Shown here: one piece after another, positions 1 through 64,000 of the stretch | Layout: each line of letters opens with the position of its first letter | Position numbering within the stretch: position 1 is the first letter of the stretch | From: an uncultured bacterium | GTDB lineage: Bacteria > Nitrospirota > JACRHL01 | Reading direction: 5' to 3' | Assembly (NCBI GenBank): GCA_965371175.1 | Contig: CBDUXI010000002.1 | Coordinates: 2,694 to 66,693, forward strand | Length of the DNA stretch: 64,000 nucleotides | The notes under the pieces: model-generated | Database searches by the model: none | The model's input: the letters and a program-made list of their open reading frames with translations, nothing else | Told to the model about the DNA's origin: nothing | Translations under genes and position numbers: made by a program

Positions 1-122
1 CCGGCATGCCTGTTCGGGGACCCATGTGTCGTTGCGGACAGGCGCACCCTTAGCGTATACTCTTTTTCTTTTTCCTCGCTCCGGGCATGGTGTCCGGGGC
101 CTTATGCCCATGAGGAGCATCA

Positions 123-674
123 ATGCACTGCTACGAGACCATCTATATTCTGCACCCGGACCTCGGTGACGAGGCCGTCGCCACTGCCCGCGGGAAAGTC
201 ACCGACCTGATCGACAAGGGCAAGGGGCGCCTTTATCGCCGGGAAAACTGGGGCAAGAAGCGGCTTGCCTACAACATCGCCAAGCAAACTAAAGGCAACT
301 ACCAGCTCATTCGCTACGTGGGAGACGCCGGGATCATGTCGACCATGGAACGGATGTTCCGGCTGGATGAGGCCTATCTCAAGTTTCTGACGATCAAGCT
401 GGATATCGACCCGGAGGCCGTAAAGGACGAAGAGCCGGCCGATGAGATCGTGGCCGCCGCGCCCGAGGCCGACAAAAAATCTGCAGCCGACAAAAAACCT
501 GCGGCCGAGGCAAAAGCTGCAGCCGAGGCAAAACCTGCGGCTGACGTGAAAGAGACGGCGTCCGACAAGAAAGAGGAAGCGCCTGGCAAGGATGCTGAGG
601 CGGTCACTGAGAAACCCGCCGATGAGCCCGTTGCCGAAGAGGCGGAGGCTGAACCGGCTGCCACTGGGGAGTAA
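123..674 (+). CDS. rpsF: 30S ribosomal protein S6 with a long acidic/Ala-Lys-rich C-terminal tail
   Basis: N-terminus 'YETIYILHPDL' and 'NWGKKRLAY' are S6 signatures. GAGGAG RBS lies 6 nt upstream of the ATG. The C-terminal roughly 80 aa is low-complexity (AEAKAAAEAKPAA...). Confidence 0.85.
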   Translation: MHCYETIYILHPDLGDEAVATARGKVTDLIDKGKGRLYRRENWGKKRLAYNIAKQTKGNYQLIRYVGDAGIMSTMERMFRLDEAYLKFLTIKLDIDPEAVKDEEPADEIVAAAPEADKKSAADKKPAAEAKAAAEAKPAADVKETASDKKEEAPGKDAEAVTEKPADEPVAEEAEAEPAATGE

Positions 675-679
675 ACCCG

Positions 680-1135
680 ATGACCAGTTTTAACAAAGTC
701 ATTCTGATCGGCAATCTGACCCGCGATCCGGAACTCCGTTACACCCCCAGCGGGACGGCGGTCACCACCCTGAGCCTGGCGATCAACCACCGGTTCCGGC
801 AAGGGGAAGAAATGCGGGAAGATGTGTGCTACATCGACGTGGTGGTGTTTGGCAAGCAGGCGGAATCGTGCAGTCAGTACCTGAGCAAGGGCGGCGGCGT
901 GATTGTGGATGGTCGCCTGTCCCATCGCCGCTGGGAGGCGGAGGACGGCAGCAAGCGCAGCAAGCACGAGGTGGTGGCCCAGAACGTGCGCTTTATGCCG
1001 CGCCGCTCCGACATGGCCGCAGGCGATGGCGGCAGACAGCAAGTGGCCAGCAGTGCAAGCGCCGGTGCCAGTGCAGGCAGCAGCCCCGCAGCGACCGGGC
1101 CTCCCGACTTTACCGATGACGATATCCCGTTTTAA
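680..1135 (+). CDS. ssb: single-stranded DNA-binding protein
   Basis: OB-fold N-terminus 'NKVILIGNLTRDPELRYTPSG', a Gly/Ser-rich linker and the acidic C-terminal tip 'DDDIPF'. Sits between rpsF and rpsR. Confidence 0.85.
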   Translation: MTSFNKVILIGNLTRDPELRYTPSGTAVTTLSLAINHRFRQGEEMREDVCYIDVVVFGKQAESCSQYLSKGGGVIVDGRLSHRRWEAEDGSKRSKHEVVAQNVRFMPRRSDMAAGDGGRQQVASSASAGASAGSSPAATGPPDFTDDDIPF

Positions 1136-1210
1136 TTGAATGTACAGGCACGCCCCGCCTCCTTCACGTGAACGCGGGCGCATGCAGAACAGATAGGAAG
1201 TAAACAGATC

Positions 1211-1441
1211 ATGATGAAATCCAAGGTGTACCGGCGGCGCGTGTGCCGTTTTTGCGTGGACAAGGTCGAAGAGATCGACTACAAGGATGTGGGCACCCTG
1301 CGCCGGTTCATTACCGAGCGGGGCAAGATTATCCCCAGCCGTGTTTCCGGGGCCTGCGCCCCCCATCAGCGGCAGTTGACCCGTTCCATCAAACGGGCAC
1401 GGGCCATCGCCCTGATTGCCTTCAAGGAGGTGCCGGTCTGA
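1211..1441 (+). CDS. rpsR: 30S ribosomal protein S18
   Basis: '[40 protein letters not shown]' is a canonical S18 sequence. Confidence 0.9.
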
Positions 1442-1485
1442 CCGAGCCGCAATCCGAACCGGGGCAGGCAGGTTTCAAAGGGGCG

Positions 1486-2406
1486 TTGGCCGAAGCGGCC
1501 GCGTCCCTTTTTCTTGCCCTGTCGTTGTTTTCCTCCGTCTATTTTCTGGGCGGCTTCGGGGTGCCGTTTGCCCTGTTTGCCTCGGCCCCGCTTGCGATCG
1601 TCGGTATTCGGCAGGGGGAAGTCTACCTGCTGGGCGCGGCGGGTGGCGCCATGCTGATTTCCGGTATCCTGCTGGGTCCGGGAGCGAGCGGCGCCTTTTT
1701 ATTTGGCGCCGCCGTTCCTGCCGTGCTCATTGCCCGGGGGCTGGTTTTCGGCTGGGCGCCAGAGCGGATGGTGGGCGCTGCCGCCGTCATTTTTACCGTC
1801 ACCACATTTTGGGCCGTTGAGACCTTTTCTCCGGGCGGTATGCGGGCGCAGATTGCAGAGATGGTGGAGCGCACCATTGCCGCCTATCGGCAGGCGGGCG
1901 CCCCGGAGCTTGCCGTTGTGCCGCTGGAGAAACAGGCGGCGTTTTTGACCGACTTTCTGTATTACACCAGCCCCACCAGTTTCATGTGGAGCGGGGCGCT
2001 CATCTGCGTATTTGGCCTGCTTGCCACCCGCCACTACTTTTCCCTGAACCCGCACCCCGCCGTGCTGGTTTCGCCATCACTTACCCGTTGGTACTTTCCC
2101 GACCGCTGGATATGGGTGCTGATTGCCGCAGGCGTTGTGGTGCTGGTGCCGGGTATACTCACCCGCATGGTCGCGGGCAACGTGCTGGGGGTGTTGGCGC
2201 TGGCCTATGCCCTGCAGGGGTGGGCGGTGATGGTCTTTGTATTTCGGGCCAGGCAGACGCACATTGCGCTACAGGCGATATTTTACATCATGCTGCTGAT
2301 GTGGCCGGTGCTGGTGGTGCTGCTGGGTGTCTTTGGCGTGTTCGATATATGGATGGACCCGCGCAAGGTGCGGCGGGAAGCCAAAGAAACGGACCCGCAG
2401 GCATAG
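1486..2406 (+). CDS. DUF2232/YybS-like polytopic membrane protein (start uncertain)
   Basis: Multi-TM hydrophobic protein immediately after rpsR, matching the conserved rpsR-yybS position. The track ORF 1243..2406 overlaps rpsR out of frame. The first in-frame plausible start after the rpsR stop is TTG 1486 (or CTG 1438). Confidence 0.55.
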   Translation: MAEAAASLFLALSLFSSVYFLGGFGVPFALFASAPLAIVGIRQGEVYLLGAAGGAMLISGILLGPGASGAFLFGAAVPAVLIARGLVFGWAPERMVGAAAVIFTVTTFWAVETFSPGGMRAQIAEMVERTIAAYRQAGAPELAVVPLEKQAAFLTDFLYYTSPTSFMWSGALICVFGLLATRHYFSLNPHPAVLVSPSLTRWYFPDRWIWVLIAAGVVVLVPGILTRMVAGNVLGVLALAYALQGWAVMVFVFRARQTHIALQAIFYIMLLMWPVLVVLLGVFGVFDIWMDPRKVRREAKETDPQA

Positions 2407-2458
2407 CGGCGGAAAATTTCGGGTTGTGCGAACAGGCCCAGGGCCTGTGAAACAGACG

Positions 2459-2974
2459 CTAGTCCGTGCCCATCCGCTCCAGCGCCTTCGGCAGCAGCGT
2501 GCCCAGGTGGATCGGCAGGATGGTGATGTAGATCGGCAGGGCGCCGTCGGCCATCTGGTATTCGCCCTTGTCCCACATGAAGATGGAGATGATGATCTCC
2601 TCCACCTGCATTTTCAGACCCTCAAACAGCCCTTTCGGGGTGAGCACGCCCATTTCCACCAGGGTTTCCCCTTCCCGCTTTCCGGTCTGGTGCATCTGCT
2701 TGGTGGCCGCCTTGTGCGCGGTCTGGGAGATGGTTCCGTGGCGGAGCAGCGTTTCACCCAGGCGATCGATTTTGATGGTGGAGGTGGCGTAAACGATCTC
2801 CCCCTTCTGGATATAGATTGCCTTGACCGTTGTCCCCTGATTGACGACAAGGGTGGTCGTGGCTGCCGATTGTGTGAGGTGTTCCAGAATGCTTACGAGC
2901 GGAACCTTGGTCAGGTCGCCGGACGCAGGAACCTCATGATCCTGTGTTTCTTCCATAAGCAGGCATTGTTCCAC
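2459..2974 (-). CDS. DUF4388-domain protein
   Basis: 'GDLTKVPLVSILEHLTQSAATTTLVV...KAIYIQKGEIVYATS' resembles the DUF4388 profile (G-L-x-PL-xLLQ-L...G-I-x-A). Slightly lower GC than its surroundings. Confidence 0.45.
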   Translation of the reverse strand: MEQCLLMEETQDHEVPASGDLTKVPLVSILEHLTQSAATTTLVVNQGTTVKAIYIQKGEIVYATSTIKIDRLGETLLRHGTISQTAHKAATKQMHQTGKREGETLVEMGVLTPKGLFEGLKMQVEEIIISIFMWDKGEYQMADGALPIYITILPIHLGTLLPKALERMGTD

Positions 2975-3213
2975 GTCCGCCCCGGTCCGTCAATGCCACG
3001 CACCCCCTGAGTGTTCCAGGATGTGCGAAAGGTACCCGGTTTGTTCCGGGCACGGGTCGTTTTCACCCGCCTGTTCCCGCCCATCGCACGCTGGCATCAC
3101 CCTGGGTGTAGTAAAAAAGATAATATAAAACAGTATGTTATGAAAACACCGACATTTTTTCGACGAATGGCACACGGGTTGCACATGAAAAGCGCCGCAC
3201 GTCCGGGTGCAGA

Positions 3214-3236
3214 CAATTCCCAACTATTTGGAATTG
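3214..3236. promoter_or_regulatory. perfect 7-nt inverted repeat CAATTCC-N9-GGAATTG in the AT-rich region upstream of lpxC
   Basis: Read directly from sequence inside a roughly 340-nt AT-rich intergenic stretch. Candidate operator, function unknown. Confidence 0.2.
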
Positions 3237-3321
3237 TGAAGAAAATTGTACCCGGTGAGCGATTTTCAGGTACCAGGGCAAGGTGCCGGGGCAAGAACAG
3301 GACAAGAACAGGGATTGACGC

Positions 3322-4233
3322 ATGGCATACCAAAGGACGGTAGCAACTGAGGCAAACTTTTCGGGGATCGGACTGCATACGGGTGAGGCGGTTGCCCTTT
3401 CCATCTGCCCCGCAGGGGAAAATGAGGGAATTCGGTTTGAGGTGCTCCCTGCGGGCGCGGACAAGCCGTTCACCATTGCTGCGCGCCCCGAAAACCTGGC
3501 GGGTTCGGCGTATGCCACCTCTTTGGGAGACGGCGTCCACACCCTGCACACGGTAGAGCACCTGCTTGCGGCGCTGGCCGGGCTGGGTGTCGACAATGCG
3601 TTGATCCGCATGAACGCAAACGAAGTGCCGATTATGGATGGGAGTGCGGCCCCGTTTGTCGAAGGCATTGTGGCTGCGGGCGTTGTGGAGCAGGGAGCAC
3701 CCAGCCGTACCATCTGCATCACCCGTCCCATTCGTGTGGAAGATGGAGACAAGTGGATCGAATTGCGGCCCGCCGCATCCGCCCAAACGTCCATTTGCTA
3801 CGAGATTGATTTTGCCCACCCGGCGGTGGGGCGTCAGTACTTCCGGTTTGTCTTTACCCGGGAAAATTTCGTGCGCCAGTTAAGCCCGGCGCGCACCTTC
3901 GGCTTTGTCCATGAGGTGGAGGCGCTCAGGCAGGCAGGGCTTGCCCGGGGCGGCTCCCTCGACAACGCGATCGTTGTGGGCGATGAAGGGGTTTTAAATC
4001 CGGGTGGCCTGCGCTTTGCCGATGAGTTTGTGCGTCACAAGGTGCTGGATTTGATCGGTGATTTTGCGCTGGCGGGCCTGTCTGTTCACGCGGACATCAC
4101 GGCCGTTCGTTCCGGTCATGCCCTTCACACCCGGGCGGTTCAGGCCATCCTGAAGAACGTCGACAGTTGGAAACTGGTGGATACGGTACCGGAGCCCGTG
4201 TTTGCGGGTTCGGCCCTGTCCGCCGCGATTTAA
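3322..4233 (+). CDS. lpxC: UDP-3-O-acyl-N-acetylglucosamine deacetylase
   Basis: 'TLHTVEHLLAALAGLGVDNALI' and 'HKVLDLIGD' are LpxC zinc-site motifs. The length of 303 aa fits LpxC. Confidence 0.9.
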   Translation: MAYQRTVATEANFSGIGLHTGEAVALSICPAGENEGIRFEVLPAGADKPFTIAARPENLAGSAYATSLGDGVHTLHTVEHLLAALAGLGVDNALIRMNANEVPIMDGSAAPFVEGIVAAGVVEQGAPSRTICITRPIRVEDGDKWIELRPAASAQTSICYEIDFAHPAVGRQYFRFVFTRENFVRQLSPARTFGFVHEVEALRQAGLARGGSLDNAIVVGDEGVLNPGGLRFADEFVRHKVLDLIGDFALAGLSVHADITAVRSGHALHTRAVQAILKNVDSWKLVDTVPEPVFAGSALSAAI

Positions 4234-4236
4234 CCG

Positions 4237-6537
4237 CTACGGCTCCGTCAGCCCTGCAAGGGCCTGTTCGGCTTTATCCCGCCCCGGAAAGTCCCCTCCC
4301 GTTGCCAGTGCCCGGGTAAGGTATTCGCGCGCCCGTTCCGGGTGGTTGCGCTTTAGCTGGGTCATCCCGGCGTGGTAGTTCACCACCGGGTGGTCGGGCA
4401 TTTTTTCCAGTGCTTCATCCAGCAACCCCTGAGCCTTCAGGTATGCGCCTTTCAGGTAATAGATCCACCCCAGTGTGTCGGCGGTGCCCGGATCGTTCGG
4501 GTCTACCTCGCGGGCGGTCTGGGCCAGGCCCAGCGCTACGTCCAGATTGCCGTTGCCGTGGGCGTAGAGCCAGGCCAGGTTGTTGGCGGCGGGGGCAAAC
4601 CGGGGGTTGTGTTTCAGCGTTTCCTGATAGGCGGCGATGGCGGCATCCGTTTCGCCTTTTTGTTCGTGCAATACCCCCAGTAACATGCGCGCGCGGGGCT
4701 GGGCCGGATCGCGCTCCAAAATGGCGTTCAGGTTCTGCACGGCCCGGTCGGAATCCTTGTTGCCAAGGTAGATGTTGCCCAGGGCGGCATAGGCTGGCAG
4801 GTAGCTGTCGTCCGCCTTCAGGGCGGCTTCATATTCGGCGGTTGCCGCTTCCTGTTGCCCGCGTATTTGCAGCACCTGCCCCAGCAGATGGTGGGCCCTG
4901 GCACTGCCGGGGTGTTTTTCCATATGCGCCCGGATGCGTTGTTCCGCTTGTTCCGGTGCCATGCGGGACAGGGCCTCGCGCACCAGCAACTCCAGCGCCT
5001 GGATCTGCTCCGGGGCGATCTCCAGGGCGCGCTCCAGCGATTTTTTTGCGGCGCCGGGATGGCCCAGAATCAGGTGGACACGCCCCAGTTGCAGGTGCCC
5101 TTCCGGGTGGTCGGGCCGCACGGAAACCAGGCGTTCAAACGCCTCCAGCGCTGCTTTTGGCTTGCGCTCCGCCATGGCGGCCAGCCCGGTCAAAAACAGG
5201 GTGTCCGGCAGGTTGGGGGCCAGACGGGTGATGGTGATCAACTCTGTTTTTGCGTCATCCAGATTGCCTTCCCGCAGGTAGATGCGGGCCAGATCCAGAT
5301 GCGCGGGCAGCAACGACCCGGCACCTTCCACCGCCAGCTTCAGCTGTTCTTTGGCGCTGTTGATGTTGCCTGCGAGCAAATGGGCGCGGCCCAGATAGGT
5401 GTGGGCCAGCGGCATGCCGGGACGGTCATTTATGGCTTGCTCAAAGTGGGTGATCGCCATTTTGATCTCTTTTTTCTGGAGGGCCACCTGCCCGTCCAGA
5501 AACGCGGCCAGCCACGCGTTGTCAGCGCCCGTTCTGAGTGACTCGGCCTGGGCCTCAACGGCCTCAATCGCGTCTTTGCGAAGGCGCAGGGCGGCCAGCT
5601 GAATATGCAGGTCATCGGCTGGGCTGGCCTGCCCGGTGCCTTGCAGATAGATTTTTTCCGCCTGTTCAATCTCGCCCAGATGGCGGTGCAGGTCGCCCAG
5701 ATGACGGTATCCGACGGGCTGTTCGGGCAGGGCGGTGATCAGGTTGGACAGCACTTTTTTGGCCTGCTCCGGGTGCTGGTCAACCAGGTGCAAGCGGGAC
5801 AGTTGCAGGTATGCCGGTATCGATTCCGGTACGGCTTTGATGGCCTCTTTCAGCACATTTTGTGCATCGTCCACCCGCTGTTGAATCAGGTAAAGCCGAC
5901 TCAGGCTCAGGCGCGGCGCGGCGGTTTGGGAGGATTCGATGGCCTGTTTCAGGTGGGTTTCGGCCTGTTTGTACTCTTTTTGGCCGGTCAGGAGCATCCC
6001 CAGTCCGAAATGGGCATTCCATGATTTCGGGTCCTCTTCAAGGAGCGCCAGATAGAGGGTGCGGCTTTGTTCCACTTCCTCCAGGTTGGCCAGGATACCG
6101 GCGTAAAGAAGCCGCCCTTCCGGGTGATCCGGGTGGTGGGTCAGTAACGCCTCCACGCTGGTTCTGGCAGCCGGGTATTGCCTTGCCGCAATCAGAAAGC
6201 GGGTGATTTCCAACTGTGCTTCCAGATTGGACGGCTCAAGTTTGACCGCCTGACTGAAGGAGACGAACGCGCCTTTGACATTTCCGGCCGATCCCATTTT
6301 TAACAGGGCCGTGCCCAGCCGTGTATGTGCCGTGGACGATTGCGGGTTCAGCTGGATTACATTGCGGTATTCAATCACCGCCTGCCGGTACTGCTCTTCT
6401 TCCATATAGCGGTCGCCTTCCGCCTGATGGCGGGCGATTTTTTCCTCGGGGCTGGCGCAGCCTGCGGAAATCAGCAGCGCCAGCCCCATGCCGATCAGCG
6501 CCGCCTTCGTCAACTGCTTGAATCTCAACTGTTTCAC
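4237..6537 (-). CDS. large TPR-repeat lipoprotein
   Basis: More than 15 TPR-like repeats. GTG start at 6537 with GGAGG 8 nt upstream. Signal peptide plus lipobox 'LLISAGC'. The track ORF extends further, to 6606. Confidence 0.7.
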   Translation of the reverse strand: MKQLRFKQLTKAALIGMGLALLISAGCASPEEKIARHQAEGDRYMEEEQYRQAVIEYRNVIQLNPQSSTAHTRLGTALLKMGSAGNVKGAFVSFSQAVKLEPSNLEAQLEITRFLIAARQYPAARTSVEALLTHHPDHPEGRLLYAGILANLEEVEQSRTLYLALLEEDPKSWNAHFGLGMLLTGQKEYKQAETHLKQAIESSQTAAPRLSLSRLYLIQQRVDDAQNVLKEAIKAVPESIPAYLQLSRLHLVDQHPEQAKKVLSNLITALPEQPVGYRHLGDLHRHLGEIEQAEKIYLQGTGQASPADDLHIQLAALRLRKDAIEAVEAQAESLRTGADNAWLAAFLDGQVALQKKEIKMAITHFEQAINDRPGMPLAHTYLGRAHLLAGNINSAKEQLKLAVEGAGSLLPAHLDLARIYLREGNLDDAKTELITITRLAPNLPDTLFLTGLAAMAERKPKAALEAFERLVSVRPDHPEGHLQLGRVHLILGHPGAAKKSLERALEIAPEQIQALELLVREALSRMAPEQAEQRIRAHMEKHPGSARAHHLLGQVLQIRGQQEAATAEYEAALKADDSYLPAYAALGNIYLGNKDSDRAVQNLNAILERDPAQPRARMLLGVLHEQKGETDAAIAAYQETLKHNPRFAPAANNLAWLYAHGNGNLDVALGLAQTAREVDPNDPGTADTLGWIYYLKGAYLKAQGLLDEALEKMPDHPVVNYHAGMTQLKRNHPERAREYLTRALATGGDFPGRDKAEQALAGLTEP

Positions 6538-6714
6538 GGGTCCCCTCCATGTTTGTGCCGGACGCCTGGGTGGCTGCAAATCGAGCCGACAGACTAGCAC
6601 AACCACACAGGCGGTGAGCGCATGGCAGGTGCCCCCTGCCGTTTTGGGAAAATGGTTAACCTCTGCAATTTTCCACGTTGACCATGGGCCGTGTGGCCCC
6701 TACAATCGCGCACC

Positions 6715-7839
6715 ATGAGTGGTAGAAACAAAGCACTTCGCGTGGTGGTGCGAGGCACCGCTGCCCACGTGCCCGAACGGGTGGTAAAAAGCGCGGAGCT
6801 GGCGGCCATCTGGGGCTTGAGTGAGCAAGAGATTGTCCGGCGCACGGGCATTGCCGCCCGCCGCTGGGCCGGGGACGATGTTGCCTCGTCCACCTTAGGC
6901 ATTGCCGCGGGTAAAAAAGTGCTGGCGGAGACCGGCATCCGCCCGGAATCGATTGATCTGGTACTCGTTTCCACCACCTCGCCGGATATGGCGTTTCCGT
7001 CTACCGCCTGCCTGGTGCAGGAGGGGCTGGGCATTGGGCCTGCGGCGGCCATGGATGTGTTTGCCTCCTGCTCCGGGTTTCTGGCGGCCTTGTCCATGGC
7101 GCGGGCGGCTATTTTGGGGGGCACCGCCCGGCGGGTGCTGATTGTCGCCGCGGACGTGAAAAGCCGGTTTCTGGACATGGACGACCCGTCCACGGCGATG
7201 TTGTTCGGAGACGGCGCGGGCGCGGCCATCATCGAGGGGGTGGGCGGGCCGGAATCAGTCGGGGTGGGCGGGCCGGAATCAGTCGGGGTGGGCGGGCCGG
7301 AATCAGTCGGGCCGGAGTTAATCGGTCCGGTTATCCTGCATACCGACGGGTCACGCTGGCAGTGGGTGCACCTGCCCGCCGGTGGCTCCCGTATGCCCAT
7401 GAGTGCCGATACCCTGAAAGCCGGGCTGCATACGCTGAAAATGGACGGGATCGCGCTGTTTAAAATGGCGGTCAGCCGTTTTTCCGAAGTAATTCGCAAG
7501 GTGCTGGCCACAGGGGGTCTGGAAATTTCCGACGTGGCCTGTTTTGTGTTTCATCAGGCCAACCTGCGTATTCTGGAAGCCGTGGGCAAGCGCCTGAAAA
7601 TCGCGCCGGACCGGATTGTGACCACGTTGGCCGAATACGGCAACACCTCTTCGGCTTCCCTGCCCATCACCCTGGACCGGGCGTGGCGAGAGCGGGATCT
7701 ACGGCCCGGCGATCACGTGGTGCTGGCCACCTTTGGCGGCGGCATTACCTGGGGGGCGTGTCGGCTGGTATGGGGCGGGGTGGATCAGGAAGCGGGTTCC
7801 GGGGAGCCTGCGGCCGAACCCGAAAACGTTTCCGGGTAG
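6715..7839 (+). CDS. 3-oxoacyl-ACP synthase III (FabH/KAS III family) with an internal (GVGGPESV)x3 insertion
   Basis: 'RGTAAHVPERVV', the active-site region 'ACLVQEGLG...ASCSGFL' and 'FHQANLRI' are KAS III signatures. The ATG at 6715 matches the usual N-terminus. Not located in a fab cluster. Confidence 0.75.
   Translation: MSGRNKALRVVVRGTAAHVPERVVKSAELAAIWGLSEQEIVRRTGIAARRWAGDDVASSTLGIAAGKKVLAETGIRPESIDLVLVSTTSPDMAFPSTACLVQEGLGIGPAAAMDVFASCSGFLAALSMARAAILGGTARRVLIVAADVKSRFLDMDDPSTAMLFGDGAGAAIIEGVGGPESVGVGGPESVGVGGPESVGPELIGPVILHTDGSRWQWVHLPAGGSRMPMSADTLKAGLHTLKMDGIALFKMAVSRFSEVIRKVLATGGLEISDVACFVFHQANLRILEAVGKRLKIAPDRIVTTLAEYGNTSSASLPITLDRAWRERDLRPGDHVVLATFGGGITWGACRLVWGGVDQEAGSGEPAAEPENVSG
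7237..7317 (+). repeat. 24-nt perfect tandem repeat x3 plus a partial copy (ggggtgggcgggccggaatcagtc), in frame within the fabH-like CDS
   Basis: Seen directly in sequence. Encodes GVGGPESV three times. Confidence 0.9.
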
Positions 7840-8933
7840 CGCGGCAGTAACACCGAAAACCAGGTGCCGGACGTATCAGTGCGAATCACGCCGTCGTGGG
7901 CCATGACCACCTGCCGGGCAAACTGTACCTGGGCGCTGCGGTAGGCCGGATCCAGGAGGTGCTCCTCTGCGGACGGCGCGCCAATGGTCAGGTGCACGTG
8001 GGTGGGGCTGGACATCACCAGTACCTGGCCGTCTCCCGTGGCCGTTTTTGTATGGGCGGACAGGGCGTTGATAGCGTCGCAGATGGCCGTCACATCCCAG
8101 TGGGCGTCCCCGTCCGGGGTGCCTTCCAGCGCGATGCCGGAAAATATGTCCGCAACCTGCGTGTGTACGGGCTGCCAACCGGTCTGACCAATCACAATAC
8201 GCATCAGCCGTATCAGTCGATCGAGGGTGTCCGTGAGGGCATGGCCTCCCGTTGCAATCATCTGTGCATAGCGGGCCACATCGTCCGCGGCGCAGTCCGG
8301 AGACATGAGTAGTTCCGAAAAACCCAGCATGGCGTTGATGGGAGAGCGCATGTCGTGGTTGAGCAAAGACAGCAGCAGGGGCAATTCCCCCAGCGCGACC
8401 GCCTCTTCCACGATGCCGGTTTTTGCCGTATCCGGGGGCTCCTGCCGGCTGGCCCTGTCCGGGTTACCCAGCAGGGCCGCAAACAGTTCCGCGCAGTATA
8501 CAACGGCTTCGGCCGCTGCCGGATCGAAATTGCGATCCGAGTCCATATAAAGGTTGAGCGTGCCCGCCAGCTTGTTGTCCGTCACCACCGGGCAGCAGAT
8601 GGCATCTCCCAGGGCGACGGACCCCAGAGACTGTGCAAACGGCGCTGGCTCAGCCGGTATTTCCTCCTGCTCCGGATGATAGTCGGCAGAAAGGATCGGG
8701 TTTTTATTTGCCGGAAAGGTGCTGCCTGTCGGTATGCTCCGGGCCTTTTCGCCCGCAGTGGCCATCACCTGCCACTGATCGCCTTCACGCAGCAGCAGTA
8801 CGGCGGCATCCGCCTGCAAACGATCTGTCAGGTCACAGATCAGGTTCCGCACTTTCTGTTGGGTGGTGGCGCTGCCGTCCACAAAGTGAGACAGCGGGCC
8901 CTGGCGCGGGGAGGATATAAAGCGGATGCCCAT
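7785..8933 (-). CDS. GAF-domain sensor histidine kinase (degenerate ATPase region)
   Basis: HisKA H-box 'LLNHDMRSPINAMLGFSELL'. The upstream roughly 170 aa is GAF-like. The C-terminus ends 'GTWFSVLLP'. Overlaps the fabH-like 3' end on the opposite strand. Confidence 0.6.
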   Translation of the reverse strand: MGIRFISSPRQGPLSHFVDGSATTQQKVRNLICDLTDRLQADAAVLLLREGDQWQVMATAGEKARSIPTGSTFPANKNPILSADYHPEQEEIPAEPAPFAQSLGSVALGDAICCPVVTDNKLAGTLNLYMDSDRNFDPAAAEAVVYCAELFAALLGNPDRASRQEPPDTAKTGIVEEAVALGELPLLLSLLNHDMRSPINAMLGFSELLMSPDCAADDVARYAQMIATGGHALTDTLDRLIRLMRIVIGQTGWQPVHTQVADIFSGIALEGTPDGDAHWDVTAICDAINALSAHTKTATGDGQVLVMSSPTHVHLTIGAPSAEEHLLDPAYRSAQVQFARQVVMAHDGVIRTDTSGTWFSVLLPRYPETFSGSAAGSPEPAS

Positions 8934-8943
8934 CCCCTTGCCG

Positions 8944-9873
8944 TTATGCGGCGGCGCGCCTGGCCACCGGGGTGACCGGGATGGTCATTGTGTACCGGCA
9001 CCCCGCTTCGGAAAGGGGTTCACTGTGCAGGTTGCCTCCCAGGTGTGTACTCAGGTGGGTGGCCATGATCAGGGCGGGCTCTGCTTCCGGAGAGAGCGGG
9101 GCGCGGGGGTGCGATGGGCCGTTGGTGGAACCGGATACGCTGATGACAAGCTCCCTGCCGCCCGTCGCGTCCGGTTGCTCTGCCCGGACGATAATGTCAC
9201 CCCCGCCGGGCAGCGAGCGGATCGTTGTGGACAGCAGGGCGTCCACGGTGAGGGCCAGCATACCGGGGTCGGCGGTGACCTCGTCCATATACTCCATATG
9301 GACCGAAAGGGAAATGCCCGCATCTTCGGCGACCCCTTGATACGGTGCCATGGCTTGCTCAATCAGGTGCGAAACGGCCACCCGTTTGAGGTGGGGCTCC
9401 CCCATAAATGCGTCCGCACCGGAGAGCCACGCCACCCGTGAAATTTGCTCCTGCAACGGGTCGATGTGTTCCCACAGGTCATCCGTTGTGATCTTTTTGC
9501 CGTTGGGTCCGGCGCTTAAGCCCGCTTCGGCGGCGGTGCCGAATGCCAGGGCGGCCTTGACGCATTCATCCAGTTGTTGCCCCATGTACGACAGGAATGC
9601 GGAGCGCAGTTCCTGATCGGGAAAGGCTCGCTCCAGGTACGGCAGCAACTGTTCCGAGGAGGCGGTCGGCGAGATGCCGGCGCGCATGGCCAGTTGTTTG
9701 ATTGGCTTTAGCGTCCAGTGCGCCAGTACCACAATGGTGGCAATGAGCACGGCGGAGCCGATCGCCCATGTGGCGTACTGGGGCAACCGGGTAACCGACA
9801 GGGCCGCAAGCGCGGTCGCGCCGCCGGCAGCGGCTACGGTCAGCGAAAAAGTAAGACGTCCGTAAAAGGTCAT
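8944..9873 (-). CDS. membrane-anchored histidine-kinase-like ATPase (HATPase_c)
   Basis: Start moved to ATG 9873 ('MTFYGRLTFSL'), followed by two TM helices. HATPase region 'DIIVRAEQPD...ELVISVSGSTNG'. A divergent possible H-box 'RVAVSHLIEQA'. Lies 10 nt upstream of the GAF kinase. Confidence 0.5.
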   Translation of the reverse strand: MTFYGRLTFSLTVAAAGGATALAALSVTRLPQYATWAIGSAVLIATIVVLAHWTLKPIKQLAMRAGISPTASSEQLLPYLERAFPDQELRSAFLSYMGQQLDECVKAALAFGTAAEAGLSAGPNGKKITTDDLWEHIDPLQEQISRVAWLSGADAFMGEPHLKRVAVSHLIEQAMAPYQGVAEDAGISLSVHMEYMDEVTADPGMLALTVDALLSTTIRSLPGGGDIIVRAEQPDATGGRELVISVSGSTNGPSHPRAPLSPEAEPALIMATHLSTHLGGNLHSEPLSEAGCRYTMTIPVTPVARRAAA

Positions 9874-10000
9874 GTGAATACTGCCTGCACGGGTATTTAA
9901 AAATGGGGCCGGTAGCGGCGCTCTCTCCCTTCCTCCTTTTCGGGAAGGCGCCCGCAGGACTTGAGGGGGGAGACGGTGACCGGTAATATTCGCTATCACC

Positions 10001-11437
10001 ATGACCCATTCTTGCCCCATGCACCCCCGGTCGATGAACCGGGCCGAAATTGCCGCCGCCGTGCGCCAGGTGTCCGCCGCCGTAACGGATGGGGTGGTGG
10101 TCAAAATTCGCGAACCGCTGCCCGACCATCTGGCGTTTGAGGTCAGAAAATCCGGGCGCAACGTGGAGTTTGTGATCGGCGTGGCCGCCGGGCTGTCACG
10201 GATTCATCTGGCGGACAACCTGCCGCCGACGCCGCCGGGGCCATGCGCGCTGACCTTGCGGGCCAGAAAGTTGATGCGCCCGGCACGGGTGGTCGGCATC
10301 GAACAGCTTGCGGGCGATCGGGTGGTGGTGCTGACGATCAGCCGTCACAAAGATGAGGAAGAGCAGTGGCAAGGCAGTCTGGTGGCGGAACTGTTTTCCC
10401 GTGGGCGGCTGTTTTTGCTGGACGATCAACAGCGGGTGCTAGCGGTAAGTGGACCGGGTGGTACCCGCGGGCTGGCCGTGGGCGATGTGTACCTGCCGCC
10501 CGCGCCGCCGACCGCCACGCCGCCTGCGGAGGCCGCAGAAAAAATCACCTGTGTGCAACTGGAGGCCCGCTATGCCGAATGGGCGGGCAGGCAGCACACG
10601 GAACGGGCCGTGCGCGCGCAAGCTGCTCGCATCGGGCGGGAGAAAAAACGCATCACGCGCAAAATTGCCGCCATGGAGCGGGACCTTGCCCGCCTGGACG
10701 GCTGGGAAGAACTGGCCCGGGAAGGGGAGTTGCTTGCCGCCCACCGGCATCTATTAAAACGGGGCATGTCGCAGGTGAGTGTGACCGACTGGCATGTGGA
10801 GGGCAGCCCGGAATGCACAATCGTGCTGGACCCGGAGCGCACCCCGGAGCAGCATATTGAAGACCTTTTTAAGAAGGCCAGAAAGGCGCGCTCGGGCCGC
10901 CCGCAGATCACCGCACGCATTGCCGCCGCCCATGCCGATCTGGAACGGCTGGCAAAGCAGGAAGTGATGCTTGCGGAGGCACCGGAAAAGGCGCTCCTGG
11001 CACGGCAGAAATCTGCGCCGAAGGCCGGGCGGCGTACCGACAAATCCGGCGGAGATCTGCGGCGGTTTGTCTCGTCCGACAAGTGGGACATCTATGTGGG
11101 CCGCAACGCCACGGAAAACGATCGCATTACCTTCCGTCTGGCCCGGGGCAACGACCTGTGGTTTCACGCCAGAGACACCTCCGGCTCCCACGTTTTGCTG
11201 CGGGGCAGCGGCGGCACGGCACCGGAACGGGCGGTGCACGAAGCGGCGGCACTGGCCGCCCACTTCAGCAAATTAAAAAATCAGGGGGGTGGCGAGGTGA
11301 TCTGCGCCCAGCGTAAATACCTGAAAAAACCACGGGGTGGCAACCCCGGTCAGGTGCTGGTGACCCAGGAACGGGTCATCCACGTGCGCCTGGACGAGGA
11401 ACTGGTGGCCAGGTTAAAGCGCCGCCGGGCCGACTAG
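10001..11437 (+). CDS. NFACT-family (RqcH/Rqc2/FbpA-like, DUF814) protein
   Basis: C-terminal NFACT-R/DUF814 block 'DIYVGRNATENDRITFRLARGNDLWFHARDTSGSHVLL' and a central coiled-coil. The N-terminus is atypical. An alternative start at ATG 10034 is possible. Confidence 0.55.
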   Translation: MTHSCPMHPRSMNRAEIAAAVRQVSAAVTDGVVVKIREPLPDHLAFEVRKSGRNVEFVIGVAAGLSRIHLADNLPPTPPGPCALTLRARKLMRPARVVGIEQLAGDRVVVLTISRHKDEEEQWQGSLVAELFSRGRLFLLDDQQRVLAVSGPGGTRGLAVGDVYLPPAPPTATPPAEAAEKITCVQLEARYAEWAGRQHTERAVRAQAARIGREKKRITRKIAAMERDLARLDGWEELAREGELLAAHRHLLKRGMSQVSVTDWHVEGSPECTIVLDPERTPEQHIEDLFKKARKARSGRPQITARIAAAHADLERLAKQEVMLAEAPEKALLARQKSAPKAGRRTDKSGGDLRRFVSSDKWDIYVGRNATENDRITFRLARGNDLWFHARDTSGSHVLLRGSGGTAPERAVHEAAALAAHFSKLKNQGGGEVICAQRKYLKKPRGGNPGQVLVTQERVIHVRLDEELVARLKRRRAD

Positions 11438-11464
11438 GGTTTGTTAACAGGCCCTGGCTTGTGC

Positions 11465-11495
11465 CCCGCCGGGATGGATGTACCACCCCGGCGGG
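11465..11495. other. perfect 9-bp inverted repeat (CCCGCCGGG-N13-CCCGGCGGG) between convergent genes
   Basis: Seen in sequence. There is no U-tract on either side, so it is a stem-loop only. Confidence 0.35.
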
Positions 11496-11518
11496 AATCA
11501 GGCCCGCAAGGAATCAGA

Positions 11519-12010
11519 TTAGTTGAACAGAATGGTGCCGTGGGTCTGGGCCGCCATAAAGAACAGCATCGGGATCGACAGCACGGTGTTGGTGCGGGAG
11601 GCCAGCAGCGCGGTGCGGGCCGCTTTGGCCTTCTGCTCGTCGGTGGCCTCCACCATGCCCAGTATTTTTTTCTGGTTGGGCCAGATCAGCACCCATACGT
11701 TGAACAGCATGATGGTGCCGAGCCACGCGCCCATGCCGATGATGGCGGCGTTGCCTTGCAGCATGAACGCCTTGCCGAAAATGCCCATGTGCCCGAGGAT
11801 GGCGGCACCGGAAAGCCAGGTGACCACGGCGGACCAGCGGAACCACAACAGCGCCCGGGGGGCGATGTGCTTGGTGATGCCGGGGGCGGTGCCGTCGGCC
11901 TTGGCGGCGCCGAGTCCCGGCACCTGTACAAAGTTAAAGTAGTAAAGCAGGCCGATCCAGGTGATTCCGGCCAGAAAGTGTGCCCAGCGGGCAAAAAACG
12001 CGAATTCCAT
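11519..12010 (-). CDS. hypothetical 4-TM membrane protein
   Basis: 163 aa and hydrophobic ('HFLAGITWIGLLYYFNFVQ'). No family confidently recognised. Confidence 0.5.
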   Translation of the reverse strand: MEFAFFARWAHFLAGITWIGLLYYFNFVQVPGLGAAKADGTAPGITKHIAPRALLWFRWSAVVTWLSGAAILGHMGIFGKAFMLQGNAAIIGMGAWLGTIMLFNVWVLIWPNQKKILGMVEATDEQKAKAARTALLASRTNTVLSIPMLFFMAAQTHGTILFN

Positions 12011-12061
12011 AATAATCTCCAGTCTGTAGCAGTGGTTGAGGGTCCGGCATGTGTGGCCGGG

Positions 12062-12157
12062 TCAGCCCATCACTCCCTTGACGACAAAATAAAGAATCCC
12101 CGTCAGGACGAACCCCGAGACGATGGTTCCGGTAATGGATTCGAGTGGGTTTTTCAT
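12062..12157 (-). CDS. small hydrophobic peptide (31 aa), not in the ORF track
   Basis: ATG at 12157 preceded by AAGGAG. Encodes MKNPLESITGTIVSGFVLTGILYFVVKGVMG. Lies 50 nt upstream of, and co-oriented with, the 11519..12010 gene. Confidence 0.3.
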   Translation of the reverse strand: MKNPLESITGTIVSGFVLTGILYFVVKGVMG

Positions 12158-12414
12158 GATGACTCCTTAGATAACGCTTGCCGCCCGCCCCGGATGACCG
12201 AGGTGGATTGCAAAATAGTTCCGCACGTTCAAACGGTTATGTGTACCCCTTGCGACAATTAAAGGGTGATGCTAAATGTGCCCGTTCGGGCTGGTCAAGC
12301 ACAAGTTAGCGAATCGCCATCCTGCCCCCGGCCGTTCCCTTGCGGTTCGCGGGTGCCGCCGGAAACGTGTACCATGAAAAGAAGTCACGATGAATTTTAC
12401 GGGTTTCGGGTGAG

Positions 12415-13914
12415 GTGCCCTTGGTAAATGATCGCGTCAGCGGCCTGCTGCTTCATCCCACGTCACTGCCAGGTGGTGTGGGGGTGGGCGATTTCGGCTG
12501 CGAGGCATATCAATTTATCGACTTTTTAAAGGCGGCAGGACAGCGCCGCTGGCAGGTGTTGCCACTGGGGCACGTGGGGCACGGCAACTCTCCGTACACC
12601 TGCCTTTCCACCCATGCGGGCAACCCGCTGTTGATCAGTCCGGTACAGTTGGTGGCGGACGGTCATTTGCACCCGGACGACCTGGCCAACATTGATGAGA
12701 CGGCCGGGGACCAGGTGGACTTTGACGTGGCGTTCCATGCCAAAACCGCCCTGCTTGCCCGCGCCTTTGAGCGGTTCCGCAAATCCCCCCCCAAGGCGGC
12801 GGCGGGGTTCGTCCGATTTTGCGCCGAAGAGAAAGATTGGCTGGATGACTACGCTCTGTTTGTCGCGCTGAAGGCCCACTATGAGGGCACCCCGTGGTAC
12901 CAGTGGGAAGCGCCGGTGCGCGAGCGCAGACCGGAGACGCTGGAAGCGTTGCGCACCCGGTTGACCGACCAGATCGAACGGGTGCGCTACGATCAGTTTC
13001 TGTTTCATGGTCAGTGGCAGGCGGTGCGCCGCTATGCGGCAAAAAACGGGGTGGCCATCATTGGCGACCTGCCCATCTTTTTACCCCACGACAGTGTGGA
13101 CGTGTGGTGTCACCCGGAACTGTTCAAGCTGGATCGGCGTGGCCATCCGACCGTGGTGGCCGGGGTGCCGCCCGACTATTTCAGCGCCACCGGTCAGTTG
13201 TGGGGCAACCCGGTCTATCGCTGGAGTGCCCACGCAGATACCGGCTTTGCCTGGTGGGTGGAGCGCATACGGGCGGCCCTGGCCCAGGTGGATATTTTGC
13301 GGCTGGATCACTTTCGCGGGTTTGCCGCCGGATGGGAGGTGCCTGCGGACGCTGCCGACGCCACCTCCGGCACGTGGGTGACCGGTCCCGGCACCGCCCT
13401 GTTTACCGCCGTGTCTGCGGCACTGGGTCCAATCAACAAGCTGCCGTTTATTGCGGAGGATCTGGGGATCATCACCGACGACGTAATTGCCCTCAGGGAA
13501 GCGGTCGGCTTTCCCGGTATGGCGGTGTTGCAGTTTGCCTTTGACTCCGGCGCGGAGAACACCCACCTGCCGCACCACCACCGGCCCGCTCAGGTGGTCT
13601 ACACCGGCACCCACGACAACGATACGACAGTGGGATGGTACAAAGGGCTGGACGGGCCGGTGCGTCACGCCGTGTGCGATTACCTGAAAACCGACGGCAG
13701 CCGGATTCACTGGGACCTGATCCGCACCGCCCTGTCGTCGGTGGCCGAAACCACCATCATTCCAGTGCAGGACATCCTGGGGCTGGGAAGTGCCGCCCGG
13801 ATGAACCGGCCCGGCAAGGCGGACGGCTCCTGGGGGTGGCGGCTTTTGCCCGGACAACTGGACGAGCGCCTGGCCGACGCTTTAAAAGAGGTGACCGTCC
13901 GCTACAGTAGATAG
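12415..13914 (+). CDS. malQ: 4-alpha-glucanotransferase (amylomaltase)
   Basis: 'SGLLLHPTSLPG..GVGDFG' and the length of about 500 aa fit GH77 MalQ. GTG start. Confidence 0.85.
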   Translation: MPLVNDRVSGLLLHPTSLPGGVGVGDFGCEAYQFIDFLKAAGQRRWQVLPLGHVGHGNSPYTCLSTHAGNPLLISPVQLVADGHLHPDDLANIDETAGDQVDFDVAFHAKTALLARAFERFRKSPPKAAAGFVRFCAEEKDWLDDYALFVALKAHYEGTPWYQWEAPVRERRPETLEALRTRLTDQIERVRYDQFLFHGQWQAVRRYAAKNGVAIIGDLPIFLPHDSVDVWCHPELFKLDRRGHPTVVAGVPPDYFSATGQLWGNPVYRWSAHADTGFAWWVERIRAALAQVDILRLDHFRGFAAGWEVPADAADATSGTWVTGPGTALFTAVSAALGPINKLPFIAEDLGIITDDVIALREAVGFPGMAVLQFAFDSGAENTHLPHHHRPAQVVYTGTHDNDTTVGWYKGLDGPVRHAVCDYLKTDGSRIHWDLIRTALSSVAETTIIPVQDILGLGSAARMNRPGKADGSWGWRLLPGQLDERLADALKEVTVRYSR

Positions 13915-14250
13915 CCGGTCCGTGTCCCTTTCCGGGTAATTTCGTGCGGTATGCGGTTGACTATGCCGTCTTGAGAATGGTAATCATTATAGTCTTTACC
14001 AAGTTTGAAAAACTGGTTTGTGGAGTGAGCGGGGGCGGATGGATGGCCCCCGATTGAGAGCATGGATCGGCCTTTGCGGAGGTGGGTCGTAAAGAGGGAT
14101 GAGCATCGGGCGGGAAGGTGATATGATGAATCTTATAAGGGTGGATAAGGGATGTCGTTTGTTACTTCCGCTCGATCGGCTGGGCGCCGTGTCGGGATTC
14201 CTGACAATTTCGGTAGTGTAGGGAAGCCCGGTTAAGGAGATGCGCGTACG

Positions 14251-14817
14251 ATGAAGGATATGAGAGGGTTCGAGGCTGCCACCGGGAAGAAAGACCCGGA
14301 ACCGGTTACCCGGAGAGACTTTTTTACCTTGGTTGGCTGGGGCGGATTTCTTGCCGCCATGGCGGGCGTGGGAGTCGGTTCGTTCAAGTTTTATGTGCCG
14401 ACCGTTCTGTATGAGCCGCCGACCACGTTCAAGATCGGCCCGCCCAAGGATTACGGCGTCGGGGTGGATGCCCGCTGGAAAACCATCGGTCAGTTCTGGG
14501 TGGTAAAGGAAGCGGCGGGCATGTACGCCCTGATCTCCATCTGTCGCCATCTGGGGTGTACCCCCAACTGGTTCCCCGATCAGGAGCGGTTCCGGTGCCC
14601 GTGCCACGGAAGTATTTACGACACCGCCGGAAATGTCCGGGGAGGTCCTGCGCCGCGTACCTTGTGGCGTGCGGCCATCTCGATCGACCCGGTGGATGGT
14701 CAGATTGTGGTCAACACCGCGATTCGGCAGGATCCCGACCCTGTTTCCATTGAGGGGATCTCCGTTTATGTGGATCCAGAACCGAGGAAGATAGCCCCTT
14801 ACTTTATCGAAGTTTGA
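14251..14817 (+). CDS. Rieske 2Fe-2S subunit of a cytochrome bc/b6f-type complex (Tat signal)
   Basis: Tat motif 'RRDFFTL'. Rieske boxes 'CRHLGC' and 'CPCHGS'. Confidence 0.85.
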
Positions 14818-14882
14818 TTGCTGGACAATGTGGCCCCCAATATTTGTAACAGGGGGCGTTCTGTACCTGTGGAGATAGCGCT

Positions 14883-15644
14883 GTGATAGATCGCTTCGCA
14901 AGCTATGTGCGAAATACCCAACTGTGGCAATCCGTTTTCCGCCACGGTTATCCGGACAACGACCGGAACCAATCGTTGGTCATGTTTTCCAGCGTGCTGT
15001 TGCACCTGCACCCGGTGAAGATCAAGCGCAGTGCGCTCAGGTTCCGGTATACCATGTGCCTGGGCGGGCTTTCCGCCTTCATGTTTCTGCTGTTGACCTT
15101 TACCGGCATCTTCCTGATGTTCTACTACGTGCCCGACACCCGTCAGGCCTATAGCAACATCAAGGATCTGACTTCCAACGTCTTTATGGGCGCTCTCATG
15201 CGCGACCTGCACAAATGGTCGGCCGAAGCCATGGTGCTTCTGGTGTGGGCGCACATGTTCCGGGTGTTCATGACGGGTGCCTACAAGGCCCCGCGTGAGC
15301 TCAACTGGGGCGTGGGCGTGCTGCTCTTAACCATGACCCTGCTGTTGTCCTGGACCGGCTACCTGTTGCCGTGGGATCAGCTGGCCCTGTGGGCGATCAC
15401 GGTGGGCACCAAGATGGCCGAGGCCACGCCGTTTTTCGGCTATGCCGGGCCGTGGGGGCAGCAACTGGGCATGCGGGTGGACAACGACATTCGCTTCCTT
15501 TTGATCGGCGGTACCGTGGTGGGACAGAACGCGCTGCTGCGCTTCTACGTGCTCCACTGCGTGGCCCTGCCGGTGCTGATTACCCTGGGTATGGTGGTGC
15601 ACTTCTGGCGCATCCGTAAGGACGGTTTTTCCGGGCCGCTGTAG
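14883..15644 (+). CDS. cytochrome b6-type subunit (cytochrome b N-terminal domain)
   Basis: The four-helix haem-binding core with conserved His ('[20 protein letters not shown]', '[11 protein letters not shown]') is typical of split b6. Confidence 0.85.
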
Positions 15645-15680
15645 GCGTTGGCCCCGACGGTTTACTGGTGATGAATTCTT

Positions 15681-16529
15681 TTGCTAGAGGAGTTTGACGT
15701 GGCGGATCGAGAGACCACGGAAAACATTTTTCCGAGAAATCCCAAAAAATCTTACGCGCTCATGGAGCTCGTCAAGGGGCAGGGGTTTCAAACACGCAAG
15801 CAGCCGGAAGACACCGTGTTTGTCTGGCCGCACCTGCTGTACATTGAGCTGATTGCCGCAAGCCTGTCGCTGGCGGCCCTGCTGTGGGTCTGTACCTTCA
15901 AGCACGCGCCGCTGGAAGACATGGCCAGCGCCGACACCACCCCCAACCCGATGAAGGCCCCATGGTACTTCCTGGGATTGCAGGAGCTGCTGGTGTTCTT
16001 CGATCCATGGCTTGCCGGCATGGTGCTGCCCAGCTTGATTGTCGTGGGGCTGATGGTGATCCCGTATGTCGATATCAACTCCAGGGGGGTGGGCTACTGG
16101 GCCTGGAAAGAACGACCGTTCGCCATCTGGACCTTTATGTTCGGCTTTTTCCAGTGGTGGGTATTCATTATCATCGGCGTGTACTTCCGTGGCCTGGACT
16201 GGGCCTGGTACTGGCCGTGGGATGACTGGACCATACACAAGTCAGCCTCTGGCGACACCCTGAACGACATGAACGTGATCCTTCAGGGTTGGGGCATGAG
16301 CCCCGCAGCGTCGGACTGGTCCACCTATCTGATGACCATCGGGTACTTTGTGGTATTCCTGGTGTTCCCGGCGCTCATCTGGCGAAAGTTTTCCGCGCAG
16401 CTGGGATTTGCCCGTTACATCACCGTATGGGGTCTGATGGCCCTGCTATGGATTTCGCCGGTCAAGGTGGCCTTGCGTCTGGGCTTTAATATCAAATACT
16501 TCATGATCACCCCGTGGTTCAAGCTGTAG
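15681..16529 (+). CDS. cytochrome bc subunit IV (cytochrome b C-terminal domain, PetD-like), extended
   Basis: 'APWYFLGLQELL' (PEWYF signature) plus TM helices. An N-terminal extension of about 70 aa. The start is TTG 15681 on the track; 15699 GTG or 15756 ATG are alternatives. Confidence 0.75.
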   Translation: MLEEFDVADRETTENIFPRNPKKSYALMELVKGQGFQTRKQPEDTVFVWPHLLYIELIAASLSLAALLWVCTFKHAPLEDMASADTTPNPMKAPWYFLGLQELLVFFDPWLAGMVLPSLIVVGLMVIPYVDINSRGVGYWAWKERPFAIWTFMFGFFQWWVFIIIGVYFRGLDWAWYWPWDDWTIHKSASGDTLNDMNVILQGWGMSPAASDWSTYLMTIGYFVVFLVFPALIWRKFSAQLGFARYITVWGLMALLWISPVKVALRLGFNIKYFMITPWFKL

Positions 16530-16577
16530 TCTGTCCGGCACTGAGCCAGGACCCGTAAGAGAGAGACCTTCGCGCCC

Positions 16578-17507
16578 ATGGACATCAAGAATGTACTGTT
16601 CGCCATTGCCGGGCTGAGTCTGGCCGTGCTGTTTGGATATCACTCCTACCAGAGTGCCAACCCCGAATGGCATGACTATCAGCGCACCTATTACAAAATT
16701 CTGGCCGAAAAGATGAACGACCCGAAGCTGGCCGGTACGCCGCTCAAGGTCGATCAGGTCTGGTTACCCACGGTGAACAACCGGGCCGACCGCTGTATGA
16801 CCTGTCACAAGGGGGTCGGTAACCCGCTGTTCAAGGACGCACCGCAGCCGTATACCACCCATCCCAAGTTTTTTGGCGAGGATAACAAGGCCTCCGGCTA
16901 CATGCTCAAGCACCCGTTCTCCAAGTTCGGCTGCACCGTCTGTCACGAAGGCGACCCGCAGGCGCTTACGGTGGAAGCCACCCACGGCAACGTCCACCAT
17001 CTGGACCGGGAGTTGCTGACCGGCGTGTTTACCGAATCGTCGTGCAGCAAGTGCCACCAGTCCCTGTTTGCCCGCCGCGCCGACTTGCCCGAAGCGGCCA
17101 CGTTGATGGCCGGCAAGAACCTGTTTAAAAAGAAGGGTTGTGGTGCCTGTCACACGGCCAAGCAGATGCGCACCCGGGGCACGGCGGGGCCGGAGCTTTC
17201 CGGCTTTGGCAGCAAGACCGAGCTGTCGTTTTTTCTGGTGCATAACTTCCACCATGTGGAAGGGGAGCACACCAAACAGCAGTGGGAGTGGGAGCACTTC
17301 AAGGACCCTCAGAAGGTCACGCCGGGCGACCCTCATGCCACCCCGCCTCAGGCCCCCACCATCATGCCGAACTTCCGCCTGTCGGACGCAGAGACCGATC
17401 AGCTCACCACGCTGATGAGCTCGTTCAAGGACGACGCCAAGGAGGCGATTCCCATGAACTTCCTGAGCAGCTACCCGGAAGTGGTGCCCAGGAAGCCAAG
17501 AAAATAG
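16578..17507 (+). CDS. membrane-anchored tetrahaem c-type cytochrome of the bc operon
   Basis: Four CxxCH motifs (CMTCH, CTVCH, CSKCH, CGACH). N-terminal TM anchor. The last domain resembles a class I cytochrome c. Confidence 0.8.
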   Translation: MDIKNVLFAIAGLSLAVLFGYHSYQSANPEWHDYQRTYYKILAEKMNDPKLAGTPLKVDQVWLPTVNNRADRCMTCHKGVGNPLFKDAPQPYTTHPKFFGEDNKASGYMLKHPFSKFGCTVCHEGDPQALTVEATHGNVHHLDRELLTGVFTESSCSKCHQSLFARRADLPEAATLMAGKNLFKKKGCGACHTAKQMRTRGTAGPELSGFGSKTELSFFLVHNFHHVEGEHTKQQWEWEHFKDPQKVTPGDPHATPPQAPTIMPNFRLSDAETDQLTTLMSSFKDDAKEAIPMNFLSSYPEVVPRKPRK

Positions 17508-17564
17508 GCGTACGCTTCAGGCAATTCGCTGCCCTGAGTGCGCTGGATATCCGCATGGATTGGA

Positions 17565-17611
17565 TGGCCCCGCTACCCATGAAAAATGGACAGCGGGGCC
17601 GTTCTTTTTTT
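17565..17611 (+). terminator. intrinsic terminator after the bc operon
   Basis: Hairpin GGCCCCGCT...AGCGGGGCC followed by TTCTTTTTTT. Confidence 0.6.
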
Positions 17612-17758
17612 GGCCGGTGACTGATCGGCAATCATTTGCCGTCCCCCCCCACGGTGCGTTTGGGGTAGACTGAGACGCTGATTTCCAAAACTCTGATGGA
17701 GCCGCCTGACGTGTGGGAACGCGAAAGGCCACTCCGGCGAAAACAAATAGAGACATGA

Positions 17759-19273
17759 ATGACCCCCATAGGCGTTGATTTAGGCACCACCAATATCGTT
17801 GCCGCCTGGGTGGACGCAGCCGGCGAGTCGCGGGTGCTGTACGGCGAGAATGGCGAATCGCTCATCCCCTCCACGGTTCTGTTCGAATCGGCCAACGTGG
17901 TGCAGGTGGGCCGCGATCCGTTGCGGGATGGACCGCTCCAGCCCGACAGCTTTGCCATTCAAACCAAACGATGGCTGGGGAGGCCCCGCAGCTTTCTGTT
18001 TCATGGGCGCGAATATTCCGCAGTGGAGTTGGCCTCACTCATGCTGCGCAAGGTCGTGGCGCGGGCCAAGGAGCAACTGCAGGACGAGGTGGGTCCCGTT
18101 ACCCTGGCCATCCCCGCCCACTTTGACGTGGCCCAGCGCTCCGCCCTGCATCAGGTGGCCAAGCTTGCCGAGGTGGAACTGCACGGCATCGTCAGTGAGC
18201 CGGTGGCCGCAAGCCTCGCGTTTGGCGCCGACAAGGGCAGCGACCTGATCCACGACCTGGGAGACGGCATTCCCACGCTGGTGATCGATATGGGGGGCGG
18301 CACCATGGATATCTCCCTGGTGATCTGCACCCCCAACGTGATCGACGTACCGGTGGTGACGGGGGATGCCCATCTGGGCGGGATGGATTTTGATCGTGCG
18401 GTCTATTACCGGCTGTGCCATCACGTGCTGGACGAAGTGGGGATCGACCCCGCCGAGGTCCCCGAATTCCGTTACCGGCTGCTTGCCCTGGCCCGCTGGG
18501 GCAAGGAAAACCTGACCTTTAACGATGACGTGACCATCAAAATTCCCACCGACTGGTTACAGGGAGCCAACTGCCCGCCGCTGGTACTGACCCGGGAAGA
18601 GGCAGAAACCTTGTGGGAACCGGCCCTGTCCCGCGCGGAAGACGTCGTGGTGCGGGCCCTGTCCGAATGCCAGGAACAGGGCATCAACCCGCAGCGGCTG
18701 GTATTTTCCGGGGGCGGGTCACTGGTGCCGTCGTTCCGGGAGCGGATGCTGGACAACCTGTCCCACCTGTCCGCAGATATGGATCCGCTGTTGGGGCCGG
18801 ACGAGGCGGTGGCGGTGGGCGCCGCCTTGTACGGGCGGCTTACCTCCCCGGTTAACAAGGATTCTCCAGTGGTGGCCCCCACCCTGCACGAGCACCTGCC
18901 GTACGATCTGGGGGTGGCCGACGACGTGGGCCATCTGGTGGTGGTGGTGCCCAAAGGCACCCGCCTGCCCGGAGACGGGGTGCACGTGTTTACCACGGTG
19001 GAAGACGATCAGGATCAGGTGGTGTTCCGCATCGTACGCCGCGACGCAGACGGTCAGGTGACCTTGCTGGGAGAGTTGCGGCTGGACAATCTGCCCAAAC
19101 AGTCCCAGGGCACCCCGGACCTGAATGTGCGTTTCCAGGTGGACGCGCAGGGGGCGCTCAGTATTACCGCATGGGAGGGCGATCGTAGGCCGGTGAGCCT
19201 GAAAGTCTCTTTTTCCGGCGATTTAACTGCCCTGCGCCCGGCCCGCCGCGGCAAGCAACTCATCGTACTGTAG
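17759..19273 (+). CDS. Hsp70-family ATPase, truncated (no canonical substrate-binding lid)
   Basis: 'IGVDLGTTN' phosphate-1 motif plus the actin-fold NBD. Only 504 aa, against about 640 for DnaK. Confidence 0.7.
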   Translation: MTPIGVDLGTTNIVAAWVDAAGESRVLYGENGESLIPSTVLFESANVVQVGRDPLRDGPLQPDSFAIQTKRWLGRPRSFLFHGREYSAVELASLMLRKVVARAKEQLQDEVGPVTLAIPAHFDVAQRSALHQVAKLAEVELHGIVSEPVAASLAFGADKGSDLIHDLGDGIPTLVIDMGGGTMDISLVICTPNVIDVPVVTGDAHLGGMDFDRAVYYRLCHHVLDEVGIDPAEVPEFRYRLLALARWGKENLTFNDDVTIKIPTDWLQGANCPPLVLTREEAETLWEPALSRAEDVVVRALSECQEQGINPQRLVFSGGGSLVPSFRERMLDNLSHLSADMDPLLGPDEAVAVGAALYGRLTSPVNKDSPVVAPTLHEHLPYDLGVADDVGHLVVVVPKGTRLPGDGVHVFTTVEDDQDQVVFRIVRRDADGQVTLLGELRLDNLPKQSQGTPDLNVRFQVDAQGALSITAWEGDRRPVSLKVSFSGDLTALRPARRGKQLIVL

Positions 19274-19300
19274 CGGAGGTGGGTTTCCCGCACCGTTCTC

Positions 19301-20881
19301 ATGAGCGAAACCGCGATCAACCGTCTGGTACACGGGCTTTGCCAGCCTGAAGCCTATCCGCACCCGACCTACGATATCCGCACCATCGAAACCCATATTT
19401 CGCTGGTCTTTCTGACCGGCGACTTTGCCTACAAGATCAAAAAACCGGTCGACTTCGGCTTCATCGACTACACCACGTTAAAACGGCGCAAGCATTTTTG
19501 CGAAGAGGAAGTCCGTCTCAACCGGCGGCTGGCCCCGGAGATGTATCTGGATGTGGTGCCGGTAACAGGCGATCCCGACCACCCCCGCATCGGCCGTCCG
19601 GACGCACCCGAAAAAGCGTTTGAGTACGCGGTCAAAATGACCGAGTTTCCCCAGAAAGATCAATGGGACAAGCGGCTTGAAAGTGGGGATTTACAGGCCG
19701 CTGACATAGACCGTCTGGCGGACCTGATGGCCGACTTTCACGCCCAGGCGTTTGTGGCCGGACCTGCGGACGGCTACGGCGGGCCGGAACCGGTGCGGGC
19801 GGCGGTGATAGGTAATTTTGAGCTGACCAAAAAATTTGTGCCCGCTCTGATCGATCCTGACCGGTACCGGTTTTTGCGGGAATGGAGTGAGGCGTTCCTG
19901 ATCCGTCACCAGCCACAGATTGCCGGGCGGCTGGCGGACGGCTTTGTGCGCGAGTGCCATGGCGACGCGCACCTGCGTAACGTGGCCACGGTGAATGGCG
20001 ATATCGCCGTGTTTGACTGCATCGAGTTCAACCCGGTGTTGCGCTTTACCGATGTGATGGCCGAAATCGCCTTTACCGTGATGGATCTGGACTACCGGCA
20101 GCGTCCGGATCTGGCCAATCGTTTTTTAAATCGCTACCTGGAAACCGGGGGCGATTACGCCGGGCTGGCCGTGCTGCCGTTATACCTTTCCTACCGGGCG
20201 TACGTGCGGGCCAAGGTGGCGGCTTTGGGGCCGGACGGTGCGGACCGGCAGGCGTCGATCGACCGCCACCTGGCGCTGGCTGAGGGGTATTGCCGTGGGG
20301 CGCCTGCAGGCCTGATCCTCATGCACGGGGTCACCGGCACCGGAAAAACCACCCTGGCGGGACATCTGGCTACGGCGCTGGGGGCCGTGCGCATCCGCTC
20401 CGATGTAGAAAGAAAAAGGCTGGCCGGGGTGGGCCGGGGCCAGGCCGCTGCAGCGGTGGGAAAAGGGATCTACGATGCAGCCAGCACCGACCAGACCTAT
20501 AGCCGCTTGGCCGAGTTGGCAAAGACCGCACTGGACGCGGGCTTTGTGGTGATACTGGATGCCACCTATCTTGGCCACGCCCGGCGCACGCAGGTCTGCG
20601 CCGTGGCAGAGGCCGCCTCCGCACCGTGGGTGGTGGTCGATTGCAACGCCCCCCGAAAAACGCTGGAGCAGCGCATCAAACAGCGCGCACAAGCCGCCAC
20701 CGACCTGTCGGACGGTACCGTACAGGTGCTGGATGCACAGCTTGCCGAACGGGAACCGCTGACTGCCGTAGAGGCGCTCCGTACGGTTTCTGCCCACACC
20801 GACAAGTCCCGTCCCGAACAGGTGGCGGATGCAGTACGAACGGCCCTTTTTGATGTTTCGGCATCCGGAAAAAACCGGTGA
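19301..20881 (+). CDS. fusion protein: APH-like phosphotransferase domain + P-loop (AAA_33/gluconokinase-like) kinase domain
   Basis: The N-terminal half carries an APH-type Brenner motif 'HGDAHLRN' and 'IEFN'. The C-terminal half carries Walker A 'GVTGTGKTTLA'. The stop overlaps the dprA start (GTGA). Confidence 0.65.
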   Translation: MSETAINRLVHGLCQPEAYPHPTYDIRTIETHISLVFLTGDFAYKIKKPVDFGFIDYTTLKRRKHFCEEEVRLNRRLAPEMYLDVVPVTGDPDHPRIGRPDAPEKAFEYAVKMTEFPQKDQWDKRLESGDLQAADIDRLADLMADFHAQAFVAGPADGYGGPEPVRAAVIGNFELTKKFVPALIDPDRYRFLREWSEAFLIRHQPQIAGRLADGFVRECHGDAHLRNVATVNGDIAVFDCIEFNPVLRFTDVMAEIAFTVMDLDYRQRPDLANRFLNRYLETGGDYAGLAVLPLYLSYRAYVRAKVAALGPDGADRQASIDRHLALAEGYCRGAPAGLILMHGVTGTGKTTLAGHLATALGAVRIRSDVERKRLAGVGRGQAAAAVGKGIYDAASTDQTYSRLAELAKTALDAGFVVILDATYLGHARRTQVCAVAEAASAPWVVVDCNAPRKTLEQRIKQRAQAATDLSDGTVQVLDAQLAEREPLTAVEALRTVSAHTDKSRPEQVADAVRTALFDVSASGKNR

Positions 20882-22020
20882 ACCCGTTAAATTCCACAGT
20901 GGGTGCCGACGTGGCGGCCGCCCTCACCCTGTCTGCGCTTTCGGGGGTGGGGTCGATTGGGTATGCGCGTCTGATTGCGCGTTTCGGTAGTGCCGAGCAG
21001 GTATTGTGCGCTGGAAAAAAGAGGCTGATGGAGGAAGGGGAGGTGCGGGCGCCCCTGGCGACCCGCATTGCCCTGGCCACCCCGAACGAAATGACGCACC
21101 GGATCGTGGCGTGGGCCAAACGGACCGGGGTGCGTATTTTGCCGCTGGAAGATCGTGACTACCCGGAACAGCTTACCCGCATTGCCGATCCCCCCCCGGT
21201 GCTCTATGTAAAAGGAGACGGCCTTGCCCGCGTAGAAAGATCCGTGGGCGTGGTGGGTTCCCGCTGGATCAGCGCCTACGGCAAGCAGGTAACCCGGCAG
21301 TTTTGTGATACCTTTGCCCAAGCCGGGATGACGGTGGTGAGCGGTATGGCTCTGGGGGTGGATGGACACGCCCATCGGGCGGCGCTGGATGCGGGGGGCA
21401 ACACGGTAGCGGTGCTGGGCACCGGTCTGGATCGTCCGTACCCGCCGGAACACGCCCGGCTGTTTGACGAAATTGCCCAAAACTGTGCCGTCGTATCGGA
21501 ATTCCCCCCCGGAACCAAACCGCTGGGGGCGAACTTTCCCCGCCGTAACCGGGTGATCAGCGGACTGTCCATGGGGGTGGTGGTGGTGGAGGCCAAGCTC
21601 GACAGTGGCTCGCTGATTACCGCGCGCCTTGCGGCCGATCAGGGCCGGGAGGTGTATGCGGTGCCGGGCAACGTGGGGCAGCCCGGATCGGCCGGCACCA
21701 ACCGGTTGATTCGCGAAGGGGCGGCGCTGGTCACCTGTGGTGAGGAAGTGGTGGCCGATCTGTTGCCGCAACTGATAAACAGGGCCGCTTCCGCCACGGC
21801 AGGCCAGACAGAGGTGGATGACCGTGTTTCCGGTCTGCCGGAGTTTGAACAGCGTATCCTTAAGGAGTTGTCCACCGTGCCGGTGTCGATTGACATGCTG
21901 GCGGGTCGGCTGGAGGTGGAAGCGCCGCCTCTGCTAGGGTCGTTACTGGAAATGGAATTTGTCGGGTTGGTGGAAAAATTGCCGGGCAACCGGTATATTC
22001 GCCCGCCCGGACTGAATTAG
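20878..22020 (+). CDS. dprA: DNA-processing protein A (DprA/Smf)
   Basis: Rossmann-like DprA core 'VVGSR...GMALGVDGHAHRAAL...VLGTGLDRPYP'. Sits before topA as in many genomes. Confidence 0.85.
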   Translation: MNPLNSTVGADVAAALTLSALSGVGSIGYARLIARFGSAEQVLCAGKKRLMEEGEVRAPLATRIALATPNEMTHRIVAWAKRTGVRILPLEDRDYPEQLTRIADPPPVLYVKGDGLARVERSVGVVGSRWISAYGKQVTRQFCDTFAQAGMTVVSGMALGVDGHAHRAALDAGGNTVAVLGTGLDRPYPPEHARLFDEIAQNCAVVSEFPPGTKPLGANFPRRNRVISGLSMGVVVVEAKLDSGSLITARLAADQGREVYAVPGNVGQPGSAGTNRLIREGAALVTCGEEVVADLLPQLINRAASATAGQTEVDDRVSGLPEFEQRILKELSTVPVSIDMLAGRLEVEAPPLLGSLLEMEFVGLVEKLPGNRYIRPPGLN

Positions 22021-22030
22021 TAAATAAATG

Positions 22031-22056
22031 CTGCAAGCCATCAAGGCGGCTTGCAG
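22031..22056 (+). other. 9-bp perfect stem-loop (CTGCAAGCC-N8-GGCTTGCAG) between dprA and topA
   Basis: Seen in sequence. Followed by GTGCAATTTTAAG (short T-run). Possible attenuator or weak terminator. Confidence 0.35.
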
Positions 22057-22080
22057 GTGCAATTTTAAGATAAAAAAGTA

Positions 22081-24315
22081 ATGGCTAAATCACTCGTTAT
22101 TGTGGAGTCGCCCTCCAAGGCGCGCACCATCCAGAAGTACCTGGGCACGGACTATATTGTGAAGTCCAGCGTCGGGCATGTGCGCGACCTGCCGACCGAT
22201 GAAATCGGCATCGACATCGAAAACGGGTTTGTTCCCAAATATGTCACCATTTCCGGCAAGAAAAAGATCATGACGGAAATTCGCTCCGCCGCCAAAAAGG
22301 TGGAAAGCATCTATCTGGCCACAGATCCGGATCGCGAGGGAGAGGCCATTAGCTGGCATATTGCCGAGGCGTTGGGGGATGCCAAAAAGATGTTCCGGGT
22401 GCGCTTTAACGAGATCACCAAAAAGGCCATTTTAGACGGCATCGCCCACCCGTCCCGCATTGATATCGACATGGTGAATGCCCAGCAGGCCCGGCGCGTG
22501 CTGGACCGCATCGTCGGCTACCGTATTTCGCCTTTGTTGTGGGAAAAGGTAAAGCGGGGCCTGTCCGCAGGCCGGGTGCAGAGCGTGGCGGTGCGGCTGG
22601 TGGCCGAGCGCGAGGCCGAGGTGCGCGCCTTTGTGCCGGTGGAGTCGTGGTCGGTCAACGCCGCATTTGCCGGCCCCCCGGCGTTTGAGGCCAAGCTTTC
22701 CAAACTGGATGGCAAGACCGCCGCCGTCGCCGACGGCAAGACCGCTGAGAGCGTGGTCAAAGAACTGTCCGGCAACCCGTTTACCGTGTCGAAGGTCGCC
22801 AGAAAGGAAAAAAAACGCAACACCACGGCACCGTTTATCACCAGCAAACTCCAGCAGGACGCCGCCCGCAAACTGGGCTTTACCCCCAAAAAGACCATGG
22901 CGGTCGCCCAGCAGTTGTACGAAGGGCTGGAGTTGGACAGCGACGGACCGGTGGGTCTGATCACCTATATGCGGACCGACTCCACCCGTATCTCGGACGA
23001 TGCACTGCAAGCCGTCCGTGGGTTTATCGGGACCACTTACGGGGACGACTATCTGCCGGCAAAACCGAACGCCTTCAAGACCAAAAAAGGGGCTCAGGAT
23101 GCCCACGAGGCGATTCGCCCTACCGACGTAAGCCTGACGCCCGAGCAACTCAAAAAAGTTTTGTCCAACGACCAGTACCGGCTCTATCTGTTGATCTGGT
23201 CCCGCCTTGTGGCCTCCCAGATGGTGCCCGCAAGGTACGATGAAACCGGGGTGGACATGACCTGTGGCCGCGCCACCTTCCGCGCCACCGGCCGGGTGAT
23301 GACATTCGCCGGATTTACCAAGGTATATGTAGAACGGCAGGATCAGCGGGCCGAGGCGGCCGAAGAGGCGGAAGCAAAAAAAGGCGAGTTGCCCCGGCTG
23401 GAGGAAGGACAGCAACTGACCCCCGCAGGCATTACCCCCAAGCAGCACTTTACCCAGCCGCCCCCGCGCTTCAGCGAGGCGCTGCTGATCAAGGAACTGG
23501 AAGAGAAGGGCATTGGCCGCCCGTCCACCTACGCCGCCATTATCTCCACCATTCAGGACCGCAAGTATGTGGAAAAAAGGGAGAGCCGGCTGCATCCCAC
23601 CGATCTGGGAATCGTGGTCAACGACCTGTTGGTGACCCACTTTTCCAACATCGTCAGCGCCGAGTTTACCGCTCGCATGGAGCAGGAACTGGACGCGGTG
23701 GAGGAGGGGCACAAGGACTGGAAAGATTCCCTGAAAGACTTTTACGAGCCGTTCAGCAAAGACCTGGAAGCCGCCAAGGTCAACATGCGCAACATCAAGC
23801 GCGAGTCGATACCCACCGATATTGATTGCGAAAAATGCGGCAAAAAAATGGTCATTCGCTGGGGCCGCCACGGTCGTTTTCTGGCCTGTTCCACCTACCC
23901 CGAATGCAAGAGCACCGGAGAGTTTACCGAGGACGAACAGGGCAACATCAAGGTGGTGGAAGATGAGGTGGCGGACGTCAAGTGCCCCGAGTGCGGCAAG
24001 GACATGGTCATCAAAAATGGCAAATATGGCCGGTTTCTGGCCTGTACCGGCTACCCGGACTGCCGCACCACCCAGCCGATTCCCACCGGCGTAGCCTGCC
24101 CCAAAGACGGCTGCGGGGGCGATCTGATCGAAAAGCAGAGCCGCAAGGGCAAGGTGTTCTTTTCGTGCAGCAACTACCCCAAGTGTGACTTTGCCTCCTG
24201 GGATCGCCCGGTAGACAAAGCATGCCCCGACTGCGGCAGCCCGTATCTGGTGGAAAAAAAGTCGGGGATCGCTTGCCCGGTAAAGGCGTGCGGATATACC
24301 GAAAAAGCCGCTTAG
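22081..24315 (+). CDS. topA: DNA topoisomerase I with C-terminal zinc ribbons
   Basis: TOPRIM N-terminus '[18 protein letters not shown]'. Active-site Tyr region. Several C-terminal Cys4 motifs. Confidence 0.95.
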
Positions 24316-24316
24316 G

Positions 24317-25639
24317 GTGGCAGCGGTCACCGTCATCGGCGGCGGGCTTGCCGGATCCGAGGCGGCCTGGCAGGCGGCCCGGGGGGGGCTTGCCGTTACC
24401 CTGATCGAAATGCGCCCGGTCACCTCCACCGCCGCCCACAAAACCGATGGCTTGGGAGAGCTGGTCTGCTCCAACTCGTTCAAGAGCGAGCAGCCGGGGT
24501 CGGTGCCGGGGCAATTAAAAGCCGAACTGACCGGGCTGGACTCCCTGATCATGGCGGCGGCGCAGGGTGCCCGGGTGCCAGCAGGTTCCGCCCTGGCGGT
24601 AGACCGGGAGCTGTTTTCCGCGCACATTTCCACGGCGATCGAACAGCACCCGGATATTCAGGTGGTCCGCAAGGAAGTGACGGAGATACCGGACGGCCCT
24701 GTCATCATCGCTACCGGGCCGCTTACGTCGCAGGCGTTGGGTGCCGCGCTGATTAAAAAAACCGGCGAGAAAGACCTGTACTTTTACGACGCCCTGGCCC
24801 CCATCGTGGCCGCCGAGTCAATCAACATGGACGTGGCGTTTCGTGCCTCTCGTTACGACCGGGGAGAAGACGCCGCCGGCGATTACCTGAACTGCCCCAT
24901 GGACCGGGATACCTATCATCGTTTTATCGACGAACTGCTGGCCGCCCGTACCGTGGCCCCGGCCGCATTCGAGGAGAAGGCGATCTATTTCGAGGGCTGC
25001 ATGCCCATCGAGGTGATGGCCTCGCGGGGGCGAGAGACCCTGGCCCACGGCCCGATGAAACCGGTGGGGCTGACCGACCCTGCCACCGGCGCACAGGCCT
25101 ACGCGGTGGTGCAGCTCCGGCAGGAAGATGCGGCCCGTGACTATTACAATCTGGTGGGGTTCCAGACCAAGATGGCCTACCCGGAGCAGGAACGGGTACT
25201 GCGCATGATTCCGGGGCTGGAAGAAGCCGAGTTTCTGCGTTTCGGGGCGGTGCACCGCAACACCTATCTGAACGCCCCGCGCTGCCTGACGGACCGCCTT
25301 ACCTTAAAGGGTACGGACGACACCTGGCTTGCAGGACAGATCACCGGTGTGGAAGGATATCTGGAGAGTACGGCCATGGGGCTGATGGCGGGCCGATGCG
25401 CCGTCGCCCGGCTGAGTGGACAGCCGTTCGCCATGCCGCCGGAAACCACGGCCATCGGCTCGCTATTGAGGTACCTGACCCATGCGGACCCGGAAAATTT
25501 TCAACCGATGAACGTCAATTTTGGTCTGTTCCCGCCGCTGGAGGTACGCCCGCGCAAAAGGGCTGAACGCCGCCTGGCTGTGATCGAGCGGGCACGGCAT
25601 GACTTTGACCAATGGACGGCCCGATGCAAGAGCGCGTAA
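24317..25639 (+). CDS. trmFO: methylenetetrahydrofolate--tRNA-(uracil54-C5)-methyltransferase (FADH2-dependent)
   Basis: GTG start 1 nt after the topA stop. FAD motif '[12 protein letters not shown]'. 'GELVCSNS' region. Size of 440 aa. Confidence 0.85.
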
Positions 25640-26562
25640 GCGAATTTCTTGCGCGGCTTTCCGCGCGGGGAAAATCCCCCCACACCGTACGGGCCTACGG
25701 GCGCGATCTGGCCCAGTTTGTGGACTTTCTTGCACAGGCCGAAGGTGCGGTTCCCCCCGCGCCCAACGTGACGCCGGGGATGGTGCGCGGCTTTGTGGCG
25801 CTGTTGTCAGAAAAAGGCGCCGCCGCCACCACCGTGGGACGCAAGCTGTCCGCCGTGCGCGGCTTGTTTGCGGAGCTTGCCGCGCGTGGGCAGATTGGCG
25901 TCGATCCGTGTTTGCGGATCAAATCGCCCAAACGGCCCCACCGGCTGCCCCGGGTGCTGGCTGCGGAACAGGTGGAAACACTGGTGACCACCCCGGATGG
26001 GGAAGACCGCCTTGCGGTGCGCGATCGGGCGCTGCTGGAAACCCTGTACGGCGCGGGCATCCGCGCTGCCGAACTTGCCGGGCTGGACCGGACCGACCTG
26101 CGCCTTGCCGAAGGGTTGATCCGGGTGACCGGAAAAGGCAGAAAGGAGCGCATCGTGCCGGTGGGAGAGAGTGCCCGGCAGGCGCTGGCCGATTACCTGG
26201 TCCTGTGGCCCCGGTGGCGGGAAAAGGGCGCCCGCGAGCCGGACCGCGCCCCCCTGTTTTTAAACCGGGACGGCAATCGCCTGACCACCCGCGGGCTGGC
26301 CTGGATACTGGCTCGCAGATTAAAAGAGAGTGGCCTGTTTACCCATGTATCGCCCCACGGCATGCGCCACTCATTTGCCACCCACCTGTTGGATGGCGGG
26401 GCGGACCTGCGCGCCATTCAGGAACTTTTGGGGCATGTGAGCCTGTCCACCACCCAGCGTTACACCCACGTTTCCACGGCCCAGGTGGAGGCCGCCTACG
26501 CCGCAGCGCACCCCCGTGCGGGTACGGGGCGCAAAAAAAATCGGGAGCAACAAACACCATGA
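25612..26562 (+). CDS. xerC: tyrosine recombinase XerC/XerD family
   Basis: N-terminal SAM-like '[10 protein letters not shown]'. Catalytic '[12 protein letters not shown]' and 'LLGH...TTQRYTHV'. Overlaps the trmFO 3' end. ATG 25624 is an alternative start. Confidence 0.85.
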
Positions 26563-27110
26563 CACAGAAAATGCCCACTTTTCACGCCACCACCGTGCTG
26601 GCCGTGCGCCATAACGGCAAAACAGCCATTGCCGGAGACGGTCAGGTGACCATGGGCGAGACGATCATGAAGGGACAGGCGGTCAAGGTGCGCAGACTGC
26701 ACGAAGACAAGGTGCTGGCCGGTTTCGCGGGCGCCGCCGCCGACGCCTTTACCCTGTTTGAGCGGTTTGAGGGCAAGCTGGCCGAGTACCGGGGCAACCT
26801 GACCCGCGCCTCGGTGGAGTTGGCCAAGGAATGGCGTAGCGACCGGGTGCTCCGGCGGCTGGAGGCGCTGCTTGCGGTCGCCGATCTGGAGCACGTCCTG
26901 CTGGTGTCCGGCACCGGCGACGTAATCGAGCCGGATGACGGCCTGATTGCCATCGGCTCGGGCGGACCGTACGCCCTGGCCGCCGCCCGGGGGCTGGTGA
27001 CGCACTCCAACCTGGATGCCGGGGGCATCGCCAAAGCCGCCCTCACCATTGCCGGTGAAATTTGCATCTACACCAATACCAACATCCAGGTGGAAACCCT
27101 GTCCGGGTGA
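26559..27110 (+). CDS. hslV: ATP-dependent protease subunit HslV
   Basis: '[21 protein letters not shown]' (N-terminal Thr nucleophile after Met removal). ATGA overlap with the xerC stop. No hslU follows. Confidence 0.9.
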
Positions 27111-27215
27111 TCCGGGTGTGATTGTTAATTATACAGTTTTGTGTGAGCGTTGCCGATAAGAGACCGGGGGTATGTACCGTTCGAAAAAAAATTTGGACCG
27201 GATACGAAAGCCGCA

Positions 27216-27586
27216 TGAAAAAACGCCCCGTCAAACGCATTACCAATCAGATGAACCGGGAAAAACGCGTGGAAGTGCGGGTACGCGCCGATGTGGCCAT
27301 CCGCGTGACCGTGACGCACGCCGAGTCGGGAAAAAAGATCCACGGTTGGGTGCTAAACCTGAGCCGTGGCGGCCTGCTGGTACAGACCACGGAACGGTTT
27401 CCCCAGGAGACAGCGGTGCATGTCAGTGCCCTGGCCCGGGACGGCCAGACCCTGTTTCGCATCCAGCTGAACGGCTGGGTGGTGCGTAATAGCGAGGACG
27501 GCATGGGCATTCAGCTGGACGAGCCGGAAACAGAAATGGACAAGGTGATCCAGCATCTGCTGGCCCGCTTTTCCCAGGCCGCTTAA
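27216..27586 (+). CDS. PilZ-domain (c-di-GMP-binding) protein
   Basis: 'RVEVR' RxxxR motif and 'NLSRGG' (D/NxSxxG). Start chosen at ATG 27216; the track ORF extends to 27122. Confidence 0.6.
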
Positions 27587-27600
27587 AAGCGCGCCGCGCT

Positions 27601-29409
27601 TTATTTTCTCCAGAATAGCGTCAGATTGCCAATCGGCTTGCCGTGGGTAAAGCCGTGGCGTACAAGCACGGCTTGTACCGGTGGAGACTGGCCCAGAGAA
27701 CGGACCATGACGATGGTGCGTGGCGGGTCGGTTTCCAGCAATTGCCGGAATGCCGCAAACCGGGATACAGCGCCGCCGGTAAAGTCGGACGCCTGTATCC
27801 GCAATTCGGCCAACTCCGGTGTGCCGCGCTGGCCCATGAACAGTCGAATGCCCGCGCTACGGATGCGGTACTGAGGATGGCCCGCATCGACCATGGAGAC
27901 GATACAGGCGGTAATCGAAGGGGCCAGCATCGGCCCGTCCGGCGCGGCCCTTGCCACCTGGGCGGCCTCGTCGTAAAACCCCTCCGGCAGTTTGTAGTGG
28001 GGCCAGCCAGCGGTCACGTTGTCCCGAAAAACCGAACTGGAACCGGCAAAAAAGTGGGGTGCGATCAGCAGTACGGCAACGCCTGCGGCAACGCTTGCAA
28101 GAGGGCGGGCGGGTAGCCGTAAGGACAGTCGCCGGGATAATTCTCCCGCAGCAACGCCTGCTGCCAATGGAAACGGCAGCAGGTAAAACAGCCGCCAGTA
28201 GATCCCCGCCGAGGTGACATGCTCGATAATGGGTGTGGCCACCAGCGGATTTAAAAACAGCACGCAGGCTCCGACCAGCCACCCGGCGATAAAGCGGCGC
28301 TGCCAGCCGTGGGTGAAAAAAAGCGCAAGGCCAATCGCCAGGGCCATAACGATGGGGGTGACCGGCTGTTCCGGGTTGATAAAAAACAGCAGATGGCCGC
28401 TAAAGGTGGTCGGGTATCCGGCGGTAATCACATCGTAGGCATCGCCTCTGCTGCCGGGGAGCGTGGCAATGATCAGCGCGTACAGGAGCGGATAGGCCAG
28501 CGTGCTCACATAGACCGTGCCGAGCCGGAGCAGGGAGCGCAGATCCGGGCGCACTGCAACCTGTCCACAAAACAGGGCGGCGGCCAGAGGAGGCAGCAGA
28601 ATCATCGCCGAGGAGGACAGCCCGGCCATGGCCGTGGCCACCACAAACAGCCCCATCCAGCCTTTTTTTGACGGTTGTTTGAGGTAATCCACGCTCAGGG
28701 CGCAAAAGAACGGGATGCCCACTGCCAGCAGTACGGTCTTGCCTTCAAACGCCCGGATAAAGCTCAGGTTGCCGAATGTTCGCAGCGATTCGCCCAGCAG
28801 CAGCAAAACGCCCACGGTGAACACGGTGCCAATGGCGGCATGGCGGCTGTCCGGCACAAACCGGGAGATTAAAAAAAACAGCGCCAGCGGGATCAGGGCG
28901 GCCATGGCGGCGGGTGCAACCAAGTGGTATACGGTCAGGTATTCCAGTCCTGTCAGCCAGGCAAATACCGACAGCAGGTATTCAAACGGAAATGCCGCCC
29001 CCCACACATACGATATAAACGGCTCCGCCCCGCCGTACAGATAGTGAACCTGGAACCCCATTGCCTCCGCCGGGTTTTGCAGCGCGTGGACCGCACCCGG
29101 TACGTAGTAGCAGTCGTCGGCGGCGGTCTTGTGGGTAAACAGCGCGGTGCACGCGCCAAACACGGAAAGCGCCATCAGGGTCACGGGCGCAAACCGGTCC
29201 CGCTCCACCCCCCGCTCCGGACTGAATGCCCGCCATGCAGCGGCGCAGGCGGCCACCAGCACGAGCACGCATGCCCCGGCATATAACCGGTAGGAAAGCC
29301 CCAGAAAAAGCGCCGTGTGGGTCAGCACCGTCACACCGGCAAACCCGGCGCACAGGGTGAACAGCAGCCGTTGGACGGTGGCCGTGCCCGCCGGGTGAGG
29401 CCCGCTCAT
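27601..29409 (-). CDS. polytopic membrane protein with C-terminal soluble domain (GT-C-like?)
   Basis: About 11-12 TM helices plus a C-terminal domain of about 160 aa. True start likely ATG 29409, which forms an ATGA overlap with the upstream acyltransferase stop. Confidence 0.55.
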   Translation of the reverse strand: MSGPHPAGTATVQRLLFTLCAGFAGVTVLTHTALFLGLSYRLYAGACVLVLVAACAAAWRAFSPERGVERDRFAPVTLMALSVFGACTALFTHKTAADDCYYVPGAVHALQNPAEAMGFQVHYLYGGAEPFISYVWGAAFPFEYLLSVFAWLTGLEYLTVYHLVAPAAMAALIPLALFFLISRFVPDSRHAAIGTVFTVGVLLLLGESLRTFGNLSFIRAFEGKTVLLAVGIPFFCALSVDYLKQPSKKGWMGLFVVATAMAGLSSSAMILLPPLAAALFCGQVAVRPDLRSLLRLGTVYVSTLAYPLLYALIIATLPGSRGDAYDVITAGYPTTFSGHLLFFINPEQPVTPIVMALAIGLALFFTHGWQRRFIAGWLVGACVLFLNPLVATPIIEHVTSAGIYWRLFYLLPFPLAAGVAAGELSRRLSLRLPARPLASVAAGVAVLLIAPHFFAGSSSVFRDNVTAGWPHYKLPEGFYDEAAQVARAAPDGPMLAPSITACIVSMVDAGHPQYRIRSAGIRLFMGQRGTPELAELRIQASDFTGGAVSRFAAFRQLLETDPPRTIVMVRSLGQSPPVQAVLVRHGFTHGKPIGNLTLFWRK

Positions 29410-30569
29410 GATGGCCTGTCCCGGTTTTGTTCGGTAAACCGCTTCCAGTACAGCGGCAAGCGCAAACACGGGCGCTCAATCAACAGATAGGACAGGGCCG
29501 AAAAAATAAGTGTGGCGACTGTCACCACGGCGGCCTGGGTCATGGGAGCGGCCCGGACGTTATAGGCGACATATTTCAGGATCGGCACATGCCAGAGGTA
29601 GATGCTGAAGCTGATCAGGCCCACAAAACGTAGCGGCTTGAAGGCAAATATGCGTCTTAGCATGCCGCTGCCGTTTAGCATGCCCACGATCAGCAGTGCC
29701 CAGATCAGGCCGAACAACAGCACCCGGGTGTGAAAGTGGTGCACGGATACCGCCCTGCCCGACAAAATCGACCACAGGTCGGGCATCATTACCACGGGCG
29801 CAAACAACAGCAGCGCGGCAAACCCTTCAAATGCGCGGCGTGCGGGGCGGCTTTCTCGCCAGGTGGTACCAGAGAGCCAGTGGTGCAAAAACGCCCCGAA
29901 CGAGCCCATCAAAAAGGCGGGCAGATAGCCGCCCATGCGAAAGCCGTTTTTCTGGTAGGTGGTGTCTGGCCAGAGCATATAGACGGCGAACGTCACGACC
30001 AGGGCGGCCACGGGCGCCACCTGCGAGGGTAGTCGCTTTAAGCCAAATACCATGGCCATGGCCACAAACGGCAGTAGCAGATAATAGGTAAATTCGGCGG
30101 GAATGGCCCAGTAGATGGCTTTCCCCGCGCTTAAGGTCAGGTGCTCACGCACGTCGGCCCCGGTAAAGCGGATGAAGTACGGGGTGGCACTCCATTGCAG
30201 GTTGGCCAGCAACACCACAAGGTACAGGGGATAAATGCGTAATACCCGGCGGCTGGCGTACCGCAGCCAGGTGCCGGGAGAGGCAAACCGGGCGGGCTCC
30301 ATACGCAACAACGGCAGGGTCAGCAAAAAGGCGCTGAGGACAAAAAACAGGTAGACGCCGTACTTGCCGATGCCGCCGAAGTCGAACTCGCCAAAGGCCA
30401 GCATGCGCACCAGGCTCAGGTGGCTGATGAGCACCAGCAAAACCGCCAGCCCCCGCAGGCCGTCCAGCGCGTCAAACTGCAGGTGGGCGGACGATTCCTT
30501 GCGGAACAGGAGCGTATCGATCCAGCTGATTGCAGCGTGCCAGCCTGTGGCGGCTTTTTTATTGCCCAC
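29406..30569 (-). CDS. acyltransferase family 3 (OafA/YrhL-type O-acyltransferase)
   Basis: 'LDGLRGLAVLLVLISH' and 10 TM helices are typical of acyltransferase_3. Confidence 0.75.
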   Translation of the reverse strand: MGNKKAATGWHAAISWIDTLLFRKESSAHLQFDALDGLRGLAVLLVLISHLSLVRMLAFGEFDFGGIGKYGVYLFFVLSAFLLTLPLLRMEPARFASPGTWLRYASRRVLRIYPLYLVVLLANLQWSATPYFIRFTGADVREHLTLSAGKAIYWAIPAEFTYYLLLPFVAMAMVFGLKRLPSQVAPVAALVVTFAVYMLWPDTTYQKNGFRMGGYLPAFLMGSFGAFLHHWLSGTTWRESRPARRAFEGFAALLLFAPVVMMPDLWSILSGRAVSVHHFHTRVLLFGLIWALLIVGMLNGSGMLRRIFAFKPLRFVGLISFSIYLWHVPILKYVAYNVRAAPMTQAAVVTVATLIFSALSYLLIERPCLRLPLYWKRFTEQNRDRPS

Positions 30570-30596
30570 GGCGCGTCAAAATTTGGAGGTGATCTG

Positions 30597-32420
30597 TCAT
30601 TTTACACTGTTCGGTGCCTGTCTCCCGGCCACATAACACTCAATCCATGCCCTGCCCCGTACCCGGAACGTATCGGTCAATGCCATGTTCTGCCGTACAT
30701 ACCGGTCTACCGGGTCTATGGAAAGAAAATTTCTGAACTCCGGTGGCAGATAGAGGCCGTCTGCAATCGACATGGGTTTGATGAGCATTTTATTGACGAA
30801 GCGGAAGGCGATGGCCGGTTCCATGTGCGAAATATGCATCTGTTCAACGGCGTCCTGCTTCAGCGCCAGGGAGCGGGCAAGGCCGGTCCACGAATGGTTC
30901 AGGGACGGCTTCAGGCCGGTCAGCATATACCCCATGGGGGCAAAGTCGTAAAAGATGGCCCGATCGCCCGGTGCGGTATGTTTTCTTGCCTGTCTGTCGA
31001 TCCACCGGGCCGCCTCAAACGTAATCGGGTTGGTGTGGATGCCTTGTGCGAAGCCGTCGGGAAAGGTTTTTGTCAGCTGCCTGGGGGCAAGATCGAAGAA
31101 GGTATAGCGCCAGTCTCCCAGCGCCACGCCGTGATAGAACGGTACAAGCAGCGTCACCACAACCATTGCCTGCATCAACTGTGGCCGGAGGGTGTTTCTG
31201 ACGCCGCTTGCCACCAGCACGGCAATGGCCACGGCGGCCGGAGCCGAAAGTTCCAGTACCGCAAGCAGCCCCAGCCCGGAAAAACGGGCGAACAGCAGTG
31301 CGGCAAGCGCCGTGGGGAACAGAACGGCCAGTAGTAACGACTGATGCCGGCCCAGCGCTTCCTTGTGCCACAGGCGCGCAAGCGGCCATGCCAGCCCGAA
31401 TACCATGCCCACAGACAGCAACCCCGCAAACCAGGATTGCGCCGTATACCACGGCACCCGGTACGGCAGGACCGTGCCGCCCACGTTGGTGTGGGTGATC
31501 CACCAGACCAACATTGCAAGCCCCACGGCGGCCCCGGGAAGCCAGCGGCCAGTGTGGCGACCGACCAGTACAAACAGGCCCAGGAGTCCGGCGCAGATTG
31601 CCAGATACGGGATTGCTCTCGGGTTGATCCATCCGGCCCGTTCCAGTTTCCACGCCTGATAGGTGAACATGGTCTGCAGCGCATCAATAAAGACGGCGTG
31701 GTACAGGGCCATAAAGCCCAGCCAGAGGATGGCCACCGGTGCCAGTGTCCAGCCCAGATCCCCTGCGGAAAACCGGATGCCGCACCGGGGCGACCGACGC
31801 GCAACCAGCCACAACAGAACCGGTGCCGCCGCCACCGGTGACAGGGGCAGGGTGCAAAAGCCGATGGCCCACAGGGCGGCACCTGCGCCGATGAATAGTG
31901 CCCGACGTACGGCACTGCGGTCATCCGCCAGTCCGAAGAGCAGCAGGGAGATGTGGACGAGCAGGAAAAAATGGGGGTAGGTGTAGTAGGAAAGGTTCGA
32001 GATGATTCCCAGTGCATCCATGCCGGTGAATGCAAACAAGGACAGCACCCACGGCAGATACCAGTACACACCGGTCCAGCGGTAAACGGCCCAGCCAAAC
32101 AGGGCCAGCGCCCCCAGCGTCATACAAAATTGCAGTGTGCGAAACCCCAGCAGGGTGATGTCCGGGTGCAGCCAGAAGATCAGGGCGTTGAACAACACAT
32201 ACAGACGAATCACGTTGGTGGAATTGTCGGGAAACAGCCGGTCGCCCGTGGCCATGCGCCAGCCGTCGGTCATGTACATGCCTTCATCACTGAAGCTGAA
32301 GCCGTAGCGCAGTTTGATCCAGCCGTATACCGCCATGGCGGCAAACAGGAGCAGGCCGGTACCGAACAGTATCCGGGGGGTCAGGTCCGGCTGAGTGGTC
32401 TCCCGGTCAGTCATATCCAC
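30597..32420 (-). CDS. polytopic membrane protein, paralogue-like of 27601..29409 (GT-C-like?)
   Basis: Same architecture: about 12 TM helices plus a C-terminal soluble domain of about 190 aa. 'DEG' in the first predicted loop. Confidence 0.55.
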   Translation of the reverse strand: MDMTDRETTQPDLTPRILFGTGLLLFAAMAVYGWIKLRYGFSFSDEGMYMTDGWRMATGDRLFPDNSTNVIRLYVLFNALIFWLHPDITLLGFRTLQFCMTLGALALFGWAVYRWTGVYWYLPWVLSLFAFTGMDALGIISNLSYYTYPHFFLLVHISLLLFGLADDRSAVRRALFIGAGAALWAIGFCTLPLSPVAAAPVLLWLVARRSPRCGIRFSAGDLGWTLAPVAILWLGFMALYHAVFIDALQTMFTYQAWKLERAGWINPRAIPYLAICAGLLGLFVLVGRHTGRWLPGAAVGLAMLVWWITHTNVGGTVLPYRVPWYTAQSWFAGLLSVGMVFGLAWPLARLWHKEALGRHQSLLLAVLFPTALAALLFARFSGLGLLAVLELSAPAAVAIAVLVASGVRNTLRPQLMQAMVVVTLLVPFYHGVALGDWRYTFFDLAPRQLTKTFPDGFAQGIHTNPITFEAARWIDRQARKHTAPGDRAIFYDFAPMGYMLTGLKPSLNHSWTGLARSLALKQDAVEQMHISHMEPAIAFRFVNKMLIKPMSIADGLYLPPEFRNFLSIDPVDRYVRQNMALTDTFRVRGRAWIECYVAGRQAPNSVK

Positions 32421-32435
32421 ACACGGACGGCAGCG

Positions 32436-32813
32436 CTAGCGCGCTTCCAGGCGTTCCTGACAGGCCACGCAGAACGGCGCTTCCGGGCGGGCGGAAAGCC
32501 GTGGGTAGCCGATCGGTTCGGCGCAGTCGCGGCAGTAGCCGTATTCGCCGTCTGCCACGGCAGAGCGTGCCAGACGCACCTGGGCCAGGCGCCGTTGATA
32601 GGCGGCCCTGCCCGCCTTGGCCATACTCTGCTGCTGCATGGCGTCCATACGCGACAGGCGGCCAATGGGCAGCCCCAGATCCACCGGTTTGGAATCGTCA
32701 CCGGTATCGGTCAGGGCGGTTTCCAGCTCGGTCTCCAGCGCCTGTAACGTGGCGGCAAGTTCGTCTGCCTGTGGGGCGGTCAGTGCATCCATGGGGGGAT
32801 TATCCTTGATCAT
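32436..32813 (-). CDS. DksA/TraR-family C4 zinc-finger protein
   Basis: C-terminal 'CRDCAEPIGYPRLSARPEAPFCVACQ' plus an N-terminal coiled coil. Confidence 0.75.
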   Translation of the reverse strand: MIKDNPPMDALTAPQADELAATLQALETELETALTDTGDDSKPVDLGLPIGRLSRMDAMQQQSMAKAGRAAYQRRLAQVRLARSAVADGEYGYCRDCAEPIGYPRLSARPEAPFCVACQERLEAR

Positions 32814-32950
32814 GGGCCACTGTCGCCAGCGGGCGGGGTATTCTGGTGCCGCCCATTGTGCCCGAGCCGTTTGTACAAGCCACTCGAAAAATGCGTACCC
32901 CGCACAAAAAACAACGGGTTACGCCAAACGACGCAACCCGTTGATTAATT

Positions 32951-33026
<76 letters not shown>

Positions 33027-33162
33027 AAAACCTGCTGCGCGTCCCGATTGCTTAAGTTGGGTGGTGCTCGAACCCTCGTCTATCCGACTGTCTCGGGTTC
33101 TGCGCTCCATCCGCCTTGCACTCGGACCGCTCGTGACGGTTTTTTGTGGTGCCTCCACCAAA

Positions 33163-33240
33163 TGGCGCGCCTGAAGGGATTCGAACCCCTGGCCTTCGGA
33201 ACCGGAATCCGACGCTCTATCCAGCTGAGCTACAGGCGCA
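33163..33240 (-). tRNA. tRNA-Arg (anticodon CCG)
   Basis: The reverse complement reads GCGCCTGTAGCTCAGCTGGATAGAGCGTCGGATTCCGGTTCCGA...GGTTCGAATCC...GCGCGCCA. Anticodon loop is TTCCGGT. Confidence 0.85.
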
Positions 33241-33252
33241 TAGCAAAATAAA

Positions 33253-33328
33253 TGGTGGACGATACTGGACTTGAACCAGTGACCCCTGCCGTGTGAAGGC
33301 AGTGCTCTACCAACTGAGCTAATCGTCC
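33253..33328 (-). tRNA. tRNA-Val (anticodon CAC)
   Basis: The reverse complement reads GGACGATTAGCTCAGTTGGTAGAGCACTGCCTTCACACGGCAG...GGTTCAAGTCC...CGTCCACCA. Confidence 0.85.
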
Positions 33329-33448
33329 ATCAACTCCGCAAGGCCCGCTATTCTACAGCACTCGGAGCCGATGCAAAAGGGGGCAGCCGTGTCCCCGGAA
33401 ATGCTTGCGGCATCGTACGTGCGCCGTGGCCCATGTTGCGGGGTGTGT

Positions 33449-35470
33449 TTACGTCTGGCCGGACGGGATGATGCGGGTCAGGCGGGATAAAAAGCCGGAC
33501 AGTCCCGTTTCGGACTGGGTCTGCTCCGGGGTGTCCCCCTTGTAGACCAGCTCTTCGTCGAACTGAAACTTTTCCATGGTGATGCAGCGGGTGGGGCAGC
33601 GCATGGCGCACAGGCCACAACGGATGCACAGGTGGCTGTCAAACAGCATCACCGCACCTTTTTCCTCGGCCGTGTCGCTGATGCCCGCATGCCCACCCGG
33701 ACCCTGAATGAACTGATCGGGATTGACCCCGAAGAGGGGCTCCGCGCCGCGAGCGTACAGCTCGGAATCGGCCACCTGATCGATGGGGACAAGTTTCAGC
33801 ACCTTTTCCGGGCAGATATCCACGCAGCCGCTGCAGGCGATGCACATTTCTCCGTCCATCACCACGTTGATGTTGCAACGCAGACAGCGGTCGGCCTGCT
33901 CTTTGGCCTCGATTTCCGGGTAGGCAAAGTCCACCAGGGTGGTGCTGAAGTTGCCCGCCTTGTCTTTTCTCATGTCCAGCGGCAGGTGCGGTTCGCCCTG
34001 GCGGGACAGGGTGGTGTAGCGGCGGACCGTTTCGAACTGGGTCATGGGCCGCATCATGGCGTGGGGGTGGGTTTCGATGGTTTTGCCGGAAAGGGTCTGG
34101 TGAATCGAGCGGGCCACCTTGTGGCCGTGGGCCACCGCATCGATAAACAGCCGCGGGCCGGTGGCGATATCGCCGGTGATGTACACGTCTTTGGCCGAGG
34201 TCTGGAACGTGTCCGGATCGCTCTTGATGATGCCCGGCGCCACCTGCTGTACGCGCCTGTCTTCCCCTTTTAAAAAGCCGGTGTCGGCCATCTGGCCGAT
34301 GGCGAGGATCACCTCGTTGGTGGGCCAGACCTTTTCGGACTTGTCCACAAACGACGGGGCGAAGCGGCCCTGCTCGTCGAAGATGGATTTGACCTTTTTA
34401 AACTCGATGCCGATCAGGGTGCCGTCCTTGTCGCGCACGTACTTTTGCGGCCCCAGATCGTTAAAGATGCCGATGCCCTCATAGCGGGATTCGATGCGCT
34501 CGTATTCCGAGCCGCGCATGCCGTCTTCCGGCTCCAGACAGACCACCTGCACCTTGGTTGCACCCTGACGCAGGGCGGTGCGGGCGCAGTCCATGGCCAC
34601 GTCGCCACCACCGATGACGATGACCCGGCCCTTGTGGGGGATCTTTTCGCCAAAATTGCTGCGCCGCAGGTAGTCGATGCCTTCGATGATGCCGTCGCCG
34701 TCGGCTCCCGGAATGGGGATGGCGCGGGCGTTTTGCAGGCCCGTGGCGATGACGATGGCCTTGTACCCGTCGTCGCGCAGTTGCTGGAAGGTGATGTCCT
34801 TGCCGATGTCCACCCCGTACTGCACGTCCACGCCCATGTCGGCAATGGCGTCCACCTCGGCGTACACGGCGCGCCGGTCCAGACGGAATACCGGTACCCC
34901 CTGGGAGAGCATGCCGCCCGCGCCCACTCTGGGCTGTTTTTCAAACACGGTAACCGGGTAGCCGAACAGGTTCAGGTCGTGGGCGCAGCTCATACCGGCC
35001 ACGCCGGAGCCGATGACCGCCACCTTGGGGCCGGTGTTGCGGCTTTTGGCATCCAGCACGCCGGTGGTGCCCATCAGACGCTTGATATTGCTGATATCAA
35101 ACTCGTGGCGGGAGTCGGCGTTGTAAGACCCTTTGAGGACGTCTTCGAGTACCTTGTTCTTCTTGTCGGGGGACTCGGGTCCAAACTGCTCGCACACGAA
35201 GCGTTTTAAGGCCCGAATCGCCACCGGTTTGTCGAGTTTGCCCCGGCGGCAGGCCGCTTCGCACGGTGCGCCGCACACGCGTCCGCAGATGGAGGCAAAC
35301 GGGTTGGGCTCCCGGGCGATGCGATAGGCGTCTTCGTAGCGGCCCTCGCCGATGGCGACAATATAGCCACGGGCATCGGTATGCACCGGGCAGGCGTACT
35401 GGCACTCCACCGTCTCCTGGAAGTGCTCATAATCAAAACTGATAACCGATAACGGATTCGACTGAATCAT
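33449..35470 (-). CDS. GltD-family NAD(P)H-dependent FAD oxidoreductase fused to a 2x[4Fe-4S] ferredoxin domain
   Basis: N-terminal Cys cluster of the GltD type ('CGRVCGAPCEAAC'). Two Rossmann 'GxGxxG' motifs ('VIGSGVAG', 'VIGGGDVAMD'). The C-terminus carries 'CIACSGCVDICP' and 'CIRCGLCAMRCP'. Confidence 0.7.
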   Translation of the reverse strand: MIQSNPLSVISFDYEHFQETVECQYACPVHTDARGYIVAIGEGRYEDAYRIAREPNPFASICGRVCGAPCEAACRRGKLDKPVAIRALKRFVCEQFGPESPDKKNKVLEDVLKGSYNADSRHEFDISNIKRLMGTTGVLDAKSRNTGPKVAVIGSGVAGMSCAHDLNLFGYPVTVFEKQPRVGAGGMLSQGVPVFRLDRRAVYAEVDAIADMGVDVQYGVDIGKDITFQQLRDDGYKAIVIATGLQNARAIPIPGADGDGIIEGIDYLRRSNFGEKIPHKGRVIVIGGGDVAMDCARTALRQGATKVQVVCLEPEDGMRGSEYERIESRYEGIGIFNDLGPQKYVRDKDGTLIGIEFKKVKSIFDEQGRFAPSFVDKSEKVWPTNEVILAIGQMADTGFLKGEDRRVQQVAPGIIKSDPDTFQTSAKDVYITGDIATGPRLFIDAVAHGHKVARSIHQTLSGKTIETHPHAMMRPMTQFETVRRYTTLSRQGEPHLPLDMRKDKAGNFSTTLVDFAYPEIEAKEQADRCLRCNINVVMDGEMCIACSGCVDICPEKVLKLVPIDQVADSELYARGAEPLFGVNPDQFIQGPGGHAGISDTAEEKGAVMLFDSHLCIRCGLCAMRCPTRCITMEKFQFDEELVYKGDTPEQTQSETGLSGFLSRLTRIIPSGQT

Positions 35471-35656
35471 CGGGGCCCTCTACAAACGAATTATTAGAGC
35501 TAGTCCGGAGAATTATGACATATGTCAGGGGTCCCAAGGCAACCGGAAACTGCACCGGGCAGCGATCGGATCGACCAAAAACGGGCGGCGGCTGCACAGA
35601 TCGCGGCACTTGGTTACCATGAGAGGCGGGAAAACAAGGGGAGCATAGGGGAGCGC

Positions 35657-36406
35657 ATGGCTGAAGCAGACTCCGCTACCACGGTGGTGGCGGCACACAA
35701 CCTGACCAAACAGTTTGGCGATACCGTGGCGGTAAACGACCTGTCGTTTACCATAAACGCCGGGGAAATCTACGGCCTTCTGGGGGTGAACGGCGCAGGC
35801 AAAACCACCACCATTGCCATGCTGCTGGACTTGATCACCCCCACTTCCGGAGCCATAGAAATCCTGGGGGAGCGCTACCCCAAAGGCCGTCAGCGTATTT
35901 TGAGCCAGGTGAATTTTTCCTCCACCTACATCTCTTTGCCGCTGCGCCTCACCGTATGGGAGAACATGCGGGTGTTCGCCGGGCTGTACGGAGTCAAAAA
36001 CCCCAAGCGCCACATTCACGACCTGCTGGAACGGTTTGAGATTGCCGATGCCATAAACAAGCGGGTGGGGGACCTGTCTTCAGGCCAGAAAACCCGGGTC
36101 TATCTGGCCAAGGCGCTGTTGAACGACCCGAAGGTGCTGTTTCTGGACGAGCCCACCGCCAGCCTGGACCCGGACATGGCCGACAAAACCCGGCAGATAC
36201 TGACGGAAATCCGGGCGGAGCGCGGTACTGCGGTGCTGATCACCAGCCACAACATGGCCGAGATGGAACAGCTGTGCGACCGCATTCTGTTCATTGAAAA
36301 GGGGCAAAAACTGACCGAAGGCACGCCAAAGCAGATTTTAAAAAAATACGGCAGAAAAACCCTGGAAGAGGTGTTTATTCAGGTGGCCCGGGAGGGGGTC
36401 ACATGA
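35657..36406 (+). CDS. ABC transporter ATP-binding protein
   Basis: Walker A 'GVNGAGKTT', signature 'LSSGQKTRV' and Walker B 'LFLDEPTASLD'. Start moved to ATG 35657, which has a GGGGAG RBS. Confidence 0.8.
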   Translation: MAEADSATTVVAAHNLTKQFGDTVAVNDLSFTINAGEIYGLLGVNGAGKTTTIAMLLDLITPTSGAIEILGERYPKGRQRILSQVNFSSTYISLPLRLTVWENMRVFAGLYGVKNPKRHIHDLLERFEIADAINKRVGDLSSGQKTRVYLAKALLNDPKVLFLDEPTASLDPDMADKTRQILTEIRAERGTAVLITSHNMAEMEQLCDRILFIEKGQKLTEGTPKQILKKYGRKTLEEVFIQVAREGVT

Positions 36407-37197
36407 TCAACTCCGGTCGTGTCGGTGCCATGGCCCTCAGGCACTTCTATTTGTACAGAAAGTCGATTCCGCGTCTGCTGGAGCAGTTTTACTGGCCGGT
36501 AATGGATTTGTTGGTATGGGGCTTTGTGTCGATCTACCTGAGTCGGTTTGACGGCTCCCTGCCCAGTTTTCTGTCCTACTTTTTAGGTGGGCTGATCCTG
36601 TGGGACATGCTGTTTCGCTCCCAGGTGGGGGTGACGGTGGCCTATCTGGAAGAGGTCTGGTCCCGCAACCTGCTCAACCTGTTTGTCAGCCCGTTACGGC
36701 CCATCGAGTTTCTGGCAGGCACCATCAGCATTGCCATCTTGCGGGCCAGCTTTGCCGCCACCATCACCCTGTCTCTGGCGTGGCTGGTGTACGGCTTTAA
36801 CGCGTTGGTCATGGGCGTGTGGCTGTGGGGGTTCGTCATCAGCCTGTACGCGATGGGGTGGGCCATGGGCATCATCATCAGCGCCCTGATTTTGCGTTTC
36901 GGCCAGGGGGCGGAATCGCTGGCGTGGGGGCTGATTTTTTTGATTCAGCCGGTGGCGTGCGTGTTCTATCCGGTGGACGTACTGCCGCCTTTTTTACAGT
37001 ATATCGCCCACGCCATCCCCGCCTCCCACATATTTGAAGGCATGCGCCAGGTGCTGGACGGCGGCCCCGCCCCCATCGGGCACTTGCTGTGGGCCTACAG
37101 CCTGAACGGGGTCTATGCGGTGGTTTCCCTGCTGGTCTTCTATCGTTTTTTTGCGGAAGCCAAGCGGGAAGGGCGGCTGCTGCGGGTGGGGGAGTAA
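36403..37197 (+). CDS. ABC-2 type transporter permease
   Basis: Six-TM ABC-2 permease overlapping the ATPase gene by 4 nt. Confidence 0.75.
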   Translation: MINSGRVGAMALRHFYLYRKSIPRLLEQFYWPVMDLLVWGFVSIYLSRFDGSLPSFLSYFLGGLILWDMLFRSQVGVTVAYLEEVWSRNLLNLFVSPLRPIEFLAGTISIAILRASFAATITLSLAWLVYGFNALVMGVWLWGFVISLYAMGWAMGIIISALILRFGQGAESLAWGLIFLIQPVACVFYPVDVLPPFLQYIAHAIPASHIFEGMRQVLDGGPAPIGHLLWAYSLNGVYAVVSLLVFYRFFAEAKREGRLLRVGE

Positions 37198-37234
37198 TTC
37201 GTAGGGCACTCCCGAGCCCCGGATTGGGGTGACA

Positions 37235-37885
37235 TCAGTTGCCAGACGAAAAAGGTAATAAAGCGTGTCTTACCTCGATTTCATGGTTGCCGCTGTTTCG
37301 TTGATGCCAAGTAGTAAAGCGCTGAATAATGCTTACAGGGGCAGTTTTGATCGGGCCTTTTCGTAGCTTTATTTCGGTCTTATTCTTGGAAAGATTGTCA
37401 TGTATTTTTGTGTTGGCATACGGAATATCACCGTCCATCACATAACCAAGCATACACCCAACAGGAAGGCCCTCTGCATACTGCTCCGTAACAAATCTCT
37501 TAACCCCTTCTTTGACGTACTCCGGTGCTCGCGAGCTTCTCTTTCCCTGCGCGTTGAGTACATTGAGGCGTTTGCATTCGTAAGCAAGGTACTTATCATA
37601 ATTTTGGTCCAAAAAAAAAGCAATGTCGATTTTCCCTTTGCTGTAGGCCATGCCTGTCTCAAGGTATCCTGGAGGTTCATATTGATAATCCGACGAATAG
37701 AATACTTTCCGCGCTACTGCATCCTTGCGAAGTTTTTGCACTAAGTTGAACGTAATCTCATCTTCAATCGGCTGAGGTGTAAGAACTGCCAGGCAATCCG
37801 ACCATACGGAAGCGATGCATTCGAGCAGACGAATGTCAAATGATCTGAATCGACTGGTCCATTCCCCCGGATCGCCAACCACCAT
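37235..37885 (-). CDS. PD-(D/E)xK nuclease-like protein (putative restriction endonuclease partner)
   Basis: 'GKIDIAFFLDQNYDKYLAYECKRL' fits the D-x(n)-E-x-K motif. Its start is coupled to the upstream methyltransferase stop (TGATG). Confidence 0.5.
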   Translation of the reverse strand: MVVGDPGEWTSRFRSFDIRLLECIASVWSDCLAVLTPQPIEDEITFNLVQKLRKDAVARKVFYSSDYQYEPPGYLETGMAYSKGKIDIAFFLDQNYDKYLAYECKRLNVLNAQGKRSSRAPEYVKEGVKRFVTEQYAEGLPVGCMLGYVMDGDIPYANTKIHDNLSKNKTEIKLRKGPIKTAPVSIIQRFTTWHQRNSGNHEIEVRHALLPFSSGN

Positions 37886-40800
37886 CAGCTATGCTCCTGC
37901 CATTCACGCAAAGTAGCAGTGCTTTGGAGGTCGAGCGCGATTGCATCGGCGTCGGCCAAGGCGGCAGATCGCAGCCAAAATCGTTTCTGAGTGAGCTTAA
38001 CGACGTATAGGTGCTTTCCGGAGAAAATCCGAAAGTCCGGAATCAGTTGGAAATTTCCGGGTAGAGGCTGATGGATTTCATCGGATATACGGGAAAGTAC
38101 TTTACCAATAGAGAGATTATTTTCTTCAACATAATCGCTCCGTGACTTCGCCCTCTCCCCCAAAGTTAAGCGCAAAATTGCTAAGTCATTGTTTTTCGCT
38201 TCAAGCGCTACCTCGATCGCATACCCATCGTCGAACCAGTCTCTTAAACTGCGAACCAACGTCTTTCCATATGCGCCCCGCTCGTCGCGATTCGCGGGTT
38301 TCCAAATGTCGGGGAACCTGCTTTGACTCGGTTGTGCAGCTGGGATTAACTTCGTGACACCATCTTCAATCAGGATAACTTCATCGGCTGAAAGACAAAA
38401 ATATTCGTATGTAAGGCGGTCGATATTATCCATCAAATCACTGTCGTCACCCCGCAGGACGGAATTTGCTTCTAGGTTTGTGAGAGCTTGGTCTATGACT
38501 TGAACAAGTTCGACGGCCGCGCGTCGCGACTGTTCGGGGTTAGGTGTATCCTCAGGGGAGGGAAACGGCAACCGTAACAACTCTGCCTGTTGTACCACCG
38601 GTCGATCTGATCCAAAGGACGCGGTGCCGTGGAACGCAAACCAGATGGCCAACTTGCTGTTCAGCAGTGCTGCAAGCAACTTCCCTCGGTTTTTTTCACG
38701 CTGCGGGACAGTAATGGCCTGAATAATGTGCCGAAACGTAACAGGGCTTTCTATATAGGCAGCGCGAAGCCGCATTGGATTGGTGCTTATACCACGCGGT
38801 ATGAGGACACGCGGTCCTTGGAAGCCTCGTTCAAATCCTTTTCGACGGACATTCCCATTCTTCCAGGCCCGGAGATCTGAAACGTCTTGGGCAAGCCTCG
38901 TGAATTCTTTAATCGGCAGGAAAGGCGCTGTTGCGACAATGTCGCTGTGGTTTTTGTCCTCGATATTATCGGGGGGCTGATTAACGTTCGATGGTTGAAA
39001 CCCTTGTCCTATTATCCAGCCAGCTTGTCCTACCTGTTCCCTACGACTGAGGTAGCCAAATTCGTTTATAGTTTCGCTCATATTCGGTAGTGTCAGCATG
39101 TAATTAAAGAGCTTCTCATCAGGCCCGCTCATCCAAAGACGGCGCTTGAAGACAAACGGATCCTTTATTGCCATGCTGATATTAATAGAACTCTTGTCAG
39201 CGCTACTGAGCGTGATCAGTCTCTTGATTCGTAAATTCAGATCGGCTTTTGGAACCCAGTAGTCAAAGCAATACTGAGGAGTTCGCGACACCGGTTTTTC
39301 CAAGACAATAAGGGCAGCGGGGCGAACTGCACCTTCAAAAAGTTGAAATCGCAGGTCAGAAAAATTAATGATGCGACGAACGCGAGATTCGGTCATGAGT
39401 CGCTTGCGAGCGGCCACGGTACTTGTCGCGTGATTGTGCAGAAAACCCATAGCCGGTAAAAGAAAAGCAACAATACCGTTGTCACTCATATGGCGAAGCG
39501 ACTTCCACGTAAATGCCCAAGCATCCTCCCTGCTCGGCATTGGCAGCCGTTCTTCGTCGCACCACGATACAGAAGAGCGGTTTTCTCCGCGTCGGCTGGA
39601 CCACGGTGGGTTGCCAATAATGACATTGAACTTGAAGCTGTCTATTGGGACTGTGAAGAAATCCTGACAGCGTAGAGTCTTTCCCCACAATTCCGGGAGC
39701 ATCCTGCCTCTTCTCGCGAGTGTGCGAATTTCTGGTGGGCTGACTTCCTCCAGAAGGGCTATATAAAGTGAGAACACGGCGACGCGAACGGAGCCGCTGT
39801 TCAAATCCCAACCGTGCAGCCGCGAGATGATTGCGAGCAAGCTATCCCAGCGCAACTTCCTAGACTTACGGGACTCCCGCCAATTCTCACATAGGCGTTG
39901 AAATGTTCTCACCAGGAAAACACCGGAACCGCATGCCGGATCAAGAAAAGTGCCCTTCTCTCTCGTTGGGGCGGGAAGAAGGTCCCAGACTTGAGAAATA
40001 ACCGTATCAGCCAGGAACATGGGGGTGTAGTAAGCGCCTTGTTCCCGGCGCTTAGCTTCCTGCTCACCCAGAAACCGATCGTATACAGCGCTGATTAGCT
40101 CAACCGGAATGTATTTGAAGTTGTATCCCCAGAAGCGATATTGAGAACCTTCCCTGGCCATCTCCTCACGACCGGAACGAAAACGTGCGAGAATCCCCAA
40201 CTGACCGCCGGTCAGTTGGGGATGATGGGAACGAGTGTCGAACGAACACGGCGCGACGAAGAGATCACCGTTAAACTCTTTCCTGAGCTTGCTAAACAGG
40301 CGACTCAGCGCGCTGGTGTTTCCCGACTCAAGAAGAGAAGAAAAGCTGTCGGCCGCGCCGCTGGATGCGTCAAGGTAGTGCTGTGCGTCGGTGATGTCTC
40401 GATCTTCCAGATAGGCGATAAACATTGCCTGAATAAGCAATGCTTGAGCGGCGTCGGAAGAAAGGTCTGCTGCGCACAGGAGTCGATGACATTCACTCAG
40501 ATTAGTCAGCAGGACTTGGTCGATCCGCTCTTTCTGGACGAAGTACTCGGAATGTTCAGCCCAAAGACGGCCAGATTCAGCCCCGTAAACGAGCCCTTTG
40601 ATCTCAAGGGCATTGGCTACCGCATTAAGTGTTTCCAGCAAGCAACGATCATCAAATTTCTCATCCAGTCCAATGAAAGGCTTACGCACGAGTGAGAACG
40701 CGCGCACTGTATCTCCGGCGATTACCAGAAGGAGGCTTGCTAACCCTTGATTCCAAAGTGATGCATGAAGATCGATAACGGCTGTCTGGTCATATTCTTC

Positions 40801-41007
40801 CGTGCGAAGAATAGCTATGGTTGGAACACCTTGGACACAGAATACAGCTGACAATCCCAAGTCGCTGAGCGCGGCGCGTAGGGCACCCGCATGCGGTGAC
40901 TCCCTGACTGAAGCTTCTGTTTCAAAAAGCTCCGGCACTCCGCGCTCTGATAGATCAAGTCGATCTTTCCAGACTTCATCAAGCGGAAGCGCTCTTGGCG
41001 CGGTCAT
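37885..41007 (-). CDS. MmeI/PglX-like gamma-class N6-adenine DNA methyltransferase (1040 aa) with N-terminal extension and C-terminal target-recognition region
   Basis: Motif I 'FLDPACGSGVFLV' and motif IV 'IIGNPPW'. Preceded by 'YYTPMFLADTV' and 'YNFKYIPVELISAVYDRFL'. AGGAGAG RBS lies 5 nt upstream of ATG 41007. Confidence 0.75.
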   Translation of the reverse strand: MTAPRALPLDEVWKDRLDLSERGVPELFETEASVRESPHAGALRAALSDLGLSAVFCVQGVPTIAILRTEEYDQTAVIDLHASLWNQGLASLLLVIAGDTVRAFSLVRKPFIGLDEKFDDRCLLETLNAVANALEIKGLVYGAESGRLWAEHSEYFVQKERIDQVLLTNLSECHRLLCAADLSSDAAQALLIQAMFIAYLEDRDITDAQHYLDASSGAADSFSSLLESGNTSALSRLFSKLRKEFNGDLFVAPCSFDTRSHHPQLTGGQLGILARFRSGREEMAREGSQYRFWGYNFKYIPVELISAVYDRFLGEQEAKRREQGAYYTPMFLADTVISQVWDLLPAPTREKGTFLDPACGSGVFLVRTFQRLCENWRESRKSRKLRWDSLLAIISRLHGWDLNSGSVRVAVFSLYIALLEEVSPPEIRTLARRGRMLPELWGKTLRCQDFFTVPIDSFKFNVIIGNPPWSSRRGENRSSVSWCDEERLPMPSREDAWAFTWKSLRHMSDNGIVAFLLPAMGFLHNHATSTVAARKRLMTESRVRRIINFSDLRFQLFEGAVRPAALIVLEKPVSRTPQYCFDYWVPKADLNLRIKRLITLSSADKSSINISMAIKDPFVFKRRLWMSGPDEKLFNYMLTLPNMSETINEFGYLSRREQVGQAGWIIGQGFQPSNVNQPPDNIEDKNHSDIVATAPFLPIKEFTRLAQDVSDLRAWKNGNVRRKGFERGFQGPRVLIPRGISTNPMRLRAAYIESPVTFRHIIQAITVPQREKNRGKLLAALLNSKLAIWFAFHGTASFGSDRPVVQQAELLRLPFPSPEDTPNPEQSRRAAVELVQVIDQALTNLEANSVLRGDDSDLMDNIDRLTYEYFCLSADEVILIEDGVTKLIPAAQPSQSRFPDIWKPANRDERGAYGKTLVRSLRDWFDDGYAIEVALEAKNNDLAILRLTLGERAKSRSDYVEENNLSIGKVLSRISDEIHQPLPGNFQLIPDFRIFSGKHLYVVKLTQKRFWLRSAALADADAIALDLQSTATLREWQEHS

Positions 41008-41189
41008 CTAACTCTCCTGCGTGCAACGGTGCCGTGGCCAATGTCACAAAATCTCAACGATACAATACATGATTTTCCATTGGTCTCGGCCCGGTTTCTT
41101 GGCGGATACAGCCTACCCGAGGTCGTCGTGGGCGGCGCTTCCTTGGCCGTTCTCCACAGTTCTGCCACCTCACCTTGGCGGGAGGGCGG

Positions 41190-41768
41190 CTATTCCGGCG
41201 GCGGACCCAGGTGCTCTTTTAATATCTGTCCCAGTAAACACAACGGCAGGCCCACCACCGTAAAGTAGTCGCCGGTCACCCCTTCCACGAACACCGCGCC
41301 TTTTTCCTGAATGCCGTAGGCGCCGGCCTTGTCCATGGGTTCGCCGGTTTCCACGTAGGCGGTGATCTCGGCTTCTGACATTTTGCGGAAACGTACGCGG
41401 GTGGCGGAGGCGGTCACGGTTTCCTGATCGCCCGGCCCCAGCACTGCCACGGCGGTCCATACCGTATGTTCCCGGCCTGCAAGGCGGCGCAGCATGGCCT
41501 GTGCATCCGGCACGTCCACCGGCTTGCCCAACTGCTTGCCGTCCAGTTCCACGATGGTATCGCAGCCAATGACCACCCCGTCCGGGTTTTCTCCCTTCGC
41601 CGCTTCCGCCTTGACTGTTGCCAGCCGCAGGGCGGTTTTTTCGGCGGATTCTCCGGATATGGGGGTTTCGTCCACGTCCACGCTAGTGACATCAAACCCA
41701 TAGCCCAAATGGCCAAACAGCTCCCTGCGCCTTGGGGAGGCGGAGGCCAGCAGTATTTTTTTGCTCAT
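41190..41768 (-). CDS. maf: Maf-family nucleoside triphosphate pyrophosphatase
   Basis: 'LLASASPRRRELF' and 'GCDTIV' are Maf motifs. Confidence 0.85.
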   Translation of the reverse strand: MSKKILLASASPRRRELFGHLGYGFDVTSVDVDETPISGESAEKTALRLATVKAEAAKGENPDGVVIGCDTIVELDGKQLGKPVDVPDAQAMLRRLAGREHTVWTAVAVLGPGDQETVTASATRVRFRKMSEAEITAYVETGEPMDKAGAYGIQEKGAVFVEGVTGDYFTVVGLPLCLLGQILKEHLGPPPE

Positions 41769-42730
41769 TTCGACTTTTTTTCCAGCGCGGCCAGCACTTT
41801 TAAAAAATCGTCCGGCGGCGGGGCGTCAAACGTCACCTCTTCCGCCGTTTCCGGGTGGATAAAGGCCAGCCGTGCGGCGTGCAGCATCTGCCGGGGAATC
41901 GCCAGCCCCGATGGATGGGCCTGTTTGCCGCCGTAGGTGGGGTCGCCCAGCACCGGGTGGCCGATGTGGGTTAAATGCACGCGAATCTGGTGGGTGCGAC
42001 CGGTTTCCAGCTTTAACTCCAGCAGCGCCGCCTGTTGCCCAAACGTCTGCATGGTCCGGTAGTGGGTCACCGCGTCTCTGGGGGTGTCGGTGTGTCTGGA
42101 GAAACGCTTGCGGTCGTTCCGGTCGCGCCCGATGGCAAGGCTCACGGTGCCGTGGGCGGGTTTGGGTACGCCCGCAACCAGCGCCCGGTATCTACGGTCC
42201 ATGTTGTGGGCCTTGAACTGGGCGGACAGCCCTTTGTGGCCCAGGTCGGACTTGGCCACCACCATCAGGCCTGATGTGTCCTTGTCCAGCCGGTGGACGA
42301 TGCCCGGGCGTTCCCTGCCGCCGATGCCGGACAGCCCCTTCAGGTGGTGCAGCAGGGCGTTGACCAGGGTGCCGGTCCAGTTGCCGGGGGCCGGGTGGGT
42401 GACCATGCCGGCGGGCTTGTTGACGATCGCCAGATGATCGTCCTCGTAGACGATGGGCAGCGGAATATCCTCGGCACAAATTTCGATGGCCGATGGTGTA
42501 GGGATGGTGGCGATGATCGTGTCGCCGCCCTTCACCTTGTAACTGGTGCGCACGGGCTTGCCGTCCACGGTGACCAGTTCCGCCTCGATCAGCCGCTGGG
42601 ACTGGGACCTGGACGGGGCGATGCCGTGTTCTGTCAGGTAGCTGTCGATGCGTACCGGGCGGGTGCTGTCCGGTACAGTCAACACCGACCGTTGGCCTTC
42701 CTGTGTTTCGTCGTTCACCGCAGGAAGCAC
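41765..42730 (-). CDS. rluD: 23S rRNA pseudouridine synthase, RluA family (RluD-like) with S4 domain
   Basis: S4 N-terminus 'RIDSYL'. Catalytic 'HRLDKDTSGLMVVAK'. 'LHAARLAF'. Confidence 0.85.
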   Translation of the reverse strand: MLPAVNDETQEGQRSVLTVPDSTRPVRIDSYLTEHGIAPSRSQSQRLIEAELVTVDGKPVRTSYKVKGGDTIIATIPTPSAIEICAEDIPLPIVYEDDHLAIVNKPAGMVTHPAPGNWTGTLVNALLHHLKGLSGIGGRERPGIVHRLDKDTSGLMVVAKSDLGHKGLSAQFKAHNMDRRYRALVAGVPKPAHGTVSLAIGRDRNDRKRFSRHTDTPRDAVTHYRTMQTFGQQAALLELKLETGRTHQIRVHLTHIGHPVLGDPTYGGKQAHPSGLAIPRQMLHAARLAFIHPETAEEVTFDAPPPDDFLKVLAALEKKSK

Positions 42731-42818
42731 CCGGATAGGGGATATAATTGAACAACGTTCATAATAGTTTGAATAATTGAACGATGTTCACAGGCTCCCC
42801 TTGCGGGGGGCGAGGTGC

Positions 42819-43787
42819 TCAGTTGGCAGCGGGCTCCTGCCCGGATTTGGGCAGGGGAAACGGGAACCAGTCGTGTATCTGTCCGGCAACGGTGTCGCGT
42901 TGCTCCCGGCAGCGCTCCAGCCGCGGGTGTCCGGGGAACAGGGCCTCCGCTTCGTCCCAGTGGGCCAGGGCGGCGCGGGTTTCGCCCTGATTGTATAAAA
43001 AATCGGCCAGGTCCAGGTGGGCGTGCACGTTGTGCGGGTTGGCTTCCACCGCGCGGGTCAGTAGATCGCGGGCCCGGCGGAACTCCCCGGATTTTAAGGC
43101 AAAAAGCCCCAGCATTCTGAGCGGTTCGTCGGCATTGGGGGCCAGGGCCACGGCCCGCTCCCAGGCGGTTACCGCTGCCACCGGGCGCTTTAAGTGATGG
43201 TAGATACGCCCCAGCATCACATAGGCGTTGACGTTATTCGGGTGGCACAGGGCCATCTCGCCGTACAACTCCAGCGCCTCCTTGAACTGCCCCATGCACA
43301 ACAGGATTTGCCCCTTGATTTCCATGGGCGGCAGGTATTCCGGGTCTACGGCGATGGCCCGGTCCAGGTACGAGACCGCCAGTTCGTGCTGGGCCAGCTT
43401 TTCGTAGGCGAGTCCCGCATGAAACAGCAGGTCCGGGTCGTGGGCGCGCTCGGACAAGAGCAGGGTATAGAGCGTCAGCGCCCCCTCCGGGTCACCCTGG
43501 GCCAGGCGGATGTTGGCTTTCAGCAGATACAGGTCTTTTTGCGCTTCGGTGACCGGGCAGGTGTTTTCCGGATCGTCCAGTTCCGACCAGGAGAACGCCT
43601 GATCCACCAGTTCCTCGGCCATGGGGTAATAACCGCGTTCCATGTACACACGGGTCAGGTTCAGGGCGATTTCCAGACAGCGGGGATACCGGTCCAGCCC
43701 GTCCTTTAACAGGTCGACCGCCTTGAGCCAGTTGCCCTGGTCCAGGGCCGCAAAGGCGCGGTGGTTACGGCTTTTACGGCTGCTCAC
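42819..43787 (-). CDS. TPR-repeat protein
   Basis: Several TPR units. Overlaps the lspA stop by 4 nt. Confidence 0.65.
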   Translation of the reverse strand: MSSRKSRNHRAFAALDQGNWLKAVDLLKDGLDRYPRCLEIALNLTRVYMERGYYPMAEELVDQAFSWSELDDPENTCPVTEAQKDLYLLKANIRLAQGDPEGALTLYTLLLSERAHDPDLLFHAGLAYEKLAQHELAVSYLDRAIAVDPEYLPPMEIKGQILLCMGQFKEALELYGEMALCHPNNVNAYVMLGRIYHHLKRPVAAVTAWERAVALAPNADEPLRMLGLFALKSGEFRRARDLLTRAVEANPHNVHAHLDLADFLYNQGETRAALAHWDEAEALFPGHPRLERCREQRDTVAGQIHDWFPFPLPKSGQEPAAN

Positions 43788-44347
43788 TTCATGCTTCCCG
43801 GTTCTTCCGTTTGCTCTGGTAGCGGTTCGGTGCTGGTGGCTGATTCATGCACTTCCCCAGTCTCAATGTGCCGGTGCCGCCAACTGGCCCATAAAAACAG
43901 GCAGATGCCGACGGTGATGGCTGAGTCTGCAATGTTAAAGGCGGGCCAGTGGTACGGTCCAGCATGAATGTCGATGAAGTCCACCACTTCCCCCATCCGA
44001 ATCCGATCGATCAGGTTGCCGATGGCACCGCCGATCACCAGCGCGGCGGCCACGCGAGCCAGTTTTTCGTGTGCGTGGGTTTTTAAAAAAAACACGGTGA
44101 GCAGCACCACCGCGAGGGCCGATACCCCCACCAGCAGCCAACTGCGTGTCTGTTCGCTGGCGTTTGCCAGAATACCGAAGGCCGCGCCCCGGTTACGCAC
44201 CGAGGTGATATCGAGCACGCCGGGGATGATCGTAACCGATTGAAACAGAATCATTTTCTGGACGATCAGGGATTTGGTGAACTGGTCTGCCGCCACCAGC
44301 ACGGCGGGGACGGCAAACAGCAGGGCCAGTGGCGAACGTGCACCCAT
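43784..44347 (-). CDS. lspA: lipoprotein signal peptidase II
   Basis: 'AADQFTKSL', 'NRGAAFG' and 'FNIADSAI' are SPase II boxes. Start adjusted to ATG 44347, which shares a TAATG junction with ileS. Confidence 0.8.
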   Translation of the reverse strand: MGARSPLALLFAVPAVLVAADQFTKSLIVQKMILFQSVTIIPGVLDITSVRNRGAAFGILANASEQTRSWLLVGVSALAVVLLTVFFLKTHAHEKLARVAAALVIGGAIGNLIDRIRMGEVVDFIDIHAGPYHWPAFNIADSAITVGICLFLWASWRHRHIETGEVHESATSTEPLPEQTEEPGSMK

Positions 44348-47157
44348 TACGCGATTCCTTCCACCACGGTGGCGCAGCGGCCGCACACGGTGGGGTGGGC
44401 GGGGTGTTGTCCCACGTCTTCCCGGTAGATCCAGCAACGTTCGCACTTGGTACCGGAAGCTTTTTCCACCAGCACCTTGAGGCCGTCCATCTCTTCCGCC
44501 GGACAGGCCGCGGGCGGGGCTTCACGTAGCGGTTTGACCTGCGCCTGGGAGGTAATGAGCAGGTACGGCAAAAATTCACCGTCGTACCCTTTGGTAAATT
44601 CAAGCAATTCGCCGTCTGCATAGAGGGTCACTGCCGCCTCCAGAGAGTGGCGGATTTCCTTGTCCCGGCGTTTGCCCTCGATCTCGCGGGTGGCCTCGCC
44701 CCGGATCTGGCGGAACCGCTCCCAGCAGGCGGCAAGCTCCTCGTCGATCCAGGCCGGGTCGGCTTTTGGAAGATCGGCCAGATGCACGCTTTCTTCCCGT
44801 TCCCAGCCTTCCGGCATGTGCTCCCAGATTTCCTCGGCGGTAAACGACAGCACCGGTGCCATGAGTTTGGTGAGGGCCATGAGCATGCGGTACATCACCC
44901 CCTGGGTGGCACGACGCGCCGGATCGTCCGCCGCCTCGCAGTAGATGGCGTCCTTGGTGATGTCCAGATAGAAGGTGGACAGGTCGACGACACAAAAGCG
45001 GTTTAAGGTGTGCACCACCTGATGAAAGGCGTATTGGTCATACCCTTCGCGCACCTGCGAGATGACCTCGTTCAAGCGGCCCAGTGCCCAGCGATCCAGC
45101 CCGGTCAGGCCTTCCTCTGGCATGCCGTGGCTGTTCGGGTCGTAATCGCCGAGGCTGGCCAGCAGAAAGCGGCAGGTATTGCGGATCTTGCGGTAGGTTT
45201 CCACCAGGTGGGAGACGATCTCGTTCGAGAAGCGAATATCGTCCTGGTAATCCTCCGCCGCCACCCACAGGCGCAGGATTTCCGCGCCGTACTGCTTGAT
45301 GATCTTTTCCGGGGCCACCACGTTGCCGGTGCTTTTGGACATTTTTTTGCCCTGGCCGTCCACCACAAAGCCGTGGGTCAGCACCGCCCGGTAGGGGGCC
45401 TGCTTATCCACGCCGATGCCCACCAGCAGCGAGCTGTGGAACCAGCCCCGGTGCTGGTCGGAGCCTTCCAGATACAGGTCGGCGGGCCAGCTTAACGCCT
45501 CCCGGCGGCGCAGCACGGCGGCGTGGCTCACGCCGGAGTCGAACCACACGTCCAGAATATTGCGTTCGGGGGTTACATCCCCGCTACCGCACGCCTCACA
45601 GGCGGCGTTTGTGGGCAGCAGGCCGGTATCGTCGGGATCAAACCAGAAGTCCACCCCTTCGGTGTCCGCCCGCTCGGCCATTTTATCGATCCAGTCGGCG
45701 TCGATGGTGGCCTCGCCGCAGGCGGTGCAGCCGTGGGCGATGATCGGCACGCCCCATACCCGCTGGCGGGAAATGCACCAGTCGGGCCGCCCTTCCATCA
45801 TGCCGTGGATGCGCTCCCGGCCCCATTTTGGGATCCACTCCACCTTGTCGATGGCATTCAGGGTGCGCTCCCGCAGGTCGTTCGCCTCCATCGAGATAAA
45901 CCACTGGGGCGTGGACCTGAAAATGACCGGTTTTTTGCAGCGCCAGCAGTGGGGGTAGCTGTGGCGGATTGGCAGGTGGGCCAGCAATTTGCCCCGCTCT
46001 TGTAAATATTCGATGATGGCCGGGTTGGCCTGCCACACCTTTTGCCCGGCCCACAGGGGCACCTGATCGGTAAAGCGGCCCAGGGAGTCCACCGGGGCGA
46101 ACACCTCCAGGTCGTGGGCCAGCCCCACCACGTAGTCGTCCTGACCGTGGCCGGGGGCGGTGTGGACGGCGCCGGTACCGGCTTCCAGGGTGACATGTTC
46201 TCCAGAGATGACCGGCACGGTGAAATTCAGAAACGGATGGTGTGCCGTGAGACCCACCAGGTTTTTTCCCGGAATTTCGATATCCCCGTAATTGGCTTCC
46301 GCGGGGCGCGGGTCCTGGATGTCACTCCAGACTTGGCCTGCCCGGTGGTATGCGACGATGATTGGCCCGTGTTCGGTTGTATGCAGGACCGTGAATTTGT
46401 CTTTTTTGTTGATGCACACGGCCCGGTTTGCGGGCAAAGTCCACGGGGTGGTGGTCCAGATAGCAATGGCGGTGCCTTCCGGTACGCCCAGTTTTTTTAC
46501 TGCCTCATCTGTGAGCGGAAAGCGCACATAGATGGACGGGGAGGTGACGTCGGCGTACTCCACCTCGGCCTCGGCCAGGGCGGTTTCGCAGCTGGCGCAC
46601 CAGTGCACCGGCTTTTTGCCCTTGTAAACGCCGCCTGCGCGCACAAATTTTGCCAGTTGCCGCAGGGTATCGGCCTCGTACAGGGGGTCCATGGTGAGGT
46701 ACGGATTGTCCCACTCGCCCAGCACCCCCAGCCGGGCGAATTCGTCCCGCTGCACGGCCACAAATTTTTCTGCGTGTTCCCGGCACACCTTGCGGACCTG
46801 CACCTGGGTCATGTCGTGGCGTTTGCTGCCCAGCTTTTTGAGTACCTGATGCTCGATGGGCAGGCCGTGACAGTCCCAGCCGGGTACGTACGGGGCGTCA
46901 AAGCCGTTCATGGTGCGGCTTTTGACGATGATGTCCTTCAAAATCTTGTTTAACGCATGGCCCATGTGGATATGGCCGTTGGCGTACGGGGGGCCGTCAT
47001 GGAGCACAAAACGGGTGCGGCCCGCCGATTTTTTGCGGATTTTGCCGTACAGATCCGCTTCCAGCCACCGGGCCAGCCGTTCCGGTTCCCGCTGGGGCAG
47101 GTTGCCCTTCATCGGAAAGCGGGTGGCGGGGAGGTGAAGAGTGTCTTTGTAATCCAT
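44347..47157 (-). CDS. ileS: isoleucine--tRNA ligase
   Basis: '[15 protein letters not shown]' HIGH motif, the KMSKS region 'KKMSKSTGN' and C-terminal zinc Cys motifs. Length of 936 aa. Confidence 0.95.
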
Positions 47158-47311
47158 CTACAACAGGTAAAAATGCGGGGCAACGACCCGTGTGGTCGCA
47201 AGTTGTAAAGGATATCGGTGGCGGCTAGCGCAGGTCAATCAGTGAACGGTGCAATGAACGGGGCAGGGTGCGCGTAAATGAAGGGCGCGAAGTACGCGGA
47301 GACAGGAGGAA

Positions 47312-47348
47312 AGGGCGGGCCGAACCCCAGGTTCGGCCCGCTTTTTTC
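47312..47348. terminator. hairpin GCGGGCCGAACC-CCAG-GTTCGGCCCGC flanked by an A-run and a T-run (bidirectional-terminator-like) directly after the stop of 47349..48356
   Basis: Seen in sequence. Strong hairpin + TTTTTTCTT on the plus strand; the A-tract side faces the minus-strand gene. Confidence 0.55.
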
Positions 47349-48356
47349 TTACACGTCCGGTTCGTTCAGGGAGACCGAATCGAAGCGGGTCAGGTGGTTG
47401 ACCCGGATCAGGCGGGCGATATCGTTGGTATAGGCGCTGCCTCGCTCGCTGTATTTGAGCAGGGTGTGGGCCAGGGTAACCGGTGCATCCGGGTGATCCA
47501 GATCGGTAATCTGTGCGCGGCTGGAGCGGAAGTCTTTATAGGCCCAGTGGCTGTTCAGGTTACGCAGGTACGAGCGCACCGAGCTTGCCAGGTCCGGAAA
47601 TACGGCCAGTTCGTGCTTCAGCCCTGCGGTGCGGCTGTTGGGGATGATGCCGGTGCCCGGGGTGAAGGTCCATTCGCCAAACAGGTTGTTGCCTTCGTCG
47701 GCAAAGCGCGAGGTGCCCCAGCCGGACTCGAAAGCCGACATGGCCAGCGCCAGGGAGAGCGGCACCTGATTGACCCGCTGCGTGAGTTCGGCCCGCGCCT
47801 TGCGACGGGTCGGGTCGCCCTTTACCCGGTAGTTTCTGGCCAGCTCGTTCAGCCAGAGCGTATCGAGTGCGCCCGGCCTTTGTCCCTGCTCAATGCGCTC
47901 AATCAGCGTCAGCAATCGCGTCCGGTCCTTTAAAATACGCTCGTTCTCCATCAATACGATGGGCAGCATGGCCTGAAAAAACAGTTGTTTACGCTCGGAG
48001 GGGGCGGCGATGTCGGTAATGTCCGAAGGAAACGCAGCCAGCCGTACCCGGGGCACGGACGGAGACTTGTCGCGCCAGTTGTAGCCGACGGCCTGAAAGT
48101 ATTGTTTCAGGTGCAAGACGCTCGGCGCGTCCAGATCGATGACCGGCATGACCTCTTCTGCAAAAATATCCGGGATGCCGTCCACCGTCTGGTAGGACGG
48201 AGTGTGTGACATGGACGCCACCAGTGGCGTGGGCAGCATGGCCGCTGTTTCCGGGCCGTTGGGAAAAGCCGTGTAGGAGATGCCGGTGGCGGCTGCCGCC
48301 ACGATCCATCCCATGAGAAGTACTGCCAGCGTTTGCGCTCTGTGGGTCATATTCAA
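47349..48356 (-). CDS. Bax/glucosaminidase-domain protein (FlgJ-C-like muramidase domain) with N-terminal signal/anchor
   Basis: 'SLALAMSAFESGWGTSRFADEGNNLFG' is typical of the mannosyl-glycoprotein endo-beta-N-acetylglucosaminidase family. Confidence 0.65.
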   Translation of the reverse strand: MNMTHRAQTLAVLLMGWIVAAAATGISYTAFPNGPETAAMLPTPLVASMSHTPSYQTVDGIPDIFAEEVMPVIDLDAPSVLHLKQYFQAVGYNWRDKSPSVPRVRLAAFPSDITDIAAPSERKQLFFQAMLPIVLMENERILKDRTRLLTLIERIEQGQRPGALDTLWLNELARNYRVKGDPTRRKARAELTQRVNQVPLSLALAMSAFESGWGTSRFADEGNNLFGEWTFTPGTGIIPNSRTAGLKHELAVFPDLASSVRSYLRNLNSHWAYKDFRSSRAQITDLDHPDAPVTLAHTLLKYSERGSAYTNDIARLIRVNHLTRFDSVSLNEPDV

Positions 48357-48711
48357 TCCGTTTCAATCTTATACATAGCATGGCGGCTTCCGCCGCGCTC
48401 TACGGGGTATATACACAAGCCCCGTGCCACATCGTCGAAAATCAATTAAAAATGTTTATATACCGTACATTTACTCTGTCCGATGGGCAACAAAAATATG
48501 CTTTTAAATGGGTGGATATTTGTCTCATGTGATTGAATATATTGTGTTTTAACGCTGTTTTCTGGGTGCGTTCAGGCGGGCTTGTCAGCCGCAGGGGTGT
48601 GGGCCGTATAAAACTGTTTTTTGGGGACGATCGGGCCGGTTCCAGTGCCTGGGGGTGTGAAATGGTTTTCCGTAAATGGTGACGGTGCCTCCAATCAGGG
48701 CACGATCTGCG

Positions 48712-48738
48712 CCCCCCCTTTTTAGGGGGGTATTTTCC
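48712..48738 (+). terminator. intrinsic terminator-like hairpin (C7-TTTTTA-G6 followed by TATTTTCC) ending a structured GC-rich noncoding segment
   Basis: Seen in sequence. Lies about 90 nt upstream of the small ORF at 48827. Confidence 0.4.
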
Positions 48739-48826
48739 TGTTTATCCGGGCACTTGCTGCTAGAATACGGGGTCTCAAGTCAGGCCGCCGTGGGCGGCGC
48801 CGGGGTACAGTCAGGGAGTACGGGAT

Positions 48827-49018
48827 ATGACAGACAAAACACCTGCCCAAAAGAGCCCCGCAGCCACGGCTGCTGACACGGCTTTCGGCGCCTGGTTGCG
48901 GCGCCATCAGACCGAAATCGGCCTGGGGCTGCTGGGGCTGTATGTGCTGTTGCTTGCCGTGGGAACAGTTGCGGAACTGTTTGATATTAAATGGATTTTA
49001 TCGTTGCCGATTTACTGA
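48827..49018 (+). CDS. small single-TM protein (63 aa)
   Basis: GGGAG RBS. Hydrophobic helix 'IGLGLLGLYVLLLAVGTV'. Confidence 0.35.
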   Translation: MTDKTPAQKSPAATAADTAFGAWLRRHQTEIGLGLLGLYVLLLAVGTVAELFDIKWILSLPIY

Positions 49019-49022
49019 CTCC

Positions 49023-49196
49023 ATGAGCGTGCTCATGGATGTTTCCGGACTTGTCGATCCGGCGGGGCCGGGCACGACTGCGGCGGCAGGCCGGGTCGAT
49101 CCGCTATTGTGGGCGGGCGCTGTCTTTTTGGTGGGCATGGTGTTGCTGCTGGTGCGGGTGTTGTCAAAAAGGGGGGGTGCGGGTCGCCGGAGGTAG
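49023..49196 (+). CDS. small single-TM protein (57 aa)
   Basis: The ATG lies 5 nt after the previous stop. Helix 'LLWAGAVFLVGMVLLLV'. Same architecture as the preceding ORF. Confidence 0.3.
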   Translation: MSVLMDVSGLVDPAGPGTTAAAGRVDPLLWAGAVFLVGMVLLLVRVLSKRGGAGRRR

Positions 49197-49230
49197 CGCC
49201 CGGTGCTCAGGGCTGTTAAAAGAGGTCGCG

Positions 49231-49911
49231 ATGGACGACGGAATCGGGCGGGTGCTGGCCCTGCTTCTGGGCGGGGATGTCACCTTGTACCGCATTGTGG
49301 GCCGCTCCCTGTTTATCACCGGGTCGGCGGTACTGCTGGCCGGGGCGGTGGCCCTGCCGGTCGGTTACCTGCTGGCCCATGCGCGCTTTCCCGGACGTAA
49401 CGCGGCGGTAACCGTCATCCACACGTTGACGGCGGTGCCCACCGTGGTGGTGGGGCTGCTGCTGTTCGGACTGCTGTCCCGCAGCGGTCCCTTAGGGGGG
49501 CTGGAATGGCTGTATACCCCGTATGCCCTGATTGCAGGACAGGCGGTGCTGGCCTTTCCGATCGTGGCCACCCTGACCCGCACGGCCATTGCCTCGCTGG
49601 ACGAGCGGGTGCTGGTGACGGCACGTTCTCTGGGAGCGGGGCCGGTGCGAGCGGGCTTTACGTTGATGTCCGAGGCGCGGCTGGCGGTGGCCGCAGCGGT
49701 GATTACCGGCTTTGGCCGGGTGGTGGGAGAGGTGGGATGCGCCATGATGGTGGGCGGTAATATCGAGGGATACACGCGCACCATGAGTACCGCCATTGCG
49801 CTGGAGAGCGGGCGCGGGGAGTTTGCCTTTGGCGTGGGCCTGGGGCTGGTGCTGGTCTCCGTGGCGCTGGTGGTTAATCTGATCTTGCAACAGGTGCAGG
49901 GAAAGGTATGA
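49231..49911 (+). CDS. ABC importer permease, BPD-type (TupB/ModB-like)
   Basis: EAA-like loop 'VTARSLGAGP' and 'MMVGGNIEGYTRTMSTAIALE'. Start adjusted to ATG 49231. Confidence 0.7.
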   Translation: MDDGIGRVLALLLGGDVTLYRIVGRSLFITGSAVLLAGAVALPVGYLLAHARFPGRNAAVTVIHTLTAVPTVVVGLLLFGLLSRSGPLGGLEWLYTPYALIAGQAVLAFPIVATLTRTAIASLDERVLVTARSLGAGPVRAGFTLMSEARLAVAAAVITGFGRVVGEVGCAMMVGGNIEGYTRTMSTAIALESGRGEFAFGVGLGLVLVSVALVVNLILQQVQGKV

Positions 49912-50564
49912 AGCCTGTATTTACCATCTGGAACCTGCGCCATGAAAAAGGCGGCCGACAGGTGCTCGCCATTCCCCGGTTAACGCTGGGAGCCCCCGGA
50001 CTTGCCGCCGTGGTGGGCGATAACGGGGCGGGAAAAACGACATTTCTCAGACTACTGACCGGGTGGCTGGAGACCCCCACGGCGGGAACGGTGAACTGTT
50101 CCGTGCCGCCGTTTTCCATTGTGCTGGTGGAGCAGTCGCCGTACATGTTTTCCACAAGCGTGGCGGGAAACGTGGGGTACGGCCTGAAAGTACGGGGCAT
50201 CTCCCGGTCCAGACGGGGTCCGCTGGTTGCTGAGGCGCTGGCCGAAGTGGGGCTGGCGGGGTACGGTTCCCGCCCGGCCAGGGAGCTTTCCGGCGGGGAG
50301 CAGCGGCGGGTGGCCACTGCCCGGGCGCTGGCGGTGAACCCCGACGTGCTGTTGCTGGACGAACCCGATGCAGGCCTGGATCAGAGGGCGGTGCGCACAC
50401 TGGAAAGCCTGATTCTTGCCTTGGGAAAAAACCGCCTGGTGATTTTTTCCACCCACAACAGGGTGTGGGCGGACCGACTGGCGGATCGGGTGATCCATCT
50501 GGATCGGGGCCGTCTGGTGGAGGATGAAGAATCGGTCCGCACCGACGCGGCAACCGGCAGGTAG
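49908..50564 (+). CDS. ABC transporter ATP-binding protein (short, TupC-like)
   Basis: Walker A 'GDNGAGKTT', signature 'LSGGEQRRV' and Walker B 'LLLDEPDAGLD'. Overlaps the permease by 4 nt. Confidence 0.75.
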   Translation: MKPVFTIWNLRHEKGGRQVLAIPRLTLGAPGLAAVVGDNGAGKTTFLRLLTGWLETPTAGTVNCSVPPFSIVLVEQSPYMFSTSVAGNVGYGLKVRGISRSRRGPLVAEALAEVGLAGYGSRPARELSGGEQRRVATARALAVNPDVLLLDEPDAGLDQRAVRTLESLILALGKNRLVIFSTHNRVWADRLADRVIHLDRGRLVEDEESVRTDAATGR

Positions 50565-50756
50565 TGCACGCGCAAAAAACTGTGGTTGCCCGGCTTATGG
50601 TTGATGTTCCGGTTGCCGAGAAGATAGCAGCCGGTTTTTATACGAAGTTGTTGAATCGGAAAGACAAATGTGCTTGTCTAAGGAACCTGAAATCAGGTTT
50701 TTCGGCAAGTGTGGCCGGTGACTATCGCTAACGATAGAGAGGGTTTGACGAGCAAC

Positions 50757-51239
50757 ATGGCGGATCAGCCGGACAAAGTACGGGTACGGGTCAACTTTAG
50801 CGGCAAGCGCTATGTTGGCCATGTGCATCTGCCGGCTCCCGGCGTGCGCATCACCGACGTACTCAATAACGGCAAGTTGTTTTTGCATCTGGAAAACGTC
50901 CAGACCACCGACGAAAAAGAGCTGGGCGGCACCCTGGGCATGAACAAGGGCGGCATTACCTTCGTGCAGGTGATCGAGGAGGGGGACAACGATGAGCACA
51001 AGGTGGCGGCCGGAGAGTTCCTGCACGTAGAGATCACCATGCGCGGCATGGATCAGGCCATCCGGGGGGGCATCTTTATTCCCGAAGGCACCGCCGACGC
51101 GGGCGATATCATCAACGACAATCGCGACTTTCTTTCCCTGAACGAGGTGGAGGTGGTCGGCACCAGTGAAACCTACCCGTTTCTGGCCGTCTCCAAACAG
51201 CAGTGCATTTCGATTCTGTGGCGCTACTTCGCCTGGTAG
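50757..51239 (+). CDS. hypothetical protein with internal two-fold sequence repeat
   Basis: Two halves with the same pattern (...GHVHLPAPGVRITDVLNNGKLFLHLENVQ / ...GGIFIPEGTADAGDIINDNRDFLSLNEVEV). ATG 50757 with a GAGAGGG RBS. Confidence 0.45.
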   Translation: MADQPDKVRVRVNFSGKRYVGHVHLPAPGVRITDVLNNGKLFLHLENVQTTDEKELGGTLGMNKGGITFVQVIEEGDNDEHKVAAGEFLHVEITMRGMDQAIRGGIFIPEGTADAGDIINDNRDFLSLNEVEVVGTSETYPFLAVSKQQCISILWRYFAW

Positions 51240-51346
51240 CACACCGCAACTTCCCCACAACTTACGTCGCCCGCCTGTCTTACCTTGGGTACAATGGTGT
51301 CGATCGGCGTTTTTTCCATCTCCGTTTTTAACGATCAGGGCACCGC

Positions 51347-51994
51347 ATGATTCTGCGCCAGATACCGGTGGGCGACATCGGCAATTTCAATTATCTGATT
51401 GGTGATCCGGCCACAAAAACAGCCGCCCTGGTGGACCCGGCGTGGGAGCCGGAAAAGCTGCTGGGTATCGCCTCTGAACTGGGGCTGACCGTTACCCACA
51501 TTCTCATTACCCACTGCCATCAGGATCACGTGCAGGCCAACGGCAAGGTCAAGGACGCCACCGGGGCAAAGATTTACGCGCAGCGGGAAGAGTTCATGTA
51601 CCTGAAGCATTTTTTGCCCCCCGCGGGCGATGTGGCCATGGAGGATGGCGACGAGGTGGCCGTGGGCGATCTCACCATCAAATGGCTGCACACGCCGGGA
51701 CACTCTCCCGGCAGTTCCTGCCTGTGGGTGGAGGACGCCCTGATCACCGCCGACACCCTGTTTGTAAACAGCATCGGCCGCACCGATTTTCCCGGCTCCG
51801 ATCCAGAGCAGATGTACGCCAGTATCTGCCGCCTGAAAAAGCTGCCGGACCACCTGACGGTCTATCCGGGGCACGATTACGGCCCCACTCCCACGACCAC
51901 CATCGGCGATCAGAAAAGGGATAATCCGTACTGGCAGGCCGACTCCCTGAAAGCGTTTCTCGCCCTCACCCAACCCGACAACGACATCATGTGA
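51347..51994 (+). CDS. MBL-fold metallo-hydrolase (glyoxalase II-like)
   Basis: 'HILITHCHQDH' (HxHxDH) and a downstream 'HTPGHSPG'. Confidence 0.8.
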   Translation: MILRQIPVGDIGNFNYLIGDPATKTAALVDPAWEPEKLLGIASELGLTVTHILITHCHQDHVQANGKVKDATGAKIYAQREEFMYLKHFLPPAGDVAMEDGDEVAVGDLTIKWLHTPGHSPGSSCLWVEDALITADTLFVNSIGRTDFPGSDPEQMYASICRLKKLPDHLTVYPGHDYGPTPTTTIGDQKRDNPYWQADSLKAFLALTQPDNDIM

Positions 51995-52058
51995 CTGGCC
52001 ACTTCCCGCGGCAATTTAACGGCTGAAAAAACCGCCCGCACCTGCTACGATCCGCACC

Positions 52059-54320
52059 ATGTCGCAGGGTGCCCAAAGACAACCGAATGCCAGGGTGAAA
52101 GCCGAGCCGCAAGCCGCCCCGGAACTGGTGGAAGTCGCCGTGGTCAAAGGGCCGCCGCAGATTCTGACCTACCGGGCAAGCGGCCCGCCACCGCCGTTGG
52201 GCAGCCGGGTGCGGGTGCCGCTGGGGCGGCGGATGGCCATCGGTTTTGTGGTGGGGCACCCCACGGCGCCCCCGGTGGGCGTAAAGACGCTGAAAAGCGC
52301 TTCGGCCCCCATTGATGCAACCACCCCGCTCACCCCGGAGGTGATGGCCCTCACCCGGCGGGTGGCCGACTACTACATGGCCTCTGTCGGGGCGGTACTG
52401 GCCGCCGCCCTGCCGCCGGTAAAAAAAGGCGGCCCGGCCCGTGCCAGACAGGTGCGGGTGGCGTCCTTGACGGTGCCTGCGTCCGTGGCCACGGAACTTG
52501 CCGAATCGCTGCACGCGCGCGCCCCGCGTCAGGCGGAGGCGCTTTTGGCACTGGTGCGGGAGGGAGAGGTGTCCACCCACCGGTTGCCCGCAGGGACCGC
52601 TGCCCGGCTGGTGGCAAAGGGGGTGGTGGCACTGTCGTATCGGGAATCCAGGCGGACGCCGCTGGCGAACCGGCAAGCGGCCAGTGACGAGCCGGGGCTT
52701 GAGTTGACCCCGGCGCAGACTGCCGCCGTGACGGAAATCACCGGCACACTCGGCACGTTCGCCCCGTTTTTGCTGCACGGCGTGACCGGGTCGGGCAAGA
52801 CCGAGGTCTATTTGCAGGCGGCGGAAGTGGCCATCGCCAAAGGCGGGCAGGTGCTGCTGCTGACTCCGGAGATTGCCCTGGCCTCGCACCTGACCGTGGC
52901 CGCCCGCGCCCGCTTTGGCGACCGGGTGGCGCTGTTGCACTCGGCCCTGTCCGACGGGGAGCGGCGCGACGAGTGGGAGCGGGTGCGAACAGGCGATGCC
53001 GTGGACCTGGTCATCGGTACCCGCTCGGCGGTGTTTGCGCCCCTCACCCGTCTGGCCCTGATCGTGGTGGACGAGGAACACGACGGGGCGTACAAGCAAG
53101 GGGAGACCCCCCGTTATCACGCCCGGGACGTGGCCGTGATGCGGGCGCAGATGGCGGAGGTACCGGTGGTGCTGGGGTCGGCCACTCCGGCGCTGGAGAC
53201 CCACACCCACGCCTGCGCCGGCGACTATCGATATCTGACGTTGCCGGACCGGGTGGCGGCCCGGGTGCTGCCGTCGGTGGAGGTGGTGGATTTAACCGAG
53301 GTGCGCCCGGTGCTCACGGGCGGAGTCATCACCCAGCCGCTTCTGGATCGCCTCAAGGCCACGCTGGAACGCGGCGAGCAGGCCCTGCTGTTTTTGAACC
53401 GGCGGGGGTTTTCGCCGCTGCTTTTGTGCTCCGCCTGCGGCCATACGTGGGCATGTCGCCACTGCAAGGTATCGCTCACCTATCACCGGGAATCGCGCAC
53501 CCTGGCCTGCCACTACTGCAACGGTCGCTGGCCGGTGCCGGATGCCTGCGATGACTGCGGGGAGCGGCGCATCAAGCCGATTGGTTCCGGCACCGAAGGG
53601 CTGCTTGCCGAGGTGGCCGAGTTGTTGCCGGATGCCCGCGTGGGGCGCATGGACCGGGACACCACCCGCACCAAAAACGCACATCTGAAAATCCTGGCCC
53701 AGGTGGAAGCGGGCGAGATCGACGTGCTCATCGGCACCCAGATGATCGCCAAAGGCCACAACCTGCCGGGGGTGACGCTGGTGGGGGTGGTGTGCGCCGA
53801 CCAGGGCATTCACGTGCCCGACTTTCGCGCCGGGGAAATCTGTTTTTCCCTGCTTACCCAGGTGGCGGGCCGGGCGGGCCGGGGAGGGAAAAAAGGCCGG
53901 GTGGTGCTGCAAACCTTCAACCCGGATCACCCGGCGATCCGGCATGCGGTGACCCACGACTACAAGTCGTTTGCCGAAAATGAACTGGCAATGCGTACGG
54001 CGCTGGCCTACCCCCCCGCAGGCCGGGTGGTGCGGCTGGTGTTGAGAGACCGCTCGGAAAAAAGACTGGATGCCGCCTGCCTGACGCTTTCCCGCCTGCT
54101 GGAAAAATACACATTGTCAGGCGGGGTGGAAGTGCTGGGTCCGGCCCCGCCGCCGATCAGCAAAATCCGGGATAATTATCGCCGCCACCTGCTCATCAAG
54201 GGGCCGGGGGTGGGGCCGGTGCGCCAGACGACCCACTGGCTGCTGGACCGGATTGCGAGGGCGGACGGGCTGAAAAACATCCGTGTGGATGTGGACGTGG
54301 ACCCCCAGAGTTTGTTGTAA
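52059..54320 (+). CDS. priA: primosomal protein N' (replication restart helicase PriA)
   Basis: Walker A 'GVTGSGKTEVYL', 'DEEHD' and the zinc-binding insertion 'CSACGHTWACRHC...CHYC'. Confidence 0.9.
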   Translation: MSQGAQRQPNARVKAEPQAAPELVEVAVVKGPPQILTYRASGPPPPLGSRVRVPLGRRMAIGFVVGHPTAPPVGVKTLKSASAPIDATTPLTPEVMALTRRVADYYMASVGAVLAAALPPVKKGGPARARQVRVASLTVPASVATELAESLHARAPRQAEALLALVREGEVSTHRLPAGTAARLVAKGVVALSYRESRRTPLANRQAASDEPGLELTPAQTAAVTEITGTLGTFAPFLLHGVTGSGKTEVYLQAAEVAIAKGGQVLLLTPEIALASHLTVAARARFGDRVALLHSALSDGERRDEWERVRTGDAVDLVIGTRSAVFAPLTRLALIVVDEEHDGAYKQGETPRYHARDVAVMRAQMAEVPVVLGSATPALETHTHACAGDYRYLTLPDRVAARVLPSVEVVDLTEVRPVLTGGVITQPLLDRLKATLERGEQALLFLNRRGFSPLLLCSACGHTWACRHCKVSLTYHRESRTLACHYCNGRWPVPDACDDCGERRIKPIGSGTEGLLAEVAELLPDARVGRMDRDTTRTKNAHLKILAQVEAGEIDVLIGTQMIAKGHNLPGVTLVGVVCADQGIHVPDFRAGEICFSLLTQVAGRAGRGGKKGRVVLQTFNPDHPAIRHAVTHDYKSFAENELAMRTALAYPPAGRVVRLVLRDRSEKRLDAACLTLSRLLEKYTLSGGVEVLGPAPPPISKIRDNYRRHLLIKGPGVGPVRQTTHWLLDRIARADGLKNIRVDVDVDPQSLL

Positions 54321-54343
54321 AGCAGGCGTGCGGGGAGGGCGGG

Positions 54344-55501
54344 TCAGGTCGGTTGTTGTACCAGTTTCAGCACGCCGCCTTTTTGCCCGGCCCAGATGGC
54401 GTTCCCGGCGGCCTTGATGGTGTAGACATCTTCTCCGATCAGGCCGTCCTTGCGGGTGTAGCGGCTCCAGGCGCTGCCGTCGAAGCGGGAGATGCCGTGA
54501 TTGGTGGCAAACCACATGGCGCCGTCCGCGGTCTGGGTGATGCCGTACACCACGTTGCCGGCCAGGCCGTCCTGGGTGGAGTAGTTGACGAACTCTTTGC
54601 CGTCAAAGCGGGAGATGCCGCCGCCCCAGGTGCCGATCCACAGAAAGCCCGCCGTATCTAATTGCAGCGAAAAAACATAGTTTTCGTTGTAGGTTTCCGC
54701 ACCCTTGCCGTCTTTGGTGGTCAGATTGGTGAGGTCGTGGGAATGGTCGTCGGGCGGCTCTTCGGAGGTGCCGTCGGCGCGGGTGGAGCCAAAGCCGGAC
54801 CGGGGGCTTCTGGACAGCCCGCCGGGGTTTTCGGCGCCCATGCCGTCCTGGTGCAGCCAGGTGGTCCACTGATCGTCTTTTAAACGGGACAGGCCGCCTT
54901 CGGTGCCGAACCAGACGGCCCCTTCCCGGTCGATCTGAATGGCATATACCCACGGGTTAGCCAGTCCGTCTTCGGTGTTGAGGGTGGTCCAGTTGCTACG
55001 CTCGTCCATGTCGCCGCTGATGCGGTTCACCCCGTCCCAGGTGGCCAGCCATACGGTGCCGGGCTGGAACGCCACGTCATAGATCCACAGGTCGGCCAGG
55101 CCGTGCTTGGGCAGGTAGTTGTGCATGGCGTTGTCCCGCCAGACAGACAGCCCGCCGGCGTTGGTGCCCATCCAGATCGCGCCGTCCGGCCCCCGGCGCA
55201 CCACAAAGGCATAATTGTTGCGCATGCCGTCTTTGCGGGTGAAGGTGCGCACCATGTCGCCGCTTGCGCGGTTGATCTCCAGCACGCCGGTGGAGGTGCC
55301 CACGAACAGGCGATCCCCATCCACATGCAGGCTGCGCACGTAGGCGTGGGCGCCCACCTCAAACTTTTCCACCACGGCGTATGTGGGGGCGGCGGGGGCC
55401 ACGGCGCCCGCCGTCGGCTGTTCGGACTTGCTGCACCCAACCGCTGTCATCAGGGTCAGGGCGCAGGCCATAAGCAGGGGCAGGCGGTTATATCGCCGCA
55501 T
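54344..55501 (-). CDS. lipoprotein with two-component-regulator-propeller-type beta-propeller repeats
   Basis: Lipobox 'MTAVGCS'. Repeated 'W.GT..GL...' units. Confidence 0.55.
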   Translation of the reverse strand: MRRYNRLPLLMACALTLMTAVGCSKSEQPTAGAVAPAAPTYAVVEKFEVGAHAYVRSLHVDGDRLFVGTSTGVLEINRASGDMVRTFTRKDGMRNNYAFVVRRGPDGAIWMGTNAGGLSVWRDNAMHNYLPKHGLADLWIYDVAFQPGTVWLATWDGVNRISGDMDERSNWTTLNTEDGLANPWVYAIQIDREGAVWFGTEGGLSRLKDDQWTTWLHQDGMGAENPGGLSRSPRSGFGSTRADGTSEEPPDDHSHDLTNLTTKDGKGAETYNENYVFSLQLDTAGFLWIGTWGGGISRFDGKEFVNYSTQDGLAGNVVYGITQTADGAMWFATNHGISRFDGSAWSRYTRKDGLIGEDVYTIKAAGNAIWAGQKGGVLKLVQQPT

Positions 55502-55516
55502 GGTCGGGGTTCCCGG

Positions 55517-56014
55517 TTATTTGGGTTTGGAGTGGCAGCGGGCGCAGTCGTACAGCGGAAACGCCACCTTGCCGTGACAGCGGCCGCAGAATTCGCCCTC
55601 GACGATCTTCTGCATGGTCACGTTGTTGCTGCCCGCCTGCATCTTGAAGATGCTCGGGTGGCAGTTGCGGCAGTCCAGCCATTGGGTGTGGGGCAGGTGG
55701 GGGTAGACCACGTCCGGCAGGTCGCCCTTGACCTCAAACACCACGTCGAAGTCGATGGACTTCATTTCCACCTCGCCCTCGGTGATGGAGGCAAACGGGG
55801 TAATGGTGCCGTCTTGCAGGGCCTTCACCCAGTCGACATACCCCAGCGGCGCCTTGGGCATGAACTCGAAGGCGATGGGCTGATCCCCCTCTTCGGGCGG
55901 GATGGGTATGTTGAACTCCGGTACCGGTTCCACCGCCTTGGCGGTACAGCCCGCCAGGATCAGCACGAGAAACACCGCGCCAAAAATACGTCCTGTGTGC
56001 CACCCGGTTGTCAT
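55517..56014 (-). CDS. lipoprotein with C-terminal c7-like trihaem c-type cytochrome domain
   Basis: Lipobox 'LILAGCT'. Three CxxCH motifs (CRNCH, CGRCH, CARCH) within the last roughly 55 aa. Confidence 0.7.
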   Translation of the reverse strand: MTTGWHTGRIFGAVFLVLILAGCTAKAVEPVPEFNIPIPPEEGDQPIAFEFMPKAPLGYVDWVKALQDGTITPFASITEGEVEMKSIDFDVVFEVKGDLPDVVYPHLPHTQWLDCRNCHPSIFKMQAGSNNVTMQKIVEGEFCGRCHGKVAFPLYDCARCHSKPK

Positions 56015-56577
56015 CGGGGCAGGACCACCACCCGGCCGGTCATCCGGTTATGGATAAAGCAGAAGTACGGGAATGTTCCCGGCGTATTAAAGGTGTGTGA
56101 GATTTCCCCTGCCACCAGCAGGTCCACCGGCTCGATCTCCATGGCTCCGGACGAGTCGGAGCCGGGGATGGTGGCAAACAGGTGCACGATGCCGCTGTGG
56201 TTTTTCCAGACCACGGTATCGCCCGCATAAATGGTCAGCTCCCGCGGCACGAACACATAGGCCCCTTCGGGCGCCAGCACCTCGTAGGTTTCTACCTGTA
56301 AGGGCGCGGGGGGCGCGGTCAGCGGGGTTTCGTCTTCAAAGGTAATCGGCTCTCTGGGCGGCAGCGGCGGCGCCGGCTCCGGGGTGGGCGCGACCGGTGC
56401 GGATACATCGGGCATGGGTTCGGGCGCGGCCGCCGGGGCCGTCTCTTCCTGCACCGGGGGCGGTGTCATCGGCTCGACCGGGGCGTCCCGCTTCCATTTA
56501 AAACTACACCCGCTGAGCAGCAACGTGACCACAACGGGCAGGCTCCAGAGCACAGATTTACGTATAGACCGCATCAT
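56011..56577 (-). CDS. cupredoxin (type-1 blue copper protein) lipoprotein with Pro-rich linker
   Basis: Lipobox 'LLLSGCS'. Copper ligands in 'GIVH...PYFCFIHNRMTG' (His, Cys, His, Met spacing). ATGA overlap with the downstream cytochrome gene. Confidence 0.7.
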   Translation of the reverse strand: MMRSIRKSVLWSLPVVVTLLLSGCSFKWKRDAPVEPMTPPPVQEETAPAAAPEPMPDVSAPVAPTPEPAPPLPPREPITFEDETPLTAPPAPLQVETYEVLAPEGAYVFVPRELTIYAGDTVVWKNHSGIVHLFATIPGSDSSGAMEIEPVDLLVAGEISHTFNTPGTFPYFCFIHNRMTGRVVVLPR

Positions 56578-56763
56578 AGTGAATGTTTTTGTAAGGAAAA
56601 AAGAATTTGCATATCCTCTGATAGTGCCAATCCGGTGGGCTTTCTGTCAATGGAAAGCGTATGGGGGAGCGCGTGGTGCCGGGTACGGGGTCGCCCGTGG
56701 TTTACGCCCCTGGAATGAACGCGGAAGCGGGGAAAAAGGGACAAAAACAGGGGATGAATCCGG

Positions 56764-56830
56764 TTGACCAACCCGAAAAGCGGTGCTAGATTTATATCCG
56801 ACCCTTTTGGTCGCCGACCATTTTGATCGG
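56764..56830 (+). promoter_or_regulatory. iscR promoter (TTGACC-17-TAGATT) with two tandem IscR-like imperfect palindromes (CCGACC-N5-GGTCGC, CCGACC-N5-GATCGG)
   Basis: Seen in sequence immediately upstream of the iscR GTG start. Consistent with IscR autoregulation sites. Confidence 0.45.
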
Positions 56831-56837
56831 GAGAAGC

Positions 56838-57272
56838 GTGCTCAAACTCACGAAAAAAACCGACTATGCCCTCCTGGCCATGCACCACATGGGATTTCTG
56901 ACCGAGCGGCGGCTGGTCAATGCCAAGGAAATCGCCGAGTTGTACCACATTCCCGTGGAGATGCTGGCGAAAATTCTGCAAACCCTTTGCCGGGACGGGT
57001 TGATCGTCAGCGAAAATGGCCCCAAGGGGGGCTATGCCCTGTCCCGCAAACCGGAGGAGATTTCCATCGCCGAGGTGGTGGAGGCCGTGGAGGGGCCGAT
57101 CAGCATTGCCGATTGCATGCAGGCGGCCCACGTGCCGTGCATGCAGGCGGATACATGCACGATTCGCACCCCCGTAGAACACATACAGCAGCGGATCAGC
57201 AGCCTGCTTGCGGGCATGTCGGTGGCGGAACTCCACGACATGTCGGCGGTTGCGGGTGTTGCCCTGAAATAG
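56838..57272 (+). CDS. iscR: Rrf2-family Fe-S cluster regulator IscR
   Basis: HTH 'LKLTKKTDYALLAMHHM'. Cys ligands in 'CMQAAHVPCMQADTC'. GTG start with a GGGAGAAG RBS. Confidence 0.8.
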   Translation: MLKLTKKTDYALLAMHHMGFLTERRLVNAKEIAELYHIPVEMLAKILQTLCRDGLIVSENGPKGGYALSRKPEEISIAEVVEAVEGPISIADCMQAAHVPCMQADTCTIRTPVEHIQQRISSLLAGMSVAELHDMSAVAGVALK

Positions 57273-57301
57273 ATAAAAAAACGCGTAAGGTCATAAAAAA
57301 T

Positions 57302-58525
57302 ATGGATATCAAAACACCGATTTATATGGACTATCAGTCCACCACTCCGATGGACCCGCGGGTGCTGGAGACGATGATGCCATACTTCACCGAGCAGTTC
57401 GGCCATCCGGGCGCCCGCAGCCACCAGTTTGGCTGGGACGCAGAAGAGGCGGTGGGCACCGCCCGCAAACAGGTGGCCAGCCTGATTGGCGGCACGGCCC
57501 GGGAGATCGTCTTTACCAGCGGCGCCACCGAGTCGATCAACCTGGGGATCAAGGGCGTGGTGGACATGTATGCCGAAAAGGGCAAGCACGTGGTGGTGTC
57601 GGCCATCGACAGCCGCCCGGTGCTGGATGTGCTCAAGCGGCTGGTGCGGGATCGTGGCATCGAGGTCACCGAGGTGCCGGTGGACAAGGACGGGCGTATC
57701 TCCCCCCAGGACGTTAAATCCGCCATCCGCCCCGATACCATTTTAGTGGCCATCATGATGGCCAACAACGAGATCGGTACCATTCAGGACATGGAAGCCA
57801 TCGGCCGGATTACCCGGGAAGCCGGGACGATTTTCTTTACCGACGCCTCCGAGGCCGCAGGCAAGGTGCCGGTGGACGTGAACGCCATGAACATCGACCT
57901 GCTGGCCATGGCCGCCCACAAAATGTACGGCCCCAAGGGCGTGGGCGCCCTGTATGTGCGCCGCAAAAACCCGCGGGTGCGGCTGACCGCCCAGATCGAC
58001 GGCGGCGGCCATGAGCGCGGCATGCGCTCCGGCACCCTGAACGTGCCCGGTATTGTGGGCATGGGCAAGGCATGCGCCCTGTGCGCCGAGTTGATGGAGG
58101 AGGACACCGCCCGCATCGGCACCCTGCGCGATCACTTGCAGGCCGGCATACTGGATGCGTGCGACGAGGTGACGGTCAACGGCAGTGCCGACCACCGCCT
58201 GCCTCACAACCTGAACTTGAGCTTTGCCTATGTGGAGGGCGAGTCGTTTTTGATGGGCCTCAAGGAAGTGGCGCTGGCCTCGGGCTCCGCCTGTACCACG
58301 GCCACCCTGGAGCCGTCCCACGTGATCCGGGCCATGGGGGTGGCGGAAGAGTTGGCCCACTCGTCGATCCGCTTTTCCCTGGGGCGCTTTACCACCCCGG
58401 AAGAGGTGGAATATGTGATCGAGCATGTGGGCAAGACCGTCACGCGGCTGCGCGACATGTCGCCCCTGTACGAAATGGCCAAGGAAGGAATCGACCTGTC
58501 CACGGTGCAGTGGAAGGGCGATTGA
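57302..58525 (+). CDS. iscS: cysteine desulfurase IscS
   Basis: 'IYMDYQSTTP', the PLP-Lys region 'SAHKMYGPKGVGALY' and the active-site loop 'SGSACTT'. Confidence 0.9.
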   Translation: MDIKTPIYMDYQSTTPMDPRVLETMMPYFTEQFGHPGARSHQFGWDAEEAVGTARKQVASLIGGTAREIVFTSGATESINLGIKGVVDMYAEKGKHVVVSAIDSRPVLDVLKRLVRDRGIEVTEVPVDKDGRISPQDVKSAIRPDTILVAIMMANNEIGTIQDMEAIGRITREAGTIFFTDASEAAGKVPVDVNAMNIDLLAMAAHKMYGPKGVGALYVRRKNPRVRLTAQIDGGGHERGMRSGTLNVPGIVGMGKACALCAELMEEDTARIGTLRDHLQAGILDACDEVTVNGSADHRLPHNLNLSFAYVEGESFLMGLKEVALASGSACTTATLEPSHVIRAMGVAEELAHSSIRFSLGRFTTPEEVEYVIEHVGKTVTRLRDMSPLYEMAKEGIDLSTVQWKGD

Positions 58526-58599
58526 CGAACAATAAAATCTGACCGATAGATCAGAATAACCTGCCTGGATGTTTTGCAGGCGGGGCTTCGGAGGTAAAA

Positions 58600-59019
58600 A
58601 TGGCATACAGTGACAAGGTTCTGGACCACTACAACAATCCCCGCAACATGGGATCGTTCGGCAAGGATGAAGAGGGCGTCGGTACCGGCGTCGTGGGCGC
58701 GCCCGAGTGTGGCGATGTGATGAAACTGCAGGTGAAGATCAATGACGACGGCGTGATTGAAGATGCCAAGTTCAAGACCTTCGGCTGCGGCTCGGCCATT
58801 GCCAGTTCGTCTCTGGCCACGGAATGGCTGAAAGGGCGCACGGTGGAGGAGGCCATGGCGATCAAGAACACCGAGATCGTCGAAGAGCTGAACCTGCCGC
58901 CGGTCAAAATCCACTGCTCGGTGCTGGCGGAAGATGCCATCAAGGCTGCCGTGTCCGACTATGTGGAAAAGACCGGCAAGGACCCGGTGGGTGCCGCAAC
59001 AGACACGGAAGTGGCGTAA
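58600..59019 (+). CDS. iscU: Fe-S cluster assembly scaffold IscU
   Basis: 'YSDKVLDHYNNPRNMG', 'GAPECGDVMKL', 'FGCGSAIASSS' and 'LPPVKIHCSVLAEDAI'. Confidence 0.95.
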   Translation: MAYSDKVLDHYNNPRNMGSFGKDEEGVGTGVVGAPECGDVMKLQVKINDDGVIEDAKFKTFGCGSAIASSSLATEWLKGRTVEEAMAIKNTEIVEELNLPPVKIHCSVLAEDAIKAAVSDYVEKTGKDPVGAATDTEVA

Positions 59020-59035
59020 GGACCGGATTTAACCC

Positions 59036-59383
59036 ATGGCAAAGATCACTTTTCTGCCGTCCGGAACCACCGTGACGGCGGACCCGGACGACTACCCGTA
59101 CGGCGACCACGGCAGGCCCGGCAGCCTGCTGGACATTGCCCTGGAAAACGGCGTGGACGTGGCGCACAATTGCGGTGGCGCCTGCGCCTGCGTGACCTGT
59201 CACGTAATTGTTCAGGAGGGCGAGGCGTTTTTGTCCGATATGGAAGAGGACGAGGAAGATCGCCTGGATCAGGCGGACGGACTCAGCCTCCATTCGCGCC
59301 TTGCCTGTCAGGCGGTGGTGACCGGAAAGGGGGACGTGACCGTGCAGATAATGATGAGCCGGGATGAAGCAGGAGGACACTGA
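59036..59383 (+). CDS. fdx: [2Fe-2S] ferredoxin (ISC-type Fdx)
   Basis: 'CGGACACVTCH' and 'LACQ' cysteine pattern. Confidence 0.8.
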   Translation: MAKITFLPSGTTVTADPDDYPYGDHGRPGSLLDIALENGVDVAHNCGGACACVTCHVIVQEGEAFLSDMEEDEEDRLDQADGLSLHSRLACQAVVTGKGDVTVQIMMSRDEAGGH

Positions 59384-59385
59384 CC

Positions 59386-59616
59386 ATGGGTATGCACTGG
59401 GACGATTTTGACGATATTGCCATCGAGCTGATTCAGAAATTTCCGGACAAAGACCCCCTGTCTTTGCGATTTACCGACCTGAAGGAAATGATCACCAGCC
59501 TGCCGGAATTTGCCGACGACCCGACCAAGTCGTCCGAAGGCAAGCTCGAGGCCGTGCAGATGGCCTGGCTGGAAGAGTTTTCCGGCGGCGGAGACGACGA
59601 GGGCGGCGGCCTGTAG
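59386..59616 (+). CDS. iscX: Fe-S assembly protein IscX (YfhJ-like)
   Basis: 'WDDFDDIAIELIQKFPDKDPLSLRFTDLKEMI' matches the small acidic IscX family. Confidence 0.7.
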   Translation: MGMHWDDFDDIAIELIQKFPDKDPLSLRFTDLKEMITSLPEFADDPTKSSEGKLEAVQMAWLEEFSGGGDDEGGGL

Positions 59617-59632
59617 CCACCCTAAGCGCCGC

Positions 59633-61219
59633 CTATTTTTTGCCGGCGGGGCGCTCCAGAATGACGCCCGCATCCCCCCGGACGGTCACGCTCCCGTAGG
59701 GGTGCACCTCCACCTTCCACAACGGCTGACCGGTCACACCGGAAAGCTCCGTTGCCGTCTCCCCTTCAATCCGTACAATCCGGCCGAAGTCGCCCACCGC
59801 CCAGGCGGTATTGGGGGTGGTGGGGTCGTCCGCCACGGAAAACAGGGAAAACCCACCGGTTTTAATCGTTTTCCAGCCTGCTCCGTCCCAGCGGAATATA
59901 CCGCCGCCCCGGCCCACGCCGACACCGCTCGCTGACAGGGCGGAAAGGGTTTCGCCCGTGGGTAACGGGGTTGGGCTTGGCAGCCCGTCCGGGTTGGGTG
60001 GGGGAGGCGCCATGGACGGCAGGAATCGAGCCTTCGCGATCGGCCCGTCATCACCCACCGCCCACGCGGGCTTGCCGCCGGGGTACGACCACATTTGTGG
60101 CGGCGCGATCAGCCCGTCATCACCCACCACCCACACGGACCTACCGCCGGGGTCCGACCATCCGCCCCGCCGGGTCAGCCGGTCCAGTATCGGCAGGGCG
60201 GTCCATGAATTGCCATCGAAGTGGGTCATCACGCCCTCGTCGCCGGTGATCCATATATCGTCCGGCCCCGTGCCCCATATCCACCTGAGCAGGCCGTTTA
60301 TCTGTGTGTCCACCGTTTGCCACCGGCTGCCGTCGTAGTGGAGCAGGTTGTGGTAGACGTCGGCATTTTTGGCGCGGGTGTCGGGCAGAATACCGGCCAC
60401 GTACACATCCTCCTTGCCGGTGCCCCACACGCTGACGAAATGGCCAAGTTTTTGTCCGGGAAAGCCCGTATCCACCTGGGACCACGTTTTCCCATCGTAA
60501 TGGGCGATATTGCCGCGCCCGCCTACCGCCCACACATCTTGCGGGCCGGTGCCCCATACGCCGAAAAACAGGTTTTCCGTGCCGCTCTCCTGGCGTTTGA
60601 AGCAGGATCCGTCCCAGTGAAAAATCACCCCCCGATCGCCCACGGTAAACACATCTTTGGGTCCGGACCCCCATATGCCGTTGAAATCGTTGGAAACGCC
60701 GGTGGGGTGGTCCCACCATTTTTTGCCGTCAAAGCGCAGTACCCGGCCGTTGTAGCCGGTGATCCACACGTCTTTTCTGGAAGACCCCCACACCCCGGCC
60801 AGATAGTCGGCGATGCCGGTATGGACGAGGTCCCACTTGTTGCCGTCAAAGTGCACGATGCGGCCTGCATCCCCCGCCGCCCAGACGTTTTTGGGGCCGC
60901 TGCCCCAGACGCCCAGCAGGTTGTCTCCCTGGGGCAGGGGCTGGAGCCAGCGGAAAGACGGCGCCATTGCCGGGGGCAGTTTTTTCGGTGGTGCCGCGCA
61001 CACTCCGACGGGCACGGTGGTGGGGGGCGCGGCCATTTTTCCCAACTGGTCCCGCCAGTCCTCTTCGGCCAGGGCGGTTCCGGCCAGCGCGATTCCGGAA
61101 AGAACGATAAAAAAGGCGATGACGGTCCACGTACAAAAAGGGTGGGCGCGTCGGTATGGAGTCGGGTGCGTCATGGTGTGGGCCGGGTGCTTTCGGGTCG
61201 ATTCATTCATTGTAAGCAT
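59633..61219 (-). CDS. Ycf48/BNR-like beta-propeller repeat protein with N-terminal signal/TM
   Basis: About 10 repeats of 'VWGSGP.DVWAVGD.G.I.HYDG..W'. Hydrophobic N-terminus. Confidence 0.5.
   Translation of the reverse strand: MLTMNESTRKHPAHTMTHPTPYRRAHPFCTWTVIAFFIVLSGIALAGTALAEEDWRDQLGKMAAPPTTVPVGVCAAPPKKLPPAMAPSFRWLQPLPQGDNLLGVWGSGPKNVWAAGDAGRIVHFDGNKWDLVHTGIADYLAGVWGSSRKDVWITGYNGRVLRFDGKKWWDHPTGVSNDFNGIWGSGPKDVFTVGDRGVIFHWDGSCFKRQESGTENLFFGVWGTGPQDVWAVGGRGNIAHYDGKTWSQVDTGFPGQKLGHFVSVWGTGKEDVYVAGILPDTRAKNADVYHNLLHYDGSRWQTVDTQINGLLRWIWGTGPDDIWITGDEGVMTHFDGNSWTALPILDRLTRRGGWSDPGGRSVWVVGDDGLIAPPQMWSYPGGKPAWAVGDDGPIAKARFLPSMAPPPPNPDGLPSPTPLPTGETLSALSASGVGVGRGGGIFRWDGAGWKTIKTGGFSLFSVADDPTTPNTAWAVGDFGRIVRIEGETATELSGVTGQPLWKVEVHPYGSVTVRGDAGVILERPAGKK
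60041..60178 (-). repeat. two tandem 69-nt near-identical copies inside the propeller CDS
   Basis: 'cggcccgtcatcacccaccgcccacgcgggcttgccgccggggtacgacca' vs 'cagcccgtcatcacccaccacccacacggacctaccgccggggtccgacca', read directly. Encodes duplicated W.VGDDG.IA blades. Confidence 0.7.
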
Positions 61220-61330
61220 GGGGTGGATACGGGGGCTATTCTAACGAATTTACGCGAAGGTTTTATGCGCGCGCCAACGGGTGCATAATAGGCCCGGTTT
61301 GAATTTTGTTTTTTTTCGGAGATTATCAGG

Positions 61331-61687
61331 ATGCGCTTTCAATCCGGACTGTTTGTTTGTTTGTTCACGGGTCTGCTGCTGTGGGCAGCGGCTCCGGCCT
61401 TTGCCGGTCCCAATGCCAAGATGTTGATCGAGCGCAAGGGCTGCCTGACCTGCCATAGCTTAAACGGCAAGGGCGGCAAGATGGGGCCGCCGATGCAAAG
61501 CATCGTATCGTGGAGCGATGCTGCGCGCATGACCAAGTATATTACCGATCCCAAAAGCGTGAACCCCGGATCCATCATGCCCAAGCCCCGCCTGAAAGAG
61601 GCGGAAATTGCCGCCATCGTGGAGTACTTGATGTCGTTCAAGGACACGGCTGTTGCGCCCAAATGGTGGAAACCGGAGAAAAAGTGA
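61331..61687 (+). CDS. monohaem class I cytochrome c (signal peptide)
   Basis: Signal 'LLWAAAPAFA'. 'CLTCH' haem site. Distal Met in 'GSIMPKP'. Confidence 0.8.
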   Translation: MRFQSGLFVCLFTGLLLWAAAPAFAGPNAKMLIERKGCLTCHSLNGKGGKMGPPMQSIVSWSDAARMTKYITDPKSVNPGSIMPKPRLKEAEIAAIVEYLMSFKDTAVAPKWWKPEKK

Positions 61688-62160
61688 CCGGAGAGCCACT
61701 TCCTGAAGCGACGGGGGGGGACCTGTCCGACGCCACCCGGCGCAAGTTCATGCACCGGATGCTCAACATGAGCATGGGGCTGTGGGTCTCCGCCGCCACC
61801 CTGGGCACGGGGTATGTGGCCGGGCGCTACATGTGGCCCCACCCGGAAGGCACCAGCACCGGCGGCGAACGCTCGGTGTCGTTTGCGCTGGCCGATCTGG
61901 ACAATCAACCGATGGTGCGGGTGCTGGTAGAAGGCGCCCCCGTGGGCGTGTTCCGCTATGAAGGGGCGATATACGCCCTGGGGCTGGTGTGTACCCATCT
62001 GGGTTGCCTGGTCAACCGGGAGCCGGATACCGACAACATGGCCTGCCCGTGCCACGCGTCGCGTTTCGATCGCAACGGCGGCGTGATTTCCGGGCCCGCG
62101 CCCGCGCCGTTAAAGCGCTACGACGTGCGCGTGTCGGGCGATACGGTGCTGGTCAGTTGA
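61684..62160 (+). CDS. Rieske 2Fe-2S subunit (Tat signal) of a second bc-type complex
   Basis: GTG start overlapping the previous stop (GTGA). Tat 'TRRKFM'. 'CTHLGC' and 'CPCHAS'. Confidence 0.8.
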   Translation: MTGEPLPEATGGDLSDATRRKFMHRMLNMSMGLWVSAATLGTGYVAGRYMWPHPEGTSTGGERSVSFALADLDNQPMVRVLVEGAPVGVFRYEGAIYALGLVCTHLGCLVNREPDTDNMACPCHASRFDRNGGVISGPAPAPLKRYDVRVSGDTVLVS

Positions 62161-62894
62161 GCTGGTTCAAAAAAAAGAAACCGGGGTCGGATGCGGCCCT
62201 GAGAGGCGAAGGCGCCCGCGCCGTCCTGAACATTGTTTCCCTGTTTACCGGTGCCCTGTACGGTGAACTGGACGAGCGGCTGGATTTTCGCACCGCCCTT
62301 TCCCGCGCGCTCAAAAAGCCGGTGCCGCCCCATGTGAACCTGTGGTTCTGCTTTGGCGGCATCACCTTCCTGATTTTCATGATTCAGGTGGTCACCGGGG
62401 TGGGGCTGTTGCTCTATTACCGGCCCACGGTGGAGCAGGCCTACCTGTCGGTGGTGCACATCACCAACGACGTGCCGTTTGGCTGGCTGGTGCGCGGCTT
62501 TCACCACTGGAGCGCCAACCTGATCATGATCACGGTGATGATCCACGCCATGCGGGTGTTCTTTCACGGCGCCTACAAGGCCCCTCGGGATTTCAACTGG
62601 GTGGTGGGCGTCTGCCTCATGTTCGGGCTGCTGGTATTCGGTTTTTCCGGCTATCTGTTGCCGTGGAACGAACTGTCGTACTGGGCCACGGTGGTGGGGG
62701 CCGAAATCCCCGGCGCCATCCCGTATGTGGGCGAATATATCGTCTATTTTCTGAAAGGGGGCGATATGGTCGGGCAACTGGCGCTGACCCGCTTCTTCGC
62801 CTTCCACGTGGTGCTCATGCCGCTGGTCATGATGGTGCTGTTGGGGATGCACTTTCTGATGGTGCGGCGGCTGGGCATTTCGGGCCCGTTGTAG
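62157..62894 (+). CDS. cytochrome b6-type subunit of a second bc-type complex
   Basis: TTG start overlapping the Rieske stop. 'HHWSANLIMITVMIHAMRVFFHGAYK' and 'RFFAFHVVLMP'. About 60% identity by eye to 14883..15644. Confidence 0.8.
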   Translation: MSWFKKKKPGSDAALRGEGARAVLNIVSLFTGALYGELDERLDFRTALSRALKKPVPPHVNLWFCFGGITFLIFMIQVVTGVGLLLYYRPTVEQAYLSVVHITNDVPFGWLVRGFHHWSANLIMITVMIHAMRVFFHGAYKAPRDFNWVVGVCLMFGLLVFGFSGYLLPWNELSYWATVVGAEIPGAIPYVGEYIVYFLKGGDMVGQLALTRFFAFHVVLMPLVMMVLLGMHFLMVRRLGISGPL

Positions 62895-62903
62895 GTTGAT
62901 GCC

Positions 62904-63680
62904 GTGGGTATCCTGACAGTCGGCGACATCATGAGCCACGATCCGGCCTCGGTGCCGCCGTCCTGCACCTTGCGTGACGCAGCCCGGTTGATGCGCAGAT
63001 TGCGCATCCGCAGCCTGCTGGTCAAGCATGAGGAGGCGTTCGTCGGCATCATCACCGGCACCGATCTGGCTGGCCAGGTGCTGTCCGATGCCCCCATCGA
63101 TACGCTGACCGTGGGCGACATCATGAGCTTTCCGATGCTCACCATCGATGCCCGTGAGCCGCTACGCCGGGCAAACTCCGCAATGCTCGAGCACCATGTA
63201 CGTCACTTGGTGGTGACCGACGGCGACGAGCCGGTGGGGGTCATCTCGGCCCGGGACCTGCTGGACCCGGAGGAAGACGTGCCGGGCGCCATCCCGTTCT
63301 GGCCCCACCACCTGCTCAAGGAAGTGGCCGCCGCCCTGCTGGTCATGGCGCTGCTGGCCGTGCTGGTGGTGGTCAGCCCCGCGCCCATGCTGGATCAGGC
63401 CGACCCGTTCTCCACCCCGGCCCACATCAAGCCGGAGTGGTACTTTCTGGCGGCCTACCAGTTTTTAAAATTCGCCGAGTACTTTCGTCCACTAGGGGCG
63501 TGGGCGCCCAAGGGGCTGGGCGTGGGCATCATGGGTCTGGTGATGCTGGTGCTGGTATTTCTGCCGTTTCTGGACCGCAACCCGGAGCGGGCGCCGAAAA
63601 CCAGATCGTTTGCCATGGCGGTGGGGGTGTTCGGGGTGCTGGCGTTTGTCGGCTTTACCGTATGGGGGCATTTCAGTTGA
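62904..63680 (+). CDS. CBS-domain pair fused to cytochrome bc subunit IV (PetD-like)
   Basis: The N-terminal roughly 135 aa has two CBS-like units ('VGDIMSHDPASV...', 'VGDIMSFPMLTID...HHVRHLVVTDGDEPVGVISARDLL'). The C-terminus has 'PFSTPAHIKPEWYFLAAYQFLKF' plus three TM helices. One continuous ORF. Confidence 0.7.
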   Translation: MGILTVGDIMSHDPASVPPSCTLRDAARLMRRLRIRSLLVKHEEAFVGIITGTDLAGQVLSDAPIDTLTVGDIMSFPMLTIDAREPLRRANSAMLEHHVRHLVVTDGDEPVGVISARDLLDPEEDVPGAIPFWPHHLLKEVAAALLVMALLAVLVVVSPAPMLDQADPFSTPAHIKPEWYFLAAYQFLKFAEYFRPLGAWAPKGLGVGIMGLVMLVLVFLPFLDRNPERAPKTRSFAMAVGVFGVLAFVGFTVWGHFS

Positions 63681-64000
63681 GCGCCCGTCCGCTCCGGCCG
63701 GGTTTCGTGTTGATCCGGCTGGCCGTTTTTATGCTCCTGTTTATGGCCGCACCGGCGCTTGCCGGGGTGGAAGAGGGCGCACGCATATACGGGGAAAAAG
63801 GGTGTAGCAACTGCCACCTGCTTGATGGCGAAGGCAACAGCGTGGGGCCGGAGCTTTCCGCGGAAGGGACAAAGGCCGACCGGGACCGGGACTGGCACGT
63901 GCGCCACCTGCTGGACCCCGCCGCCGTGGTGCCCGGCTCCATCATGCCGATGATGGTGACCGAGGCGGAAGCTGCACATCTGGCCGACTATCTGTTGAGC
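63677..64000 (+). CDS. monohaem cytochrome c (partial, runs off window end)
   Basis: TTG start overlapping the previous stop (TTGA). Signal peptide 'LLFMAAPALAG'. 'CSNCH'. Distal Met in 'GSIMPMM'. Confidence 0.65.
   Translation, partial: MSARPLRPGFVLIRLAVFMLLFMAAPALAGVEEGARIYGEKGCSNCHLLDGEGNSVGPELSAEGTKADRDRDWHVRHLLDPAAVVPGSIMPMMVTEAEAAHLADYLLS

Follow-up and report, generated by a model that had tools for sequence, protein, structure and literature searches.

A divergent Hsp70 paralog and a dual kinase as lineage-specific neighbours upstream of dprA-topA in uncultured Nitrospirota

In the present study, we analysed a 64,000-nucleotide stretch of DNA (the window) from an uncultured bacterium of the Nitrospirota, in which a gene for an Hsp70-like ATPase is followed by a gene for a protein with two kinase domains, and the latter gene runs into dprA. 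A comparison with related and distant loci indicates that the two genes are lineage-specific neighbours and not a new conserved system. In this uncultured, Leptospirillia-like lineage of the Nitrospirota, they are suggested to head a transcription unit that is specific to the lineage and would begin past the terminator of a cytochrome bc-type operon and run into the widely conserved dprA-topA-trmFO-xerC-hslV string. We consider, with moderate confidence, that the products are two independently acting cytoplasmic proteins that are co-expressed with dprA-topA through the operon layout alone. The Hsp70-like protein may be a peptide clamp that is driven by ATP, exchanges its substrates quickly, and serves a single dedicated client or a few of them independently of the canonical DnaJ/GrpE cycle. 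The kinase would use ATP to phosphorylate hydroxyl groups of a substrate that is probably a small molecule, and it may do so in two steps.

Gene layout, upstream boundary and conservation of the pair

The two open reading frames lie where a preliminary description of this DNA, made from the sequence alone, had placed them (Table 1), with a spacing of 27 nt between them and with the TGA stop of the kinase gene sharing the sequence GTGA with the GTG start of dprA. Because orthologues are found in 10 related contigs at protein identities of 66-70% (Hsp70-like) and 50-59% (kinase), both are judged to be real genes under selection and not chance open reading frames.

Table 1. Features of the locus, in window coordinates
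Feature	Position	Strand	Remarks
Intrinsic terminator of the upstream Rieske/cytochrome b/cytochrome c operon	17566..17611	+	GGCCCCGCU...AGCGGGGCC, then U-run
Motif TTGGGGTAGACTG, candidate -10 promoter element for the Hsp70-like gene	17660..17672	+	Clade consensus TTTnGGGTA(G/C)ACT
Hsp70-like ATPase	17759..19273	+	ATG start, 504 aa; NBD and substrate-binding beta-sandwich, helical lid absent, conserved basic C-terminal tail
Dual kinase	19301..20881	+	ATG start, 526 aa; N-terminal APH/choline-kinase-like domain (~residues 20-310) packed on C-terminal P-loop AAA_33 kinase domain (~335-500)
dprA	20878..22020	+	GTG start overlaps kinase stop; TIGR00732 264 bits (cutoff 191), Pfam DNA_processg_A 5.6e-78
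Inverted repeat in dprA-topA gap	22030..22057	.	Without clear U-run on + strand
topA	22081-24315	+	TIGR01051, 837 bits
trmFO	24317-25639	+	Pfam/NCBIfam matches
xerC-like	25612-26562	+	Pfam/NCBIfam matches
hslV-like	about 26560-27110	+	Pfam/NCBIfam matches; start position approximate
PilZ	27122-27586	+	Pfam/NCBIfam matches

Regarding the upstream boundary, the terminator is a GC-rich hairpin of 13 bp followed by UUCUUUUUUU (z = -3.5 in an RNA fold of 17505-17760), and its GGCCCC...GGGGCC hairpin recurs in 10 of 10 related loci. Between this terminator and the start codon of the Hsp70-like gene, an alignment of the 10 clade loci contains a sole conserved block, TTGGGGTAGACTG, which is a candidate promoter element of the Hsp70-like gene; a sigma-70 scan gave no call at this motif. 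Two other candidates for the leader were rejected, namely, a known regulatory RNA, for which Rfam gave one chance-level match, on the terminator, and a heat-shock operator, no CIRCE-like repeat being visible in the alignment of the 10 clade loci. The upstream terminator, the promoter-like motif, the short gaps, and the overlap of the kinase stop with the dprA start, which is retained in most relatives, fit the co-transcription with dprA that had been proposed. When the gene-model start of dprA is used, the overlap has the form NTGA in five distinct relatives (L001, L005, L006, L091 and L094). Its retention would be consistent with a link to dprA, whether stoichiometric or functional.

The Hsp70-like and kinase genes are neighbours in every related contig examined, with an intergenic gap of always 9-57 nt, and a gene-by-gene comparison of 10 clade loci found the pair split in none; these loci represent 9 distinct sequences, and nine of them reach as far as the kinase. 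This strict adjacency may point to a dedicated module, in which the Hsp70-like protein would be a private chaperone or regulator of the kinase, or else a kinase substrate with a phosphorylation-tuned ATPase cycle, and a dedicated relationship is conceivable because the Hsp70-like clade occurs only with the kinase as its neighbour. However, the adjacency is uninformative on function because the ~20 kb around the pair, with all genes therein, are equally syntenic in the clade. Furthermore, evolution is much faster in the kinase than in the Hsp70-like protein, as the identities given above indicate, and there is no sign of tight co-evolution.

Beyond the clade, the association disappears. Among 80 distant loci carrying kinase homologues of 40-48% identity, none has an Hsp70 gene adjacent to the kinase, and neither dprA nor topA lies within 8 kb of it; the lone Hsp70-family gene in this set lies ~6 kb off (L073; Pfam HSP70, 370 bits). 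The kinase was also found at none of 80 generic Hsp70 loci, which served as a negative control and came from a metagenome scan with an alignment that included three DnaKs, hence with generic patterns. An outgroup within the Nitrospirota has the order argG-dprA-topA, and the pair is absent from it. Rosetta-stone fusions were sought on both sides and rejected: kinase relatives of 870-920 aa hold a second, degenerate APH-like copy and no Hsp70 domain, while the best non-clade matches of the Hsp70-like protein are tandem Hsp70s with no kinase domains. The expectation that the two genes are conserved as neighbours is, thus, borne out in every related contig and fails at the distant kinase loci and the generic Hsp70 loci; adjacency or fusion in unrelated lineages, by which a two-gene module would be recognized, was not found, and the genes are adjacent in one syntenic clade only. 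We regard a dedicated chaperone-kinase relationship as unlikely, albeit with an appreciable residual probability.

The Hsp70-like protein

The product of the first gene matches Pfam HSP70 (PF00012), as had been proposed, at E=4e-61 and 207 bits (cutoff 20.6) over profile positions 103-485 of 599, and a second aligned stretch covers its N-terminus, which places it in the Hsp70 superfamily. Similar to DnaK, HscA, and HscC, it has an actin-fold NBD in which every catalytic residue is kept: D7, K70, E147, D177, and G179-G180-x-T182 (GGGT) are invariant between the clade (an alignment of 15 sequences) and three reference DnaKs, the equivalent residues of DnaK being D8, K70, E171, D194, and T199. 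The protein had been described as lacking the substrate-binding/lid domain. While the helical lid is indeed absent, the beta-sandwich is retained, as the protein aligns with DnaK across the entire sandwich, to ~DnaK residue 500, and its AlphaFold model (pLDDT 83.6), the nearest structures to which are ATP-state DnaK 4B9Q/5NRO, gives a TM of 0.84-0.85 on ATP-state full-length DnaK. As in DnaK, the sandwich, which is strongly conserved among the 15 clade sequences, retains the hydrophobic pocket residues (F, V; I -> F), and the model agrees with the docked conformation of ATP-bound DnaK.

In contrast to the reference DnaKs, which run ~140 residues further, the protein stops ~30 residues past the beta-sandwich and lacks the SBD-alpha and C-terminal region of canonical DnaK. 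Its model has no C-terminal helices, and at the end of the protein, instead of the alpha-helical lid, stands a strongly conserved, basic-hydrophobic tail with the pattern RPARRGxQLxVL (here RPARRGKQLIVL), which is disordered in the model. Lobe IB carries a 28-residue deletion relative to DnaK. In DnaK, R167, N170, and T173 are J-domain contacts and VLLLD is the hydrophobic interdomain linker. In the Hsp70-like protein, the linker is the clade-conserved PTLHE, the segment R-I-I-N-E-P-T reads G-I-V-S-E-P-V, with R167/N170/T173 replaced by G/S/V, and the arch residue M404 is apparently D (DnaK numbering). The loss of the DnaJ-contact residues and of the lid would fit a specialised partner of the kinase, for which the conserved tail could serve as a docking peptide.

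The protein scored 211.7 bits against the canonical DnaK equivalog model NF001413 (cutoff 648) and 211.4 bits against the HscA model TIGR01991 (cutoff 708.55), the cutoffs of the DnaK/HscA equivalog models ranging between 648 and 823, and is, thus, neither a canonical DnaK nor an HscA by these models. All of its relatives are at least 66% identical and all come from Nitrospirota/Leptospirillia metagenome genomes. In an exhaustive phmmer search of 1.84 billion representatives, one 50%-identity representative scored 749 bits and the next 262 bits, and the best match outside the clade was ~30% identical, as the protein is to any Hsp70 outside it; neither this search nor a word-indexed search yielded intermediate relatives. 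Conservation across the clade is close to that of TopA and TrmFO (66-70% versus 69-74%). Judged by sequence, the Hsp70-like proteins form an orphan clade, an extra and highly divergent Hsp70 paralog.

The dual kinase and its family

In the product of the second gene, the P-loop domain matches Pfam AAA_33 (E=6.7e-34, 117.7 bits, cutoff 27, residues 338-487), and the N-domain gives an APH match under the Pfam threshold (E=7e-4, 19.9 bits versus a cutoff of 23.2, residues 67-290), in agreement with the domains assigned in the preliminary description; the motifs listed there were also recovered, as ECHGDAHLRNV and HGVTGTGKTTLA. An AlphaFold model (pLDDT 94.3, pTM 0.93) shows two tightly packed domains, for which Foldseek returned APH(3')-Ia, choline kinase, and MTR kinase on the N-terminal side and APS kinase, PSTK, and a sugar kinase on the C-terminal side; among solved structures, a search by sequence gave marginal APS-kinase matches only. 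A lack of catalytic residues, which would have spoken against the assignment, was looked for in an alignment of 97 relatives, and the residues of both domains are intact and invariant. In the N-domain, these are K45/K47, E70, H220-G-D-x-H-L-x-N227, and D239, comprising the ATP-binding Lys, the HGDxHxxN loop, and the metal-binding Asp (D239); in the C-domain, an AAA_33 P-loop kinase with a Walker A motif, they are G343...G348-K349, R366-S-D-x-E-R-K-R373 (including D368 and R371), D420, and R462. The protein is, on this evidence, made of two unrelated kinase folds, both with complete catalytic sites.

At least 6969 homologues exist, named 'bifunctional aminoglycoside phosphotransferase/ATP-binding protein' by NCBI and 'aminoglycoside phosphotransferase family enzyme/predicted kinase' by JGI. 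Homology to the named members is full-length and collinear (E ~1e-130, 44-48% identity), and two of those bearing the NCBI family name (P0068 and P0082) match at E ~1e-131 with 46-47% identity and 92-95% coverage. The kinase is an ordinary member of this very large uncharacterised family. Conserved neighbours as a functional clue for the family gave no signal: across 42 non-Pseudomonas kinase loci, 62 immediate neighbours match 82 Pfam families, with no family represented by more than three neighbours. In Pseudomonadaceae, mrcB and genes for a pentapeptide-repeat protein, a TfoX_C protein, and a cNMP-binding protein are found as neighbours of the kinase.

We take the family to be COG2187, of the Rv2004c/PA4701 type (M. 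tuberculosis Rv2004c, P. aeruginosa PA4701), which presumably counts a DosR-regulon protein of M. tuberculosis among its members. A review cites mild streptomycin phosphotransferase activity of Rv2004c (PMC8701281), which has been assigned to COG2187 and shows partial gluconate-kinase similarity (PMC1950094). PA4701 is non-essential and was co-purified with LpxC (PMC9995270). Considering the report on Rv2004c together with the APH fold and the HGDxHxxN...D catalytic motif of the N-domain, the present protein might act as a low-level kinase of aminoglycosides or other antibiotics, a role that we consider very unlikely. The APH profile score lies under the Pfam threshold, as described above, and a housekeeping substrate is indicated by the chromosomal location of the family and its near-ubiquity among environmental bacteria; moreover, the second kinase domain would be left unexplained, and Rv2004c is a presumed homologue of this kinase.

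A P-loop followed by S-D-x-x-R and a lid arginine is an arrangement typical of PNK-like kinases. The P-loop domain shows this arrangement as well as weak matches to bacterial Pnkp, PSTK, and KTI12, and PSTK is among its fold matches. In addition to the mostly conserved overlap with dprA and a TfoX_C-domain gene two genes downstream of the kinase in Pseudomonadaceae, these features might suggest a nucleic-acid end kinase that phosphorylates the 5'-OH ends of DNA or RNA in uptake, recombination, or repair with DprA and TopA. We consider this improbable, because the bacterial Pnkp model TIGR04075 scored 18.2 bits against a cutoff of 750, far from equivalog level, kinases acting on small molecules (APS kinase and a sugar kinase) head the structural matches, the family has no recurrent neighbour elsewhere that acts in DNA metabolism, dprA and topA included, and dprA-topA stands without the pair in the outgroup. 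In Bacillus and many other phyla, too, dprA-topA is not known to be accompanied by the pair. The nucleic-acid-related or regulatory function previously suggested had its sole basis in the operon position in this lineage, to which the distant kinase loci offer no counterpart.

It had also been suggested, with reference to a general precedent, that an actin-fold ATPase and a kinase may constitute a toxin-antitoxin or signalling module, and an anti-phage defence or mobile system would be of the same kind. Although the P-loop domain shows weak Zeta_toxin profile similarity in some relatives, this reading is already largely refuted, and we assign it a minimal probability: PADLOC had no match to its toxin-antitoxin or defence models for the Hsp70-like protein and noise-level matches only for the kinase (E=1.3e-3 and E=3.5e-3, P-loop level), a scan of viral contigs found no viral relatives, the core region around the locus is stable and syntenic and has a normal GC content, and conservation is at a housekeeping level. 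An origin in defence or mobile elements was rejected on both scans.

Implications and comparison with known systems

Neither the Hsp70-like protein nor the kinase family, as seen at this locus, alters current understanding unless a physical or functional link of the Hsp70-like protein to the kinase, or of either to DprA, is demonstrated. A lineage-specific ATP-driven switch, based either on phosphorylation of the Hsp70-like protein by the kinase or on gating of the kinase by the Hsp70-like protein, and controlling DprA/RecA loading or topoisomerase I activity, would, if true, place bacterial recombination under regulatory input of a new kind, expressed from one operon; we regard it as a rather doubtful proposition. 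The Hsp70-like protein illustrates how far the Hsp70 scaffold can shrink under housekeeping-level selection: the lid is gone, lobe IB is trimmed, and both the canonical linker and the J-contacts are lost. As a natural minimal Hsp70, it could be of interest to chaperone biochemists. Contextual clues are useful for the kinase family, which is one of the larger bacterial families with no assigned function, and this locus offers a lineage-specific one only.

Compared with the bifunctional APH/ATP-binding family, the kinase has an identical two-domain architecture with all catalytic motifs invariant, and differs in a ~10-residue clade-specific deletion in the inter-domain helix region and in its position between an Hsp70 paralog and dprA, which is unique to this clade.

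Downstream of the pair, the gaps among dprA, topA, trmFO, and xerC range between -28 and +60 nt, and that between hslV and PilZ is 11 nt. A promoter-like site at 21971-21999 lies just upstream of the inverted repeat in the dprA-topA gap, which is a candidate attenuator or internal topA promoter region. The gene order through hslV is identical in most clade loci that extend to hslV. A dprA-topA-trmFO(gid)-xerC(codV)-hslV(clpQ)-hslU string is known from Bacillus subtilis, and dprA, topA, trmFO, xerC, and hslV follow the pair in the same order in the present locus. Unlike the B. subtilis string, this locus carries two extra genes at the head of the string, and hslU is not adjacent, a PilZ gene following hslV in its place.

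Organization of the gene pair and its operon

The Hsp70-like gene (ORF1) is followed after 27 nt by the dual kinase gene (ORF2), the stop codon of which, TGA, overlaps the GTG start of dprA at 20878; dprA and then topA were identified as the next genes by Pfam and NCBIfam. ORF1 matched HSP70 (E=4e-61) and residues 338-487 of ORF2 matched AAA_33 (E=6.7e-34) in Pfam; the APH match at residues 67-290 of ORF2 stayed below the cutoff of 23.2 bits, with a score of 19.9 bits and E=7e-4. The observation reported in the preliminary description was real and mostly well described: its ORF positions, intergenic spacing and stop/start overlap were reproduced exactly, its domain calls agreed with Pfam and NCBIfam, and both kinase motifs that it quoted were found in ORF2, as HGDAHLRN and GVTGTGKTTLA.

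Features of the locus (window coordinates)
Feature	Position	Strand	Description
Rieske / cytochrome b / subunit-IV-like / multihaem cytochrome c operon	14251-17507		upstream of the pair
Intrinsic terminator of the upstream operon	17566-17611		strong; 13-bp GC-rich stem, then U-run
Motif TTTnGGGTA(G/C)ACT	17660-17672		about 90 nt before the Hsp70-like start, just past the terminator; kept in 10/10 clade loci
Hsp70-like gene (ORF1)	17759-19273	+	504 aa
Dual kinase gene (ORF2)	19301-20881	+	526 aa
Promoter-like site TGGAAA-17-TATATT	21971-21999		3' end of dprA, before topA
Inverted repeat	22030-22057		10-bp stem; dprA-topA gap
hslV-like gene	~26560-27586, region with the PilZ gene		Proteasome domain, inside ORF 25599-27110
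Co-directional genes 3' of the pair			dprA, topA, trmFO, xerC-like recombinase, hslV, PilZ gene

In addition to a Rieske protein and a multihaem cytochrome c, the operon upstream of the pair encodes a cytochrome b resembling ExtP (262 bits, cutoff 290) and a membrane subunit resembling ExtQ. No other part of the region is as well conserved as this alternative bc-type complex, at 77-94% (complete matches) across the related contigs that carry the Hsp70-like gene (hereafter, the clade). When the region 5' of the Hsp70-like gene was aligned from ten of these contigs, only the terminator hairpin and the motif TTTnGGGTA(G/C)ACT were conserved, and the latter represents a candidate -10 promoter element. 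A sigma-70 scan made no call at this motif, and neither an Rfam family nor a heat-shock operator was found in the leader. The GC content at the locus is unremarkable.

The order dprA-topA-trmFO-xerC-hslV is common to the window and Bacillus subtilis, in which it is a classical gene string, and the pair therefore opens a housekeeping super-operon. Gaps between the downstream genes range from -28 to +60 nt, apart from the xerC-hslV junction, at which the hslV start is not pinned. The promoter-like site at the end of dprA and the inverted repeat that follows it could together constitute an internal promoter and attenuator of topA, which may thus also be transcribed alone. At the end of the string, the gene 3' of the hslV-like gene encodes a PilZ domain and is not hslU, and no adjoining hslU was found in the related loci reaching that far; the hslV-like gene looks like an orphan HslV. 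In one related contig (L095, 18140-18891), the intact copies are followed approximately 2 kb downstream by a second, partial xerC (85 aa) and a 159-aa hslV-like gene, explained by either a local duplication or misassembly.

The dual kinase and its family

The ORF2 product, with at least 6969 significant relatives, adds a new member to a family already known but uncharacterised. The relatives carry names such as 'bifunctional aminoglycoside phosphotransferase/ATP-binding protein', 'AAA family ATPase' and 'aminoglycoside phosphotransferase family enzyme/predicted kinase'. Both kinase domains are catalytically competent: in an alignment of 97 sequences, K45/K47, E70, H220-G-D-x-H-L-x-N227 and D239 of the N-domain and G343...G348-K349, R366-S-D-x-E-R-K-R373, D420 and R462 of the C-domain were invariant, so that the loss of catalytic residues envisaged in the preliminary description has not occurred. 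The high confidence of the AlphaFold model (pLDDT 94.3, pTM 0.93) indicates that the two domains pack against each other in a fixed way. No solved structure spanning the whole fusion was found; Foldseek retrieved APH(3')-Ia, choline/ethanolamine kinases and methylthioribose kinase for the N-domain and APS kinase, PSTK and a sugar kinase for the C-domain. Relatives of 870-920 aa from Casimicrobiaceae and other Proteobacteria (including P0017, P0019, P0020, P0022-P0024 and P0037) have no Hsp70 domain and carry a second, degenerate APH-like copy at the C terminus, which may be a pseudokinase judging from its altered catalytic loop, HGDLRPEH (Asn to His).

Rv2004c and PA4701 are presumed orthologues of this kinase, PA4701 also from gene context: in the Pseudomonas loci, mrcB lies upstream of the kinase and a cNMP-binding gene lies downstream, in agreement with PA4700 being mrcB and PA4704 cbpA. 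Little has been published on the family. Rv2004c, which belongs to the DosR regulon, was assigned to COG2187 with partial similarity to gluconate kinase (PMC1950094) and, according to a review, has mild streptomycin phosphotransferase activity (PMC8701281), while PA4701, a non-essential and functionally uncharacterised protein, was seen to co-purify with LpxC (PMC9995270). A role as an aminoglycoside kinase has little support and appears highly improbable. In the reading favoured below, the protein is an ordinary family member that would phosphorylate some substrate, probably a small molecule and possibly in two steps.

Distribution and gene neighbourhoods

A word-indexed search of 5.8 billion clusters yielded 16 Hsp70-like proteins at 66-100% identity, each from a Nitrospirota/Leptospirillia metagenome-assembled genome or an unlabelled metagenome contig, and none between 31 and 66% identity. 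When 1.84 billion representatives were searched exhaustively with phmmer, one match reached 749 bits and the next best 262 bits, at 28% identity. Since identity of DprA on the same contigs falls only from 55 to 46% at the clade boundary, the lineage is only moderately isolated and the Hsp70 paralog is truly divergent; by sequence similarity, it is an orphan. Within the clade, it is as conserved (66-70%) as TopA and TrmFO (69-74%), and more so than DprA (54-64%) or the kinase (50-59%), and is under strong purifying selection.

Every clade contig reaching far enough showed the order bc-operon, Hsp70-like, kinase, dprA, topA, trmFO, xerC and usually hslV, with 9-57 nt between the pair and an NTGA overlap usually kept at the kinase-dprA junction. 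This adjacency is not independent evidence for a module because the entire region of approximately 20 kb is equally syntenic. The main rival to the reading of two independent proteins is a dedicated chaperone-kinase pair, which draws only on this never-broken adjacency and on an Hsp70 paralog that exists nowhere else, and which we regard as unlikely. A conserved actin-fold ATPase plus kinase module finds no support outside one lineage, and the link is lost beyond the clade. Among 80 distant kinase loci (40-48% identity) from a species-representative genome collection, including Pseudomonas, Marinobacter, Thiobacillus, Nitrospirales and Desulfopila, the only Hsp70-family gene was a high-scoring homologue (Pfam HSP70, 370 bits) approximately 6 kb from the kinase in L073. 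The 62 immediate kinase neighbours in the 42 non-Pseudomonas loci matched 82 different Pfam families, each in at most three neighbours; the kinase family is without any conserved gene context. Conversely, 80 generic Hsp70 loci from metagenomes had no kinase of this family, dprA or topA within 6 kb, and no Hsp70/kinase fusion protein was found.

The suggested regulatory role in DNA processing lacks support outside one lineage. None of the 80 distant kinase loci had dprA or topA within 8 kb, and the pair is absent from the argG-dprA-topA locus of a Nitrospirota outgroup. A DNA/RNA-end kinase linked to DprA, to which the overlap with dprA might point, is considered improbable. In Pseudomonadaceae (L017, L020, L025, L035 and others; ~9600-11300), the kinase orthologue lies beside a divergent mrcB (PBP1b), with pentapeptide-repeat, TfoX_C-domain and cNMP-binding genes on its other side. 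TfoX is a competence-regulator domain and dprA a competence gene, and the occurrence of these neighbours in unrelated lineages is probably a coincidence. PADLOC assigned the pair to no defence or toxin-antitoxin system, no viral relatives were found, and a function of this type is the least credible of the three readings with little support, the others being the end kinase and the aminoglycoside kinase.

In the outgroup locus L097 (16004-17637), approximately 5 kb downstream from dprA-topA, the start of a 179-aa ORF without a Pfam match lies within a stand-alone 365-aa APH-family gene. These were considered as a split form of the kinase fusion and rejected, as tblastn with the window kinase detected no similarity there.

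As the reading with most support, we somewhat favour two independently acting proteins that are co-expressed with dprA-topA through a lineage-specific operon layout. It builds on what the analysis shows of gene structure, domain content, catalytic competence, selection and distribution, whereas the chaperone kinetics, J-independence, class of substrate and promoter are inferred.

The Hsp70-like protein compared with DnaK

Within a known family, the Hsp70-like protein represents a new and strongly divergent variant. It scored approximately 212 bits against both equivalog models, below the cutoffs for DnaK (648) and HscA (709), and was therefore ruled out as either. The best superpositions of its AlphaFold model (pLDDT 83.6, pTM 0.84) were with DnaK, Ssb and BiP in the ATP-bound, domain-docked state (4B9Q, 5NRO, 5TKY; TM 0.84-0.86), and its ATPase site is catalytically competent, with D7, K70, E147, D177 and GGGT invariant in the alignment. 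As one of two independently acting proteins, this reduced paralog, probably J-protein-independent, would use ATP to clamp peptides of dedicated clients and exchange them rapidly.

Alignment with DnaK extends across the nucleotide-binding domain and the whole of the substrate-binding beta-sandwich, to approximately DnaK residue 500; contrary to the preliminary description, the substrate-binding domain is thus not missing, and the alpha-helical lid of DnaK, rightly noted as absent, is the sole missing part. In its place stands a tail of approximately 30 residues, GDLTALRPARRG(K/R)QL(I/T)VL, strongly conserved in the clade and disordered in the model. The clade also conserves three further differences from DnaK: lobe IB is shortened by a deletion of 28 residues, the linker reads PTLHE in place of the hydrophobic VLLLD, and G-I-V-S-E-P-V replaces R-I-I-N-E-P-T. 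In DnaK, J-domain stimulation and allostery work through the linker and R167/N170/T173.

What the first reader, a model, noticed from the sequence alone, without database searches (positions are those of the whole stretch)
37235..41007. Low-GC island with an MmeI/PglX-like methyltransferase whose N-terminal nuclease motif appears degenerate, coupled to a separate PD-(D/E)xK protein
The 37.2-41.1 kb segment is clearly AT-richer than the rest of the window and sits between convergent housekeeping genes. It encodes a 1040-aa gamma-class N6-adenine methyltransferase (FxDPACGSG and NPPW motifs) with an N-terminal region of about 290 aa and a C-terminal TRD-like region of about 450 aa. That is the architecture of Type IIL/IIG enzymes (MmeI family) and of BREX PglX. 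From memory of MmeI (VDLFWPGILLIEMK), the corresponding segment here reads IDLHASLWNQGLASLLLVIAGD. The Asp is kept but the E-x-K is replaced (V-I-A), so the fused nuclease domain is probably inactive. A 216-aa protein with a textbook D...ECK motif is translationally coupled immediately downstream (TGATG junction). This looks like a split arrangement: methyltransferase/recognition in one protein and nuclease in trans. Alternatively it may be a minimal PglX-plus-effector defence module without the other BREX genes. Either would be an unusual defence-system layout.
Basis: partly seen in the sequence, partly recalled or inferred. Interest (0 to 1): 0.7.

Follow-up and report, generated by a model that had tools for sequence, protein, structure and literature searches.

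The report
Split restriction-modification gene pair
A horizontally acquired 4-kb island carries a large DNA adenine methyltransferase whose built-in nuclease-like domain has lost the usual catalytic residues, always followed by a small separate nuclease gene. The pair is widespread and unnamed, and probably works as a two-protein restriction-modification system.

Summary
Window 37198-41189 is a low-GC island (50.8% against 61.6%, z = -7.7) between an ABC-2 permease gene and maf. It carries a 1040-aa gamma-class N6-adenine methyltransferase and a 216-aa ORF joined by TGATG.

The small protein has invariant E41, D87 and E103-C-K105. [quoted passage not shown]

The large protein has a Type IIG-like layout. 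Its N-terminal 130 residues fold like a restriction endonuclease but carry no conserved D...(D/E)xK, either in 120 close relatives or in relatives of 25-36% identity.

The pairing is strict. All 80 genome loci found through the small gene, and all 4 distant loci checked, have the small gene abutting or overlapping the methylase stop. One relative is a natural fusion. About half of the loci add an upstream 158-aa gene that this window lacks.

It is not MmeI-family and not BREX. The best reading is a split, Type IIG-like restriction-modification system, a new variant of a known kind. I found no description of it in the literature. No biochemistry is available.

The parts
37198..41189 (.). Low-GC island inserted between the ABC-2 permease gene (+) and maf (-)
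   Evidence: GC 0.508 against 0.616, z = -7.7. GC3 is 0.46 and 0.52 against 0.67-0.82 in the neighbours. Flanking genes were identified by Pfam.
37885..41007 (-). Large subunit gene, 1040 aa, Type IIG-like N6-adenine methyltransferase (modification plus presumed recognition)
   Evidence: ORF. Pfam N6_Mtase, Eco57I and MmeI_Mtase over aa 304-572. Full-length match to the PADLOC Type IIG profile PDLC03623, aa 52-1034, E = 1e-79. More than 2000 homologues.
40618..41007 (-). N-terminal restriction-endonuclease-like domain (aa 1-130) without a canonical D...(D/E)xK; proposed pseudo-nuclease or docking domain
40108..40617 (-). Helical connector (aa 131-300), like the N-terminal domain of HsdM, PglX and MmeI
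39283..40107 (-). Gamma-class N6-adenine methyltransferase core (aa 301-575), with motif I FLDPACGSG at 39922-39948 and motif IV NPPW at 39601-39612
   Evidence: The motifs are invariant in 27 relatives.
37888..39282 (-). C-terminal region (aa 576-1040), presumed target-recognition and C-terminal domains
   Evidence: Aligns to the C-terminal two fifths of the PADLOC Type IIG profiles. Highly conserved, with many invariant columns. Its fold was not modelled.
37235..37885 (-). Small subunit gene, 216 aa, PD-(D/E)xK nuclease (presumed restriction subunit). E41 at 37763-37765, D87 at 37625-37627, E103-C-K105 at 37571-37579
37883..37887 (-). TGATG stop/start overlap joining the two genes
   Evidence: The same abutting or overlapping arrangement occurs in 80/80 related genome loci and 4/4 distant loci.
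41008..41189 (-). 182-bp upstream intergenic region, presumed promoter. The upstream 158-aa gene found in many relatives is absent here.
   Evidence: No sigma-70-like match was reported in this stretch.

Best explanation
This is a two-protein restriction-modification module of Type IIG-like ancestry.

Proposed mechanism:
1. The 1040-aa protein recognises a DNA motif through its C-terminal region (inferred).
2. It methylates an adenine there, which protects host DNA. This is inferred from the intact gamma-class motifs I and IV.
3. Its N-terminal domain keeps a restriction-endonuclease-like fold but has no canonical catalytic residues. It probably does not cut.
4. The translationally coupled 216-aa PD-(D/E)xK protein supplies the cleavage activity. 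It is most likely recruited or controlled by the large subunit through the pseudo-nuclease and helical N-terminal region, so that unmethylated sites are cut (inferred).

The island was acquired horizontally. This copy lacks the upstream 158-aa gene that accompanies about half of the related pairs.

Shown here: the gene architecture, the motifs, the predicted folds, the strict gene pairing, one fusion, and the occurrence on plasmids.

Inferred: physical association of the two proteins, which protein cuts, sequence specificity, and a defence phenotype.
For: 1. The methyltransferase looks intact. Motif I and NPPW are invariant. Pfam N6_Mtase and Eco57I match. A full-length match to a Type IIG profile covers aa 52-1034.

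2. The N-terminal domain is RE-like but lacks the triad.
- The domain has a restriction-endonuclease-like fold followed by an HsdM-like helical domain.
- There is no conserved D...(D/E)xK in 120 close relatives.
- There is none in relatives of 25-36% identity either.
- The domain is nevertheless as conserved as the rest of the protein, so it has some function.

3. The small protein looks like an active nuclease.
- E41, D87, E103 and K105 are conserved in 120/120 relatives.
- The AF2 model has pLDDT 91 and a canonical core.

4. The pairing is strict. All 80 genome loci found through the small gene carry the large gene, or its remains, directly upstream; a few are frameshifted, shortened or cut by a contig end. 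All 4 loci found through distant large-protein relatives (25-30% identity) carry an overlapping 209-224-aa partner with the same motif.

5. P0381 (1312 aa) is a natural fusion of the two proteins. The nuclease profile matches its residues 1098-1309 with E = 7e-25.

6. The context is typical of mobile defence genes.
- The island has low GC.
- Copies occur on conjugative plasmids and on a 10-kb plasmid.
- Thirteen loci have an OLD-family ATPase plus UvrD-type helicase gene pair next door.
- Neighbouring regulator genes are interchangeable: MerR, BrxR/WYL and a weak HTH_3 match.
Against: - No experiment exists. Cleavage, methylation, specificity and complex formation are all unobserved.
- Absence of a canonical triad does not prove that the N-terminal domain is inactive. 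D99 is 91% conserved, position 119 is always D or E, and R121 is invariant in the close family. These are not conserved in distant relatives.
- The small protein's closest folds are self-sufficient homodimeric Type IIP enzymes, so it might need no recruitment.
- The fusion protein carries E-C-R rather than E-C-K, and it could be an assembly artefact.
Confidence: 0.6

Rival explanations
1. This is a conventional Type II R-M system. The 216-aa protein is a self-contained, homodimeric, sequence-specific endonuclease of the BamHI/BglII kind. The large protein is simply its cognate methyltransferase. The N-terminal RE-like domain has some other role, such as regulation or DNA binding.
Against: A 1040-aa IIG-type methyltransferase with its own large C-terminal region is atypical as a partner for a Type IIP enzyme. 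The RE-like N-terminal domain and the small gene co-occur across relatives of 25-30% identity, and one fusion exists, which suggests physical cooperation. Both proteins are unusually conserved (55-60% identity across phyla), unlike fast-diverging Type IIP enzymes.
Confidence: 0.2
2. This is a single-chain Type IIG enzyme after all. The N-terminal domain is an active nuclease with a non-canonical active site. The small protein is an accessory, for example a second-strand cutter as in heterodimeric Type IIS enzymes, or a regulator.
Against: No conserved acidic pair plus Lys lies in the strands, in either the close or the distant family. The canonical triad sits in the partner instead.
Confidence: 0.1
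3. This is a minimal BREX/PglX-like system or another non-restriction system. The methyltransferase marks self DNA and the small protein is an effector that blocks phage replication or triggers abortive infection rather than carrying out classical restriction.
Against: PglX models score 15-41 bits against cut-offs of 400-900. There is no PglZ, BrxC, BrxL or BrxA here, and no further conserved partner in 80 loci apart from the 158-aa gene.
Confidence: 0.05
4. This is an orphan or regulatory methyltransferase with a linked repair or housekeeping nuclease (by analogy with dcm-vsr), or an inactive remnant.
For: The overlapping gene arrangement resembles dcm-vsr (established knowledge). There is no phenotype data.
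Against: It sits in a low-GC mobile island and on plasmids. Both ORFs are intact, with invariant catalytic motifs under strong conservation. No repair need comparable to 5mC deamination is known for m6A (established knowledge).
Confidence: 0.05

Closest known systems
Type IIG / IIL restriction-modification enzymes (MmeI, BpuSI, DrdV, Eco57I)
   Different: Those enzymes carry the catalytic PD-ExK in the same chain (MmeI VD70-X9-E80MK82, PMC2582602; BpuSI PD-x15-ExK, PMC3185434) and need no partner. Here the triad is missing from the large protein and present in an obligatorily linked 216-aa protein. Sequence similarity to MmeI is limited to the MTase core.
Heterodimeric Type IIS enzymes with a small catalytic subunit (BspD6I large plus small subunit; BtsI and BsrDI types)
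   Different: In those systems the large subunit has its own active nuclease site, and the methyltransferases are separate proteins (established knowledge). Here the large subunit is itself the methyltransferase and seems to lack an active site.
Type III R-M (Mod plus Res)
   Same: The methyltransferase subunit carries the specificity, and a second protein carries the PD-(D/E)xK nuclease.
   Different: Res is a large helicase-nuclease that needs ATP (established knowledge). The 216-aa partner here has no ATPase or helicase domain.
BREX PglX (BrxX)
   Same: A large gamma-class N6A methyltransferase with an HsdM-like helical domain. There are local profile and fold matches.
   Different: Scores are far below the family cut-offs, and no other BREX genes are present.
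Proposed split Type IIG in Haloferax volcanii (HVO_A0006 plus HVO_A0237; PMC4389544)
   Same: The idea that a Type IIG nuclease module and the methyltransferase module can be separate polypeptides.
   Different: In Haloferax the nuclease piece is a fragment homologous to the Type IIG N-terminus, unlinked and flanked by transposases. Here the large protein keeps an N-terminal RE-like domain, and the partner is an unrelated PD-(D/E)xK family (hhalign found no homology) in a conserved operon.

Membership tests
MmeI family (Type IIL) | N-terminal PD-ExK catalytic motif (VD70-X9-E80-M-K82 in MmeI, PMC2582602) | tested here: not met
No conserved D...(D/E)xK in aa 1-130 in 120 close relatives or in distant relatives.
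MmeI family (Type IIL) | Sequence similarity over the whole chain, including the nuclease, helical, TRD and C-terminal domains | tested here: not met
   Pfam matched only MmeI_Mtase, at 27.9 bits against a cut-off of 27, over aa 353-418. The profile search of solved structures matched MmeI over 29 residues at E = 0.23.
MmeI family (Type IIL) | Gamma-class N6-adenine methyltransferase motifs (motif I, NPPF/W) | tested here: met
   FLDPACGSG and NPPW are present and invariant.
Type IIG R-M (restriction and modification in one polypeptide) | Overall architecture and profile similarity | tested here: met
   PADLOC PDLC03623, aa 52-1034 against profile positions 51-1019 of 1022, E = 1e-79; PDLC03603, E = 5e-37.
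Type IIG R-M (restriction and modification in one polypeptide) | Catalytic nuclease site in the same chain as the methyltransferase | tested here: not met
   The canonical triad is absent from the large protein and present in the separate 216-aa protein. Activity itself was not tested.
BREX (PglX) | Score above the curated PglX model cut-offs | tested here: not met
   NCBIfam BREX-1, -2, -5 and -6 PglX models score 15-41 bits against cut-offs of 400-900.
BREX (PglX) | Neighbouring PglZ, BrxC and other BREX genes | tested here: not met
   The flanks are an ABC transporter, Maf, RluD-like, TPR, LspA and IleS genes. No such conserved partner was found in 80 related loci.
PD-(D/E)xK nuclease superfamily (small protein) | Catalytic D...(D/E)xK on the second and third core strands, with a Glu on the preceding helix | tested here: met
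   E41 starts helix 41-54. D87 is at the start of strand 86-91. E103 and K105 lie in strand 99-107. All four are 120/120 conserved. ExK is kept in 5 of 6 distant partners, one of them by eye after an alignment shift.
PD-(D/E)xK nuclease superfamily (small protein) | [quoted passage not shown] | tested here: met
PD-(D/E)xK nuclease superfamily (small protein) | Mg-dependent DNA cleavage | not testable with these tools
   Needs biochemistry.
Heterodimeric Type IIS (BspD6I-like) | Physical complex of the small catalytic subunit with the large recognition subunit | not testable with these tools
Indirect support: strict gene pairing and one fusion.
Type III R-M | Res subunit with superfamily 2 helicase motifs | tested here: not met
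   The partner is 216 aa with no Pfam, NCBIfam or PADLOC hit and no P-loop domain in the model.

The most novel reading that the evidence does not exclude
The pair represents an undescribed and widespread class of restriction-modification system. The N-terminal domain family has more than 1000 clusters at 50% identity, spread over many bacterial phyla and plasmids. In this class the cis nuclease domain of a Type IIG-like enzyme is a conserved pseudo-nuclease, whose job is to dock and gate a separate PD-(D/E)xK subunit belonging to no named family. Current defence-annotation tools would then misread these loci as single-protein Type IIG enzymes, or as an 'N-6 DNA methylase' plus a 'hypothetical protein'.
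Probability: 0.4. Interest if true: 0.65.

Novelty: new variant of a known kind. Interest (0 to 1): 0.5.

Why it matters
If the split reading is right, a large group of loci that PADLOC-type tools call single-chain Type IIG enzymes actually needs a second, unnamed protein to cut DNA. That would have three consequences.

- The annotation of these loci would need correcting.
- A family of at least 871 proteins with no Pfam, NCBIfam or PADLOC model would gain a function.
- It would give a natural example of a pseudo-nuclease domain kept as an interaction or control module.

A separable recognition-plus-methylation subunit and a small detachable cutter would also be of practical interest for enzyme engineering. 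The underlying principle, methylation-protected restriction, is not new.

Tried and rejected
1. Sequence searches for the small protein in Pfam, NCBIfam, PADLOC, PHROGs and PDB sequences, with single sequence and with profile. All were empty.

2. Profile-profile comparison of the N-terminal domain with the small nuclease, to test for a duplication or fission origin. No homology was found.

3. Foldseek of the small model against the PDB. Nothing was significant. The afdb50 library was unavailable.

4. An empty-site test for the island.
- Exact-protein look-ups of the small protein and of the flanking permease found nothing on record.
- An exact 24-mer from the permease 3' end had no metagenome match.
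- The closest permease relatives are at most 56% identical and are not syntenic with maf.
- So no near relative of the host was available.

5. Cluster look-up for source names gave no names or accessions.

6. Literature searches found no description of this pair.

7. The MmeI-based residue alignment was rejected.

8. BREX/PglX membership was rejected.

9. A first HMM of the upstream 158-aa family was contaminated by a read-through ORF. It was rebuilt.

10. The sigma-70 promoter and terminator scan gave nothing informative in the 182-bp upstream region.
Full report
**1. What is in the sequence**

Two ORFs lie on the minus strand: 37885..41007 (1040 aa) and 37235..37885 (216 aa). They share one base, and the junction reads TGATG on the coding strand.

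The stretch between the flanking genes, 37198-41189, has GC 0.508 against 0.616 for the rest of the window. No same-length window elsewhere falls below 0.579, which gives z = -7.7. Third-codon-position GC is 0.46 and 0.52 for the two genes, against 0.67-0.82 in eight neighbouring genes.

The flanks are an ABC transporter ATPase and ABC-2 permease on the plus strand. On the minus strand are maf, an RluD-like pseudouridine synthase, a TPR protein, lspA and ileS.

No integrase, tRNA or clear repeat marks the borders. The nearest tRNAs are 4 kb away. The only flanking repeat is an imperfect 19-mer.

**2. The large protein**

Pfam finds N6_Mtase, Eco57I and, just at threshold, MmeI_Mtase over aa 304-572. 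Motif I (FLDPACGSG) and motif IV (NPPW) are present and invariant among relatives.

A PADLOC Type IIG REase-MTase profile aligns over almost the whole chain: aa 52-1034 against profile positions 51-1019 of 1022, E = 1e-79. BREX PglX models reach only 15-41 bits against cut-offs of 400-900.

Against solved structures, only methyltransferase cores match by sequence. MmeI matches over 29 residues at E = 0.23.

An AF2 model of aa 1-300 has pLDDT 76. It shows helix 40-49, strands 54-58 and 61-69, helix 74-87, strands 92-97, 100-105 and 122-128, and then an all-helical region.

The domain order is therefore that of Type IIG/IIL enzymes.

**3. Is the cis nuclease domain degenerate?**

That alignment does not hold. 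Residues 74-87 are a predicted helix, and D79 is D in only 72 of 120 relatives.

The conclusion nevertheless stands. The conserved residues in aa 1-130 are W13, K14, R22, E26, E29, H39, R44, S53, C57, Q59, P62, T63, Y72, H81, W85, N86, Q87, G88, D99 (91%), T100, R102, S105, R108 and R121. No acidic-acidic-lysine set sits on consecutive strands.

A profile of the N-terminal 300 aa finds 1281 clusters at 50% identity (E <= 1e-3), most of them proteins of about 1020-1100 aa. Relatives of 25-36% identity keep the CV..PT and WNQG signatures but no catalytic triad. The partly conserved D99, D/E119 and R121 of the close family are not kept in them.

The domain is as conserved as the rest of the protein, so it is functional but probably not a canonical nuclease. 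This is an inference from sequence and a medium-confidence model. Activity was not tested.

**4. The small protein**

It has no match in Pfam, NCBIfam, PADLOC, PHROGs or PDB sequences. It does have 871 homologues.

E41, D87, E103 and K105 are identical in 120 of 120 homologues. The local signature is G-x-I-D ... Y-E-C-K-R-L-N.

The AF2 model is confident (pLDDT 91, pTM 0.88). It places E41 at the start of helix 41-54, D87 at the start of strand 86-91 and E103/K105 in strand 99-107. [quoted passage not shown]

**5. The pair is a unit**

A genome scan with the small protein returned 80 loci. They come from Alpha-, Gamma- and Deltaproteobacteria, Acidobacteria, Gemmatimonadetes, Bacteroidetes, Spirochaetia, Dadabacteria and Binatia.

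In all 80 loci the large gene, or its remains, lies directly upstream on the same strand. A few are frameshifted, shortened or cut by a contig end.

Four loci were found through distant large-protein relatives (25-30% identity). Each has a 209-224-aa gene overlapping the methylase stop. These partners keep E41 and D87, and five of six keep ExK.

One cluster representative, P0381 (1312 aa), is a fusion of the two. The nuclease profile matches its residues 1098-1309 at E = 7e-25. It reads E-C-R rather than E-C-K, and it may be an assembly artefact.

Copies lie on plasmids: Mameliella alba pKUB112 and Sagittula p5 (both conjugative), a Bradyrhizobium elkanii plasmid and a 10-kb Hoeflea plasmid. 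On the two plasmids inspected (Mameliella, Sagittula) the annotation reads only 'hypothetical protein / N-6 DNA methylase / hypothetical protein'. No copy was found in phage records.

**6. Accessory genes**

A 158-aa gene overlaps the start of the large gene.
- It is intact in about 45 of the 80 loci.
- About 9 further loci carry fragments.
- 26 loci and this window lack it.

It has no Pfam match. I read its N-terminus as HTH-like, but that is inspection only. Distant loci carry instead a MerR_1 gene (L083), a BrxR/WYL regulator (L084) or a weak HTH_3 match (L086). This looks like interchangeable regulators.

Thirteen loci have an OLD-family ATPase/TOPRIM gene plus a UvrD-type helicase gene, which is Gabija-like, immediately downstream. 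That fits a defence-island setting.

**7. Mechanism**

Most likely (confidence about 0.6), the large protein recognises and methylates a motif. The small PD-(D/E)xK protein is the restriction subunit and acts with, or under the control of, the large one. The conserved pseudo-nuclease and helical N-terminus is the likely docking or gating surface.

The system works like a cross between a Type IIG enzyme and the heterodimeric Type IIS enzymes with a small catalytic subunit. It also resembles a Type III system without the motor.

Rivals:
- An ordinary Type II system with an independent BamHI-like enzyme (0.2).
- A true single-chain IIG enzyme with a non-canonical active site, plus an accessory second-strand cutter (0.1).
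- A BREX-like non-cleaving system (0.05).
- An orphan methylase with a repair nuclease (0.05).

**8. Novelty and score**

Three literature searches found no description of this pair. The nearest idea is the proposed split Type IIG of Haloferax (PMC4389544), which differs in kind.

The principle is classical restriction-modification, so this is a new variant of a known kind rather than a new category. Everything about function is inferred. Interest 0.5.

Noticed in passing
window 40193-40223: There is a perfect 31-bp palindrome (15-nt arms, 1-nt centre; ATCCCCAACTGACCG C CGGTCAGTTGGGGAT) inside the large ORF, at codons about 262-272. It is the longest perfect hairpin in the 64-kb window. It is not present at the equivalent place in 76 homologous loci, where the longest arm is 8 nt. 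Its purpose is unknown.
   Followed up: partly
window 37167-37185 and 41180-41198: An imperfect 19-nt direct repeat (79% identical, shared core AGGGCGGCT) sits just outside both ends of the low-GC island, in the 3' ends of the permease and maf genes. It could be insertion microhomology or chance.
   Followed up: no
L002 6427-6900, L027 360-836 and about 45 of loci L001-L080: A conserved 158-aa gene overlaps the start of the methylase gene in many relatives. About 9 further loci carry fragments of it, and it is absent from this window. It has no Pfam match, and its N-terminus looks HTH-like by eye. It may be a regulator or a third subunit.
   Followed up: partly
L027 4644-8590 (Hoeflea plasmid) and 12 other loci: An OLD-family AAA ATPase/TOPRIM gene and a UvrD-type helicase gene, which together are Gabija-like, lie directly downstream of the pair in 13 related loci.
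   Followed up: partly
P0381 (1312 aa, cluster representative): This protein is an apparent natural fusion of the methylase and the small nuclease. The nuclease motif reads E-C-R instead of E-C-K. It could be a real fusion or a lost stop codon in a metagenome assembly.
   Followed up: partly
L083 4531-5004; L084 933-2018; L086 3529-3819: Distant relatives of the pair have different upstream DNA-binding genes: MerR_1, BrxR/WYL and a weak HTH_3 match. This suggests swappable regulators.
   Followed up: partly
window 47315-47341: A GC-rich perfect hairpin with 12-nt arms (GCGGGCCGAACC CCA GGTTCGGCCCGC) lies about 160 bp upstream of the ileS start, on the ileS upstream side. It is possibly a terminator or leader element.
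   Followed up: no
window 32951-33328: A cluster of tRNA-Lys(CTT), tRNA-Arg(CCG) and tRNA-Val(CAC) genes lies on the minus strand, 4 kb from the island and not adjacent to it.
   Followed up: no

What the first reader, a model, noticed from the sequence alone, without database searches (positions are those of the whole stretch)
62904..63680. CBS-domain pair fused in frame to the subunit-IV (PetD-like) protein of a cytochrome bc/b6f-type complex
The N-terminal roughly 135 aa reads as a Bateman (tandem CBS) module. The C-terminus is unmistakably the cytochrome b C-terminal subunit (PEWYF box plus three helices). The ORF is continuous with no stop or frameshift. It sits in a tightly coupled operon cytc - Rieske - cyt b - [CBS-SUIV] - cytc with overlapping start and stop codons at 61684, 62157 and 63677. 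CBS pairs in other proteins bind adenylates or SAM and gate channels and enzymes. A quinol:cytochrome c oxidoreductase with a built-in nucleotide sensor would be an unusual regulatory arrangement. I am not aware of a described example; this is stated from memory only.
Basis: partly seen in the sequence, partly recalled or inferred. Interest (0 to 1): 0.8.

Follow-up and report, generated by a model that had tools for sequence, protein, structure and literature searches.

The report
Cytochrome b6-complex subunit IV with built-in CBS sensor
One subunit of a respiratory quinol:cytochrome c complex carries a conserved cytoplasmic CBS module, the kind of domain that senses ATP/AMP in other proteins; this suggests, without proving, that the complex is regulated directly by the cell's energy state.

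Summary
ORF 62904-63680 (+, GTG, 258 aa) carries two Pfam CBS domains (E 1.4e-25) followed by the PetD/subunit-IV part of cytochrome b (PF00032, E 7e-18; KPEWYF box, three TM helices). It sits in a tightly coupled operon: cyt c, Rieske, cyt b6, CBS-SUIV, cyt c.

The fusion is not an assembly artefact. 53 protein clusters (46-100% identity, 258-265 aa) from independent NCBI, JGI, ENA and Logan assemblies have the same architecture. All named sources are Nitrospirota MAGs. dN/dS is 0.19 over the CBS half. Both ribose-phosphate motifs (GIxTxxD, SARD), an RH pair and the linker IPFWPxHxLKE are invariant.

The family is narrow. It has one whole-length representative among 1.84 billion 50%-identity clusters and was found in at least 12 of 185,579 species genomes. 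The 68 nearest unfused loci have no CBS gene nearby. In one subclade the Rieske-b6 operon lacks subunit IV and the CBS-SUIV gene lies elsewhere, so the fused protein appears to be the working subunit IV.

Homology to b6f places the CBS pair on the cytoplasmic (n) side. I found no description in the searchable literature. Nucleotide sensing is inferred, not shown. Verdict: a new variant of a known kind.

The parts
61331..61687 (+). Monohaem cytochrome c (118 aa), first gene of the operon
   Evidence: Pfam Cytochrom_C, E 1.2e-9. The same gene occupies the same position in L001 and L010-L014.
61684..62160 (+). Rieske [2Fe-2S] subunit (158 aa). Its GTG start overlaps the cyt c stop (GTGA).
   Evidence: Pfam Rieske, E 1.8e-15. 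Its best NCBIfam hits are the b6f iron-sulfur subunit models (PetC), below their cut-offs. The L001 orthologue is also 158 aa.
62157..62894 (+). Cytochrome b6-type subunit (245 aa, four helices A-D). Its TTG start overlaps the Rieske stop. Cys65 lies in 'WFCFGG' at 62349-62351.
   Evidence: Pfam Cytochrome_B, E 4e-57. It aligns end to end with chloroplast cyt b6 1q90_B (226 bits). The four haem-ligand His and the Cys35 equivalent (the haem ci attachment site) are kept, and it ends in GISGPL as b6 does.
62904..63680 (+). CBS-SUIV fusion gene (258 aa plus stop), the finding itself
   Evidence: 53 homologous clusters have the same two-domain architecture.
62904..63278 (+). Bateman module (residues 1-125): CBS1 at about residues 6-57 and CBS2 at about residues 69-121. 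The invariant residues are G48/I49/T51/D54 (63045-63065), R100/H101/L102/V103 (63201-63212) and S115/A116/R117/D118 (63246-63257).
   Evidence: Pfam CBS, two stretches. The AF2 model shows the beta-alpha-beta-beta-alpha repeat twice, pLDDT 75-89. Foldseek best hits are 2yzi, 5awe, 2ef7, CBS-CP12 and AcuB solved with AMP, ADP or ATP. Invariant columns come from the 33-sequence alignment A1. dN/dS is 0.19.
63279..63323 (+). Linker and pre-helix segment (residues 126-140, VPGAIPFWPHHLLKE), where homology to unfused subunit IV begins
   Evidence: P131, F132, P134, H136, L138, K139 and E140 are invariant in the fusions. Unfused relatives start only 12-20 residues before the same motif. b6f SUIV residue 30 aligns to residue 131.
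63306..63677 (+). Subunit-IV membrane part. Helix E is residues 135-157, the ef loop carries the Qo motif P177-E-W-Y180 (63432-63443), helix F is residues 201-223, the cytoplasmic fg loop is DRNPERAPKTR, and helix G is residues 235-257.
   Evidence: Pfam PF00032. PDB matches to cyt b and b6f subunit 4. AF2 helices. Hydropathy and charge: 4 K/R in the 11-residue fg loop.
63677..64000 (+). FixO-like monohaem cytochrome c, cut off by the end of the window. Its TTG start overlaps the CBS-SUIV stop.
   Evidence: Pfam FixO, E 4.5e-10, and Cytochrom_C. In the syntenic locus L001 it is 121 aa and is followed by a 476-aa multi-domain cyt c and a 113-aa ORF.

Best explanation
The gene encodes the genuine subunit IV (helices E-G, carrying the PEWY part of the quinol-oxidation site) of a b6f-type Rieske/cytochrome b6 quinol:cytochrome c oxidoreductase. 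The short cytoplasmic N-terminal tail of ordinary subunit IV is replaced here by a Bateman module, that is, a CBS pair.

Shown:
- the architecture;
- its conservation under purifying selection in a narrow Nitrospirota lineage;
- intact ribose-phosphate binding motifs in both CBS repeats;
- operon membership.

Inferred from homology with solved b6f structures: the module lies on the cytoplasmic (n) side, just before helix E. That is the face of the complex that holds the quinone-reduction site and haem ci.

Inferred mechanism:
- The module binds an adenine-containing ligand, most likely AMP, ADP or ATP. NAD(H), SAM and c-di-AMP are not excluded.
- As in other CBS-regulated membrane proteins, the two modules of the obligate dimer probably pair with each other.
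- Ligand-dependent closing or opening of the pair would then be passed through the rigid, invariant linker IPFWPxHxLKE to helix E and the n-side surface.
- This would tune turnover of the Q cycle to the cell's energy state. If the complex runs in reverse, it could instead tune the balance between downhill and uphill electron flow.

The organism has a second, CBS-less Rieske/cyt b complex, so only one of two paralogous complexes would be under this control.
For: - Domain calls are far above Pfam thresholds.
- 53 clusters at 46-100% identity from four independent data sources share the architecture and length.
- G48, I49, T51, D54, R100, H101, S115, A116, R117, D118 and the linker motif are invariant across 33 sequences that are only 36-43% identical in the CBS half between the window and the clade B loci.
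- dN/dS is 0.19 for the CBS half and 0.16 for the SUIV half against the closest relative.
- The CBS pair is modelled with pLDDT 75-89. It superposes on nucleotide-binding CBS pairs such as AcuB (solved with AMP, ADP, ATP), CBS-CP12 and CBSX2-AMP.
- The partner cyt b6 keeps all four haem His and the haem-ci Cys.
- In six loci representing four further clade A species-level genomes (L001 and L011 are the same contig), plus L015 and L093, the gene follows Rieske-b6 directly.
- In clade B it is unlinked. There the cyt c-Rieske-b6 operons (L090-L092), which come from the same sample series as clade B loci L007 and L008, have no subunit IV of their own. The PEWY-bearing fused protein is therefore needed.
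- The fg loop is K/R rich, as expected if the N-terminus is cytoplasmic.
- A second Rieske/cyt b cluster without CBS lies at 14251-17507.
Against: - No ligand binding, complex assembly or regulation has been tested. The organisms are uncultured MAGs.
- Motif conservation shows constraint but does not identify the ligand. Some CBS pairs bind nothing, and some act as protein-protein or dimerisation modules.
- The AF2 monomer gives no reliable orientation of the CBS pair relative to the membrane part (pTM 0.45, linker pLDDT below 50).
- A multimer model could not be run.
- Pairing of the two modules across the dimer axis rests on my recollection of b6f geometry, not on a computation.
- That the orphan b6 operons and the clade B CBS-SUIV genes share a genome is inferred from shared sample series, not demonstrated.
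Confidence: 0.55

Rival explanations
1. The CBS pair is a structural or docking module rather than a metabolite sensor. It would stabilise the dimer, or recruit a cytoplasmic partner to the n-side face near haem ci. Candidate partners include an NAD(P)-linked oxidoreductase, a hemerythrin or a thioredoxin-like protein. This would be analogous to the extra subunits of the anammox Rieske/cyt b complexes, or to the way plant CBSX proteins act on thioredoxins.
For: In L093 the Rieske-b6-CBS_SUIV genes are followed by two multihaem cytochromes. After those comes an NfnAB/SudAB-like pair (272 aa NAD_binding_1/DHODB_Fe-S_bind; 468 aa Fer4_20/Pyr_redox_2), with a hemerythrin nearby. A hemerythrin gene directly follows the orphan b6 in L090-L092. 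CBS pairs commonly form dimers (established knowledge).
Against: These partner genes are not conserved across the family. The window and the L001 type of operon carry only c-type cytochromes. Both ribose-phosphate motifs and the RH pair are invariant, which a pure scaffold would not need. Docking and ligand sensing are also not mutually exclusive.
Confidence: 0.2
2. The module senses something other than energy charge. The candidates are c-di-AMP, as for the CBS domains of OpuCA, DarB/CbpB and MgtE, or ionic strength/Mg2+, as in OpuA and MgtE. This would tie respiration to osmotic or cell-envelope signalling.
For: In L090 the subunit-IV-less cyt c-Rieske-b6 operon starts 20 nt downstream of cdaA-cdaR(ybbR)-glmM, the c-di-AMP synthase operon, on the same strand. 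c-di-AMP-binding CBS pairs are well documented (established knowledge).
Against: The cdaA linkage is seen in only one lineage, next to the b6 operon and not next to the CBS-SUIV gene. It is absent from the window, where the upstream neighbour is a divergent 528-aa ORF and isc genes. Nothing in the sequence discriminates c-di-AMP from mononucleotides.
Confidence: 0.12
3. The fusion is not functional as such. It could be an assembly or frameshift artefact. Alternatively the gene could yield a free subunit IV from an internal start (GTG at V126, 63279-63281, preceded by GGAGGA), or the whole cyt b6-CBS-SUIV could be made by read-through of the in-frame TAG at 62892.
For: A Shine-Dalgarno-like GGAGGA lies 4 nt upstream of the GTG codon of V126. 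The cyt b6 stop codon and the CBS-SUIV start are in the same frame, 12 nt apart.
Against: 53 independent clusters show the same uninterrupted ORF. The V126 codon is GTT in L001, and clade B has no Val there; the GGAGGA is simply the Pro-Glu-Glu codons. In L001, L010 and L013 the b6 and CBS-SUIV genes are in different frames with 10-29 nt gaps, so read-through is not conserved. The CBS half is under purifying selection.
Confidence: 0.03

Closest known systems
Subunit IV (PetD) of cyanobacterial and chloroplast cytochrome b6f, with its partner cytochrome b6 (PDB 1q90, 1vf5, 7r0w)
   Same: The cytochrome b is split into b6 (four helices) and SUIV (three helices). The partner b6 scores 226 bits against 1q90_B, with the four His and the haem-ci Cys kept. 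SUIV aligns from residue 131 to b6f SUIV residue 30 onward and has the PEWY box. From memory: in algae the stromal face of SUIV and b6 also has a regulatory role, in activating the Stt7 kinase. A 2023 bioRxiv preprint listed (10.1101/2023.08.08.552398) has a title and abstract on this theme; I did not read it.
   Different: PetD has only a roughly 30-residue N-terminal tail and no CBS domain. The score against the PetD equivalog model TIGR01156 is 44 bits against a cut-off of 127. This is a non-photosynthetic Nitrospirota complex with c-type cytochromes. The small subunits PetG, L, M and N were not examined.
Unfused subunit IV of the Rieske-b6-SUIV operons of Schekmanbacteria, Thermodesulfobacteriota, Nitrospinota and other Nitrospirota (for example P0054, P0057; loci L022-L089)
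   Same: These are the nearest sequence relatives of the SUIV half (50-62% identity). They share the IPFFPxHxLKE and PEWY motifs and the gene order Rieske-b6-SUIV.
   Different: They are 142-155 aa long, with only 12-20 residues before the conserved motif. No CBS homologue was found within the up-to-8 kb flanks held for the 68 loci (tblastn, E below 1e-5).
CBS/Bateman-regulated membrane proteins (MgtE, ClC channels, CNNM/CorC, OpuA/OpuC) and soluble energy sensors (AMPK gamma, IMPDH, AcuB, CBS-CP12)
   Same: A cytoplasmic CBS pair with canonical G-h-h-S/T-x-x-D motifs is attached to a dimeric protein. The closest solved folds are nucleotide-binding CBS pairs. This is what the system most plausibly works like.
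   Different: None of these is a redox-driven, energy-converting complex. Here the CBS pair is N-terminal to a three-helix subunit of a Q-cycle enzyme. The ligand and its effect are untested.
Other domain fusions and extra subunits in Rieske/cyt b complexes: Bacillus QcrC (SUIV fused C-terminally to cytochrome c) and the anammox R/b complexes with NAD(P) oxidoreductase and multihaem subunits (PMC12954380, from its abstract as listed; the rest from memory)
   Same: They show that subunit IV tolerates fusions and that bc complexes acquire lineage-specific modules. L093 carries NfnAB-like genes reminiscent of the anammox clusters.
   Different: The known fusions add redox cofactors on the periplasmic side, or catalytic partners. 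This one adds a cofactor-less, sensor-type domain on the cytoplasmic side.

Membership tests
Cytochrome b C-terminal part / subunit IV (Pfam PF00032) | Score above the Pfam gathering threshold | tested here: met
   65.2 bits against a cut-off of 20.7, residues 165-255.
Cytochrome b C-terminal part / subunit IV (Pfam PF00032) | PEWY Qo-site motif in the ef loop | tested here: met
   K176-P-E-W-Y-F181 at 63429-63446. P177, E178, W179 and F181 are invariant in 33 fusions; Y180 is Y in the window but F or V in some clade B members.
Cytochrome b C-terminal part / subunit IV (Pfam PF00032) | Three transmembrane helices (E, F, G) with the N-terminus on the n side | tested here: met
   Hydrophobic segments at 135-166, 199-226 and 233-258, and a K/R-rich fg loop. 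AF2 helices. The sidedness itself is inferred from homology to solved b6f.
Cytochrome b C-terminal part / subunit IV (Pfam PF00032) | Encoded with, and needed by, a Rieske protein and a four-helix cytochrome b6 | tested here: met
   Operon in the window. The same order is seen in clade A loci, L015 and L093. Orphan b6 operons without any SUIV occur in the clade B sample series.
Cytochrome b C-terminal part / subunit IV (Pfam PF00032) | Physically assembled in the complex | not testable with these tools
   Needs proteomics or a structure.
Cyanobacterial/plastid PetD (NCBIfam TIGR01156 equivalog) | Score above the equivalog cut-off | tested here: not met
   44.1 bits against a cut-off of 127. 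It is a homologue, not a PetD orthologue.
CBS pair / Bateman module (Pfam PF00571 x2) | Two tandem CBS repeats above threshold | tested here: met
   89.8 bits against a cut-off of 24, two stretches.
CBS pair / Bateman module (Pfam PF00571 x2) | The beta-alpha-beta-beta-alpha fold, twice, packed as a pair | tested here: met
   AF2 secondary structure with pLDDT 75-89. Foldseek target-normalised TM 0.8-0.87 and rmsd of about 2 A to 2yzi, 1pbj, 3kpc and 2rc3.
CBS pair / Bateman module (Pfam PF00571 x2) | Ribose-phosphate binding motif G-h-h-S/T-x-x-D/N in each repeat | tested here: met
   G48-I-I-T51-G-T-D54 and G112-V-I-S115-A-R-D118. T51, D54, S115, R117 and D118 are invariant in 33 sequences. 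That this motif defines the binding site is recalled from the CBS literature.
CBS pair / Bateman module (Pfam PF00571 x2) | Binds an adenosine-containing ligand and transmits a conformational change | not testable with these tools
   Needs ITC or DSF, and activity assays.
b6f-type (three-haem) Rieske/cyt b complex | Split b6 plus SUIV, four His haem ligands, and a conserved Cys for covalent haem ci | tested here: met
   Alignment to 1q90_B: the His equivalents of H86, H100, H187 and H202, and Cys65 (WFCFGG) aligned to the haem ci cysteine (Cys35) of b6. Presence of haem ci itself is not testable here.
Anammox-type Rieske/cyt b complex with an NAD(P) oxidoreductase subunit | FAD/NAD-binding and multihaem or HAO-like subunits encoded in the cluster | tested here: not met
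   The window operon and its syntenic locus L001 encode only c-type cytochromes downstream. An NfnAB-like pair is present only in the distant relative L093.

The most novel reading that the evidence does not exclude
This would be the first Q-cycle enzyme gated directly by a cytoplasmic metabolite. A pair of Bateman modules under the quinone-reduction/haem ci face of a b6f-type complex would read adenylate charge (or NAD(H) or c-di-AMP). It would then throttle or redirect electron flow through one of two paralogous Rieske/cyt b complexes. In a lithotrophic Nitrospirota this could set the split between energy-yielding downhill flow and pmf-consuming uphill flow towards NAD(P)H.
Probability: 0.35. 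Interest if true: 0.85.

Novelty: new variant of a known kind. Interest (0 to 1): 0.66.

Why it matters
From memory, cytochrome bc1 and b6f complexes are usually described as controlled by substrate redox state and membrane potential, not by bound cytoplasmic metabolites. A conserved sensor domain built into a core catalytic subunit would be direct allosteric control of the Q cycle. It sits on the side where quinone is reduced and, in b6f, where cyclic flow and kinase signalling are thought to engage.

The hypothesis is directly testable. The isolated 125-residue module can be assayed for ligands, and the fusion could be grafted onto a tractable b6-type complex.

It also flags a little-known Nitrospirota lineage with at least two Rieske/cyt b complexes. 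This raises the question of how such organisms partition forward and reverse electron transport.

Tried and rejected
- Exact look-up of the window's own protein (P0001) found no contig on record, so syntenic relatives were used instead.
- The whole-library profile search was swamped by multi-CBS proteins. It shows only one whole-length representative (P0052), but a very distant independent fusion scoring below about 145 bits would not be listed.
- The Foldseek afdb50 library was unavailable.
No multimer prediction is offered.
- The internal-start hypothesis (GGAGGA plus GTG at V126) was rejected. The codon is GTT in L001, and the Val is absent in clade B.
- The conserved read-through hypothesis (TAG in frame) was rejected. 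The frames and gaps differ in L001, L010 and L013.
- A search for an evolutionary intermediate, a free CBS gene beside SUIV, found none in 68 unfused loci.
- Eight literature searches and two paper look-ups found no description.
- PDB entries 9znf, 9zng and 9zni ('CBS domain-containing protein') could not be identified further.
The window's own genome was not among the hits.
Full report
**1. The observation**

The window has a continuous ORF at 62904-63680 on the + strand, with a GTG start and 258 codons.

Pfam scores it with two CBS repeats (PF00571, 89.8 bits against a gathering score of 24, E 1.4e-25; best stretch residues 6-57). It also scores the C-terminal/PetD part of cytochrome b (PF00032, 65.2 bits against 20.7, E 7.1e-18; residues 165-255). 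NCBIfam agrees in kind. Its best hits are the b6f subunit IV model (44 bits, below its equivalog cut-off of 127) and many CBS-containing enzymes.

The Qo-site motif KPEWYF is at 63429-63446. Hydropathy gives three membrane segments (135-166, 199-226, 233-258). The loop between the last two is DRNPERAPKTR, with 4 K/R in 11 residues.

- cyt c 61331-61687;
- Rieske from GTG 61684, overlapping the cyt c stop (GTGA);
- cyt b6 from TTG 62157, overlapping the Rieske stop (TTGA);
- the fusion gene;
- a FixO-like cyt c from TTG 63677, overlapping the fusion's stop and cut by the window end.

The only correction is that b6 and the fusion gene do not overlap. The b6 stop TAG is at 62892-62894, followed by 9 nt and then GTG.

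**2. Not an artefact**

A search of 5.8 billion clustered proteins returned 53 clusters with both PF00571 and PF00032. All are 258-265 aa (two are truncated), 46-100% identical to the query over 97-100% of its length. They come from NCBI, JGI, ENA and Logan assemblies. Where a name exists it is only 'CBS domain-containing protein', from Nitrospirota, Nitrospirae or Leptospirillia MAGs.

In a 33-sequence alignment (A1) the junction is among the best conserved parts. I130 is nearly invariant; P131, F132, P134, H136, L138, K139 and E140 are invariant.

Against the closest relative with DNA (L094, 85% aa identity), dN/dS is 0.19 for codons 2-125 and 0.16 for codons 126-258. The CBS half is therefore under purifying selection almost as strong as that on the catalytic half.

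**3. Anatomy of the CBS half**

AF2 run on alignment A1 models residues 1-120 with pLDDT 75-89, as two beta-alpha-beta-beta-alpha units. The linker (122-137) and the ef loop are poorly defined, and pTM is 0.45. The relative placement of the two halves is therefore not informative.

Foldseek against the PDB returns only CBS pairs. The hits include 2yzi, 5awe, 2ef7, 1pbj, 2rc3, 3kpc (solved with SAM/MTA), CBS-CP12, CBSX2-AMP, and AcuB solved with AMP, ADP, ATP or Ap4A. Target-normalised TM scores are 0.8-0.87 for the small ones.

Both repeats keep the motif known from the CBS literature as the ribose-phosphate site, G-h-h-S/T-x-x-D. CBS1 has G48-I-I-T51-G-T-D54 and CBS2 has G112-V-I-S115-A-R117-D118. 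T51, D54, S115, R117 and D118, plus the basic pair R100-H101 on the second strand of CBS2, are invariant across clades. Those clades share only 36-43% identity in this half. This is what one expects of a ligand-binding Bateman module rather than a decaying one. It does not identify the ligand.

**4. The partner and the type of complex**

The upstream cytochrome b (245 aa) aligns end to end with chloroplast cytochrome b6 (1q90_B, 226 bits). It ends in GISGPL exactly as b6 does. It keeps the four haem-ligand histidines and the cysteine (Cys65, WFCFGG, 62349-62351) that carries haem ci in b6f. The complex is therefore of the split, b6f-like type.

The subunit-IV half aligns from residue 131 to residue 30 of b6f subunit IV. 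Unfused relatives start only 12-20 residues before the same IPF(F/W)PxHxLKE motif. The CBS pair thus replaces the short N-terminal tail. In the solved b6f structures that tail lies on the stromal/cytoplasmic (n) side (established knowledge). The K/R-rich fg loop agrees with this. The module would therefore sit on the face that holds the quinone-reduction site and haem ci.

**5. Distribution and origin**

A scan of one genome for each of 185,579 species found the full-length fusion in 12 genomes (L010-L021), all Nitrospirota MAGs.

The next 68 loci come from Schekmanbacteria, Thermodesulfobacteriota, Nitrospinota, other Nitrospirota, Geobacterales and other groups. They carry Rieske-b6-SUIV with an unfused SUIV, and tblastn finds no CBS homologue in their flanks.

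A profile search of 1.84 billion 50%-identity representatives returned a single representative that matches over the whole length (P0052). Every other listed hit is a multi-CBS protein, an unfused SUIV, or P0161 (see section 9). The fusion therefore looks like one event in one lineage. No intermediate was seen.

**6. Three genomic arrangements**

(a) Clade A, 66-100% identity, including the window. The order is cyt c, Rieske, b6, CBS-SUIV, FixO-like cyt c. In L001 this is followed by a 476-aa multi-domain cyt c and a 113-aa ORF. The isc genes and a large unknown ORF lie upstream, as in the window.

(b) L015 and L093. The order is Rieske, b6, CBS-SUIV, a multihaem cyt c of about 435 aa, then a c554-like cyt c. 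In L093 an NfnAB/SudAB-like pair and a hemerythrin follow.

(c) Clade B, 46-52% identity. The CBS-SUIV gene lies after tig-clpP-clpX. It is followed by a FixO-like cyt c and two U32-peptidase genes plus an SCP2 gene, with no Rieske or b6 nearby.

The cyt b6 homologues at 63-72% identity include P0304. Its contigs carry cyt c, Rieske, b6 and hemerythrin, with no subunit IV at all. Those contigs come from the same sample series as clade B loci L007 and L008. Because the PEWY loop is indispensable for quinol oxidation, the simplest reading is that the unlinked CBS-SUIV is the working subunit IV of that complex. Co-residence in one genome is inferred, not shown.

**7. Mechanism**

Shown: a conserved, selected, canonical-looking Bateman module is covalently attached to helix E of a b6f-type complex.

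Inferred: the module is cytoplasmic, it binds an adenine-containing ligand, and it acts allosterically. By analogy with MgtE, ClC, CNNM/CorC, OpuA and IMPDH, the two modules of the obligate dimer would pair. Their ligand-dependent rearrangement would be passed through the invariant linker to helix E and the n-side surface.

I rate the identity (a genuine subunit IV with a functional Bateman module) at about 0.9 or higher. I rate the regulatory, adenylate-sensing reading at about 0.5. The combined statement gets 0.55.

Rivals:
- a docking or structural role (0.2);
- a different signal such as c-di-AMP or ionic strength (0.12), supported only by the cdaA-cdaR-glmM operon lying 20 nt upstream of the orphan b6 operon in L090;
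- non-functional or alternative products (0.03).

The internal GTG at V126 with an upstream GGAGGA is not conserved: the codon is GTT in L001 and there is no Val in clade B. The in-frame TAG between b6 and the fusion is not conserved in frame or spacing.

**8. A second complex in the same window**

tblastn and Pfam reveal another cluster:
- Rieske 14251-14817;
- cytochrome b 14883-15644 (39% identical to the b6 at 62157; Cys kept in MCLGG);
- a long SUIV-like protein 15681-16529 (282 aa, 'APWYF' in place of PEWY, no Pfam hit);
- a multihaem cyt c 16578-17507.

It has no CBS domain. The organism thus has at least two paralogous Rieske/cyt b complexes, and only one carries the module. That fits a regulatory specialisation. 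From memory, it recalls iron oxidisers that use separate bc complexes for downhill and uphill flow. The physiology of this organism is not known from the window. The neighbours of the CBS operon include a cupredoxin, a c7-like cytochrome and propeller proteins.

**9. Novelty**

Eight full-text searches that combined CBS or Bateman with cytochrome b, bc, b6f, petD, complex III and Nitrospirota terms found nothing on such a fusion. The 2017 phylogenomic survey of bc complexes (PMC5600118) does not contain 'CBS'. The Manganitrophaceae comparative genomics paper does not either (PMC9040806).

The library is limited to open-access papers, so absence is not proof. The sequences have been public since at least the Rifle MAGs, with only automatic names. 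I class it as a new variant of a known kind: a b6f-type complex with a built-in sensor domain.

One oddity: P0161 (188 aa) joins a clade A CBS pair to helix D of cyt b6, at a 'PGAIP' motif that occurs in both genes. It is most likely a chimeric contig.

**10. Verdict**

The interest is real but rests on an untested function. Interest score 0.66.

Noticed in passing
window 14251-17507 (+): A second Rieske/cyt b cluster with no CBS domain. It comprises Rieske (188 aa), cytochrome b N-type (253 aa, 39% identical to the b6 at 62157, Cys kept in MCLGG) and a 282-aa SUIV-like protein. That protein has 'APWYF' instead of PEWY and no Pfam hit. A 309-aa multihaem cytochrome c follows.
   Followed up: partly
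L004 10910-14227; L006 10668-13734; L007 7403-10346: In clade B the unlinked CBS-SUIV gene is followed by a FixO-like cyt c, two Peptidase_U32 genes and an SCP2 gene. From memory, this trio resembles UbiU/UbiV/UbiT of O2-independent quinone hydroxylation. If so, subunit IV would be linked to quinone biosynthesis.
   Followed up: no
L090 4175-9381; also L091, L092: A cyt c-Rieske-b6 operon without any subunit IV. It lies 20 nt downstream of cdaA (diadenylate cyclase)-ybbR-glmM and is followed by a hemerythrin gene. A hemerythrin is also near the operon in L093.
   Followed up: partly
L093 3631-7837: Rieske-b6-CBS_SUIV is followed by two multihaem cytochromes and an NfnAB/SudAB-like pair (NAD_binding_1/DHODB_Fe-S_bind, then Fer4_20/Pyr_redox_2). 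This is reminiscent of the anammox Rieske/cyt b clusters proposed to make NAD(P)H.
   Followed up: no
P0161 (188 aa): A clade A CBS pair joined directly to helix D and the C-terminus of cyt b6, at a 'PGAIP' motif that occurs in both genes. In the window the motif is at 62706-62722 and 63281-63300, sharing GGCGCCATCCCGT. It is probably a chimeric contig, less likely a recombinant.
   Followed up: partly
window 54344-56577 (-) and 59633-61219 (-): Near the CBS operon lie a cupredoxin (188 aa), a cytochrome c7-like protein (165 aa) and a Reg_prop propeller protein (385 aa). Directly upstream and divergent is a 528-aa ORF with WG-rich repeats and no Pfam hit. The arrangement is conserved in L001. 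It may be a periplasmic electron-transfer module.
   Followed up: no
window 37235-41007 (-): A 1040-aa MmeI/Eco57I-type restriction-modification methylase and the adjacent 216-aa ORF have GC3 of 0.46-0.52. Most genes in the window have about 0.75. This is probably a horizontally acquired island.
   Followed up: no
window 62892-62906: The cyt b6 stop codon TAG is in the same reading frame as the CBS-SUIV start, 12 nt downstream. Read-through would recreate a single long cytochrome b with a CBS insertion in the de loop. The frame relation is not conserved in L001, L010 or L013, so it is probably coincidence.
   Followed up: yes
window 33449-35470 (-): A 673-aa Fer4_20 + Pyr_redox_2 + 4Fe-4S ferredoxin-domain oxidoreductase, related to GltD/NfnB. 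Its function here is unknown.
   Followed up: no
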